Shown: piece after piece, positions 1-64,000 of the stretch
How the letters are laid out: each line of letters begins with the position of its first letter
Numbering within the stretch: the stretch's first letter is position 1
Origin: Schmidtea polychroa
Taxonomy: Eukaryota
DNA length: 64,000 nt
Direction of reading: 5' to 3'
Assembly: GCA_044892525.1 (NCBI GenBank)
Contig: CM097885.1
Location: 12,278,001 to 12,342,000 of the forward strand
Translations under genes and position numbers: made by a program
Notes under the pieces: model-generated
The model's input: the letters and a program-made list of their open reading frames with translations, nothing else
The model's database searches: none
Told to the model about the DNA's origin: nothing

Positions 1-3000
1 AGACAGAATAATGATATCAAAGCGTCAATAAGTGAAGGCAATTGAACACGAAGATTGCAACAATCAAGAAGTAGGAGACAAGACGAGAACAATCATGGAA
101 CTGCAGGAAGAGATAAATGCAATACGACAACAATTAAACAATAAAAACACCGGTAAGTTATGTTTTTATCATAGTAAATTTGGGCATAGGGCGATGAAAT
201 GTCAACCGCCATGTGAATGGAATGCAAATCAGAACGACAACTATCAATCGGGGAAGTACAACAGAGAGAAATATCAAAATTTCGAACCGTCAAACATATC
301 CTCAAGGAACAACAACAACAATTTCAACAAAAACAGCAACTTCAACAAAAACGGTAACTTCAACAGCAACAACCACAGAGAGAACCAGGGAAACGAGAGA
401 AGGTTTCATTGAACCCGAACAGTGAAACCTACAAAATCATATCCTCTTTCTCGGGACAAAACAACTCACAAATATTCGAAATACCAGCAATCATAAATGG
501 AGAACAAATTGACTTTCTCATAGATACAGGCGCCATCTCAGCATCCTTCCCGCAAACCGTTTCAAGCCTGATAGAAATGGAGAACATCGATCTTTAGTAT
601 CCGCCAACAATTCATTAATCACATACCACGGGCAGAAAACGATTGAATTTACTATTGAAGGATTCAGAACTAAATTTATATGGTCTTTTGCTATAGCCGG
701 CATATCTCGTTCAATTTTAGGTGCAGACTTCCTGGCCCATCACAAAATCGATGTTAGTTGTCATTCCAGATCAATTTGTTGCCCTAGCAGTAACGAAAGA
801 ACAGAAGCGCGGAGAAGCCAATGTGCCAAGATCTGTGCTACAATCAACAAAGAAACCACATTAACCACGAAACTACAAATTATCACCAATGGTTCCCCTG
901 TAGCTCAAAGACAAAGACCACTTTTTGGAGAAAAATTAGTTGCAACAAAGAAAGAGTTTGACAGACTCTTAAATGAAGGTGTGAGTCGGCCAAACAAGAG
1001 TGACTGGGCATCTCCATTAGTAGTGGTTAAGAAGCCGGATGGGTCATGGCGGCCTTGTGGAGACTACAGAATGTTAAATGAAATAACCCAGCCTGACAGA
1101 TATCCACTTCCAAGAATTCAAGATTTACTGAACAAGATAAACAACCCTCATGTATTCACTAAATTAGATTTGGAAAAGGCATATCATCAAATTCCGATTT
1201 GTGACGGAGACATTTCAAAGACAGCAGTCATAACACCTTTTGGATTGTTCGAATATACGAAGATGCCTTTTGGACTTCGAAACGCATCTCAAACGTTTCA
1301 GAGACAAATGGACAACGTACTCCGAGAACATCAGGAGCATACCTTATCCTATATTGATGATGTTCTGATATTCTCCAAGACTGAAGCAGAGCATAAAGAA
1401 CACGTGGCAAGGGTGATGGCCAGTATTCAAGCCGCTGGTCTCACAATCAACCAGAGCAAATGCGAATTCCAAACCGAAAAGGTAAACTTTTTGGGTTTTG
1501 AATTAACAAAACAAGGAATAAAACCCTCTGAAGAACGCACGTTGGCAATTAGCAATTTAAAGAAGCCAACTAACAGTCAAGATTTACGACGTTTCATTGG
1601 TGGCATCGGCTATTATCACTGGCTAATTCCAAGGCTGTCAGATACACTGAGTCCACTGCATGACTTGTTACAAGAGTCGGTCAATAAAAAGGAAGATCTC
1701 TTATGGCAAGACTGCCATACACACGCTTTATTGAGTGCCAAAAATTCGGTACGTGAAATCAGCAACGTTTCATATCCTAACCCGTCCAAGCCATTACTAT
1801 TATGCACTGACGCATCTTCTAAAGCAATTGGAGCAAGTCTAAGTCAAATCAACGAAGAAAATAAATCATTTCCAATTGCTTTCTTTTCGAGGAAATTAAA
1901 TCTAACCGAACAGAAGTATTCTACCTTTGACAGGGAGTTACTGGCAATATTCTTATCTATAAAACATTTTAAGCATTTCTTAGACGGTTCTCATTTCACA
2001 GTCATGACGGACCACAAACCTTTACTACGAGCTAGACATATGAAAGATCCATCGCCAAGGCAATGGCGAATAATCGAATACCTTGATCAATTTGATTTCA
2101 CCATCGAATTCATCAAAGGGGAAGATAATGTAGTCGCCGATCTCTTGTCCAGACCATGCAGTAATCAAAACCTAATCAAAAAACGTTGGAAATTAATTTC
2201 GTCGAATTCACGAAAGAAAGGTTAAAAGAAGAACAAAGGAAAGATCAGACCTTATCTATGCAAGTCTCCAGTTATGTAGTACTACGGATGACATTCTCAT
2301 TGACAATTCTACGGTGGAAACCAGAGTAATACTGCCAAAAATATTCCGACATCAAGAATTTCTAAGAATTCATAACATATCGCATCCAGCATCCAAACCA
2401 ACGATAGAACTGATCAAGGCGAGATATGTGTGGCCTCAGATGAAAAGCGACATCAGAGAGTGGTGTAGACAATGTCAAAGATGTCAAAGTGCAAAAATAA
2501 CAAGACACACACATGCTCCTTTAGGTACCATAGAAACCAAAGGAAGGTTCATTACAGTCCATCTAGATATAGTGGGTCCTCTTCCGAGTGTCGATAACAA
2601 GAGATATATCATGACAATGATAGACCGAGGAACGTCATGGGTTGAAGCAATTTCTATATATGATGTCACAGCTAATATGATCATAAGAACATTTGAAAGA
2701 GAGTGGATCAGTCGCTTTGGTGTTCCAGAAATTGTCATAACAGATCAAGGAACACAATTTGAATCAGAAAAATTCTCCAATTTCTGCAAGGTAATGGGAA
2801 TCGAAAGGAGGCGAACAACAGCCTATCACCCTCAATCCAATGGGAAGATAGAAAGATGGCACAGAGCCATGAAAAACTCAATAAGAGCCACATCAGAAGA
2901 CTCCTCCAAGATGTGGGCTCATGATCTCCCCAAGATTCTACTCAGTCTAAGAAACTGCACGAAGTCTAATGGGTCTCCATCAGCAGCGCAACTCACATTC

Positions 3001-3503
3001 GGTTGTCGAGCCAGATTACCCGGAGATTTTGTCATTAGTGAACCAACATTAACCGATATAGAAGAGAAGTTGACATCGATTCAAGAGGAAATCGACTCAC
3101 AACTAAGTAACAAACAAACAAGCCAACCAAAAGAACATAGTTTTGTAAGCAAACTATTAGTTCACTGCAAAAGAGTGTGGCTTCGATTTGAATTTAGGAA
3201 ATCGTTAGAAGATCCGTACACGGGACCATACGACGTCATAGAAAGACCCGATGACAATAAAACGGTAAAAATCAAAATCGGAGACCAAGTAAAGAATGTT
3301 AGCATCGACCGTCTCAAGCCATGGATTGGAACGGACGAATTGGCTCCGCAATCTTAAGGGGGAGTTGTGTTGGGACATTAATTAATTATTCAACACAATA
3401 ATTTTAAAACAATATTTAAAAACAATTTAATTTGTTTAAATATTGTGTTTGATATAAAATAAAATTTTTGGAACACCAAACACGTGTAACTATGAGTCTT
3501 ACA
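1..3503 (+). mobile_element. Ty3/Gypsy LTR retrotransposon, CsRn1-like, frameshifted; 5' end outside window
   Basis: Gag CHCC knuckle CFYHSKFGHRAMKCQPPC; protease FLIDTGA; RT YIDD and RNase H (TDAS, DRELLA) at 981-2225; integrase HHCC/DDE/GPY at 2314-3357; PPT aagggggag ~3356-3364; short 3' LTR ~3368-3503 (TGT...ACA). The pol frame is broken in several places. Confidence 0.93.
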
Positions 3504-3666
3504 ATGACATTATATGATTCTGTGACTTATTTGATGATTATTAACTTATTTATTAATTTTGTGTTTATAACAATGTATGTAGCCTATTATGTATTAGATA
3601 AATTCAGTGTCACAACAATGTCAAATGTCTAAAACATAATTTTAAGCACCAATAGGTGTAATGTTG

Positions 3667-3885
<219 letters not shown>

Positions 3886-4691
3886 AGTATGTATTATAAC
3901 AGATCATGAAGATAATGAAATAATTGATATTTTTGTACTAATCAATGTAATATTAAATTAAAATTCTTTAAAAGATGTTTGTGTTTTATTTATATAAGAA
4001 CCATCACGTTGAAATTCGAGTAACATCAACATATTATATACATTTTAATAAATTATATTCGATATTTACCAACATAATTAAATTTGGGACGCCAGATTCC
4101 TGCTTGGCACAGGGCGCAATTATAGCTCACTACGACCCTGTGTAGGACCACATATTTAATAACGGTCCGGCAGCTTTAGTCATTTTCCATTCATATTAAG
4201 TTTATTTCTAACAGATCAATTTAAACAACGCAACTATTTCCAAACAGACCATTGAAACTTTTTTTAAGATGTCATGATATTTGTTTCTCATTTTCTGTTT
4301 TTTTTATTTTCAAACGGTGCCGACTTTCAAAATCCCTATTAATTAATAAATTAGTTAGTTTTATTGATTTCCTGCTATCCTCATCTCATTTTTGATTTTT
4401 TATTCATTATAATTTAAATAATTAAAACTGCTGCTTTTTACTTTTGTTTGTCTTTCCGATTCATTTTAAAATTATTTTGATAACTTTAATTTTTCTTTTT
4501 TAGATATTCCTAACATATTAAATTTTTATATTTTTTTACACACATAATGAAAAATGCACATAAACATTTCAAATGAATTGATTTCCAATTTGAAATCGAG
4601 ATAAATTACTATTTATTAGTTTAAGTGTTTAAATATATTCAATAAGCGATGTTTTGTTGTGGTAATTCTTGTGGACTTTCATTATTTTATT

Positions 4692-5149
4692 ATGAGTGTC
4701 AAGGTTGTTGTGACTTATTGGTAAGATTGATTTCTAATATGGGCATTTTATTAATTTTATTTATTTTAATTATATAGTGGCTCATGAGGTTATGGAAGCA
4801 AGGTAATCGGTTAAACATTGGATAGGTAAATGAATTATATAATTTCTAGTTTCAGAGCTTGAAGAAAGATCTGGAACTTGAATTTCCAAACAAACTAACC
4901 ATTGTAAGTTTTTGTATTTTTCCTTTGGGTTAAATTTATTTTCTTTCCAAGACTTCGACTTCAACTCCGACCAAAACTGGATGGTTTGAAGTAGAAGTAA
5001 ATGGTAAACTGATTCATTCGAAAAAGGTATTACAGTGGATTTTTATTTCATGCTTATGTGTTTTATTTAAGAATGGCGATGAATTTGTTGATAACGACAA
5101 AAAATTACAAAAGATCTTCGATGAGATAGCTAAAGCATTGAAACAATGA
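4692..5149 (+). CDS. SELENOW: Selenoprotein W paralog A, copy 1 (86 aa, Sec13)
   Basis: GT-AG exons 4692-4720, 4778-4802, 4850-4903, 4952-5026, 5072-5149 give MSVKVVVTYCGSUGYGSKFQSLKKDLELEFPNKLTITSTSTPTKTGWFEVEVNGKLIHSKKNGDEFVDNDKKLQKIFDEIAKALKQ. In-frame TGA at 4785-4787 sits in CxxU; Rdx motif TGxFEV present. Confidence 0.95.
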
Positions 5150-5181
5150 ACATTTTTAGTTTTTAAATAGTTTTATTTTGT

Positions 5182-5249
5182 ATTGCCAACTCGATGAAAA
5201 TTGTTGTTAAAAATCATTGATTTGCAGCGATTTGATGTTTTCTGGTAAT
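5182..5249 (+). promoter_or_regulatory. SECIS element (type II, AUGA core) of SelW-A copy 1
   Basis: Helix I attgcca/tggtaat; core ATGA 5194-5197 and TGAT 5233-5236; helix II aattgttgt/gcagcgatt; apical AA plus mini-stem aaatc/gattt. Confidence 0.88.
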
Positions 5250-6157
5250 CAATAGATTTGTTAGGCTTTTACCAAATGTTTTTGGAATATTATTTATTTA
5301 TTATCTTATTCAATTAATTATTTATTCACACTTTGAACTTATCTCTAAATCTGAATGTTTACACTAATGTTACTAGGAAGCCGCCATTTTGAATTTATAT
5401 TCATGTTTTAAATATGATTTTGAGAAATTTATTTAATTATGTTTAGGTTATTAATTTATTAAGATCTTGAAAAATATTAATTTTAAAATTATTAGAAAAT
5501 GAGAGGTGGGCAGCGAGTTGGCGAATAAGGTAATCGCCTTGGGCCCCACACGAGCCCATAGGGAGCCAACGTTTTCAGAAAAACCCCTCTTTGTAATCAA
5601 TATCAGCATTTACTTATTAAACCAAAATAAATATTCAAAAATAGAAATAAGATAATCAAAATATCCATTCTCGACATGACCTTTCCCATCATCTCATTTA
5701 CATCTGACCCGTTTTCAAATTCTAATTCGATGATTTCTTGATTTTGAATTTTCAATAAAGCTTTTTTCAATTATATTGAATTTATCACAGGCTTATCACT
5801 ACGCCAGACTAAGTGCTATTGATAATTGTGTAGAATAAAAAGTGTTATTGAAAGTAGTGGAAAGAGAGATTGTTATATTAAAGTATGTGGTTAATAAAAT
5901 TGTAATTGTGGTGATTTCGAATAAACGTTTTTGTGTTGGACTGTACGATTAATTTAACTTACGACACCAAGGAGTTAGATATTGATAACGACATTCATAA
6001 ATACCCAATAATTATGCAATCTTCAATATCTTTCTGAATATAAAACAAATTATTGATCGATAGTCTAAAAAGTAATGAAGATAAAGGAAATGTCTCTCCG
6101 TGTATAATCAATAACAATAAGAACAATAAAGACAAATTATGAATACTATTTATTGGT

Positions 6158-6224
6158 AGCTAAATAACATCAAATTATTGAAAATCAAAAAAGATTTTTA
6201 TCAATAACCATCACTGAATTAGCT
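6158..6224 (-). promoter_or_regulatory. SECIS element (GUGA core) of SelW-B copy 1
   Basis: Reverse complement of 15583-15649. Confidence 0.85.
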
Positions 6225-6269
6225 CTCAATTCTATAACTAAAACTAAGATTTTAGACCACTACAAATGT

Positions 6270-6725
6270 TTATTTCAAGGCCTCTGTAACGGCATCGTAG
6301 ATTTTCTTCTTCTTTTCATTATTATCAACGAAGCCATCGCCGTTCTACAGATTTTATTTATCCAAAATATTCTATATGAAAATTCCAACCTTTTTTGAAT
6401 GAACAAGAGTTCCATTAACTTCAACCTCGAACCATCCGGTTTGCTTTGGAGTGGCACTCGATGTCTGAAATCGGAAACCAAATGTAAACATTCAATTACT
6501 TAAAAATTACTGACAAAAGTTAATTTCTGAGGAAACTTAAGCTCCAGATCCTTTTTAAAGCTCTGAAACTAAATAAATTTTTTTCAAAAGTGCTGCTAAA
6601 AATAATTATATATTTCTTTACCTTAGACGAGTATCCTCAGGCACCGCTTGATTTGAATAAACAATTAATTGAATTTTAATTAAATTACAAAATTACCAGT
6701 AAACCACATTTATTTTCACAGACAT
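6270..6725 (-). CDS. SELENOW: Selenoprotein W paralog B, copy 1 (85 aa, Sec13)
   Basis: Mirror of 15082-15537. Sec TGA at 6637-6639 (tca on +). Intron-1 acceptor is AAG here and CAG in the other arm. Confidence 0.93.
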
Positions 6726-7848
6726 TTTATAGTAGCAAATATTTTACAATAAGATAACAAAATTTAAACTAGTTTGTTGTTAAATTTATTATATAATTAT
6801 TATTTGAGTTACTGATTGGCTTTTATTTCTATTCATTTAAACAATTAATTCTATAGGTTAAATATAAATTCTCTATTTCGTTTCTCTATTGTTTAAAACA
6901 CACAGAAAATCGTTAAGTTACTTCATTTAAACAAAAATGATGTTTAGTCTGTATAATGTCAGTATTAAATCATTTTTAATATTATATGAAAACATTGGTG
7001 CAATTGTATTATAGTTCAATATAACAAATAATCATTGAATAAAATTTACGGCAAAATATTCAAACTGTTAGAATTATAATTTTAATGTGTTAAAATAATT
7101 GATAGAAACGTGGACCCCAGCTAAACACGAATCTTCAACTATCATGAATTGTTTTGGTGAAATTTGGGGCCCCGTTGTTTTTATTTGCGATACTTCCCAC
7201 CAATATTTTGTTAAATATAAATTTTGTTTAATTGATAATTACATAATTTTTAGATATCTGTTTTAATCGATGATTATGTCAAAGATTTTAATATTTTATA
7301 GGAGTTGTTGATCTCCACGCTTCAAATGAAATACTTGTTTTAATAATGTGATAAAGTCATTGCCAATTTGAAATTATTCTTTAAGGGCGTTATTTTGGAA
7401 TTTATTTTGGAACAAATCAATGCTTCTTGGTGCATAGCAGAACAATTCCTCGCAGACATACACACACGCACGCACACGCATATAGCAACAGCACTGCAAT
7501 TCAATAAAAATGCTGCTTTATTGCTATTGTTAACGATAAATTATTTTAGAATATTTATGATTAAATTTTTCTTTTTGTGTCAAGCTATTTTATTTAACCA
7601 GAAATGATAAAATTAACATTAAATTGATTATAAAAATGGAATAAAATTGTAAATTAAATAATGGAAGACTGAGCATAATCAACAAGAAATTAATTAGGAA
7701 ATTTAGGTTCAAAATGGAGTTCATCGGTTTCAAGATTTTTATGCTAAAGAAATGGACATATTTATATTTGAAACTCATCTTAAATTTGATATTATAAAAC
7801 CACCAGACAATTTACAACTAGACCTAATTGATTTGCAAATAATTTTAA

Positions 7849-8264
7849 CCACTTAATATACCGTATTTTAGCGCATATAACGCGCGCGGTATCTGATTAC
7901 AATAAACAATAAAACCGATGGTAGGGTTACTGTCACATCATAAAAATATTTCCACTGGCAATGCCGCCACGTGTAAAATATAAATCATAAAGCGCGCACC
8001 CACAGATACCGCGCATGGGGGGTGCACGGTTTGTAAAAATGCGTATAACGCGCGCGTTATATGCGCTAAAATACGGTACACATTTATTTTGAATTTTGTG
8101 TCTTTACTGAAATAAACATATAAAAAATAATATAATAAAGAAAGTAATTCAAAAAAATTAAATAATTAAACAATTCAAACAACACGTTATAAACACGCTA
8201 TACGTAAATATCATAAATAAATATAATGTTCGCCCGTCTATGTCACGGCACGTACATTAAGTGG
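7849..8264. mobile_element. Non-autonomous piggyBac-type element
   Basis: TTAA|CCACTTAAT ... ATTAAGTGG|TTAA: terminal inverted repeats with TTAA target duplication. Confidence 0.75.
7861..8076. mobile_element. Tc1/mariner-pogo-type MITE
   Basis: Perfect TIR ccgtattttagcgcatataacgcgcg / cgcgcgttatatgcgctaaaatacgg, flanked by TA. Confidence 0.9.
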
Positions 8265-9217
8265 TTAATGAAAATTATTTAATTGCATTTTATTCAAATC
8301 TACCAGAAAACAAATTTCCCAATTTAAGAAATATCAATGATTTGTATCTTTTCAAGAAACTATTTATGCGAACAAACATTTTCAAGAATGAATTACATAA
8401 AATCGCAATATAGAACGAGGTTGACGGATGAAAATTTACAACACTCGTTAAGGATCTCAGTATCCCAAACAGAACCGGACTTAAATGAATTAACAGAAAA
8501 TATTCAAGAACAAAAAGCACATTAAATTTTAATAAATGAATAAACTGAAAAATTTGTTATTTTCATATTTTCCCTATACATATGTAATTAAAATTTTATT
8601 TTTTTCCTTTTTGAGAGTTGAAAAATTTTTGTTCTCTGACATTATTGTTATTATAGCATGTTAAAAATAATATATTTTTTCTATTTATTTTTAATAATAT
8701 TTATACTCGTTTATGGTATGAAAGCGCTATTTAAGATACATTTGAATGTGCGACCCACCTAAAAGATTTATTTTGAAAATTGCCTGTCTTCCGAAAAAGT
8801 TTGCCGACCCCTGATCTAGAAAATTACACTTAATTATTTCCTCGGGAATCCTAAATCAATATTTGAGGGTTTTCTGATTCTTTTAATTTGTTTACCCTTG
8901 AATAGGGCTCAAAATATTCCCTCTTTTATCTTATTATCACGTTTCCTTCAGCGCTCGGGCTTTCCATTACCGATTAATTAATTTTAATTAATTTGTCTTT
9001 TCGAATTAACTTTCCCTGTGAACACCTTATTAAATTTTCATTATAATTTCTGAACTCATCTATCAATTTGGCGTTTAATTGATAATTACATAATTTTTAG
9101 ATATATGTTTTAATCGATGATTATGTCAAAGATTTAAATATTTTATAGGAGTTGTTGATCTCTATGCTTCAAATGAAAAACTTGTTCTAATAATGTGATA
9201 AAGTCAGTTGATGGTTG

Positions 9218-9422
9218 TGTCACCGCTAGATCACATTCCCCCGTGTAAATTTAAAAAAAAAATTCAAGGTCAAATTTTAAACAAAGACCATGACTCATCA
9301 AGGTCATTTCAAGGTCGTGTGTCTCATCGCGATGACTCATCAAGGTCATATTATTATTTTTCAAAATATTATTATTTTATTATTATTTTTCAAAAATATT
9401 ATTAATTGATCCAGCGGTGACA
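9218..9422. mobile_element. Small MITE-like element
   Basis: Inverted repeat tgtcaccgctagatca / tgatccagcggtgaca; internal caaggtc repeats. Confidence 0.6.
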
Positions 9423-9963
9423 TACTATTAAAAAATATAAGATAAATGAGAATTTTTCATAAAAATTATAAAAATAAACCTCCTTTCATTTTGAAGTAAT
9501 AAAATATCAAATTAATTAAATAAAAACGAAACTTGTTATTAAATTTTATAGAATATTTCCTACAAAGAAACGTAGCCTGGACGGTTGTGAGAGACCATTT
9601 GGGTTTCCTAGAATATACTTCTTTATACATAGATCCTAATCTCAACGACTCTTTGATCCCTTCATAAATAAACGACGTACTGATAAATCTGTCAGATAAT
9701 ATCCCAATTAATCACCTATAAATTTATTATTATTACCGAAAAATTTCCTAATTAATTTCTTGTTGATTATGCTCAGTCTTCCATTATTTTAATTTTAATT
9801 TTATTCCATTTTTTATAATCAATTTAAAGTTAATTTTATCATTTCTGGTTAAATAAAATAGCTTGACACAAAAAGAAAATTGTTATCATAAATATTCTAA
9901 AATAATTTATCGTTAACAATAGCAATAAAGCAGCATTTTTATTGAATTGCAGTGCTGTTGCTA

Positions 9964-10872
9964 CACCAAACACCACTGAGATACGTTCTCTATAGTGGTG
10001 GTTGGCGTGTAAAATCACTCACCGATTTATTTATCATCATCATCAGCAAATCAAGCAACAATTTATCATGTACTGAATTATGTTTTTTTAATCAATGTTT
10101 TTAAAATCAATTATGTTTTTTGGAAATTTATTTTAGCAATTTTACAAATGGCTTACAAGTAATTTTTTTTATTTAAAGTAAATTTTAAGATTTGAATTTT
10201 GATCCATATGGATATGAGATCATTATTCAAGTTCTTAAATATTACTTTTAATCAACATTATAAATTATTTTTAATTAATTTTCAGGCTTTTTTAGGAATT
10301 TTATGTCTTTTATTAAAGTATTTTGGAATTATTTCGAAAAAATGTGAGTCCGATATATTTTTAATTATAATTAATTAATTAAATAAATCAATCAATGTAT
10401 TTTTTTAAAACATTTTGGGAAAAATCGCTGATTAGAATAATTTTTTTAATTTTTGTAGTTTTTTCTCTGAGCTCAATATGAGGGGATTCTTAAAGGAAAT
10501 CAAATCTGGAGTAAAAATATTTTGAACCAAATTCATCTGCTCTTGATATTTTCATTAAAAATATAATTTAAAAAATTTTCAACGATCTTTTTTTTCTAAA
10601 AATTGTCTAAAATAGAATTATTATAGAAACGTATCTCATCGTTACAATTTTACGAATCAAAAGTTTGTATGTATTTTTTATTATGTGTTGTGCTTGTGTG
10701 CATTTTTTAATTTTCCTTCCACTTTTCAGATTTCTATAATATAAGATGTATCTCATTGAGCTATAAATGAGAACATCAACGTGAAATCAAAGTAAGTATG
10801 TATGTTTCTATAATGTAAGATTATTGATTTTTTTGTTATATTATAGGAAATGCATCTCAGTGGTGTTTGGTG
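9964..10872. mobile_element. TA-flanked TIR element (Tc1/mariner-type MITE)
   Basis: TA|CACCAAACACCACTGAGAT ... ATCTCAGTGGTGTTTGGTG|TA. The empty site is visible in the paralogous sequence near 14322. A related 3' end lies at ~53200-53483. Confidence 0.88.
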
Positions 10873-11184
10873 TATTTGCGTGTGTGTATGTCTGCGAGGA
10901 ATTGTTTTGCACCGAGAAGCCTTGATTTGTGTGTGCATCTGAATCAGTGCTGGTGCTATTGGAATCAATTGAAGCATCCATAGATCATCACTGCCGTACG
11001 GACGAGGCTTTAACATTGACATTTAATTTGAAAATTATTAAATAATATAATTGTGACTTATTATTATTATTATTATTATTATTGAGATTGACAACGACTA
11101 TCTTATAGTCGAAAATTTTTTCATTAAATACATTATTTGCAGCAAAAGGCTTAAATTATCATTTTATTGTTTTATTATTATTAT

Positions 11185-13535
11185 TGTTAGCCGCAACAAC
11201 GTCGAATTCATGTTCAATTTCCATAATTAATAAAATAACCAAATAAAATTACTAAATTAATTTTATTCACAAAACTGCGCTTTTTTGTAATATTCAAACA
11301 ATTTGTTCGAGGCTTTTTTATTATTGTAATTTTGATGCTGATTTCAATGCTGGTTTAATTTATTTTAATATTTAATATATTTTTATATTTTAAACTTACT
11401 TTAATTTATTAATTTAAATGTTTATATAAAAATTTATGTAATCTGATAAATACAATTTAAATGTTTATTAGTAATTCTCAGTTTTAACTTAAACGTGAAT
11501 TCTACCCTTTCATCTCTCTTCTTTAAATTCTTTAATCTTTTCAATATTCCTGATTTAAGACTTCCCACTTTTATCTCTCAGCATATAACTATGATCGTGT
11601 ATTCGTTTTGTTACCGTGTACGGTCCTTCATATCTATCTTGATCCGTGTTTCGTTTTTCTCGTTTGATTAACACTTTGTCTCCAATATCCAACCTCCTTG
11701 CAGTTGTTGTTTCCTCATTTCGTCTTTTACTTTCAATTTTCAATTGGATATCATTCCTGTTGATTCTACTATCATTATACCATTTCGATCTATCAATTTT
11801 CCTACCAAAAATAATTTCAGCTGGGCTTACTCCCGTTGTTTTTTCGATTGTTGCGTTGAGTGTATATTCTATATCTGGGATAAGGTCTGCCCAGTCTTTT
11901 TTTTCCGTCTTTCAGTGATGCATTAATAAAATCTCTTATTGTCCGGAATTGTCTTTCGATTATACCATTCGTATTATGATGATATGGGCTCGAATAGACT
12001 ATCTCGAACCCTGCATTTTTACTTATATTCTTTATGCTATTAGCTTCGAATGTTTTCCCGCAATCTACATGTAGTTCTTTGGGTGCCCCAAATTTTAGAA
12101 TCCAGTTGTTTAACAATATCTTCCCAATTGTCTTTTCATCCTGTTTATTTATAGCTGTTAACGAGATGTATTTGGTGTAATGGTCGATTATTGCGCAAAT
12201 ATATCTTTTCCTGTAAATTTTTCTTTCATTGAGCGACATATGTCCATATATATTTTCTCGAAGGGTTCGGATGCTTCATGTACTTTTGGTTTCTCTTTCA
12301 TCTTTGTAGTTACAACTTTAACTTTTGGGCACGATTCGCAATTTGATATTGTCGTTTTCACTTCCTTTATTAGATCTCTCATATCAAAATTGTTTTGTAT
12401 GTATTTGATAACTTTGTCAACTCCAGCATGGCACAGTAACATATGTGTTTTGTTAATCATTTCTCTTCTTTTGCTCTCTGGTATCCATATTCTTTTATCT
12501 TTGGTATAAATAATATTATCCTCTATTATAAACCTTCCACTTGTTTGCGTTCTTATTTTATTTTTAATCTCCTCTATTTCATCACTATTCATTTGCCATT
12601 CCTCTCCTTTGCCTTCAGTCATTATATTTAACAATCTGGTTTTCATTCTTCCCATTTTAGGATTATCGTGTTCCATAAGGCATTGTACACATGTGCCACA
12701 CGTTTTCCTCGATAACATGTCTGCGTTAGTATGTAGTGTACCCTTTCTAAATTCCTTGTGTATATCAAGGCTACTTAAATAGTTTATCCAGGTCTGGAAT
12801 TGAGCTGTAATTGGTTTCTTCGTGGTTAGCATAAATTTTATTGCTTTATGATCTGTACGTAGTGCAAATCTTTTTCCATATAAATAGTGATTGAAATGCC
12901 GACAAAAATAATATATAGCCAGAAGTTACTTTCTTGTAATACAATAGCCTCTTTCGTGGTCATTCATCGCATGTGAGCCATATGCGATAACTTGCTCATA
13001 TCCCATGTCATTCTTCTGTGATAAGACTGCGCCGATTATATCGAAACTTGCATCCGTATCCAGTATGAATTCTTTCTTAAAATCAGGAAATACGATAATC
13101 GGTGCGGTTATTAATGCCAACTTCATATTCTCAAAAGCCTGCTCACAATTTTTATTCCATATTATTTTGTCGCTATTTTTACCACATATACTCTCTAAAG
13201 CTCTTGCCTTCTTTGCGTATTCTTTAATAAATTTTCGATAATAGTTGCAAATACCCAAGAAACTCCTTAAATTTTTCACACATTTCGGCCTTTAAAATAA
13301 TTGAATAGCTTCAATTTTGCTCTGATCCGTTTGGATGCCGTCTCTATTTATAATATGGCCTAAGAATTTCACTTCGCTTTTCAGTATTTGACATTTTTCA
13401 GGATTAATTCTTAGTTTAGCTTCTGCGATTTTCTGCAATACTCTTTCCAGCAGTTTATAGTGTTCTTCCATTGTGTTAGTAAAAATTAATATATCGTCCA
13501 GATAAACCATTACCCCCTCTTTCCATAAATCCTTT
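11185..13535 (-). mobile_element. 5'-truncated Ty3/Gypsy element (RT-RNaseH-INT plus 3' LTR)
   Basis: RT YLDD; RNase H DTDAS; integrase (H..C..C, IIDHYTKY, PYHHNTNG, EGPY), all frameshifted; PPT gaagagaga next to LTR 11185-11512 (TG...CA). Confidence 0.92.
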
Positions 13536-13789
13536 AATCCTTTAAATCCAGCATGACCTCTAATATGCAACTCAACAAATCGCTCGAACATTAGTTGACC
13601 TATATAGATGCCCTTGCCCATTAATGCAAACAAAACTCGTTTTTGTTACCATAGCTCGATTCTCAACCGCCACAAATCCTATTCAAAAACGTGATGTGAC
13701 GAAACTGCACGGAGTCCTTAGTTCCAAGGTGTCAACAGAAGACACAAACTCGATTGTAAAGATGAAAATTCAGATACTTTTCATAGAAA

Positions 13790-14110
13790 TTACTTTATTT
13801 TTAATTAATTTTATTTTATTTTCAACATAGTCTTTTTTTAGATCGATACATTTTGTCCAACGATTTTCCAATTATTTTAACCAGCCCAAAAAAACGCTTT
13901 TCTCCGAATCTGAAAAATAATTCTCTGTTTCGGTTATGACCTCTTAATCTATGTATAATCATTATGTATAATCATTTTCTCATGATATCAACATGTTAGG
14001 CATCACTTACTAAGAGGTTTTCATCATTAAAAAAATTGGCTTTGCCATTTTGTCCACATTCGGGTCCACTTATAAATGTGAGTAAATATTTTCACAAAAG
14101 AAATTTATTT
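13790..14110 (-). mobile_element. Mariner transposase remnant
   Basis: Minus strand gives EVITETENYF and LENRWTKCIDLKKDYVE, typical of the mariner C-terminus. Confidence 0.7.
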
Positions 14111-15081
14111 TAAGCAAAAACAGAAGCATTTTGATCCTAAATTTTCGAATTAATTTACAATTTTATTCCATTTTTATAATCAATTTAATGTTAATTTTAT
14201 CATTTCTGGTTAAATAAAATAGCTTGACACAAAAAGAAAAATTTAATCATAAATATTCTAAAATAATTTATCGTTAACAATAGCAATAAAGCAGCATTTT
14301 TATTGAATTGCAGTGCTGTTGCTATATGCGTGTGCGTGCGTGTGTGTATGTCTGCGAGGAATTGTTCTGCTATGCACCAAGAAGCATTGATTTGTTCCAA
14401 AATAAATTCCAAAATAACGCCCTTAAAGAATAATTTCAAATTGGCAATGACTTTATCACATTATTAAAACAAGTATTTCATTTGAAGCGTGGAGATCAAC
14501 AACTCCTATAAAATATTAAAATCTTTGACATAATCATCGATTAAAACAGATATCTAAAAATTATGTAATTATCAATTAAACAAAATTTATATTTAACAAA
14601 ATATTGGTGGGAAGTATCGCAAATAAAAACAACGGGGCCCCAAATTTCACCAAAACAATTCATGATAGTTGAAGATTCGTGTTTAGCTGGGGTCCACGTT
14701 TCTATCAATTATTTTAACACATTAAAATTATAATTCTAACAGTTTGAATATTTTGCCGTAAATTTTATTCAATGATTATTTGTTATATTGAACTATAATA
14801 CAATTGCACCAATGTTTTCATATAATATTAAAAATGATTTAATACTGACATTATACAGACTAAACATCATTTTTGTTTAAATGAAGTAACTTAACGATTT
14901 TCTGTGTGTTTTAAACAATAGAGAAACGAAATAGAGAATTTATATTTAACCTATAGAATTAATTGTTTAAATGAATAGAAATAAAAGCCAATCAGTAACT
15001 CATATAATAATTATATAATAAATTTAACAGCAAACTAGTTTAAATTTTGTTATCTTATTGTAAAATATTTGCTACTATAAA

Positions 15082-15537
15082 ATGTCTGTGAAAATAAATG
15101 TGGTTTACTGGTAATTTTGTAATTTAATTAAAATTCAATTAATTGTTTATTCAAATCCAGCGGTGCCTGAGGATACTCGTCTAAGGTAAAGAAATATATA
15201 ATTATTTTTAGCAGCACTTTTGAAAAAAATTTATTTAGTTTCAGAGCTTTAAAAAGGATCTGGAGCTTAAGTTTCCTCAGAAATTAACTTTTGTCAGTAA
15301 TTTTTAAGTAATTGAATGTTTACATTTGGTTTCCGATTTCAGACATCGAGTGCCACTCCAAAGCAAACCGGATGGTTCGAGGTTGAAGTTAATGGAACTC
15401 TTGTTCATTCAAAAAAGGTTGGAATTTTCATATAGAATATTTTGGATAAATAAAATCTGTAGAACGGCGATGGCTTCGTTGATAATAATGAAAAGAAGAA
15501 GAAAATCTACGATGCCGTTACAGAGGCCTTGAAATAA
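15082..15537 (+). CDS. SELENOW: Selenoprotein W paralog B, copy 2 (85 aa, Sec13)
   Basis: Exons 15082-15110, 15161-15185, 15239-15292, 15343-15417, 15463-15537 give MSVKINVVYCGAUGYSSKFQSFKKDLELKFPQKLTFTSSATPKQTGWFEVEVNGTLVHSKKNGDGFVDNNEKKKKIYDAVTEALK. TGA at 15168-15170. Confidence 0.95.
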
Positions 15538-15582
15538 ACATTTGTAGTGGTCTAAAATCTTAGTTTTAGTTATAGAATTGAG

Positions 15583-15649
15583 AGCTAATTCAGTGATGGT
15601 TATTGATAAAAATCTTTTTTGATTTTCAATAATTTGATGTTATTTAGCT
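15583..15649 (+). promoter_or_regulatory. SECIS element (type II, GUGA core) of SelW-B copy 2
   Basis: Helix I agctaa/ttagct; core GTGA 15593-15596 and TGAT 15635-15638; helix II ggttattga/tcaataatt; apical AA plus aaatc/gattt mini-stem. Confidence 0.85.
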
Positions 15650-16556
15650 ACCAATAAATAGTATTCATAATTTGTCTTTATTGTTCTTATTGTTATTGAT
15701 TATACACGGAGAGACATTTCCTTTATCTTCATTACTTTTTAGACTATCGATCAATAATTTGTTTTATATTCAGAAAGATATTGAAGATTGCATAATTATT
15801 GGGTATTTATGAATGTCGTTATCAATATCTAACTCCTTGGTGTCGTAAGTTAAATTAATCGTACAGTCCAACACAAAAACGTTTATTCGAAATCACCACA
15901 ATTACAATTTTATTAACCACATACTTTAATATAACAATCTCTCTTTCCACTACTTTCAATAACACTTTTTATTCTACACAATTATCAATAGCACTTAGTC
16001 TGGCGTAGTGATAAGCCTGTGATAAATTCAATATAATTGAAAAAAGCTTTATTGAAAATTCAAAATCAAGAAATCATCGAATTAGAATTTGAAAACGGGT
16101 CAGATGTAAATGAGATGATGGGAAAGGTCATGTCGAGAATGGATATTTTGATTATCTTATTTCTATTTTTGAATATTTATTTTGGTTTAATAAGCAATGC
16201 TGATATTGATTACAAAGAGGGGTTTTTCTGAAAACGTTGGCTCCCTATGGGCTCGTGTGGGGCCCAAGGCGATTACCTTATTCGCCAACTCGCTGCCCAC
16301 CTCTCATTTTCTAATAATTTTAAAATTAATATTTTTCAAGATCTTAATAAATTAATAACCTAAACATAATTAAATAAATTTCTCAAAATCATATTTAAAA
16401 CATGAATATAAATTCAAAATGGCGGCTTCCTAGTAACATTAGTGTAAACATTCAGATTTAGAGATAAGTTCAAAGTGTGAATAAATAATTAATTGAATAA
16501 GATAATAAATAAATAATATTCCAAAAACATTTGGTAAAAGCCTAACAAATCTATTG

Positions 16557-16624
16557 ATTACCAGAAAACATCAAATCGCTGCAAATCAATGATTTTTAAC
16601 AACAATTTTCATCGAGTTGGCAAT
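16557..16624 (-). promoter_or_regulatory. SECIS element (AUGA core) of SelW-A copy 2
   Basis: Reverse complement of 5182-5249. Confidence 0.88.
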
Positions 16625-16656
16625 ACAAAATAAAACTATTTAAAAACTAAAAATGT

Positions 16657-17114
16657 TCATTGTTTCAATGCTTTAGCTATCTCATCGAAGATCTTTTGTA
16701 ATTTTTTGTCGTTATCAACAAATTCATCGCCATTCTTAAATAAAACACATAAGCATGAAATAAAAATCCACTGTAATACCTTTTTCGAATGAATCAGTTT
16801 ACCATTTACTTCTACTTCAAACCATCCAGTTTTGGTCGGAGTTGAAGTCGAAGTCTTGGAAAGAAAATAAATTTAACCCAAAGGAAAAATACAAAAACTT
16901 ACAATGGTTAGTTTGTTTGGAAATTCAAGTTCCAGATCTTTCTTCAAGCTCTGAAACTAGAAATTATATAATTCATTTACCTATCCAATGTTTAACCGAT
17001 TACCTTGCTTCCATAACCTCATGAGCCACTATATAATTAAAATAAATAAAATTAATAAAATGCCCATATTAGAAATCAATCTTACCAATAAGTCACAACA
17101 ACCTTGACACTCAT
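16657..17114 (-). CDS. SELENOW: Selenoprotein W paralog A, copy 2 (86 aa, Sec13)
   Basis: Mirror of 4692-5149; Sec TGA at 17019-17021. Confidence 0.94.
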
Positions 17115-18422
17115 AATAAAATAATGAAAGTCCACAAGAATTACCACAACAAAACATCGCTTATTGAATATATTTAAACACTTAAACTAATAAATAGTAA
17201 TTTATCTCGATTTCAAATTGGAAATCAATTCATTTGAAATGTTTATGTGCATTTTTCATTATGTGTGTAAAAAAATATAAAAATTTAATATGTTAGGAAT
17301 ATCTAAAATAGAAAAATTAAAGTTATCAAAATAATTTTAAAATGAATCGGAAAGACAAACAAAAGTAAAAAGCAGCAGTTTTAATTATTTAAATTATAAT
17401 GAATAAAAAATCAAAAATGAGATGAGGATAGCAGGAAATCAATAAAACTAACTAATTTATTAATTAATAGGGATTTTGAAAGTCGGCACCGTTTGAAAAT
17501 AAAAAAAACAGAAAATGAGAAACAAATATCATGACATCTTAAAAAAAGTTTCAATGATCTGTTTGGAAATAGTTGCGTTGTTTAAATTGATCTGTTAGAA
17601 ATAAACTTAATATGAATGGAAAATGACTAAAGCTGCCGGACCGTTATTAAATATGTGATCCTACACAGGGTCGTAGTGAGCTATAATTGCGCCCTGTGCC
17701 AAGCAGGAATCTGGCGTCCCAAATTTAATTATGTTGGTAAATATCGAATATAATTTATTAAAATGTATATAATATGTTGAGGTTACTCGAATTTCAACGT
17801 GATGGTTCTTATATAAATAAAACACAAACAACTTTTAAAGAATTTTAATTTAACACACTGTTGACCGGCAATTTTGGGTTTTGGCATGAAAACACGAGTT
17901 AACGCGTGATCGGTCAATAATATGCTAATATAACACTGATTAGTTCCAAAAAATATCAATTACCTTGTACATTTAGTTATATAATATTTAGGAGCTGAGA
18001 TGTATATGTGTATAGCTAAATGCAGTTTCCTGAGGTCGGATATGTTTTATAAGTATTCTCAAAATTATGTTGTAATATCAATTGCTGAATTTATAACTCT
18101 TCAGAGTATATATAATTTTATGGGTGGTTTGACCGAGGAAAACGTTGGTTTGTATTTTTCCTTCATTAACAACTTTCTATTTTTAAAAGTACAGTCAACA
18201 GTTACTATTTTTAGTATCCTCGAGATTTCCAACATCTCTGACGTTAGAAGTGTAATCTCATGTTGTAGAGTACTCGTTATAATCGTTTTATTATATAATT
18301 GTTCTTAATTATCTTCATAATCTGTTATAATGCATTCTACTTCCTCAACATACTTTTTGTTTAAATCAGTGGGTATAATTTAATGTAATTCCCATATTCA
18401 TAACCCTTAGTATTTATTATCA

Positions 18423-18525
<103 letters not shown>

Positions 18526-18950
18526 TCAACATTACACTTATTGGTACTTAAAAATATGTTTTAGACATTTAACATTGTTGTGACACTGAGTGTATCTAAT
18601 ACATAATAGGCTACATACATTGTTATAAACACAAAATTAATAAACAAGTTAATAATCATCAAATAAGTCACAGAATGGTCATTGAAATGAATCATATAAT
18701 ATCATAAAGTATCATTATTAGAATATTATCTCTGTAGTTCATGATTATTCTTGTACATTTATTTTTGGTTTAAGAAATATATTCATTTTTAATTTCTTAC
18801 ATTTAGGCTAAAATTATTTTGAGTTCAAAAAAAATAAAACAGTACAAATCATTAAAATGTTTTATAGTTGTACAGACATTACTACTTCTATATTTTGGTA
18901 GAGCGCTACTCAGCTTAACTAGCTACTGTTCATATTGTTGTGAGAATAAG

Positions 18951-19142
18951 TTAGGGTTAGAGTTAGGGTTAGGGTTAGGGTTAGGGTTAGGGTTAGGGTT
19001 AGGGTTAGGGTTAGGGTTAGGGTTAGGGTTAGGGTTAGGGTTAGGGTTAGGGTTAGGGTTAGGGTTAGGGTTAGGGTTAGGGTTAGGGTTAGGGTTAGGG
19101 TTAGGGTTAGGGTTAGGGTTAGGGTTAGGGTTAGGGTTAGGG
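18951..19142 (+). repeat. Interstitial telomeric array (TTAGGG)32
   Basis: 192 bp, 32 units, one TTAGAG variant. Confidence 0.98.
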
Positions 19143-21082
19143 TACATCGTATTCATTTAGCCACACCGTATTCAATTGAAACAATTAATAAGCTTGCAAA
19201 CATAGATTGTTGCATACCTTAACTGATATTTTCAATGTTTCATTACAATCTCAATATTCAAACAAATATTAATTATGATATAAAACTATTTTTAAATTTA
19301 AAATCAAACAATTATTTTAAATCTTATAACTTATTAAATTTTTGTAGAAATTAGAAAAATTTATTCCATCTTGAAATTTGCCTTCATCATGCCCCCCATC
19401 ATGCTTTATGTCCTGCGCCATGAACCAGGGGCTCATTCCCTTTATCCAGCACGGGCCCTACAGCAAAATTCCATAAGAAAATAATTAAATTAGTCAAATA
19501 ATCAGATATATCTAACCCATAACAGTATGCGAGTTCTTTTCTATGTGCAGGACGTAGTCTAGAATTCCTTTCTTAAAAATATAAATATCTTCAAATTTGT
19601 ATAACACACTTGTGATTAATAAAAATCTCTAAATAAAGAATTCCCTCCAGTACAGTTGCCATACTGCTTACAACAAAGACCTATTAAGTCATCTCTTTGA
19701 CATTTTTATGAGATGTCATTAATGATTGAAAATTAATATTAAAGATGTGAAAATTGACACGTGAATTAAGAGAAGTGAAACTGTTAAGTTAAAGTTTGGA
19801 CAACCGAGTCCACTGTGTACAGATATCTAAACCAGAAATATTAAATAGTGTTTATGGAAAATTGTTATGCAAATTTGTAATTGTTTAATCAGTTTGTGTA
19901 GCTGTAATCAATAAAACTGAGAATAACTTGTAATTGTGCTAATCAATAAATTTTAATTATTTAGGGTTCATTGTTATTGTTATAAATAGATTTTCAATTT
20001 CCCTTAATAAACAAGAATATTTTATATCATTAGACTGACTATATAAGATGATATATAAATTTCATTAAAAATTTTAATTTAATATTTAATTATATATATT
20101 TGTTATTATGTATTTGTATGTTATTCGACTCGTAATATATTGTTCTATAAGGTGACATCAAGATAATGTCAAAAAATAGATTTCGAATTTTTTCCTTTTA
20201 CATGCAACTAAAGCTAAAATCAAAATAATTTTATGTTGGTAAATTTGGCTTTAAATTCTTTACAATGTGATATTAAATTCATTGATATTGTCTAATCAAT
20301 ATTTTTAAGCTGTTCTGTTGCGTAAAAATTATAGTTAGGAAAGATAAAAAGGATAGTCTTGACTGACCTAGAAGTTGCGCGGGTGCATGACGCACAATGA
20401 GTTTGAGGTACTGTAATAAATTACACAAAAAAATTAACTTCCCGCGCATCTAAATTAAGTTAAATTAGAAATACAAATGTTAGGCAAAACTGAATTTAGC
20501 CCCACATACCAATACCATGATCGGTATGCGTCGGAAAATACAGCACTAAGTAAAGTTAAAATATAAACACATAAGACATCAAGTAAACTTACACAACACC
20601 GAAATGATAAAACACAGAAATAAAATGAAACAGGTGTTGGGGCTTAAGGGGTGTGTCATTTGAATGTTCTAGGGTTGCATATGGATTCGGTATCGACTCT
20701 TCCCTAAACGCCTTCATGATTATTTTACTTTTTACCATCTATGCACCCACGGCAACGACCATTTTGGTAATGTACACAGTGCCTGAAAATCAATGAACAG
20801 GTGAGCTCTACTACTAAAACTACTGGGCATTACATTACATAAATCAACCCGTGCCTTCTCTTTCGCCTCTTCACAATGCCTACTCCTCTAGAAAAAAATC
20901 ATATTAACATATAATTATTAACGACAACATTATCATTTTTAGGTTGTGTCTGAAAACATTGTTAAATTTTGAAGAAATGAATAATGAAAAAAACAAAAAA
21001 TAAAAATGAAATCAGACGTTAAAATTTATTAACTTAAAATTACTTTAAACAAAAAAGAGCTTACCACAAATGCATAAAATTC

Positions 21083-21663
21083 TGGTCTAAGACAAAAGGC
21101 CAACAGAGATAAAGGCCGACAAAGTAATTTTATATCTCTTCTACGATGCCATTTGTCACCTAATACTTAACAATGAACTTTGAACAATTATTTTATACTC
21201 ATGTATACTTTGAATTACTTATAAAAGTTGATGTTTGATTTCGTTATTTATTGGATAGACATATTATGGTATAGGTAGATAGGATAAATAAACAATTAAA
21301 ATAACATCATTTATTTAAAGAAAAAGATGCAGAAAAATATTTCTACAATAAAAGTCTAAAAACTTAAATTATACGTTATTCCCCGTAAAAATTATAACGT
21401 TGTTGTATTATGTCGGTCCTTTTCAATAGTTGCCAATCTTTGGTTCTTCTCTACATATTGTTTTTTGCGTTAAGGGTGTGTCTGCCCCAGAATTATGAAT
21501 TCCATTTCACCTGCAGCGCGGAATTGTTCGTGTCTTAGCTGCTTAATTATGTAGTATATTCCAGGATGATTTTTTTGTTTACTTTTGTTCATGTCGGCTT
21601 TTTGTCCACGTCGGCCTTGTGTTTGTTGGCCTTTTGTTTCTGTCGACCTTTTGTCCACATCCC
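21083..21663. mobile_element. MULE-like non-autonomous element
   Basis: Subterminal gacaaaagg repeats inverted at the two ends; 9-bp flanking duplication ataaaattc (21074-21082, 21664-21672). Confidence 0.7.
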
Positions 21664-22142
21664 ATAAAATTCATAAGCATCGAAAATTGAGAACCAGTTA
21701 ACAAATTCACAAATTCACAAAACCAGTTTACCGAAGGATTTTTTGAAAAAATGAATTTCCCGTCGGTATTTATACTGATTATAATTGTTCACCTACGTAT
21801 TTTATCCCACTCTATCCAATCGGAATGCGTGTAATTTTGATTAACTGTGCATCCATAAACGAGTGCTGCCAGATTTAATTTGCATAGTAATTTTATTTTT
21901 TTATTTCATTTCATTATTTCATCATCAATTAATAATAATACAATGTGAATTTATATATTTCAAAAATCGTATGGCATAAATATACATTTATATAAAATGT
22001 AGTTTTCAATTAAATCACAGTTTTAAAATAAATAAAATAAAGTTTAGTATTACATTATCTTATTTGTTAAAATGAATTACATTAACAAAATTTATATTCA
22101 AATTTTTCAAATTCCAATTGAAATTGAAATTATTAATTTCAA

Positions 22143-26693
<4,551 letters not shown>

Positions 26694-26874
26694 ACAATCG
26701 CTATTGCTGAGGTTTTAAGAAATAAAAATTGTTTTCGTTTTTTTTGTCGTATTGTTTTATTGCAGTTCAAGCTGGTATCAATTATAATATCAACGCCTAG
26801 AACATTGAACATTTTATCATTAACTAAATATACCGAGTAAATTAGAGGGATAAAAATTAATAAATTCAATTAAG

Positions 26875-29391
26875 TCAATAATTTGAGTATTCGTGTCGGT
26901 GCTGATCGGTGGCCTCGCGGATCAATCCGTCAATCATGATAAATGCTCTTAAATTCGCGTTTGTTTTATTGATAGTTTTATTTAGCAATTCCTTCATGAA
27001 GAATGTCTGTAAATCTGGAAATAAATTATTAATAAATCAATTAAAAAAAAAATTTTTTTTTATAAAAATCAATATTAATAATTTTTTTTATTGACAAGCA
27101 AATTAATTTTTGTGCTTAATGTGCTTGTGCAGATTGATGTAGCTAAGAAATTGCCAATCAATATAATATGCAAATATTTGTTTAATTAGTCAAACAAATT
27201 TGGCATTTAATGTAATTAAAACATTTTTTCTTTAAGAAATATTGTTTTATGATTGTAATTTTCACCCAAAATAATTAAAATTCAATATTCCACCAAATAA
27301 ATAATATTTTACTATTTATGTAATTCTTACCAAAATGATTAAAATCCAATATTTCACCAAAAAACTATCGTATTTAAACGCATAAAACTTGCACTGAAAA
27401 TTTCAGCAATTAAAACAAATCGTCTATAACTGGTAATCACTTTTCCCCGCATTTTTAAATTTTTTTAAATTTAATTTTTTATTATTTTGAAAAAATACTT
27501 TTTTACACTGAAACGTCTTTTAATGTAACGTTTTCCTTTTTTATTAAAAGTTATAAAAGTTAAAAGCAGAAATAATAGAGAAAAAATATTTCAGAAAATT
27601 TAACAATTGCGAGTGAATCAATTGAAAAAATGTAATTTTCAATGAATTTAATTCTTTTGTAATAAGTGTCATATCCAGTAATGCAAACTCTGATTTCAAT
27701 AGATTTTCAAGTAGTGATAATTCTGAAATGGAAGAAATATAATAAATTTTAATTTTGTTAAAAACAATGAGTTTAAATAAAAATAATATTTAAACCACTT
27801 TTTCCCTCACCCATTTTAACCTGCATTTTGCCCTTCTAAACAACTAAAATACACGCTAAAATATGTTAATATTTTAACCTTAGTTAAAAGTGCCACGTTG
27901 CTAGAGGAAAATAGAAATTTTGCGCACTAACCAGGTGTAGGGAGAGGGATCCCACTCTCTTTAAGTAGTCACATAAATACACATTCTGAATAAAAAAACA
28001 ATAAACAAGAATCGACAAGTATGAAATGGAGATCGTATTAGCTCGTGGTTAATGTATATAATTCTTGACAAGCATGAGATTTGATATGTTTTTTGATGTT
28101 TTACTTTAACGACTCATTCCTGAACTTGAATACGAAATTTGGTTGTTTCGGCAACCCAAGGTGGTAACACAAGCGATCTCAGAAACGTCATAAAGTGTTT
28201 CCGGAAAAGTTCTCTTTTCTTTGTATACAAAAACATGTCCCTAGAATCAGGTTATCTGGAGAAAGGGATGTGAAATATCAAAAGCACCGCGGTTTTTGTG
28301 GTGTCCGAAGCGCTCCTGATAGGCCTTGAAAATCTGAGGGAGAAGTTATAAATTTAGTTTCAAGACGTACCGATATCCGCAGCAGGTCTCCAAAGTGAGC
28401 AGCCTATAGTCTTAGAACAATGTAGGTAAGGGAAGTAGGCAAATTAGATCAGTACCTTCGGTAAAAGGATTGGCTCTATGGACCAGGTATGATGGGCTTA
28501 ATCAAGAAGTCGATTGATTTGGAATTGGACTATTTTGATTCTGTTTGGGGCAACCTGAGATCTAGTTGAAATGAAAGTTTTTCGACTTGATTGATGGGAG
28601 GGATAGGTTATGATTTGTGAGTTTTCGGATTCATGGTCGTCATTGTGCAATTAACGGTCAATCTAGAACTGGCAAAACAAAGTTGCCTTTAAAATTTTGT
28701 TTAATCTGATGACAAAGTGAAGTTAACATAGAGAGTTTAAAAAGATAAATCAATCATTCACTGACACTTATATTGTACAATGTGAAAGACTTAGAAGAGT
28801 GGTGTTGAATATTCCAAATGTAACCAATGTTCCATTTAAACTGCTATATGATAATTCTTGAAGATGAAGAAATTTTGAAATAAATAATTTCATCAAAATG
28901 TGTTTATTTTACAAATTTTATGTACATACCCCCGCTCCCAATAAAAAGCCTTCCACATTTTTCCCATGAAAATACAATTACAATCCCTGGTTTTTATTTA
29001 GTAAAACACGGTACTCGATTAATCCAACAAAAAATTCCCAAGCTAACGAATCGTAAAACTGTTTATTTCAATAATCGAGTGGGGGTGGAGATTTTTTGGG
29101 GAAAATAATTTGAAAAAATTAAGTAAGTGATTAAAATTAAGAAAAATTTATTTTAATGCTTTGAAAAATTATTTAATATTAAAAATATTTACCTAATTCT
29201 ACTGGATCTCTGAAATAACCATTGACATAAAGATTTTCAAATGATAATGGCATTAAAGGTTCTAGTAACTTTTGAGAAAATAAACTGGTAATAATTTTTT
29301 TCCCAGTTTCCAATTTTAAAGCTGCTAATTCTTTAGCCTCTTTAAGTCTTCTTTGATATTCTTCTCTAAAATTTTAATAATAAAATTTAGC

Positions 29392-29454
<63 letters not shown>

Positions 29455-32400
29455 TATAATTATAATAATAATAATAATAATAATAATTATAATAATAATA
29501 ATAAATAATAAAATAATAATAATAATAATAATAAATAAATATTAATAATATTATATTTACCTATAGCGTTGATTTTGTATTTCCCTTCGCATAATTTCAT
29601 TCAAATAAGCAGCTCTTAGTTCTCCTTGATGATTAATTTCGCAGCGAATATTTGCTAATTCTTCTTCTTCCATAACTTCAAGCAAAGCTTGTTCAATGGT
29701 TTTCGTAACTAATACTTCAATTATTGGTTTCACTTCAATATCAAAAAAGAACACCTGAAAATAATATTATTTTCTCTCTTAACGTTCTCTTGATTAAAAC
29801 AATATTGTTTTTAATTGTTTCATTAAAATGTTAAAAAATAGTTGAAGTAAACTCTACTGTTAACTAATAATAATTGTTTTTATTTCTTTTACAATAACTC
29901 AGCCGATATAATGTGAATTTTTACAGGGATTTTTGTTTTTCTGTTTAATTATTTAGATTTTGATAAATCATCAGATCCTTTAGAAATAAACTTGCCTAGG
30001 GTGAAATATAAACCTTTACATGAGCCTTAATGAACACATCAAAAATAAACTAGTAAATACCATGAACGTATGAAAAAGGGAGTCTCATCTTTATGCTAGA
30101 AAAAAAATATCATATTATCTAAGAATTATTCAAAATTTCCTTTCTACCAGGCAATAAATTTTCGCAGTATTTAATGTAGAGACATACAATTAACTTAACA
30201 AATAATTTATTGTTATTAACATTGTCGAAGAACTTGAACATCACTAGAGATATCATTGTGAATACGATGAAGGTTTCTGTTTCCTGTATTTCTGACATAT
30301 TTGATCCATTGATTTTGACTCGATTTGATGATTCTTCAACTTCTTCTACTTGTTCGACTTCAGTGACAACTTCAGTTACTTCGTTAGACATGTTTGAATT
30401 TGATGATGATTTTTGATAAAGTGAAAAGAAAAAGATTATTTAAACAATGTTTTTAATTTTTTATTTTAATTTAATTTATTTAATAATATATTTTTATAAG
30501 ATAACCCCAATCAAACATTCTTTTCGCGATATATTTCGACAGTTTTCCTGTCATCATCAGGTGGGATATAATAACTCATTAAATTAAGAATTTTAAACAA
30601 ATATATTAATTATATATAAAAATTTTTTTTATTTTATAAAAACATTTAATTATTTTTAAAAAAATTATACTTAAATTAATATATTATTTTTTTTAAATTT
30701 TAGCATTTAAAATTTAATTTATTAATTTAAAATTTTTTTATTAATTATTCAATTTAATACAATAATCAATACATACAATATAAAAAAACATATTTTAATA
30801 CTTATTTAAAAACACTCAAAACACAAGTATTTACTCATTCTGCACATTAATTTTCGGATTTAATGATTTTATCAACAACGCCTCACAAATCACACATTTT
30901 TAGTTCAATTATTAAATTGATAAAAGAGCTAGTCAGAGGCACTACATTTAATAATTTTAAAATAATTAATTTTATAAATATATTTAATTTTATAATATAT
31001 CTGTTAGGGATATTATATAATTAAGGAAATAAAATATTACTAAAGATAGATATAAATTTAAAATAGAAATAAATTAAATAATAAAAATAGAAATACAACT
31101 GGAAAAATTACTAAAATTAGAAATAGCCTATGTTTGGTAATTGTAGGATGAATTAACCCCATAAATAGTATTTTTACAATTACTAAAAATAGAAAACTTG
31201 TTTAAATTATAATAAAAAAGCGCGTTCAAAATTATTAAAAGGGAGAAATAAAAACTGAGCAATTCAGGAAATAGTAAAAAGTACTTTGGTGTTGTAAGAA
31301 AAGAAATTGATTGGAGCAGATTAATACTCAAACCGAGAAAATTAGAGCAGTTGTTGAAACAGGCGATTAAAAGGCACAGCTGTTGTTTAAAGGGAAAATT
31401 TACTATAAATTCCCAAGTAGAATTGTCAGAAAGCAGAGTTGAAAGAGACCAGACATTTGAGTTTTCAGGAGATTTGCGGTTGAAGAAAGTGATCATTAAT
31501 TAGGTGAATTTACAAAAGCTTTGATACTTTAAAGGATAAATCAGTATCCTGTGTTTTTTTAAAGCGAATACAAAGTAGAGAGAGAACCGTACTTTGGTAT
31601 TCCCTAGGCGCACCAAGCTAATTACCCTTTTACTTACCCATCTTATAAAATTATAAAATCCGTATCTTATTTGTTCTGTTTATTTGATCACATTGTGTAA
31701 ATTTATTTTGTAAATTATAAATAAAAGTAATTTTAAAAGTGAAGTTGTTTTTTTTTATTTGCATACTATATACACGCAACCGCACGAAGTATTTATTATT
31801 TACTTTATTAATATTATAATTTATTGGAGTCAACTGTGTTAAGATTAGCAACCCCATCTTTTTGATCTTAAGATTTTGGTGTGCCCGACGTGATCTAATT
31901 TTCGGGGGAATAAAATATTATTTATAAAAGGCAATTTTCTTTTTAAATCATTGAGTTAAGAAATAGGAGAGTAATAAATAATGTTAATATGCCAGTAGCT
32001 CAACCACCAGCGGTAGATTTTATGAGATATCCAGCTATACCGATTAAAACATTTAGTGGGAACCCAGAGGAGTTTCAAGAATTTATGTCCGAATATTTCC
32101 AGTTATCCAGAGCATTAGGATTCCATGAACCAGTAATAATTTTAAGATTACCTTCATATTAAAGGGATGGTCGAGAAAGATATAATGATGTTATAATAGC
32201 TGAGAATACAGTTGAATAGAATGTAGTTGGATTAGCGCTACAAAATAGAATATTACCAGGTGATGCAACCATAGTACTTAGACAACAGTTTTATAATAGA
32301 CGACAAAATTTGGGTGAGCATGTTGGGGAACTTTGCGGAAAGAGCTTTTGGTTATAGAGCAGCCTGGAATGATGCAACGAAAAAGGTAAAAGACCAGTTT

Positions 32401-35387
32401 TGGTCAGGGTTATCGTCCGCAATGAGAATTGCACTCAGTTTACATATAGGGGATGATTTAGAGAAATTAACCGGTAAAGCATGTTTAATTTAGAGTAATA
32501 TAGAAAAGTCAAATAATTTCGCAATTAGTAGCAATAAATCCGACATTGAGCGTTTATTATTGTCATAAAATGGGTCATATATCAAAGGACTGTAAGATTA
32601 GGAATAATTCACCAGGGGACAAATCATGTACCAGATGTGGGAGAAATAATCATGTGGCAGCAAATTGTAGAATTTCGGACTTAAATTCAGATCATAAATT
32701 GACATATTTACAACAGCTTGAATTAGAGATTCAAGAAGAGAAATAGTTTAGCAAGCCTAACGACAAATGAAATTGATGGGTACGGCGAAGATGAAGCCGA
32801 AATTTACATGCTGCAGACAAAAATGGCGAAATAAAGATAACTGTGAACGAATAAATAATGTAACAGAACTCGAAGTATTGATGCTTCAAGAGAGTCCACA
32901 GGAGGACAAAGAACAAAAGACTATGGTCGTAGAACCAGAGGCTTGTGAGGGTTTACCGGTTTCACCCAGTAAAAATCGAGTGGCTATGGTCACAGAGCCA
33001 GAGGCCAATAGAGAAATAGAAGGTTTACCGGCTTCACTTAGTAAAAATAGTAAAGCTATGGACTTAGATCCAGTGGCTAAGAGAATTGATTCAATAGAGA
33101 TTTTAGAAAAACGATGGACTTCGGTCAATGAACCGGAAGTTCTAATAGCCACATGATCCATGAGAGGTGATGGTGGTAGCGAACCAAGAATGCGTAGAGA
33201 AGCATTGAAAGAGGAAGAAAATCCCATCAATGACTGTAAAATGATATTACGACACAAGTGCGTATGGCAAAAGGAAGTAAGACAGAAGCTGGAAAATATC
33301 CGTTTAAACCCCGTTAATGAGAATGAGGTTGATAAAATAATGGACATAAAATTGAAGTTAGACAGAAATGATGAATATCATCCAGTATTAAGAGAAATTC
33401 TTCAAAAACATCAGATTAAATTGGAACCGAAAAGAGAATCAGGAGGATTCTATAGTCTTCGTATCTCTCCCAAGGGGTTGTTTTTGTAGATAACTATTAC
33501 CTGGGAGGACCGATATCAGACAATGGTTTTTTTCATGGTAGAAAGAAAGTGAGAAGTTCTAATGATGTAAGCTATGTTGTAACAGTCGAGGATTACACAG
33601 TAGAGCTGATATAATATGAAGGAACCTTTGTAGTATCTACGGGGAAAATGATGTCTCATTCGGAATGCAATGTAAATTTTGGTTATTGTAAAACCAGTTC
33701 GGCAGTATTGACTTACTAATCCAGATTTAGTAATGCCAATGTTAACAGAGGAATTTTGGGGCAATTACCAAATTACCAAATTACCAAATACAACTAATGT
33801 ACGTTAGAGCTTCTAGTAAAATATAAAGGCAAGTTGAGATTCATGATACCAGTATCGCATCAGTTAATATATGAGGATGCATCACCATTTAAGACAATTT
33901 GCAATCCAGCAATGTCACCATTATACAAAATTAACAAAGTATGGATTTCACTGGCTGACAGAAAGCCACCTTCGAAACCAGTAGAAATGCTTCAAGCTAC
34001 AAAACTAGAAACTAAAATGGAGTTCCGACCGTTAAATGAGATGTCAAATGGAGGAGTATATACTCCGGAAGATATTGAAGAAGCTCGGAGAGCAATAGTA
34101 TTTCCTCAAATCAGAGATAGGGGAGTGACAGAAATATTAACCAGAATTTACCAATCATATGACGGAAAACCGGACTACAACTTATTATTTAAATCGGAAT
34201 ATTACAAGCAAGCTGCATCAAATTCAATACGGAAAACCTGGGGTAGATTTACAAGTTTTGGCATTTTATTAACAGGATGTTCACGTATATACGCAATAGT
34301 GATGATATTGAAAATAATAATATCGCAATTATTTTCCACGTATAGTATCTTCAAGATCGGGGATGGTCTTGGAAGTTGCTACTGGGAATGTGTCCAGTTT
34401 GTGCAAACTTCGCAGTATTTCATCATCATAATAAATAGATTAAGAAAATGAAGAGGCCAAATGTAACGAAGCATGAATTAATAAAGTATGAATATAGCTA
34501 TCGAGACAATGACAATTCTGATGAGAGAGGTGACCTTGAGAGCTAGGAGACCTCAGATAATACCTCAACAAAACCACACAACAAAAAACCGAAATTTCAA
34601 AATTTTGAAACTATGGCCTGTGAATTATTTGTCACCATATGAGGTTAGAAAAAAGATAATACCAGAAAAAGTAGAAGAGGAAATGTTAAAGCGTCTCGAT
34701 TTTTGAAGTGTTTCGTCGCTGGAAACGTTTGGTAAACCCTGAATTACATCATTAAAATTAAAGTACGAGGCTAGGTTCAGGGGAACACACTCAACTCTTC
34801 TCGCATTGCCTTGGATAGAACAGAAAATATAATGAAACACGGGAAAGAGCATACTTTATAGAATTTAAAATAAAGGTAGAAACTCGTGAATCATCTCTTA
34901 AGTATTTATTATACATTAATAGAATGCTTACGTCTCCTTCATAAACTTGGGTTGATACATCAACTCCGGATTTGGCGGGAATGAATAAAGGAGTTGAAGG
35001 ACGATTCAGAAAGTTATCCGTCTGTGTACATTTATCTATTAATTCAATTTTATCCACTAATTCTTCCAAATACAAATCGGTTTGAACTTCTTCATGCAGT
35101 CTACCGGCAACTGGCGGAAGATCAGGTGGTAAATAACCGCCTTTGAACGCTTTTGTACGAGGAATTTTCTTTAAAGGTCTCAAGTATTCTGTATTTTTAC
35201 ACTGCACTGTCGTAAGCTCATTGATTCTTTTATCTCTGATTCAATGAAAAGTCATAACATATCTATCTAACCCTTACTCAATGAATTCTTTGTCTTTATA
35301 CGGTTTCCATTTGTCAGAACAAACGGTTGGGAAACTTTCAAATACAAATGTTCCCCCAACAGTTTCATTCTTTCTCAAACCAGGCAT
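26875..35387 (-). CDS. RSPH3: Radial spoke head protein 3 (5 exons)
   Basis: Exons 35387-35278, 35235-34932, 29754-29561, 29365-29193, 27014-26875 join in frame. Motifs VQTDLYLEEL, RPSTPLFIPAKSGVDVSTQ, FDIEVKPIIEVLVTKTIEQALLEVMEEEEL, NGYFRDPVE. Confidence 0.92.
28116..28673 (+). pseudogene. Degenerate 28S rRNA fragment inside RSPH3 intron 4
   Basis: Matches conserved LSU blocks ccgcagcaggtctccaa, aacaatgtaggtaagggaagt, aggattggctct, agttctcttttcttt, gccttgaaaatc, with substitutions. No flanking rDNA. Confidence 0.9.
29392..29545. repeat. (AAT)n microsatellite, intronic
   Basis: Read directly. Confidence 0.95.
30100..30930 (-). mobile_element. Penelope-like retroelement remnant (GIY-YIG C-terminus plus pLTR region)
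   Basis: Minus strand ~30835-30895 reads ICEALLIKSLNPKINVQNE, like the GIY-YIG end of PLE ORFs, followed by a hammerhead-like motif. Confidence 0.65.
30524..30566 (-). ncRNA. Minimal type I hammerhead-ribozyme-like motif, degenerate stem I
   Basis: CUGAUGA-U-[GACAG gaaaa CUGUC]-GAAA-UAUA-UC on the minus strand. Confidence 0.55.
31002..34860 (+). mobile_element. Internally deleted LTR retrotransposon: 5' LTR, PBS-Trp, gag, accessory ORFs, env-like
   Basis: Putative LTR 31002-31873; PBS tggtgtgcccgacgtgat at 31877; decayed gag with two CCHC-type knuckles (32546-32746); no pol detected; glycoprotein-like ORF downstream. Confidence 0.8.
33490..34451 (+). pseudogene. Chuvirus-like envelope glycoprotein remnant
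   Basis: ELLVKYKGKLRFMIPVSHQL..CNPAMSPLYKINKVW..GGVYTPEDIEEARRAIVFP..WGRFTSFG plus a hydrophobic tail follows the chuviral G pattern as I recall it. Recognised by eye. Confidence 0.7.
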
Positions 35388-35909
35388 TATTAAGTAATTT
35401 TGTATCAATATTAATTATTAAAATTTATAATTTATATTGAATAATATTTATCCACATGCTATTTCATTCGTATTTTATTATACTACTCGACTTCATATCT
35501 TCCACACAACCAACTCAATCTAAGAATAATTCCAAAAGAAGGAATACTTTTTTATGGGGATAGTTCCTTATCAATTTATGATTCAATATGGTATTTGAGT
35601 ATTGCTGGTATTTATGATCTGATTCAATCTTAAGAATACCAACACTGCCATTTTGACCCAGTGCCTTCGAGTTTGGCGATCATTTTTCCGGCTCGAGCTA
35701 ACAAAATAAATCCTCAGCTCGGATCAGTTAATTAATTGAAATTTATGGTAAACTGAAGTATCCCCCCCCCCAAATTGATAAATAATTTAAATTACAACTA
35801 AAGACTATAGAATTCTAATTTTTATTCACAAAACATTCTTCATTTAATTAAAATAAGACCCTTACGACCAATACCCATAGAGGGTAAAAACATGCTGTCG
35901 GAAAAACTC

Positions 35910-36009
<100 letters not shown>

Positions 36010-37454
36010 TAATTTGTCTTATATTTTTAAAGTAAGCCATAAACTAAACATATATTAGATGGATGTGACCACCAAGAATCTATGTCTAAGTGACCTTAAT
36101 TCGAATTTGAGACAGTTGACACAACAGACAGTGCAGTTATCTGGAGACTAGTAGTTTGTATAATGTATCAAAACTTAGTCAGACTAGCACTTATTTGTGG
36201 CGAAAATCAGTAGTTGAACCACTTGGAAATCAAATATTATGACTAAGTAACACGAGTGTTATAATTAATAAAAACAAGAATAACGCTGAATTCGTCGCCG
36301 AGAATGTTAATTTTTTCGTTAGGACCTTGTTCATTGATCCATAGTCAGCGTGTCAATGGAGAGTACTTGAATTGGCTTTGACTCAGGAAGTGGAGAACAG
36401 GAGGAAGATAGTCTCGGAGATCTTCTACAGGATCAACAGACCCGCGTGTAATAAATAAATACATATGTGCTTGCTAACTCTTCTAGCGATTTTTTGGCTA
36501 AATTCTAGGTCAGACGCCGATTGATCAAGTTTACTCTTCGTAGATCCATGTCTTGGAAATCGATTTTCCTCTTCAATTTTTCTATTTCTTGTTGGACCTC
36601 TTTTATATGGTCTGATCGGAATCAGTACCATCCATATTGTAATGATATTCTTAGAGGTCATTGTATTTTCCTCATCTGTAATCTTTATCCAACAAGCATC
36701 CTACAATTAAGAAAACTTTCATTAAGCTAAAATTCTTATTATTATTTACATATGAAATCAAACTAATAAAAACGAATAAAATCCTAAAAATAATTCATAA
36801 TTAAAATTTTCCAATCTATGAAATTCTTGAATTAATAAAATTCTTAAAATCATTTACATAAGATTCTTAAGATAATTTACATAAAGGAAAGTTTCAAGAA
36901 ATCTTAAGAATTTTTACGATATACCCTTTGAGTAAGTCATTTAAAAACCAGTAAATATCCATGAAATGAATTTTACAAAAATTCAGTTTGTTTGTCTCCA
37001 TCATCGCATAGACAATAAAGCTAAAAATATTCAAATTTAAGTAAAATATTTTTCAATTTTATTTCTAATTTTTATATTTCCAATTTTAGGAGAATAATTT
37101 CGGGAGAGACTTCTACAAGAAGAAAATACTTATAAAAAAATGAAAGAAATCGAAGAAATAAAATCTTTAATAAGAGATAATATCATCAAACTTGTACTAG
37201 TTTTTTATAGCAATATCTAAAAAAGATGTTTTAATAAAAAAATAGAATAATTCACAATCAGATAGCTCAATGGGAATAGAATAGCATAGGGGTTGAAATG
37301 TACTGAGGTTCAAATTCAAAATGAATTTAGTTTCTTTTTCATAAAAAATAATATTTTAAAAAAATATATAAATAAATATAATACTTTTAGTTTAAAGTAG
37401 AATATTTATTTTTGAGAAATTTATTAAATCATAGCCCACATAGCTCAGTGGGAA

Positions 37455-38130
37455 ATTTGTAATGAATACTTGTATTATCAAATTGAACTTGAAGATATAA
37501 AAGATAATGAAGATATAACTTTGGAAAATAATCTTTTTCCAAACTTGTTTTCAAGTATGAAATTACAAATTGCATCTTATGATATTGAAACATTTGATAA
37601 TCCTAGAGTATATTCTACAATGTTAAATTTAATTTTAACAGGACAAGATTACAAAAAACAATATGGGTAAATAATTGGACGGATTCATGATACAGAAAAT
37701 GGTGATAATGATGTAAGGGGTGCCTATGCAAATACAGGATATGTAGCAAGAAAAGAACTCTACAACAAAACAAAGAAATTTGAAGGATTTTTTGAATTAA
37801 AATACTTATTTGGATTTTTACAGGATTATAATAGAATCATTCATGATATAAAAATTGAATTAATCTGTTGAGAGATGTAAATGACAAAAATTATTTTATG
37901 GAGCAGCCAATACTGAAGCAAAATTAAAATTAAAAACTTTGGAATTTCATATTTCATATGGAGTTTGAATCCTAGAGCAGAAATAAAAATAATAGAAAGA
38001 TTAAACACCAACAATTCTATAAATGTAAAATATTTGAATAGAAAATGTACAGTACTTGATTTAGGAGTTGGATCAAGCCATACAATAAATTTGGCAACTT
38101 TAGCTTATAGACCTCAATATATTATAATAG
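37455..38130 (+). pseudogene. Polinton/Maverick-type double jelly-roll major capsid protein fragment
   Basis: Broken frame reads NNLFPNLFSSMKLQI..IE..NP..STM..NTGYVARK..LKYLFGFLQDYNRII..RPQYIII; truncated by the LTR at 38131. Confidence 0.65.
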
Positions 38131-41100
38131 TGTTGAGGATACCAAAATAACAATTTATAAAGAAGTAAATAAAATTACCTGGTGGAAGATCGCCATGACA
38201 AACGGGACGATCTATAGAAACTCAGAAAAGAAAACGGAAATGAAAAGAAATTAAAAATGAGAAAGAGAAAGGAAATAAAAGTTATCAAACAGGAAAATAA
38301 AAATCAAGGTCAGTACTAATTAATTAGTAAAGAAAGGAAAAGGAATTTTGAAATTGGGGGAAAAGGAAAACAACAATATCCTTATCTCGACAGCTTGCCA
38401 GTGATAATAGAATTGATGGGATAAGACGATCAAACAAAAAAGGGAAAAGGAAAAACTACTTGACAGCTGTCAGAGATAAAAATGGGACAGTCGGGAAAAG
38501 TAGGAGAAGGAAAATGGAAAAACACTTGATTATCTGGATTGTCACAAGAGAAGCGAACTATATAAGGGAAAACTGGTGAACATGAAAGGGGAACAAAATT
38601 AGAAGAAAAATTGGAGATAAAGTGACGCGAAATTGAAAACGATTTGGAAGACGATTTGAGAGACAATTTGAGAAATAAAATTATTGGAGAAAAGTAGACG
38701 TTGGACGAAACGTTGTTGGACAAACGATTGTCAAAAATAATTGTAAAGGAAATAATTGTGGAAGATAATTATTGGAGAAGAGTTGAAGAAAACAATTAGT
38801 TGAATAATAAAACGAAAAGAAGTTATTGATTATTTGAATAAAGTTTGGAAGAAAGTCAAAGAAAACAACCAGCTCAAAATCCCAGTTTAGAAACCAATCA
38901 GTAATTTGTGATCTTTTAATCCGGTGTTATACAAAAGTGCTATTCCTCACCGAGTGTTGCAATAAGCATTGCATAGTAACCGAGCAGAGGTTAAATTTAT
39001 TGTCAGTGTGAAAAAAAGTGTATTTGTGATTATCAATAAAGATTTCTGTTGTCAAGTGTTATTTTTGAATTATATAAAGACACGCTTGGAGTCAGAGTAA
39101 CATTTAAAATAACCACCAACTCAATAACCCAACATATTTTGGTGAGCCCGACGTGATCAAAAGTTGGTGAAGAGATTGTTGAAAAGGAAAATTGTGAAAA
39201 TAAAGTGTGTGAATTGAAATTATAAAAGTGATTTCGGAAAGGCAAATTGTTTATTGTAATAATAATTAGATTTAGATTTTGTGAAATTTGAAAACGAAAA
39301 AATTTATTAAAGTTAACCGATATTATTTACGAAGCCAGAGTAAAAAGGAAGCTATAATGAGCAGTGAAGATTTACCAGTTTCAGTTATTAAAGAAAATAA
39401 TGATTTTGCCAGTTGTCAAAGATTGCCAATAGAACAATATGGAGGAGATCGAATTATTTTTGTTGATTTTATGAGAGATTACTATATGTATGCAACGGCT
39501 TATGGATGGTCTCAAGCAATCATGATTCAAAGATTACCCTTATATCTTAAAGGAGCAGCTAAAGAGGTTTGGCAACTAATAGACACGAAAAAAATCGACA
39601 ATTATTGGGCCAAATTAAAAGATGCATTGGTTGCTAAACCTATTGGAGGAGATATAAAGAGATTAATGCGTCAGAAATTTTATAATAGAGTTCAAAATCC
39701 AAATGAAACAATGAGCGAATTTGCATATCATTTATCGACCCTTGCCAGCAAATCCTTTGAAGAAGATTCGAAACAACCAGGATTAGCCCAACAGATGCAG
39801 GAACTGATTCAAGATCAATTTTTGTCAGGAGTAAATAAAGAGATAAAAACGGCATTATGTTTTGTAGAGTATGACAATTTCGATGAACTAGTTAAAAAGG
39901 CAATGAAAATCGAATTGAATCTAAAGAGCTCTAAAATAAATCCGAGGTATTTGCAATAATTCCAGTACAAAGAGAGAGATCAGTAACCCCAACCCAAGAC
40001 AATTGGGAATCAGGAAATAGATTTCAACGATCAAAGAGCCCATCACCTAAATGGAGAAACGATAATAATATGAACAGAGCAAGCCAAAATTCACCCGGCG
40101 CTGAGAGAACTAAAGTTATTCAGTGTGATATTTGTAAGAAAATTGGCCATTATACAAATCAATGTTGGTTTAAAAATAATTCTGAAAGAGTACCCAGTAG
40201 ATTCAGTCCAGATTGGCAAAGAGATAATAGAGGAACGAATTCTCGGAGAGCAATTCCTAATGTGAAGTCAAATTTTAATGAGGTACAATGTTATCGCTGT
40301 GGTAGAAAAGGACATGTTTCTAGAAATTGTTTTTCAAGATCAAGATCACCATCAATGTCACCATCACCACAAAGAGATAATGTGAATTTAAATGGACAAA
40401 TTCAATGTCATTTATGCAGAAATTACGGGCATATTGCAAGATCTTGTCCCAGGAATTCCGATAAATTTCAAAGACCGATTTTGAAACGAACAATTAGATT
40501 TCAGGATGAAATCCAATCAAAGAATAACGTTGCTTATGTTCAGAAAGATAAATTTAGAGAAAAAATTGAGAACGATGTCAAACAATTGAATCAAAAATTG
40601 AATAAATTGATGGCGAAATTTGAATCAGATGAAGAAACAGATTCTCATATGATGACAAGACGAAAATTGAAGACAGATGAATCCAAACTTGATGATGTTA
40701 CAAGAAACAGAGTTAAAACAGATATGCAAAGTGAAAAGAGTACAATACATTGCTAAGGCCAGAAAATTAGTAACAGAACCTGATGCAAACTCTGAAAAAT
40801 TGACAGAAGTGTTGATGAAGCTAACGGAAATACCGTTGAGTTTAACCAAAATTAAAACTGTTATTAAACTTTGTACGGAATGTTATGCAGCAAGTGTGGA
40901 AAAGCGAGATGTATTTGAAAAGTATATGAAAGAATTTGGCCAAAATCTACGAAAATTCAAATGGTTAGACCCGATATTTATTAAAACAAATACATCAGAC
41001 GGCACCAAATCCGAGTATCAAATTGAAGCATACGGAAAAACACCCGAGCTAAAAAGAGAAATAATGCACAAATGTGAAGTTTGGGCAGTAGAACTTAGAT

Positions 41101-41663
41101 TTATGAATCGGGTGTTGGAAGACGACGAATTTTGAATAGATTGTGGATTGATCCCCGGCGTTGAAAATGAGATACAAATAGTGAGCATGATGGCGAATGA
41201 AAAACCAGTTAAATATGATGTCGATAAAATTAAATTTGAATTAAATGAAGCATTGATCAAGGGGGATACAAGTGATATTAGTGATAAATTAAATGATATT
41301 TTGAATTTAGAATATAAAGTGGAAGATAAATTAAAAATTTTAGATTGTGTCAGACCCTATGTAAATTATGATAATGAATATAGTGAAATGATAAAAAAGC
41401 TTATTCGTAAATTTGAACAAGAATTTAGAAAAAAAGGAGTTTATATTGAGCCATTCGTAATAATGTTAAAAATAAATGATCAAGAAGTGGAATGTACCAA
41501 CGAGCATTGGTGTACGAAAGTGAGTAAAATACGACGGAGAGCAGCAGAAATTATGGGCAATGATGGAATAATTGTATTGACATACAAAGGTTTTGAGTTA
41601 GATGATGATGAGTATTTAGTCGAGACATCCTTAATTGTCCCACGCCTAAACAATAACAATTAA
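38131..41663 (+). mobile_element. 5' part of LTR retrotransposon: ~1 kb LTR, PBS-Trp, gag with three CCHC knuckles, accessory ORFs
   Basis: LTR TGTTG...CAACA 38131-39134; PBS tggtgagcccgacgtgat 39140-39157; capsid-like ORF 39288-39959 (LPLYLKGAAK, FYNRVQNPNETMSEF); three CX2CX4HX4C in 40070-40756. Confidence 0.88.
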
Positions 41664-41936
41664 TATTAATTTGAATTCGTTATTATTACCAACCGAACCA
41701 CACCTTGGAGTGAGATCAATAATTGTTAATTTCATATTTCACCGGCAATCCTAACATATAAATTACACAAAAGCAAAACCCAAGTCCTAATGGTAATAAT
41801 ATATTTAATAAACATCAATGCTAGAGGAAATGAATAGAGAGATGCAATCAATACCAAATTTATATATTTATCCAATAAAAACACTCATAATTTTCCTCCC
41901 GTCCAATCAAAAATCGAAATCATGAAAAACAGGAAA

Positions 41937-49619
<7,683 letters not shown>

Positions 49620-49706
49620 GATTTAAAATTGTTGTTGATTATTATTAAGTGTGAATTTATTAATAAATATTTCTACAGTTGTAATTTTGAATTTTTAAAT
49701 TTTATC

Positions 49707-49721
49707 GTTGCCATTAGAAAT
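49707..49721. promoter_or_regulatory. Possible RFX X-box upstream of CCDC65
   Basis: gttgccattagaaat has one good half-site (GTTGCC), ~90 bp from the ATG of a ciliary gene. Confidence 0.35.
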
Positions 49722-50270
49722 GAAATAAAACACCAATAATTAAAAGTAGTTCTAATTTATGCTATATATTATATCGTAAAATAAAGTTTATTATTAAAGA
49801 AATAATTTAGCAAAATATTATTAAAATCTCCTTTTATTCAAATTAAAAAGCATTTAAAAATTTTTAAGAATATTTTTTATTATAAAAAAAATTTTTCATT
49901 TTAAAACTACATGTATTATGTTAATGCACCAGAAAAAATATCGTACCACATTAAGTGATGTACCATATGCAGAGAGTGAACTTTTGTTATCTAAGAATTA
50001 CTTTGCCGTTCTTTGTACCATATGAAGCACTGTACCATAGAATTAGAGTTGACTATAGTTTATTTAGTATACCAACCTTTAATTATAAATTATATTATTT
50101 AAAAGCTGTGAATTGACCGAAAATTATTGTTATTACAGTTAACTTGAGTGTTAAATAGAGAGTAAAATAAATACAAATTTAGCATTGAAATAGAGATCAA
50201 TAAAAATTTTACGGAAAAAGGCAGATCAAAAGGAATTGGAAACAAAGGACTTTACAAGGATCCTCTAGTG

Positions 50271-51990
50271 CAGTGGTCGCCAACCCTATGGCCGTGGACG
50301 CCATGGCCAACCAGCTGTTTTATGTGTGCTACCAGAAAAAAAGTAAATAAAGTAAAATAATTGAAATTTGAGCGAATTTTTTAATTTAAAAAAAAATGAA
50401 AATCGATAGATTTCGAAATTTTAAGATAATAATAAGCATATTTTTATAATTTTTCTTTACTCGTTGTTTATAAAAATATGGCTAAAAAATTCTCTATCCT
50501 TAAAAACCATTAAATTAATTTTATGGTCAATGTGGTTTAAATGTGGTTCAAATGTGGTTTATTTGTAATTTGTGTTTATATATTTTCTTTATTCATTATT
50601 AATCTTTTGTTTTCATAATGGTACTCGAATGTTTTTTGATTTTAAATTTGTTATTTTGCTGTACACTTGCAAGACCATTAATTGTTTATTGTTTTTAAAT
50701 TAGATTAAATTTAGATATAAACTTGTAATTTATTATTTCTCTGTTCAAAGTCAAAAGTGAAAAAAAATTTAATTCTAAAATGAGTGCAAGTAAAAGACAA
50801 CGAACGTATAATTTTAACACAGATTGGGGTGAATCCTATTGTTTTGTCAGTATTAAAGATAAATGTGTTTGTTTATTGTGCGGTAGCACAGTTGCAGTGG
50901 CAAAAATACATAATTTTGAACTTCACTTCTATTCTAACCATAGCACTTTTGATACTAATTACCCAGTTAAATCAGAAATTAGAAAGAACAAAATTAGAGA
51001 CCTTAAATTAAATTTATCTGGCCAGAAATCAATTTTCACTTGAAATTTGGTAAAATCTAAAAATGCCACCATTGCTTCTTTTAAAATTTCCCACAGGCTC
51101 GCAAAGAAAAAAAACATATCAAGGCGGTGAGCTGATAAAAGAAGCATTTCTTGCTGGCGTTGAGTGCTTATTTGAGGGACTTTCCAACAAGCCTGAAATT
51201 ATGTCAGCAATACCAGATTTACAGTTGTCAGGCAATACGGTTATAAGAAGAATACATGAAATTTCAACAGACATGCAAACTCAACTAAAAATGACTTAGA
51301 AATATCTGATTGGTTTGCTTTGCAATTCGACGAGTCAGCTGACATATCAGATACAGCACAGTTGGCAGTAATGGTGAGAACGGTTTTTAATGACTTCACT
51401 ATAAAAGAAGAGCTGTTGAAAATATTACCAATGCACGGACGAACATCAGGTCTGGATATCTTCAACATATTCAAAAAATTTGCAGATTCAATAGATATAC
51501 CTCTCCACAAGCTATCTGATATCACCACTGACGGGGAACCAGCAATGGTTGTAGTATCAACGAATTTATCGCCCTGTGCAAGAAAGATAAATGCTTTCCC
51601 AACTTTATGGCGTACCAATGTATTATCCATCAGGAAGTATTGTGCAGTAAAATACTTTCATTTGCTCACATTATGAAGATCGTAATGAAAATTGTTAACT
51701 CTATTCGAGCAGCTCCTTTACAACACCGACTGTTCAGGGCCTTACTGGAAGGTACTGAAGATGAACATTCCGATCTTATCTTGCATGCAGAGGTACGATG
51801 GCTCAGTAAAAGCAAAGTGCTTACAAGATTTTTTAGCTTGATAGATGAAATAAAAAAATTCCTCGAATCTAAAAATCAACACTTTGATGAATTGCACGAT
51901 GCTTCATGGTTAATGAATTTGGGATTCCTCACAGATATCATGAACAAATTGAACGCTTTAGACTTGGAACTGTAGGGAAAGGATAAACAC
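50271..51990 (+). mobile_element. hAT (SPIN/Charlie, GTF2IRD2-like) transposase pseudogene, 3' truncated
   Basis: Left end cagtggtcgccaacc after ctctagtg; zinc finger CVCLLC..H; QFDESAD, TTDGEPAM, CIIHQE, EVRWLS; frameshifts and stops. Confidence 0.92.
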
Positions 51991-52099
51991 GTTTTATAAT
52001 ATATATGAAAAGAAAACTATAAAAAAGTATACTTTTATATGTACACAAATTAAAAAAAATCTGTTATTTTCATTTGTTTTTGAGATTTTTTAGCTAATT

Positions 52100-52400
52100 T
52101 CTCATTTCACTTTGAAATATTCTAAAAGCTATTACATTATTATATTCAGTTCCCCTTTGTTCAGCGTAATTTAGCAATGTTTCAATTCAATTTAATGTCG
52201 TTTCATGACTAACGTAACCACTGGTATCTTCTTCGCTTTTAGTATTACTATGATTTTCTTACTCTTGAGTAACAAGAGAAACAATATCAGGATCATCCAT
52301 GCGTTCGAATCCTGGATCATTTAAATCATGATTGAGCCACTCCTTTATCTTTTCCTTATCCACGTCTGCAAAAAAATTTAATTTTCCAATAATCAATACA
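52100..52400 (-). mobile_element. Possible pogo/Tigger transposase C-terminal remnant
   Basis: Minus strand IKEWLNHDLNDPGFERMDDPDIVSLV...SHETTLN*IETLLNYAEQ. Confidence 0.45.
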
Positions 52401-52610
52401 TTTCAGATACAAAATTGTGTTCATTCTCTTTCGAATCCAATAAATCTGTTTCTGTCAAGATGAATCTTTCTCCATGATCGAACGAGTATATATTATATAT
52501 GATAAAATATTATATTTTTACTAATTTGTTTGTGTTTTCTTGATAAATAATGTGTTAAAAATTTGTGTTGTGCATATTCGAAAATAAAATAAAAATTTGA
52601 TGATTGTGAT

Positions 52611-52944
52611 TGTTAGCCGCAACAACGTCGAATTCATGTTCAATCTCCATAATTAATAAAATAACCAAATAAAATTACTAAATTTATTTTTTTCACAAAA
52701 CTGCGCTTTTTTGTAATATTCAAACAATCTGTTCGAGGATTTTTTATTATTTTAATTTTGACGCTGATTTCAATGCTGGTTTAATTTATTTTAATATTTA
52801 ATATATTTTAATTTATTTTTATATTTTAAACTTTAATTTATTAATTTAAATATTTATATAAAAATTTATGTAATCTGATAAATACAATTTAAATGTTTAT
52901 TAGTAATATTCAGTTTTAACTTAAACGCGAATTCTACCCTTTCA
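52611..52944 (-). mobile_element. Solo LTR of the Gypsy family at 11185-13535
   Basis: Highly similar to 11185-11512; TG...CA termini; 5-bp TSD GTGAT on both sides. Confidence 0.93.
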
Positions 52945-53863
52945 GTGATTATCCGTGATCATCCTCTAAGCATTAGCCCTGATATTCGATAGTGCACTGT
53001 AATGTAAGTCAGATATATTTTAAATTATACTTAAATAATTAAATCAATCACCAAAAATGTAATTTTCTAAAATATTTCTAACAAGTATCAGAAATTCTAA
53101 TTAATATTTAACTTAATTTTAAATCAAAAATAATTCTTACGACGATATGGCGTCATTTTCATGCAAATTAACGTAGTTGCTTGAAAAATACATTTAAAAA
53201 CATTTTCAGCGATATTTTTTTCCTCAAAATTGTCTAAAATAAAGTTATTATAGAAACGTATCTCAGCATCGCATTTTTATATATCGAAAGTTTGCATGTG
53301 TTATGTTTGTGTGCAGTATTTAATTTTTCTACTACTATTTAGATTTCGATAGTGTAAAATGTATCTCATTGCACTATTAATCAAAACATCAGCGTGAAAT
53401 CAAAGTAAATATGTATGTTTCTATAATATAAGATTATTGATGTTTTTATATTATAGGAAACGTATCTGGGTGGTCTCTGGTGTAACTATGCTTTAATAAC
53501 GCTTCTCACAAATTCATATAACCTTTTCATTCCTATTTATAATATTCTGCTATTTGTTTTTTTCGAGCAATATTTTCTCCTATGATGACTAAATATAGAG
53601 TGAGTGTATTAAATTTAAACAAATATAGTTTTCTCACGTGAGAAACCTGTAAATATGTTCTAGTAAATTTCTATTTTATTTAACATTATTTAGAAAACTT
53701 CATTACAGTAGAAATCATATCATTAGGAAAATACAGATCTACATAATTTATTATTCTTCCGGGAATGAAAGATAAAATTCAAGTTTTCTCATGAATACCG
53801 TATGGCTTAAAATAGATATTAATTGGATGAAATAAGGAATATAATTTCTTGACTGTAGATATT

Positions 53864-61572
<7,709 letters not shown>

Positions 61573-61749
61573 CTGAAAATGGAATTAATCAAACTTAATC
61601 AAAATCTAATTAATTGAATTAGAGGCAGAAAAAGCATTACAAATTGCAGAAAGCAAAGAGATCGAGGGAAATCGTTATTGATAGAAAGAATAAATTGCGA
61701 GTAATTTTGATGTTAATGAGATCATTAGTTGGTAATTACATTATTAACA

Positions 61750-62837
61750 CTAGAACTATATTTAGGCATAAATTTTATTATTGTTGTGTATATAGTACAA
61801 TGAGTAGAAACAGGTTCATAGAAATCTTGCGCTTTATTCGATTTGACAAAAAAATGGAAAGAAGTAAACGTTTACAAGTAGATAAATTTACATTAGTTTC
61901 CGAAACATGGAATACATCTATTAAAAACAATCAAAATTGCTACAAACCGAGTTCTTGCCTAACCGAAGATGAACAACTTTTTCCAAAAAAGACAAGATGT
62001 AGGTTTACATAATACATGCCAAATAAACCTTGTAGATTTGGGATAAAATTTTGGATGGTAGCCAATGTTCAAAATGGATATGTACTAAATGGTTTTCCAT
62101 ACTTAGGAAAAGATAATTTACGAACACCATTAACACCTTTACATGAATTGGTCGTTCTGAAGCTTGTTGAACCTTTTTAAGGTTGCGGAAGAAGTTTCAT
62201 TTCATTGGCAAAAAAGCTATTAACTAAAAAAACAACATTAGTTGGAACTGTAATAAAAAAGAATTACCAAAAATTGCAAAAGTATAAAAAGATAACATGG
62301 CTCGATATGAAACCATTACTATTAAAATCTGATAATATATTTCTCACTATTTACAAATCCTAACCTAAGAAAAAAGTATTACTTCGAAGTTCCAAACATA
62401 CAACTGTGAAGATTGCCAACAATTATAAACTTTTCCCAGAAACTGTCGAATTCTATAACAAAACTAAGTTCGCTATTGACTAGACGCTATTGACCAAATG
62501 GCTCGCAAGTACAGGGTAAAAGCAAGTTCTCGTCGATGATCATTGCAGATTTTCTAAAATATTTTAGATTTACCAGGAAGCGACGCGTGGAGATTATATA
62601 AAGATACTACTGACGGAAATATAACTAGTAAACAATTTTTCTACAAATTATCTGAAGAGCTTGGTAATAAATTTACATATAGCAAAAGATCAAAATCTAC
62701 TCATCCAGAAAAATGGAAAATTCTAAAGAAAATATGCAGCGGAAATCCTGTTTAATTGGATTCTGCAATAAAACCAAACAAATTCTATTGGTTTTAAATG
62801 CACGAAATATATGTGTGGGAAGTGCACAGCAAAAAAG
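61750..62837 (+). mobile_element. piggyBac transposase pseudogene
   Basis: MSRNRFIEILRFIRFD, DEQLFP..RCRFT*YMPNKP..FGIKFW, FYNKTK, Cys-rich tail. Confidence 0.92.
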
Positions 62838-63153
62838 ATTAAGGTTAATTAAAAATTATCTAAGATCGACCATGCAACAAGATAGGTTAGAGGGGGTGGC
62901 TATGTTGTCAATAGAGCAGAATGTAACAAAACAGATAAATTTTGATGATATTATCGAGTAATTAGCAGTAAAATACGTTTACGAAATAAGAATAAAAAAT
63001 ATGTTTATGTATTTATATTATTGAATATATTGAAGAAATAAATATTTCATTAAGTAAATTGATAAAATTATGTTCATGTATAATTTTTTCCTTTTTGGGA
63101 AGGGGCCCTGCATATAATAATTCCCAAGCCCTGCAAAACCCACAGTCGGCCCT
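62838..63153 (+). mobile_element. hAT 3' remnant
   Basis: LRLIKNYLRSTMQQDRLEGVAMLSIE dimerization motif; homologous to 45040-45539. Confidence 0.85.
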
Positions 63154-64000
63154 TCATAAACCTTTACATATCTATGAAAAGGATTTTAAAATAGCTCTTT
63201 CGATCTTTTTTGTAGGTATTATTGTAAGGACCCGACTCAGACGAGGGAGATGGAACCCATTACCGGACCCGCATGTCTTCAATTTGTTTATGAGTTTAAA
63301 ATTATTGTTAATTTACACAAATAAACAAAATTTTACATATTAGTCATTTAAAAAATATGTAGGAACGAATCTCTACTAATGGCTTACATGACCACCTGAG
63401 AATATGTATATAGGTTTATAGTTAATAAGTACTTTTGCATTTTAAAATTTTATATTTGGTTGTTCAAATAATGGTTCTTATATCCAATTCTTGAATTTCT
63501 TGTCTAAAACCTGTTAGTTGTAGTTAACCCCATAACCCAATATACGTTATCGTGCATATGCACTCCTACTCCCTTAAATAGCAAAAGTGTTTCAATCTCA
63601 CGAATGGAGTTTCTGCGCACTTGGTCAATGATTTATCGCGCACCTGGGAAATGAATTATCGCGCATCTTTAATTTATTAATTTGCAAATGCTATTTTGAC
63701 TAGTCAGAGGTATTTTTTGGTTATTCTTAATATGGAAACCATATTTTGTTCAGACATCCCATATGAAAAAGATGTATTCTTTGTCGACAAACAAGATTAT
63801 ATACAGAAATCAAGAAAATGAAATTTATTACGGAAGGCAGATATATTTTTCTTGGGTTTTCTTTCACCGATATTTCTGTGACCGGCCTTGAAGGACAATA
63901 CAGATATGTGAAAAAGGATTCATTCTTTATCAATACAGGTTAAAACATGTAGATAGAAAACTGCGCAAAAATTGTAATCGAAGACGTCATGAAACCTAAT

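What the first reader, a model, noticed from the sequence alone, without database searches (positions are those of the whole stretch)
3953..17853. 14 kb gene-bearing palindrome with near-identical 3.7 kb arms
Seen: 3953-7657 is the reverse complement of 14150-17853 around a 6.5 kb TE-filled spacer. I noticed about nine differences (e.g. near 3984, 4026, 4147, 4249, 4496, 5611 indel, 6649, 6778, 6804), none in SelW coding exons. The A/B pair is itself an older tail-to-tail inverted duplication, so inversion-duplication has happened twice here. Inference: resembles ampliconic palindromes; the spacer may flip by arm-to-arm recombination.
Basis: partly seen in the sequence, partly recalled or inferred. 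Interest (0 to 1): 0.8.

Follow-up and report, generated by a model that had tools for sequence, protein, structure and literature searches.

The report
Four-gene selenoprotein W palindrome
A 3.7-kb stretch with two intact selenoprotein W genes sits here twice, as 99.7%-identical mirror images 6.5 kb apart, in an AT-rich animal genome (likely a planarian); worn mirror matches beyond both ends suggest an older duplication whose arms are likely kept alike by gene conversion, a known process.

Summary
Observation confirmed: 3953-7657 mirrors 14150-17853 at 99.73% (9 substitutions, 1 indel, all non-coding). Each arm holds a tail-to-tail pair of intact SelW genes (in-frame UGA, SECIS-shaped element; A vs B 59/84 aa identical), four genes in all. 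In contigs of four public runs (two studies), arm depth is 1.7-3.3 times that of unique spacer or flank. That argues against a fold-back chimera, but no absolute single-copy control was obtained, so a haplotype misjoin is not excluded. New here: both ends of the near-identical core sit at indels (72 bp outside, 36 bp inside), with collinear mirror homology of only 86-95% beyond them. The best reading (0.6) is an older inverted duplication whose gene-plus-promoter core is homogenised by arm-to-arm gene conversion, as at the C. elegans hsp-16 locus. Rivals: young duplication (0.17), false duplication (0.12). Spacer flipping is untested, and the arms are too short for the primate amplicon definition (>8 kb). 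This scan noted similar gene-bearing palindromes elsewhere in this genome. New member of a known kind; modest interest.

The parts
3953..7657 (.). Left arm, near-identical core
14150..17853 (.). Right arm, reverse complement of the left core (99.73%)
7658..14149 (.). Spacer, 6492 bp, single copy as a whole, TE-rich
4692..5149 (+). SelW-A, left copy: exons 4692-4720, 4778-4802, 4850-4903, 4952-5026, 5072-5149; UGA at codon 13 in a CGSU motif
   Evidence: Pfam Rdx above cut-off on exon 4
5185..5246 (+). SECIS-shaped element of SelW-A left
   Evidence: Rfam SECIS_1 full length, 24.4 bits, below gathering 35; fold z -2.5
6270..6725 (-). SelW-B, left copy; UGA at codon 13 in a CGAU motif; intron-1 acceptor ends AAG
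6159..6223 (-). SECIS-shaped element of SelW-B left
   Evidence: Rfam SECIS_1 full length, 27.8 bits, below gathering 35
15082..15537 (+). SelW-B, right copy: exons 15082-15110, 15161-15185, 15239-15292, 15343-15417, 15463-15537; coding sequence identical to left copy; intron-1 acceptor ends CAG
   Evidence: Pfam Rdx above cut-off on exon 4
15584..15648 (+). SECIS-shaped element of SelW-B right (mirror of 6159-6223)
16657..17114 (-). SelW-A, right copy; coding sequence identical to left copy
16560..16621 (-). SECIS-shaped element of SelW-A right (mirror of 5185-5246)
3921..3955 (.). Diverged outer mirror block 1, matches 17962-17926 at 86%
   Evidence: 0 of 1164 control windows score as high
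17854..17925 (.). 72 bp present only on the right side, at the outer end of the core
3885..3919 (.). Diverged outer mirror block 2, matches 18339-18305 at 89%
   Evidence: 0 of 1164 control windows score as high
3517..3666 (.). Diverged outer mirror block 3, matches 18676-18527 at 95%; on both sides an AAT microsatellite lies between it and the arm
7658..7693 (.). 36 bp present on the left and missing on the right, between two copies of a short repeated word, at the inner end of the core
7694..7716 (.). Diverged inner mirror block, matches 14149-14127 at 20 of 23
   Evidence: 0 of 2536 control windows score as high
9741..10930 (-). Third, older inverted copy of the arm's inner end (7704-7483 at 96%, 7470-7412 at 86%), split by an inserted element
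9962..10874 (.). About 0.9-kb element with 33-bp terminal inverted repeats, inserted at a TA in the third copy
7859..8078 (.). 220-bp MITE-like element with 34-bp terminal inverted repeats
9061..9206 (+). Direct 93% copy of arm segment 7216-7359 in the spacer
11555..13645 (-). Broken Gypsy-type pol fragment (RT, RNase H, integrase)
18950..19143 (+). Interstitial telomere-type array, about 32 TTAGGG units, 245 bp beyond the last mirror match; relation to the palindrome unknown

Best explanation
The two 3.7-kb arms are 99.7%-identical mirror copies of a SelW gene pair, and they are likely the core of an older inverted duplication that is kept alike by arm-to-arm gene conversion. Shown: four intact SelW genes; near-identity stops at an indel at each end; beyond both ends the mirror homology continues in collinear order at 86-95%. 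Inferred history: (1) SelW duplicated long ago into the tail-to-tail A/B pair; (2) a segment reaching at least from 3504 to 7716 was copied in inverted orientation; (3) indels and TE insertions accumulated at the margins and in the spacer, and blocked pairing there; (4) the part free of large indels, the two genes plus 0.7-0.9 kb upstream of each, still pairs within the chromatid and is overwritten during repair, by repeated short tracts or a few long ones. Selection against large indels in genes and promoters would explain where the core ends; a benefit from doubled SelW dose is possible but untested. Crossover in the paired arms would flip the spacer (untested).
For: Identity contrast: 9 substitutions in 3704 core columns against 7/150, 4/35 and 3/35 in the outer blocks and 3/23 in the inner block (Fisher P about 1e-12 for the outer blocks). 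The three short blocks beat 0 of 1164, 0 of 1164 and 0 of 2536 control windows. Both core ends coincide with indels (72 bp, 36 bp), and PMC3924837 (passage) says conversion lasts until pairing is disrupted by substitutions, TEs or large indels. Differences crowd at the outer end: 4 of 9 events within 296 bp (P=0.0075 for either end, chosen after seeing the data); the three longest clean tracts are longer than random (P=0.016). Core ends lie 739 and 932 bp upstream of the start codons. Reality of two copies: per-contig depth of arm against unique pieces has median ratios 2.88 (X1), 3.32 (X2), 1.97 (X4), 1.65 (X5); five contig ends in the runs (3976, 7675, 9075, 9741, 17801) fall exactly where the window's own 31-mer copy number changes; the right outer junction is bridged in 4 of 4 runs (table 8). 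Run X5, of a second study, differs from the window's arm at 42 of 2646 bases (1.6%), about six times the arm-to-arm difference. No gap in the window.
Against: No absolute single-copy depth, no long reads and no orthologous locus were available, so neither the two-copy state per haploid genome nor the age of the structure is proven. The tool warns that contig depth is no copy number; X1, X2 and X4 are one study and may be the source of the assembly; only 31 records of about 67,000 pieces were shown. The test that X5's own differences sit in both arms was inconclusive: 1 of 3 contigs is deeper than a one-arm model predicts (82 vs 68.7), 2 of 3 are not (75.3 vs 77.8; 73.8 vs 79.0); one X5 arm contig (17313-17498) is at single depth with 9 differences. 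A scan for the tightest 4 differences anywhere is not significant (P=0.12). The outer blocks may belong to a low-copy repeat (summed depth at 17955-18410 exceeds the main contig in all 4 runs). X1 and X2 ratios near 3 do not fit a fixed 2:1 state. No inner homology was found beyond 7716/14127.
Confidence: 0.6

Rival explanations
1. A real but young inverted duplication, perhaps on only some chromosomes, made by template switching between short pre-existing inverted repeats; 0.27% divergence simply reflects its age and no ongoing conversion is needed.
For: Ratios near 3:1 in X1 and X2 fit individuals with one duplicated and one single-arm chromosome. Arm divergence is below the window-to-X5 difference. 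PMC3907307 (passages) reports inverted duplications that start in pre-existing inverted repeats and leave single-copy spacers of 0.8-70 kb. Related low-copy sequence exists for the right flank.
Against: It needs diverged mirror blocks to pre-exist in collinear order at both ends, each set off from the core by an indel rather than running into it. A junction inside diverged repeats should show 5-14% difference just inside the core; 3953-4250 shows 4 in about 300. X5 also shows arms deeper than flank and both letters at 15003.
Confidence: 0.17
2. Assembly false duplication: two haplotypes of a single-copy SelW pair, alike over the genes and diverged in the flanks, were joined in inverted orientation; the nine differences are alleles.
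For: A 2:1 ratio also results if flanks and spacer halves are haplotype-specific; no absolute control was obtained. Diverged homologous flanks are also what divergent alleles look like. Persistent heterozygosity is documented in planarians (PMC11410931, passages). Earlier notes list many palindromes in this assembly (58 notes fit the words), which could partly reflect an assembly habit.
Against: It needs two gap-free misjoins hidden in repeats; the window has no N. All four unique spacer pieces and the right flank would have to be hemizygous at once in X4 (44-50 against 89-93). X5, of another study and 1.6% different, would have to be heterozygous in the same way. No allelic continuation joins the two inner flanks, and nothing left of 3504 mirrors 18706-23085 convincingly (two short AT-rich hits).
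Confidence: 0.12
3. Scar of a chromosome break that folded back, was healed by telomere addition just beyond the right arm, and was later rejoined.
For: About 32 TTAGGG units, G-rich strand pointing outwards, begin 245 bp past the last mirror match, and this is the only tandem array of the kind in the window. Inverted duplication, single-copy spacer and telomere junction are the pattern in PMC3907307 (passages).
Against: The array is 98% pure while the adjacent mirror blocks are 5-14% diverged, so the ages do not match. Host genes continue beyond it (nucleotide-sugar transporter, radial spoke 3, DRC2, tektin). The array does not abut the mirror block. This concerns origin only and is compatible with later conversion.
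Confidence: 0.07
4. Fold-back chimera from whole-genome amplification or library preparation (PMC6218980, passages).
For: Such chimeras give inverted repeats in long-read assemblies.
Against: Arms differ at 10 places, both letters occur in public runs at two of them (15003, 17781), the right outer junction is bridged in 4 of 4 runs, and arms are deeper than flanks. A chimera would not create diverged mirror blocks.
Confidence: 0.02
5. A giant foldback transposon whose terminal repeats captured the SelW pair.
For: Long inverted arms around a TE-rich middle.
Against: The bases outside 3953 and 17853 show no target-site duplication, homology fades on past the ends, arm depth is only 2-3 units, and the arms are intron-containing host genes.
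Confidence: 0.02

Closest known systems
C. elegans hsp-16 locus and other nematode inverted gene pairs (Zhao et al. 2007, PMC1803023; parts 1-2 of 4 of the text read)
   Same: A two-gene unit with its intergenic DNA mirrored into a four-gene palindrome, arms near 100% identical in coding and non-coding DNA; conversion proposed; repeats end where insertions disrupt them.
   Different: There the age is shown by orthologous structures in C. remanei and C. briggsae; here only by internal diverged margins. Spacer 414 bp there, 6.5 kb and TE-filled here. Inner genes converge there and diverge here. Genes are selenoproteins here.
Primate X and Y ampliconic palindromes (Jackson et al. 2021, PMC8327919; passages read)
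   Same: Arm identity above 99%, single-copy spacer, rearrangement concentrated at the centre, conversion as the proposed keeper, spacer inversion expected from intrachromatid crossover.
   Different: Arms 3.7 kb against >8 kb; no sex chromosome or testis-gene link shown; conversion and inversion were shown there by species comparison and are untested here.
Fold-back inverted duplications with disomic spacer (Hermetz et al. 2014, PMC3907307; passages read)
   Same: Inverted duplication around a single-copy spacer of a few kb; a telomere-type array lies distal.
   Different: Those are new, large, deleterious human rearrangements with terminal deletions; here genes continue beyond, the duplication is small and has diverged margins.
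SelW/Rdx family (Pfam PF10262); six SelW genes in Schmidtea mediterranea (Jiang et al. 2013, PMC3828610; passages and section 12 read, supplements not available)
   Same: CxxU motif with in-frame UGA, Rdx domain, 3' SECIS; SelW expansion in a free-living flatworm is on record.
   Different: The passages read give no genomic arrangement for the S. mediterranea genes; orthology of A and B to SelW1_a-c is untested.

Membership tests
Primate-type ampliconic palindrome (PMC8327919) | Arm-to-arm identity above 99% | tested here: met
   99.73%
Primate-type ampliconic palindrome (PMC8327919) | Arms longer than 8 kb | tested here: not met
   3.7 kb; threshold
Primate-type ampliconic palindrome (PMC8327919) | Sex-chromosome location and testis-biased genes | not testable with these tools
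   No genome held; genes are SelW
Primate-type ampliconic palindrome (PMC8327919) | Spacer inversion between individuals or species | not testable with these tools
   Needs reads longer than an arm; no piece spans the stretch
Conversion-maintained inverted gene pairs (hsp-16 type, PMC1803023) | A gene pair with intergenic DNA mirrored as one unit | tested here: met
   A+ B- spacer B+ A-, all intact
Conversion-maintained inverted gene pairs (hsp-16 type, PMC1803023) | Near-identity in non-coding as well as coding DNA | tested here: met
   10 differences in 3705 columns, 3186 of them non-coding
Conversion-maintained inverted gene pairs (hsp-16 type, PMC1803023) | Structure older than the arm identity implies | tested here: inconclusive
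   Diverged mirror blocks at both ends and 1.6% difference to run X5 support it; no orthologous locus found; X5 both-arm test 1 of 3
SelW/Rdx selenoproteins (PF10262) | Rdx domain | tested here: met
   Exon 4 of A 24.0 bits and of B 23.8 bits, cut-off 22.6
SelW/Rdx selenoproteins (PF10262) | N-terminal CxxU with in-frame UGA in an otherwise open frame | tested here: met
   UGA at codon 13 is the only internal stop in 4 of 4 genes
SelW/Rdx selenoproteins (PF10262) | SECIS element in the 3' UTR | tested here: inconclusive
   Full-length SECIS_1 matches at the right place and strand with core and apical adenines, but 24.4 and 27.8 bits, below gathering 35; folds z -2.5 and -2.7
SelW/Rdx selenoproteins (PF10262) | Expression and Sec insertion | not tested
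   No RNA run was laid
Fold-back inverted duplication with terminal healing (PMC3907307) | Single-copy spacer of 0.8-70 kb | tested here: met
   6.5 kb; unique pieces at about half arm depth in X4
Fold-back inverted duplication with terminal healing (PMC3907307) | Telomere or translocation junction at the distal end of the inverted copy | tested here: inconclusive
   Array 245 bp past the last mirror match, genes continue beyond
Foldback transposon | Target-site duplication at the outer arm ends | tested here: not met
   Outer junction prints

The most novel reading that the evidence does not exclude
The locus is the germ-line scar of a break that folded back and was healed by telomere repeats, then rejoined, and it has since been domesticated as a conversion-maintained four-gene selenoprotein amplicon that still varies in copy number and spacer orientation; with the other gene-bearing palindromes noted in this genome, small autosomal palindromes would be a routine way for this lineage to raise gene dose.
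Probability: 0.1. Interest if true: 0.55.

Novelty: new member of a known kind. Interest (0 to 1): 0.3.

Why it matters
If right, it is a compact example of concerted evolution in which the converted core is bounded by indels on both sides and covers just two genes and their upstream DNA, so tract limits, conversion rate and spacer flipping could be measured with ordinary long reads. It adds selenoprotein genes to the list of palindrome-borne gene pairs, and it warns that short-read or purged assemblies would count two SelW genes here where there may be four. The process itself is well known, so the general gain is modest. Searches for a printed description (planarian/palindrome, SelW/duplication/flatworm, SelW/palindrome/inverted/planarian; listings seen) showed none for this locus; the library lacks most subscription journals.

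Tried and rejected
No whole genome is held for the window, so other copies and the neighbouring windows could not be searched. No absolute single-copy depth control was obtained, which leaves the haplotype question open. No RNA holder listed as such; no RNA run was laid. Among the rows shown for X5 there is no contig for the unique spacer pieces seen in X1, X2 and X4; a part without cover proves nothing. Rows table 8 left out of the depth ratios: TE contigs (X1 11902-12137; X2 8441-8737 and 11396-11606; X5 12681-12861), three-copy segments (X4 9741-9963; X5 14171-14370), the mixed arm-plus-flank contig of X4 (74.4 observed, 78.5 predicted) and the single-depth X5 arm contig 17313-17498. Letters on Logan contigs cannot phase the arm differences, so X4 and X5 carrying left-arm letters next to the right flank was not taken as evidence of conversion or flipping. 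Absence of coding differences rejected as evidence of selection (P=0.22). One search used exon limits one base off; corrected. Rfam at gathering threshold: 0 matches in the window. No tRNA. Metagenome scan gave 1 distant SelW locus (L001, 47% identity, 45% GC, no self-palindrome): uninformative. Protein searches found no close relative (SelW best full-length 60% among 47 compared; DRC2 exon best 66%; one search named only fish proteins), so the lineage is not fixed by my tests. No look-alike stretch among the scan's other windows. The bacterial promoter scan is irrelevant to an animal. Supplements of PMC3828610, which may give the positions of the S. mediterranea SelW genes, could not be seen.


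Full report
Observation. Self-BLAST of the window aligns 14150-17853 to 7657-3953 on the opposite strand over 3705 columns at 99.73%, with 9 mismatches and 1 gap. A global alignment places them at left-arm 3975, 4025, 4148, 4249, 4497, 5612, 6649, 6777 and 6804, with a one-base indel near 5609. The window has no N and is about 28% GC, with AAT microsatellites and one TTAGGG array. Neighbouring genes hit nucleotide-sugar transporter, radial spoke 3, sperm-tail C-terminal (DRC2) and tektin families; a DRC2 exon has best identities of 66% or less, to animals of many phyla. So the host is an animal. 'Planarian' comes from earlier scan notes and from my recollection of planarian base composition and intron size; I did not prove it.

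Genes. Each arm holds two five-exon genes, A and B, tail to tail with 1120 bp between their stop codons. Exon lengths are 29/25/54/75/78 for A and 29/25/54/75/75 for B, all introns are GT-AG of 45-57 nt, and the only internal stop in 4 of 4 genes is UGA at codon 13, in CGSU (A) or CGAU (B). Exon 4 of each passes the Pfam Rdx cut-off. Each gene has a full-length SECIS_1 match just after its stop, below Rfam's gathering score (24.4 and 27.8 against 35 bits), folding at z -2.5 and -2.7. Coding sequences of the mirror copies are identical. A and B share 59 of 84 residues, with pS 0.80 and dN 0.21, and are closer to each other than to any of 47 database homologues compared over the full length (best 60%), so the A/B split is old but likely lineage-specific. 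The lack of coding differences between arms is expected by chance (P=0.22). One difference (6649/15158) changes the intron-1 acceptor of B from CAG to AAG ahead of the 25-nt Sec exon; gene A uses AAG at 2 of its 4 acceptors, so it is probably tolerated.

Is it real? One search listed 19 runs, 15 holding some part; I laid 4 (X1, X2, X4 of study P1; X5 of study P2) on 3890-18410. All are contigs, the tool says depth is no copy number, and only 31 records were shown. Per-contig depths, arm against unique spacer or flank: X1 507-631 (4 contigs) against 138-220 (3); X2 87-99 (3) against 14-37 (3); X4 89-93 (2) against 44-50 (4); X5 74-82 (3) against 45.6 (1). Median ratios are 2.88, 3.32, 1.97 and 1.65 (dropped rows are listed under Tried and rejected). 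Contig ends at 3976, 7675, 9075, 9741 and 17801 coincide with changes of 31-mer copy number computed from the window. The right outer junction is bridged in 4 of 4 runs. Both letters occur at 15003 in X5 and at 17781 in X4, and the window's right-arm letter stands at partial depth in X1 at both sites (table 3). This argues against an amplification chimera (PMC6218980, passages). It does not exclude a haplotype misjoin in which spacer and flanks are hemizygous, because no absolute single-copy control was obtained. That case needs two gap-free misjoins and the same heterozygosity in a second study; I give it 0.12. Ratios near 3 in X1 and X2 may be noise or copy-number polymorphism.

What the ends show. 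Near-identity stops sharply, but homology does not. Outside, 3921-3955 matches 17962-17926 (86%), 3885-3919 matches 18339-18305 (89%) and 3517-3666 matches 18676-18527 (95%), in collinear mirror order, with an AAT tract at the same relative place on both sides. The two short blocks beat all 1164 control windows. The right side has 72 extra bases exactly at the core's outer end. Inside, the right arm lacks 36 bases lying between two copies of a short word, and then 14149-14127 matches 7694-7716 at 20 of 23, above all 2536 control windows. A third, inverted copy of the inner end (9741-10930; 96% and 86%) sits in the spacer, split by a 0.9-kb element with terminal inverted repeats. Four of nine difference events lie within 296 bp of the outer end (P=0.0075, post hoc), the three longest clean tracts are long (P=0.016), but a position-free clustering test is not significant (P=0.12). 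The core ends 739 and 932 bp upstream of the start codons.

Mechanism. The simplest account of diverged, collinear mirror blocks behind an indel at each end is an older inverted duplication whose central part has been overwritten since. PMC3924837 (one passage) states that conversion continues until pairing is disrupted by substitutions, TEs or large indels. Inferred order: A/B duplication; inverted duplication of at least 3504-7716; decay of margins and growth of the spacer by TEs and a partial re-copy of the inner end; continued intrachromatid pairing and conversion of the indel-free gene-plus-promoter core. X5 differs from the window's arm at 42 of 2646 bases (1.6%) against 0.27% between arms, as concerted evolution predicts if X5 has two arms; but the test that these differences sit in both arms succeeded for 1 of 3 contigs only, and one X5 arm contig is at single depth. 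A young duplication primed by pre-existing repeats remains possible (0.17), as the outer blocks have low-copy relatives. A crossover in paired arms would invert the spacer (PMC8327919, passages); nothing here tests it. The TTAGGG array 245 bp beyond the last mirror match fits a healed fold-back end (PMC3907307, passages), but its 98% purity does not match the age of the margins.

Comparison and verdict. The closest case is the C. elegans hsp-16 locus, a two-gene unit mirrored into a four-gene palindrome with 100% arm identity and shown to be old by species comparison (PMC1803023, parts 1-2 of 4 read). The structure works like primate ampliconic palindromes but fails their size criterion (arms >8 kb). 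SelW expansion to six genes is on record for Schmidtea mediterranea (PMC3828610, passages and section 12; supplements not available). PMC11410931 (passages) was used only for persistent heterozygosity in planarians. Earlier scan notes describe two gene-bearing palindromes read as gene-converted, a fold-back duplication and a four-copy Sec-tRNA cluster elsewhere in this genome; they are unchecked and count as leads only. Verdict: real at about 0.85, a new member of a known kind, interest 0.3.

Noticed in passing
window 18950-19143: About 32 near-perfect TTAGGG units inside the sequence, the only tandem array of this kind in the window, 245 bp beyond the last mirror match of the palindrome.
   Followed up: partly
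window 6649 / 15158: Arm difference at the -3 position of the splice acceptor ahead of the 25-nt Sec-codon exon of SelW-B (AAG left, CAG right).
   Followed up: partly
window 1-3500: Gypsy-type element (RT, RNase H, integrase hits; polypurine tract near 3355) whose 3' end abuts the outermost left mirror block.
   Followed up: partly
window 22140-26690: Nucleotide-sugar transporter gene (PF04142 on the last exon) whose introns appear to be filled with long, degenerate ATT microsatellites of up to about 0.9 kb each.
   Followed up: no
window 28140-28680: Stretch that looks, from recall, like a decayed large-subunit rRNA fragment; Rfam at gathering threshold gave no match.
   Followed up: no
window 29560-57400: Three motile-cilium genes on the minus strand within about 28 kb: radial spoke protein 3, DRC2/CCDC65 and a tektin, each interrupted by transposon pieces.
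   Followed up: no
window 10341-11512 and 52596-53484: Two spacer repeats recur together near 52.6-53.5 kb (80-93% identity) in the opposite order.
   Followed up: no
window 16444-16452, run X5: X5 contig 29 carries about 26 extra letters with 9 window bases laid twice, like a small insertion with a target duplication in the A-B intergenic region.
   Followed up: no

What the first reader, a model, noticed from the sequence alone, without database searches (positions are those of the whole stretch)
4692..17114. Four cryptic selenoprotein W genes (UGA recoding plus SECIS) missed by the ORF track
Seen: four five-exon genes with 25-78 nt exons splice through GT-AG sites into complete 85/86-aa proteins with Cys10-x-x-UGA13, each followed by a SECIS-shaped hairpin. 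Known: CxxU and TGxFEV define SelW/Rdx selenoproteins. Arrangement is A(+) B(-) ... B(+) A(-). Paralogs A and B differ at 25 of 85 positions by manual alignment and share all intron positions. Inference: a dosage-amplified redox locus that standard annotation would truncate or miss.
Basis: partly seen in the sequence, partly recalled or inferred. Interest (0 to 1): 0.88.

Follow-up and report, generated by a model that had tools for sequence, protein, structure and literature searches.

The report
Selenoprotein W pair in inverted duplication
Two related selenoprotein W genes of an invertebrate animal are both spliced and polyadenylated, carry an in-frame UGA that is likely read as selenocysteine, and appear twice because of a near-identical 3.7-kb inverted duplication that is likely real; the family is well known and often has several copies in invertebrates.

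Summary
Observation confirmed. Four five-exon frames give 86-aa (A) and 85-aa (B) proteins with Cys10-x-x-UGA13, arranged A(+) B(-) ... B(+) A(-); A and B differ at 25 of 85 positions. All 8 introns are joined in RNA-like contigs of two studies, and poly(A) tails lie downstream of both SECIS hairpins. Rfam SECIS_1 matches both hairpins, below its gathering score; all 19 pairs hold between A and B, 4 by double change. The proteins are SelW1-type Rdx members. There are two distinct genes, not four: an old tail-to-tail pair under purifying selection, copied in 3.7-kb arms 99.73% identical with identical coding sequence. Contig depths and junctions favour a real duplication (about 70-75%) but do not exclude a haplotype artefact. 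Selenocysteine insertion is inferred; dosage amplification is untested, since RNA cannot tell the arms apart. Multiple and clustered SelW genes are in print for planarian, limpet and zebrafish. One oddity: A has Glu65 where 73 of 73 homologues have Gly. The scan noted other SelW-family genes on other DNA, not this locus.

The parts
4692..5149 (+). SelW paralog A, copy 1: exons 4692-4720, 4778-4802, 4850-4903, 4952-5026, 5072-5149; 86 aa; TGA codon 13 at 4785-4787; ends in a second TGA; Glu65 replaces a Gly found in all 73 full-length homologues
   Evidence: (4 of 4 introns joined)
5185..5246 (+). SECIS of A1, AUGA/AA/UGA form with a small apical helix, in the 3' UTR; poly(A) added at 5269, 5271 and 5308
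   Evidence: Rfam SECIS_1 24.4 bits, E 0.09, gathering score 35; fold; poly(A) loose ends in X7
6159..6223 (-). SECIS of B1, GUGA/AA/UGA form with a small apical helix; poly(A) added at 6137
   Evidence: Rfam SECIS_1 27.8 bits, E 0.011
6270..6725 (-). SelW paralog B, copy 1: exons 6725-6697, 6646-6622, 6568-6515, 6464-6390, 6344-6270; 85 aa; TGA codon 13 at 6639-6637; ends in TAA
   Evidence: 4 of 4 introns joined
3953..7657 (+). Left arm of the inverted duplication; holds A1 and B1 with about 740 and 930 nt upstream of their start codons
   Evidence: 3705 columns, 10 differences, none in exons or SECIS
7658..14149 (.). 6.5-kb spacer without a gap: older 86-96% copies of pieces of the arm's inner end (9061-9206, 9741-9963, 10877-10930), a broken LTR retrotransposon pol region (about 11555-13645, minus strand) and a high-copy element cut off at 14128
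   Evidence: (no N)
14150..17853 (-). Right arm of the inverted duplication; at its inner end similarity to the left side resumes for 23 nt (20 alike) beyond a 36-nt gap
15082..15537 (+). SelW paralog B, copy 2; coding sequence identical to B1; TGA codon 13 at 15168-15170
15584..15648 (+). SECIS of B2, identical to that of B1
16560..16621 (-). SECIS of A2, identical to that of A1
16657..17114 (-). SelW paralog A, copy 2; coding sequence identical to A1
3517..3886 (+). Left flank segment ending in an AAT array, inverted homologue of 18414-18676; 145 of 152 non-repeat bases alike, less than the arms
18414..18676 (-). Right flank segment with a TTA array, separated from the right arm by about 560 nt mostly without counterpart on the left

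Best explanation
Two old SelW1-type paralogs sit tail to tail and are both transcribed, spliced and polyadenylated; their codon-13 UGA is likely decoded as selenocysteine through the 3' UTR SECIS, giving small thioredoxin-like CxxU proteins that are predicted to act as cytosolic thiol oxidoreductases, and a recent, likely real 3.7-kb inverted duplication copied the pair. Shown: gene structure, splicing, poly(A) sites downstream of each SECIS, retention of UGA13 in transcripts, family membership, purifying selection between A and B, near identity of the arms. Inferred from the known eukaryotic pathway: SBP2 binds the kink-turn core and eEFSec delivers Sec-tRNA at UGA13 (266 nt in A and 274 nt in B upstream of the SECIS core in the spliced message), while A's terminal UGA, only 44 nt from the core, is read as stop. 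Inferred by analogy with mammalian SELENOW: redox cycling of Cys10/Sec13 against glutathione and partners such as 14-3-3. The second copy most likely arose by a local template-switch or break-repair event in a repeat-rich, rearrangement-prone region and is too young to show whether extra dose is selected.
For: Gene models and TGA13. Each of 8 introns joined in both studies, no other letter listed at either UGA13, poly(A) at 5269/5271/5308 and 6137. Pfam Rdx above cut-off from exon 4 alone (23.8-24.0 bits vs 22.6); mouse SelW 2NPB the only structure hit (E 2.9e-05); profile of near homologues plus exons scores SelW 4.5e-31 vs MIEN1 2.3e-05. In 73 full-length homologues (of 113 compared) column 10 is Cys in 65 and column 13 is W in 54, C in 6, gap in 7; W is taken to be UGA read through by gene callers. 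SECIS: Rfam full-length matches; 19 of 19 pairs kept in A and B, 4 changed on both sides, 21-45% paired when slid. A vs B: pS 0.795, pN 0.183, 46 of 79 base differences at third positions; all 5 listed coding variants in other samples are synonymous (4 distinct sites). Duplication: no N in the window; arm contigs 1.69-1.74 times the depth of the right-flank contig in X3, X5, X6 and 1.8-2.9 times the median of chance-matching contigs in 4 of 4 runs; right outer junction bridged in 4 of 4 runs, X3 forks at 17830; older inverted pieces of the same arm end in the spacer. False duplications are mostly split by an assembly or depth gap (PMC9516828, passages).
Against: Both SECIS score under Rfam's gathering score (27.8 and 24.4 vs 35; none in the whole-window search); folding z only -1.18 and -2.22; the covariation shuffle is not significant with two sequences (35 of 500). 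No tRNA-Sec, SBP2 or eEFSec could be looked for, as no genome is held. The right inner junction 14149|14150 is not bridged in any listed row (table cut). A 2:1 arm-to-flank depth is also what a haplotype artefact gives, X3 fits 1:2:3 (spacer 21.5, flank 37.5, arm 60-67), and the tool warns that contig depth is no copy number. Several arm differences occur in both states among samples, as alleles would (15158, 17309, 17557). Absence of arm differences from exons and SECIS is expected by chance 18% of the time.
Confidence: 0.72

Rival explanations
1. The A/B selenoprotein pair is real but single: the two arms are two alleles of one locus that the assembler placed in inverted order, so the genome has two SelW genes here, not four.
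For: Arms differ by only 0.27%, far less than the 1.4-1.6% between the window and study P2; arm differences segregate among samples and some sample contigs carry mixed left/right states within 31 nt (16195-16197; 15003/15030); flanks beyond the arms stay homologous across indels; the right inner junction was not seen bridged. Heterotype false duplications on the same scaffold are common in long-read assemblies (PMC9516828, passages).
Against: No gap in the window; arm depth is 1.8-2.9 times that of chance-matching contigs in all 4 runs; the right flank would have to be at half dose in three separate samples of two studies; an assembler would have to turn round inside a 6.5-kb spacer.
Confidence: 0.2
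2. The locus is an older palindrome whose gene-bearing core is kept identical by arm-to-arm gene conversion, so the 99.7% identity understates its age and the four-gene state is shared across populations.
For: Identity drops at once beyond indels at both ends (145 of 152 outside, 20 of 23 inside); 5 of 10 arm differences lie in the outer 550 nt; in study P2 the gene-bearing core forms long high-depth contigs with 1.4-1.6% strain differences while the outer arm (17313-17498, from 17729) splits into half-depth contigs.
Against: The spread of differences does not depart from uniform (KS p 0.13); the flanking homology may be separate insertions of a repeat family; the contig assembler collapses small bubbles, so uniform P2 contigs do not show that P2's arms are alike; P2's half-depth contigs may be alleles. 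This reading overlaps the best explanation in everything but age.
Confidence: 0.15
3. UGA13 is a true stop: the genes are expressed pseudogenes or relics, or UGA is read as another residue.
For: SECIS below Rfam's gathering score; Sec machinery not checked; A also ends in UGA.
Against: Strong purifying selection downstream of codon 13 with saturated synonymous sites; compensatory change in both SECIS stems while introns have diverged to shuffle level; UGA sits at the family's Sec column; abundant spliced transcripts of both; transcripts of A run past the terminal UGA into a non-coding tail, as expected for a stop too close to the SECIS (PMC8659212, passage: at least 51-111 nt).
Confidence: 0.03

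Closest known systems
Selenoprotein W (SELENOW / SelW1), Rdx family, Pfam PF10262, TIGR02174; mouse structure PDB 2NPB
   Same: About 85 aa, N-terminal CxxU, tGxFEV motif (family definition in PMC10650576, passage), HSKK-x-GD stretch, 3' UTR SECIS; 57-64% identity of A to its eight best homologues; 7 of 43 hits read through a V...Q insert at the place of intron 4 (the query favoured such hits).
   Different: Two lineage-specific paralogs (sisters with SH-aLRT 95 in a quick tree of 75 rows); both lack the usual Gly-Glu at 38-39; A has Glu65 for a Gly in 73 of 73 homologues; the pair is repeated in a near-identical inverted duplication.
Expanded and clustered invertebrate SelW genes: Schmidtea mediterranea (six SelW, three of them SelW1), Lottia gigantea SelW1_a/SelW1_b (PMC3828610); zebrafish tandem SelW2a/b (PMC3316567); mixed-strand selenoprotein clusters in Branchiostoma and Trichoplax (PMC3473315)
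   Same: Several SelW copies in one genome, adjacent recent duplicates with shared exon layout, each with its own SECIS; GUGA_AA SECIS cores are reported in sponge and algae (PMC3473315).
   Different: Here an old divergent pair is nested in a 99.7% identical palindrome, all four copies intact, one paralog with AUGA and one with GUGA. The paper's sequences (figure only; no supplement readable) could not be compared, so identity with a published gene is not excluded by direct test.
SELENOW2 / MIEN1 (Rdx12) branch
   Same: Rdx fold and CxxU/CxxC motif.
   Different: Far weaker match (2LJK E 2.3e-05 vs 2NPB 4.5e-31 for the profile; not hit by the window query at E 1); named hits are selenoprotein W or W1.

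Membership tests
Rdx / SelW selenoproteins | N-terminal Cys-x-x-Sec motif encoded with an in-frame UGA | tested here: met
   Cys10-x-x-TGA13 in all four copies, aligned with the Sec column of homologues, retained in transcript contigs
Rdx / SelW selenoproteins | C-terminal tGxFE(I/V) motif and match to the family profile | tested here: met
   Motif at residues 45-50 in A and B; Pfam PF10262 above cut-off from exon 4 alone; TIGR02174 E 6.6e-07 and 9.2e-07, below its whole-protein cut-off because only a piece was scanned
Rdx / SelW selenoproteins | Thioredoxin-like fold | not tested
   No model was built; inferred from sequence likeness to 2NPB
Eukaryotic selenoprotein genes | SECIS element with RUGA core, apical AA and GA, inside the 3' UTR of the mRNA | tested here: met
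   Pattern, fold and pair conservation; upstream of poly(A) sites; Rfam SECIS_1 full-length but below gathering score
Eukaryotic selenoprotein genes | UGA at least 51-111 nt upstream of the SECIS | tested here: met
   266 nt (A) and 274 nt (B) from the exon lengths and the codon place; limit from PMC8659212 (passage)
Eukaryotic selenoprotein genes | Sec machinery (tRNA-Sec, SBP2, eEFSec, SPS2) in the genome | not testable with these tools
   No genome held; no tRNA gene in the window
Eukaryotic selenoprotein genes | Selenocysteine actually inserted in the protein | not testable with these tools
   Needs 75Se labelling, mass spectrometry or ribosome profiling
SelW1 subfamily (vs SelW2/MIEN1) | Closer to SELENOW than to SELENOW2/MIEN1 | tested here: met
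   Structure-bank scores and names of hits; the tree had no SelW2 outgroup, and the profile was built mainly from SelW1-like hits
True segmental inverted duplication | Both arms on one chromosome, all four junctions supported, doubled depth | tested here: inconclusive
   Depth ratio 1.7 to flank and 1.8-2.9 to chance contigs, right outer junction bridged in 4 of 4 runs, right inner junction not seen bridged

The most novel reading that the evidence does not exclude
A gene-bearing palindrome, homogenised by arm-to-arm gene conversion and shared between populations, maintains four working SelW genes of two specialised kinds: B is the conventional enzyme with a GUGA SECIS, while A, with Glu in place of an otherwise invariant Gly65, an AUGA SECIS and a UGA terminator 44 nt from that SECIS, has a changed partner surface or a selenium-dependent C-terminal read-through. 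It would be a natural side-by-side test of SECIS type, UGA spacing and SelW partner binding in one animal. I found no such arrangement for a selenoprotein gene in one search.
Probability: 0.13. Interest if true: 0.55.

Novelty: new member of a known kind. Interest (0 to 1): 0.3.

Why it matters
It adds two well-supported, expressed selenoprotein genes that were not among the listed hits of large protein collections (best listed homologue 64-66% identical), and shows SelW duplicating twice at one locus. SELENOW's substrates are still unsettled (PMC10650576, passage), so a natural paralog with Glu at an otherwise invariant Gly, and a paralog pair with AUGA and GUGA SECIS cores in one cell, are modest comparative tools. 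It does not change how selenocysteine recoding or SelW evolution is understood.

Tried and rejected
Whole-genome search: no genome held. Rfam at gathering scores: 0 matches in 64 kb. Word-indexed protein search with the exon 4-intron 4-exon 5 read-through: 2 candidates, none at E 0.001; the exhaustive search then gave 43 hits. My first automatic splice search missed B because the motif filter was too strict; the parse fixed it. A notebook entry and one search placed UGA13 two bases off; one search gives 4785-4787 and 15168-15170, and the distances quoted are corrected by 2 nt. Run search listed no holder on record as RNA; the runs guessed as RNA proved to hold spliced, polyadenylated contigs. 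Assigning transcripts to an arm: impossible, no arm difference lies in an exon. Selection on the arms and a gradient of differences: not significant (P 0.18; KS p 0.13). Shared upstream motif or intron likeness between A and B: none above shuffles for 4 of 4 introns. Further SelW copies in the window: none (tblastn). Naming the lineage: the neighbouring DRC2 exon is at most 64% identical to animal proteins of many phyla among the 120 listed of 712, so only 'an animal with motile-cilium genes, distant from those listed' can be said. The careful tree did not finish; the quick tree was used. One of the 7 background depths for X6 (joint at 15967) probably lies on the arm itself; leaving it out moves the ratio from 1.81 to about 1.84. 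The last line (neighbouring introns) used wrong coordinates and was ignored. Supplements of PMC3828610 could not be read; a search for the published SELENOW exon layout gave nothing usable. Earlier notes of this scan: none near or in this genome on selenoproteins.
Full report
Setting. The window is AT-rich (mostly 24-33% G+C), has no N and is full of transposon remains: LTR retrotransposon pol regions at 513-3357 and about 11555-13645, a gag frame and a DDE transposase piece. Neighbouring host genes include a nucleotide-sugar transporter, radial spoke protein 3 and DRC2. The DRC2 exon is at most 64% identical to animal proteins of many phyla among the 120 listed of 712 hits. The source is therefore an animal with motile-cilium genes; I could not place it more closely, and no genome is held.

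Check of the observation. Exons of 29, 25, 54, 75 and 78 nt from 4692 to 5149, joined over GT-AG introns of 57, 47, 48 and 45 nt, give an 86-codon frame with one internal TGA at codon 13 after Cys10 (gene A). Exons of 29, 25, 54, 75 and 75 nt with introns of 50, 53, 50 and 45 nt give an 85-codon frame of the same kind (gene B). Intron positions and phases are shared, and 25 of 85 residues differ. The order is A1(+) 4692-5149, B1(-) 6725-6270, B2(+) 15082-15537, A2(-) 17114-16657. A1 and A2 have identical coding sequence, as do B1 and B2, because 3953-7657 and 14150-17853 are inverted arms with 10 differences in 3705 columns. No further SelW copy lies in the window.

Transcripts. Four runs guessed to be RNA (three samples, two studies) were laid on 4560-6900. 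All 8 predicted introns are skipped with the predicted lengths and ends, each in both studies: X7 8 of 8, X9 4 of 8, X10 6 of 8, X11 6 of 8. X7 shows poly(A) at 5269, 5271 and 5308 for A and at 6137 for B, so both hairpins lie inside the 3' UTRs and the two convergent transcripts do not overlap. No other letter is listed at either UGA13. The DNA-like runs list no intron skips over the mirror arm. These are contigs: they show presence, not level or strand, and cannot tell copy 1 from copy 2, since none of the 10 arm differences is exonic.

SECIS. A consensus pattern (RUGA, AA 11-13 nt on, nine-pair stem, UGA) finds 4 sites in the window on both strands, one behind each gene, against 1 site in 30 block shuffles (written after seeing the hairpins). 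Rfam SECIS_1 matches both over the full model, at 24.4 bits (A, 5185-5246, E 0.09) and 27.8 bits (B, 6223-6159, E 0.011), the two lowest E-values of 6 matches in 2.3 kb but under the gathering score of 35; the whole-window search at gathering scores was blank. Both fold with a small apical helix, z -1.18 and -2.22. Between A and B all 19 pairs hold, 5 with a change on one side and 4 on both; slid controls pair 21-45%, while the shuffle control is not significant with two sequences (35 of 500). A has an AUGA core and B a GUGA core; GUGA_AA is reported as common in sponge and some algae and rare in the other invertebrates examined (PMC3473315, passages). UGA13 lies 266 nt (A) and 274 nt (B) upstream of the core in the spliced message. 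A's terminal UGA lies 44 nt upstream, under the 51-111 nt minimum quoted in PMC8659212 (passage), so it is predicted to stop; read-through would add Sec and six residues.

Family. Exon 4 alone passes the Pfam Rdx cut-off in A and B and matches TIGR02174. The only solved-structure hit of the window query is mouse selenoprotein W, 2NPB; a profile of ten near homologues plus six window exons scores 2NPB at 4.5e-31 and MIEN1 at 2.3e-05. Named hits of that profile are selenoprotein W or W1 or unnamed predictions (120 listed of 829). Of 113 proteins compared, 73 were full length; the best is 64% identical to A and 66% to B. In those 73, column 10 is Cys in 65 and column 13 is W in 54, C in 6 and a gap in 7; I take W to be UGA read through by gene callers. 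A and B are sisters (SH-aLRT 95, quick tree, 88 columns, no SelW2 outgroup), which points to duplication within this lineage. Both lack the usual Gly-Glu at 38-39, and A has Glu65 where 73 of 73 have Gly; contigs of X7, X9 and X10 cover that codon without other letters. Seven of 43 hits carry a V...Q insert at the place of intron 4, the mark of a read-through intron in the same position, though the query favoured such hits.

Selection. A and B differ at 79 of 255 coding bases, 46 at third positions; pS is 0.795 (saturated) and pN 0.183. Their introns align no better than shuffles (4 of 4) while the SECIS stems are kept. The five listed coding variants in other samples, at four distinct sites, are all synonymous (the variant table was cut by 61 rows, and one loose contig end in X10 hints at a Lys4 to Arg change). 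The pair is old and both members are maintained.

Is the second arm real? Four DNA-like runs (four samples, two studies) were laid on 13650-18400. Single arm contigs have depths of 60-67 (X3), 74-82 (X5) and 62-70 (X6) against 37.5, 45.6 and 37.1 for the contig on the right flank, ratios 1.69-1.74; against the median of 5-8 chance-matching contigs per run the ratios are 2.9, 2.4, 1.8 and 1.8. The right outer junction is bridged in 4 of 4 runs; X3 breaks at 17830, where the arms part, and carries the left-type continuation at the inner end. The right inner junction is not bridged in any listed row, and the tables were cut. Study P2 differs from the window by 1.4-1.6% over the arm. For a real duplication: no gap, the excess over background, half depth of the flank in three samples of two studies, a junction with a 36-nt gap and a cut-off repeat, and older 86-96% copies of the same arm end in the spacer. 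For an artefact: a 2:1 ratio is also expected if each flank belongs to one haplotype, some arm differences segregate among samples, and contig depth is by the tool's own warning no copy number. X3 also fits 1:2:3 for spacer, flank and arm, which would be a heterozygous duplication. False duplications are described as mostly separated by an assembly or depth gap (PMC9516828, passages). I put a real duplication, fixed or polymorphic, at 70-75%.

How it most likely works. Each gene is transcribed from its own promoter (each arm keeps about 740 and 930 nt upstream of the two start codons), spliced, and polyadenylated behind its SECIS (shown for A and B as kinds). SBP2 and eEFSec would recode UGA13 to Sec (inferred from the established eukaryotic pathway; machinery not checked). 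The product would be a 9-10 kDa thioredoxin-like protein with a Cys10/Sec13 redox pair; mammalian SELENOW binds glutathione and 14-3-3, and its exact function is stated to be unknown (PMC10650576, passages). History: an old inverted duplication made A and B; a much younger one copied both. Whether the extra copies raise dose is untested; the lack of coding differences between arms is expected by chance 18% of the time.

Rivals. A haplotype artefact (0.2) leaves two real genes. An older palindrome homogenised by gene conversion (0.15) is suggested by the sharp drop of identity beyond indels at both ends (145 of 152 outside; 20 of 23 inside) and by P2's outer arm splitting into half-depth contigs, but the spread of differences is not significantly uneven (KS p 0.13) and collapsed bubbles could mimic the pattern. 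A true stop at codon 13 (0.03) is at odds with the selection on everything downstream.

Comparison with what is known. It works like, and by the tested features is a member of, the SelW1 branch of the Rdx family. Expansion is in print: six SelW genes in Schmidtea mediterranea and adjacent recent SelW1 duplicates in Lottia gigantea (PMC3828610; I read parts 1-3 of 5, the whole main text; its alignment is a figure and no supplement was readable, so I could not compare sequences), tandem SelW2a/b in zebrafish (PMC3316567, passages), one to three SelW genes and mixed-strand selenoprotein clusters in six invertebrates (PMC3473315, passages). Misannotation of selenoprotein genes is general (PMC13134290, abstract and passages). 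One search for selenoprotein or SECIS with palindrome, inverted duplication and gene conversion returned a single unrelated paper (listing only); the library lacks most subscription journals. Earlier notes of this scan list SelW-family genes in other genomes but nothing at this place; they did not change my reading.

Verdict. A real, well-supported locus and a good catch from raw sequence, but an ordinary kind: new members of a known selenoprotein family, two distinct genes each probably present twice. Interest 0.3. The open points worth a look are the reality and age of the palindrome and the Glu65 of paralog A.

Noticed in passing
window 18950-19143: Interstitial telomere-type array of 32 TTAGGG units (98% matches), 1.1 kb outside the right arm; could be a scar of break repair near the duplication.
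   Followed up: no
window 33798-34451: Frame matching Pfam Monjiviricetes_fusion (E 1.4e-24), an endogenous viral-type fusion glycoprotein piece, probably part of a retroelement or an endogenous viral element.
   Followed up: no
window 5147-5149 (and mirror 16659-16657): Paralog A ends in UGA 44 nt upstream of its SECIS core, while B ends in UAA; read-through would add Sec plus six residues.
   Followed up: partly
window 5081-5083: Codon 65 of A is Glu where B and 73 of 73 full-length homologues have Gly; confirmed in transcript contigs.
   Followed up: partly
window 5027-5071: Intron 4 of A is 45 nt, in frame and free of stops, so retention would insert 15 residues; no retained form was listed.
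   Followed up: partly
window 9061-9206, 9741-9963, 10877-10930: Older copies (93%, 96%, 86%) of pieces of the arm's inner 500 nt lie in the spacer, two of them inverted, suggesting repeated local rearrangement or a repeat family.
   Followed up: partly
window 7860-8080 and 17850-17940: Short elements with terminal inverted repeats (MITE-like), read by eye; the second starts at the TTAA where the right arm ends.
   Followed up: no
window 22133-26693, 34791-35240, 42060-44502, 59380-59685: Host genes: nucleotide-sugar transporter with long AAT-array introns, radial spoke protein 3, DRC2/CCDC65, a GFO/IDH/MocA oxidoreductase piece.
   Followed up: no
window 15967-16001: Run X6 has a contig that skips 33 nt between the two 3' ends at about half the arm's depth, so one of its copies or alleles differs there.
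   Followed up: no

What the first reader, a model, noticed from the sequence alone, without database searches (positions are those of the whole stretch)
31002..34860. LTR retroelement with a chuvirus-like envelope gene in an RSPH3 intron
Seen: LTR, tRNA-Trp-type PBS, Gypsy-like CCHC gag, unknown ORFs, then a co-oriented glycoprotein-like ORF (GGVYTPEDIEEARRAIVFP...WGRFTSFG plus TM) in the env position; pol is absent. Known: chuvirus glycoproteins have been captured by BEL/Pao elements in mosquitoes. Inference: an independent env capture by a Gypsy-like lineage in this animal, i.e. a possibly undescribed endogenous-retrovirus-like family.
Basis: partly seen in the sequence, partly recalled or inferred. 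Interest (0 to 1): 0.75.

Follow-up and report, generated by a model that had tools for sequence, protein, structure and literature searches.

The report
Broken flatworm envelope-before-pol retroelement relic
This is a broken, cut-short copy of a multi-copy virus-like jumping gene in an intron of a likely flatworm gene, and its chuvirus-like envelope gene most likely belongs to an already described old lineage that places the envelope before the copying enzymes, so it is not a new capture.

Summary
The parts are real. A probable 5' LTR, a primer-binding site, a broken CCHC gag and a Monjiviricetes/chuvirus-type fusion glycoprotein (Pfam E=1.4e-24) lie antisense in an RSPH3 intron, and read depth shows a multi-copy family.

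The inference of an independent, undescribed capture does not hold. The closest env relatives are Gypsy-type polyproteins reading env-protease-RT-RNaseH-integrase. The env groups with them (97/89), not with named chuvirus glycoproteins or the Pao-linked one (AU p=0.0008). A neighbouring host gene places the animal among flatworms. This layout is published for planarian Burro/GYPSM1 (PMC6431247) and for nine Platyhelminthes gB-type elements (PMC13524379).

So pol was most likely lost downstream of env, together with the 3' LTR, not between gag and env. This copy is dead: about half of env remains, with stops, deletions and a frameshift. The scan has noted the same layout in at least eight other places of this genome. 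Ordinary: a decayed new member of a known kind.

The parts
31002..31873 (+). Probable 5' LTR (872 bp), unpaired; starts TGTTAGG, ends CTTAAGA (imperfect inverted ends)
   Evidence: Sequence; no second copy in the window; only 31830-31873 was covered by the read comparison
31877..31894 (+). Primer-binding site (tRNA-Trp type by recall, not tested)
   Evidence: One other match within 3 mismatches in 64 kb, at 39140, right behind the LTR end of a second gag relic
31980..32746 (+). Broken gag with two CCHC knuckles; stops at 32160 and 32217, pieces in three frames
   Evidence: PF00098 E=5.5e-7; gag profile from 4 relatives iE=4e-4 at 32046-32324; frames; stops
32761..33156 (+). Low-complexity spacer frame with a 66-bp internal duplication (32947-33012 / 33019-33084, 76%)
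   Evidence: Self-comparison; no Pfam match
33157..33489 (+). Likely helical half of the module that relatives carry between gag and env; cut off where the env remnant begins
   Evidence: 9.6 bits against a module profile, 0 of 1000 shuffles as high; only iE=0.6 in a whole-window search, so modest
33474..33725 (+). First env remnant (profile positions 134-218 of 659), stops at 33612 and 33717
   Evidence: Env profile from 9 relatives, iE=7.8e-10; stops
33777..34495 (+). Second env remnant (profile 404-643) with membrane anchor; stop at 33795, frameshift near 34360; class III (gB/Monjiviricetes-type) fusion protein
   Evidence: iE=1.6e-54 and 8.7e-6; PF24664 E=1.4e-24; Foldseek to chu-like virus glycoproteins E=7e-6 to 9e-4
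34496..34779 (.). Env tail and an unassigned multi-copy stretch; other copies leave this sequence near 34610; no protease, no 3' LTR, no target-site duplication
   Evidence: Depth and loose ends; blastx against relatives
34932..35117 (-). RSPH3 exon upstream of the host intron (upper end approximate, from the Pfam match)
   Evidence: PF06098 positions 1-62, E=1.8e-23; donor GTAAGC at 34931
29560..29754 (-). RSPH3 exon downstream of the host intron (lower end approximate)
   Evidence: PF06098 positions 63-126, E=4.5e-20; acceptor TTTTCAG ending at 29755

Best explanation
This is a decayed copy of a multi-copy LTR retroelement family with gag and a gB/chuvirus-type envelope gene, inserted antisense in an RSPH3 intron, and it most likely derives from a Burro-like flatworm Ty3/gypsy element of the gag-env-pol order that lost pol and the 3' LTR downstream of env. 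How the intact family would work (inferred from relatives and papers): transcription starts in the 5' LTR; one long polyprotein holds Gag, spacer modules, Env, protease(s), RT, RNase H and integrase; the protease would cut it; a host tRNA would prime reverse transcription at the PBS; integrase would insert the copy; the class III Env would let particles fuse with other cells (untested for any flatworm element). This copy cannot do any of that itself: gag and env carry stops and frameshifts, env lacks its N-terminal part and a middle block, and all behind the env tail is gone. It is likely tolerated because it is spliced out with the intron.
For: Shown: env homology. Of the ten best sequence hits, 9 were scanned in Pfam; 7 of 9 have an aspartic protease behind env in the same ORF, and 2 of these also RT, RNase H and integrase. 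Of 160 env-matching proteins among 164 examined, 18 have protease or RT behind env and 0 in front. Two natural contigs, L001 and L002, show env-protease-RT-RNaseH-integrase in one frame; L002 also has the zinc knuckles in front. Tree of 46 chosen rows: the window env lies in a 20-row clade (97/89) that holds all 12 env-protease rows; forcing it with the 15-row clade holding the named chu-like glycoproteins and the Pao-linked one is rejected, p=0.0008. A 46-residue env stretch matches the published Smed_errantivirus_1 env at 17 positions without gaps (read by eye, against the supplement row). Host DRC2 groups with trematodes (99/96) inside a flatworm clade (97/95). Read depth over 31830-34779 is above the flat single-copy level of the RSPH3 flank in all 25 bins in all 4 runs, mostly by tens of times. 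Contigs identical to the window cover 32000-33024, 32995-33332 and 34615-35350, so the breaks there and the 3' junction are not assembly errors.
Against: No pol is present, so Ty3/gypsy membership and gene order are inferred from relatives, not shown for this family. No full-length copy was seen; the host genome is not held. The window env is a long branch (1.23) and only 28-39% identical to its nearest long relatives. The 'before 0, after 18' count is biased, because env in gag-pol-env elements is a separate ORF. The AU group was named after seeing the tree. The host tree uses one gene with no planarian row and long flatworm branches. The module match at 33157-33489 is modest. No Bcl-2-like, BIR or MATH cargo of Burro was found here.
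Confidence: 0.88

Rival explanations
1. One reading: a Gypsy-like lineage in this animal captured a chuvirus glycoprotein on its own, env sits in the usual 3' place, and pol was deleted between gag and env.
For: Pfam and Foldseek name chu-like virus glycoproteins; a deletion does join the region before env to the env remnant near 33474; the window env is a long branch.
Against: Named viral glycoproteins score far lower (E about 1e-11, 29%) than env-protease polyproteins (E 3e-33, 36%); tree and AU test; the frame in front of env resembles the module that precedes env in relatives; the layout is published for flatworms.
Confidence: 0.03
2. The whole family, not just this copy, lacks pol: a non-autonomous gag-env element copied in trans by autonomous Burro-like elements.
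For: Multi-copy depth spans gag, spacer and env and continues to about 34779 without a protease match; sibling contigs show further internal skips, e.g. 32857 to 33651 in 2 of 4 runs.
Against: This copy has no 3' LTR or target-site duplication, which a mobile non-autonomous unit needs; other copies go on with different sequence near 34610 and before 33796, so the deletions look private to this copy; all near relatives long enough to tell have pol domains behind env.
Confidence: 0.07
3. The LTR-gag part and the env part are unrelated neighbours: a solo viral glycoprotein fossil next to a Gypsy relic.
For: No single contig listed spans gag to env; PMC10084718 reports chuvirus glycoprotein fossils beside Gypsy fragments without capture (passages).
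Against: Same strand and same order as in L002 and P0007; continuous multi-copy depth; a sibling contig joins 32857 to 33651, linking the spacer behind gag to env in another copy; env groups with retroelement polyproteins.
Confidence: 0.02

Closest known systems
Burro / GYPSM1 giant gypsy-like LTR retrotransposons of Schmidtea mediterranea and Dugesia tigrina (PMC6431247, section 7 read)
   Same: Flatworm host; Gag with 2-3 CCHC knuckles; env with hits to mononegavirus-type fusion glycoproteins placed between gag and protease; extra module(s) between gag and env; decaying fragments with stops and frameshifts reported there for D. japonica.
   Different: This copy is a 3.8-kb dead fragment; no pol, no 3' LTR; no MATH, BIR, BCL2 or ankyrin cargo detected; its LTR is about 0.87 kb; family identity not established by RT.
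GAG-ENV-POL HSV/gB-type 'errantiviruses' of Platyhelminthes, Nematoda and Bryozoa, esp. Smed_errantivirus_1-6 (Chary and Hayashi, PMC13524379; parts 2-4 of the text, section 14, first part of section 9 and supplement rows seen)
   Same: Same env type (the paper says it resembles Chuviridae envelope and gB); direct env similarity to Smed_errantivirus_1 by eye; multi-copy; same inferred order.
   Different: The paper lists intact elements only; this copy would fail its filters. The host may be a species the paper did not list (its 9 flatworm rows come from 3 species). The paper gives no PBS for the six Schmidtea rows.
Anakin BEL/Pao elements of mosquitoes with chuvirus glycoprotein (Dezordi et al. 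2020, PMC7642597, passages)
   Same: Same broad glycoprotein family inside an LTR element.
   Different: Pao rather than Gypsy; the Pao-linked glycoprotein found here (P0058, with DUF5641) falls in a different clade from the window env.
Jingchuvirales / Monjiviricetes glycoproteins and their solo fossils in genomes (PMC10084718, first part and passages)
   Same: PF24664 membership and Foldseek matches.
   Different: More distant than the retroelement envs; here the gene is part of a multi-copy LTR element.

Membership tests
Flatworm GAG-ENV-POL gB-type Ty3/gypsy elements (Burro-like) | Class III, gB/Monjiviricetes-type env | tested here: met
   PF24664 E=1.4e-24; 11 BFVD matches at E<=0.001, all 9 named ones viral glycoproteins
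Flatworm GAG-ENV-POL gB-type Ty3/gypsy elements (Burro-like) | Env belongs to the env-before-protease clade | tested here: met
   Clade 97/89 with all 12 env-protease rows of 46; AU p=0.0008 against the chuvirus/Pao clade
Flatworm GAG-ENV-POL gB-type Ty3/gypsy elements (Burro-like) | Gag with CCHC knuckles upstream of env, same strand | tested here: met
Flatworm GAG-ENV-POL gB-type Ty3/gypsy elements (Burro-like) | Ty3/gypsy pol (PR-RT-RH-IN) downstream of env | tested here: inconclusive
   Absent from this copy, which ends shortly after env; present in that order in nearest relatives; other copies of this family could not be read
Flatworm GAG-ENV-POL gB-type Ty3/gypsy elements (Burro-like) | Paired LTRs with target-site duplication | tested here: inconclusive
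   Only one LTR-like unit and no duplication in this truncated copy
Flatworm GAG-ENV-POL gB-type Ty3/gypsy elements (Burro-like) | Flatworm host | tested here: met
   DRC2 tree, 99/96 with trematodes, 97/95 with Macrostomum; one gene, long branches
Flatworm GAG-ENV-POL gB-type Ty3/gypsy elements (Burro-like) | One uninterrupted gag-env-pol reading frame | not testable with these tools
   This copy is broken; no whole genome is held
Burro/GYPSM1 in the narrow sense | Giant size and MATH/BIR/BCL2/ankyrin cargo | tested here: inconclusive
   None found in the retained frames, but the stretch in front of env is deleted; not filed as Burro proper
Anakin (BEL/Pao with chuvirus glycoprotein) | Pao-type domains and glycoprotein in the Pao/chuvirus clade | tested here: not met
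   No Pao domain in the frames scanned; env outside that clade
tRNA-Trp-primed LTR elements | PBS complementary to the host tRNA-Trp 3' end | not testable with these tools
   No tRNA in the window; label rests on recall

The most novel reading that the evidence does not exclude
The family, present in what looks like tens of similar copies, is a pol-less gag-env satellite that autonomous Burro-like elements copy in trans, and that could supply or borrow an envelope of a long-branch lineage. The reads do not show what follows env in the other copies, so this is not excluded.
Probability: 0.07. Interest if true: 0.45.

Novelty: new member of a known kind. Interest (0 to 1): 0.13.

Why it matters
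Little as it stands. It adds one decayed copy of a probably unnamed family to a published group of flatworm envelope-bearing Gypsy elements. It is a useful warning for the scan: a chuvirus-like glycoprotein behind gag with no pol in a flatworm genome is usually a cut-short gag-env-pol element, not a fresh capture. It would matter more only if the family turned out to be pol-less as a whole.

Tried and rejected
No whole genome is held, so no copy search or RT tree for this family was possible.

Searches that found nothing useful: word-based protein search for longer relatives, 0 of 339 candidates; PDB by sequence, no match under E=0.2; Foldseek on PDB, 0 of 139 matches at E<=0.001, herpes gB rows only at E 2.8 or worse; related loci in viral contigs, 0 of 73 candidates, and in prokaryote genomes, 0 of 18; look-ups of earlier findings by sequence, 0 windows in three tries and none near this place; no RNA holder listed, which says nothing on expression.

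Weak or superseded results: the first host tree on one exon was unresolved. The Foldseek TM-scores to viral glycoproteins are low (0.18-0.35) and the model was built from an alignment that holds such proteins, so it adds little beyond Pfam. L001 and L002 show no terminal repeats and no match to the PBS pattern. A by-eye likeness between 33157-33489 and the second relic's 'IMHKCEVW' stretch was dropped: the profile puts the match in the other half of the module. Short env pieces gave no Pfam match on their own. The paper search for Trp-primed flatworm Gypsy elements listed 4 papers, none opened. The putative LTR upstream of 31830 has no read data, so its copy number is open.

Full report
Observation. 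The element starts with TG at 31002. An 872-bp AT-rich unit runs to 31873 and ends in an imperfect inverted copy of its start. Three bases later lies an 18-base primer-binding-type site; its only other match within three mismatches in the window is at 39140, directly behind the end of another LTR-gag relic. The LTR has no partner and no target-site duplication was found near the 3' end, so it is probable, not shown. Gag is in pieces over three frames, with two zinc knuckles (E=5.5e-7; frames). ORF 33798-34451 matches PF24664, the Monjiviricetes fusion glycoprotein, at E=1.4e-24. RSPH3 exons lie on the minus strand on both sides, at consecutive profile positions 1-62 and 63-126, with normal splice sites at 34931 and 29755. 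The element is therefore antisense inside a 5.2-kb intron.

State of this copy. A profile built from 9 relatives' env (659 positions) finds positions 134-218 at 33474-33725 and 404-643 at 33777-34495. About half of env is left; the N-terminal part and a middle block are missing. There are stops at 33612, 33717 and 33795 and a frameshift near 34360. Behind the env tail nothing matches the relatives' protease, RT or later ORFs. Contigs of public runs that are identical to the window cover 32000-33024, 32995-33332 and 34615-35350, so the breaks there and the junction to the RSPH3 flank are real.

It is a family. Summed contig depth over 31830-34779 was 40-2306, 422-4582, 108-4777 and 90-3965 in four runs from two studies, against 12.3, 53.8, 46.6 and 40 on the flank at 34780-35350. 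The tool warns that this is no copy number, but it fits tens of copies. The deep contigs listed differ from this copy at about 6-16% of positions. Some go on with other sequence before 33796 and after 34610, and one joins 32857 to 33651, linking the spacer behind gag to env in a second copy.

What the env is related to. An exhaustive search found 216 proteins at E<=0.001 and listed 150. The best are long polyproteins. Of the top ten, 9 were scanned: 7 have an aspartic protease behind env in the same ORF, 2 of them with RT, RNase H and integrase; one ends at the env tail and has a weak Bcl-2 match in front. Among 160 env-matching proteins of 164 examined, 18 had protease or RT behind env and none in front; this count cannot see elements with env as a separate ORF. 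Two metagenome contigs show the design: L002 has one 3703-aa frame with knuckles, env, proteases, RT, RNase H and integrase, then an exonuclease ORF; L001 is the same from the spacer on. Their RNase H and integrase domains and order are those of Ty3/gypsy (established knowledge), with no Pao domain listed.

Trees. A quick tree of 133 rows put the window env in a 21-row group (SH-aLRT 93) with 15 env-protease rows. A careful tree of 46 rows that I chose from these gave a 20-row clade at 97/89 holding all 12 env-protease rows. The named viral glycoproteins (Hubei lepidoptera virus 4, Neuropteran chu-related virus OKIAV150) and a Pao-linked one fell in a separate 15-row clade at 96/96. Forcing the window env into that clade is rejected (p-AU 0.0008), with the caveat that the group was named after seeing the tree. 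The window env is a long branch. A fold of the ORF piece (pLDDT 86, pTM 0.50) matched 11 viral models at E<=0.001, the 9 named ones all glycoproteins, several chu-like, with low TM-scores; nothing significant in PDB.

The 'unknown ORFs'. 32761-33156 is a low-complexity spacer with a 66-bp duplication. 33157-33489 scores 9.6 bits against a profile of the module that relatives carry once or twice between gag and env, above all 1000 shuffles, though only iE=0.6 in a whole-window search. The second relic at 40749-41639 has two clear copies of that module (iE 5.5e-13 and 2.4e-10).

Host. Five exons of the neighbouring DRC2 gene group with four trematodes (99/96) and, one step out, with Macrostomum (97/95) among 42 rows. 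No planarian row was available, so 'flatworm' is the limit of the claim.

What is known. PMC6431247 (section 7 read) describes planarian Burro/GYPSM1: Gag with CCHC knuckles, then env with hits to mononegavirus fusion glycoproteins, in frame before the protease, and decaying fragments in Dugesia japonica. PMC13524379 (parts 2-4, section 14 and the first part of section 9 read) reports gB-type env in GAG-ENV-POL order in Nematoda, Bryozoa and Platyhelminthes, notes that this env resembles Chuviridae envelope genes, finds 114 arthropod gypsy elements with it, and argues for an ancient acquisition. Its supplement lists 9 flatworm elements from 3 species. By eye, a 46-residue stretch of the window's first env remnant matches Smed_errantivirus_1 at 17 positions without gaps. 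The mosquito Pao case is PMC7642597 (passages). I saw only single rows of the supplements, and not the figures; they may place this family more exactly. Earlier notes of this scan report the same layout, more intact, at eight other places of this genome; I checked their papers, not their loci.

Mechanism. Shown: the parts, their order, their decay, the multi-copy state, the intron position. Inferred: the intact family makes one Gag-Env-Pol polyprotein that its protease cuts, primes on a tRNA at the PBS, and may use the class III Env to enter other cells; this copy lost pol and the 3' LTR after insertion and is spliced out with the intron. Untested anywhere I read: fusion or infection by a flatworm element. 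The main open point is what follows env in the other copies; a pol-less satellite family is not excluded (about 7%).

Verdict. A real feature, partly misread. A decayed new member of a known kind; interest 0.13.

Noticed in passing
window 38131-41663 (+): A second relic of the same kind: a 1004-bp LTR-like unit with TGTTG...CAACA ends, a near-identical PBS at 39140, gag (PF03732), several CCHC knuckles and two copies of the pre-env module, cut off before env; its LTR shows no similarity to the first element's.
   Followed up: partly
window 3953-7657 and 14150-17853: A 3.7-kb inverted repeat with 100% identical arms (two adjoining pairs), flanked by ATT microsatellites and enclosing a broken Gypsy pol on the minus strand; could be a young fold-back element or an assembly feature.
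   Followed up: no
window 37500-38130 (+): Broken frames with a weak double-jelly-roll match (PF21738, E=0.036), possibly a Polinton capsid fragment into which the second relic inserted.
   Followed up: partly
window about 18950-19141: Interstitial array of TTAGGG telomere-type repeats.
   Followed up: no
window 32-3357 (+): Ordinary gag-pol Gypsy element with long RT and integrase frames and no env seen.
   Followed up: no
window 30119-30570 (-): A coding-like, glutamate/valine-rich frame inside the same RSPH3 intron, with a second short coding-like stretch near 30500-30570; no Pfam match above cut-off for the frame. Possibly a stray exon or gene fragment.
   Followed up: no
window 51260-51975 and 61623-62012 (+): Fragments that look like hAT and piggyBac transposases (labels by recall).
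   Followed up: no
L001 2-12107, L002 97-13473, P0007, P0154: Relatives carry two to four or more aspartic-protease-like domains behind env, a long tail behind integrase that looks membrane-anchored by eye, and a separate RNase T-like exonuclease ORF; earlier notes of this scan mention the tail and the exonuclease.
   Followed up: partly
P0004: An env-protease-RT-integrase polyprotein is filed under a Flavobacteriaceae metagenome bin; likely animal DNA contaminating that bin.
   Followed up: no
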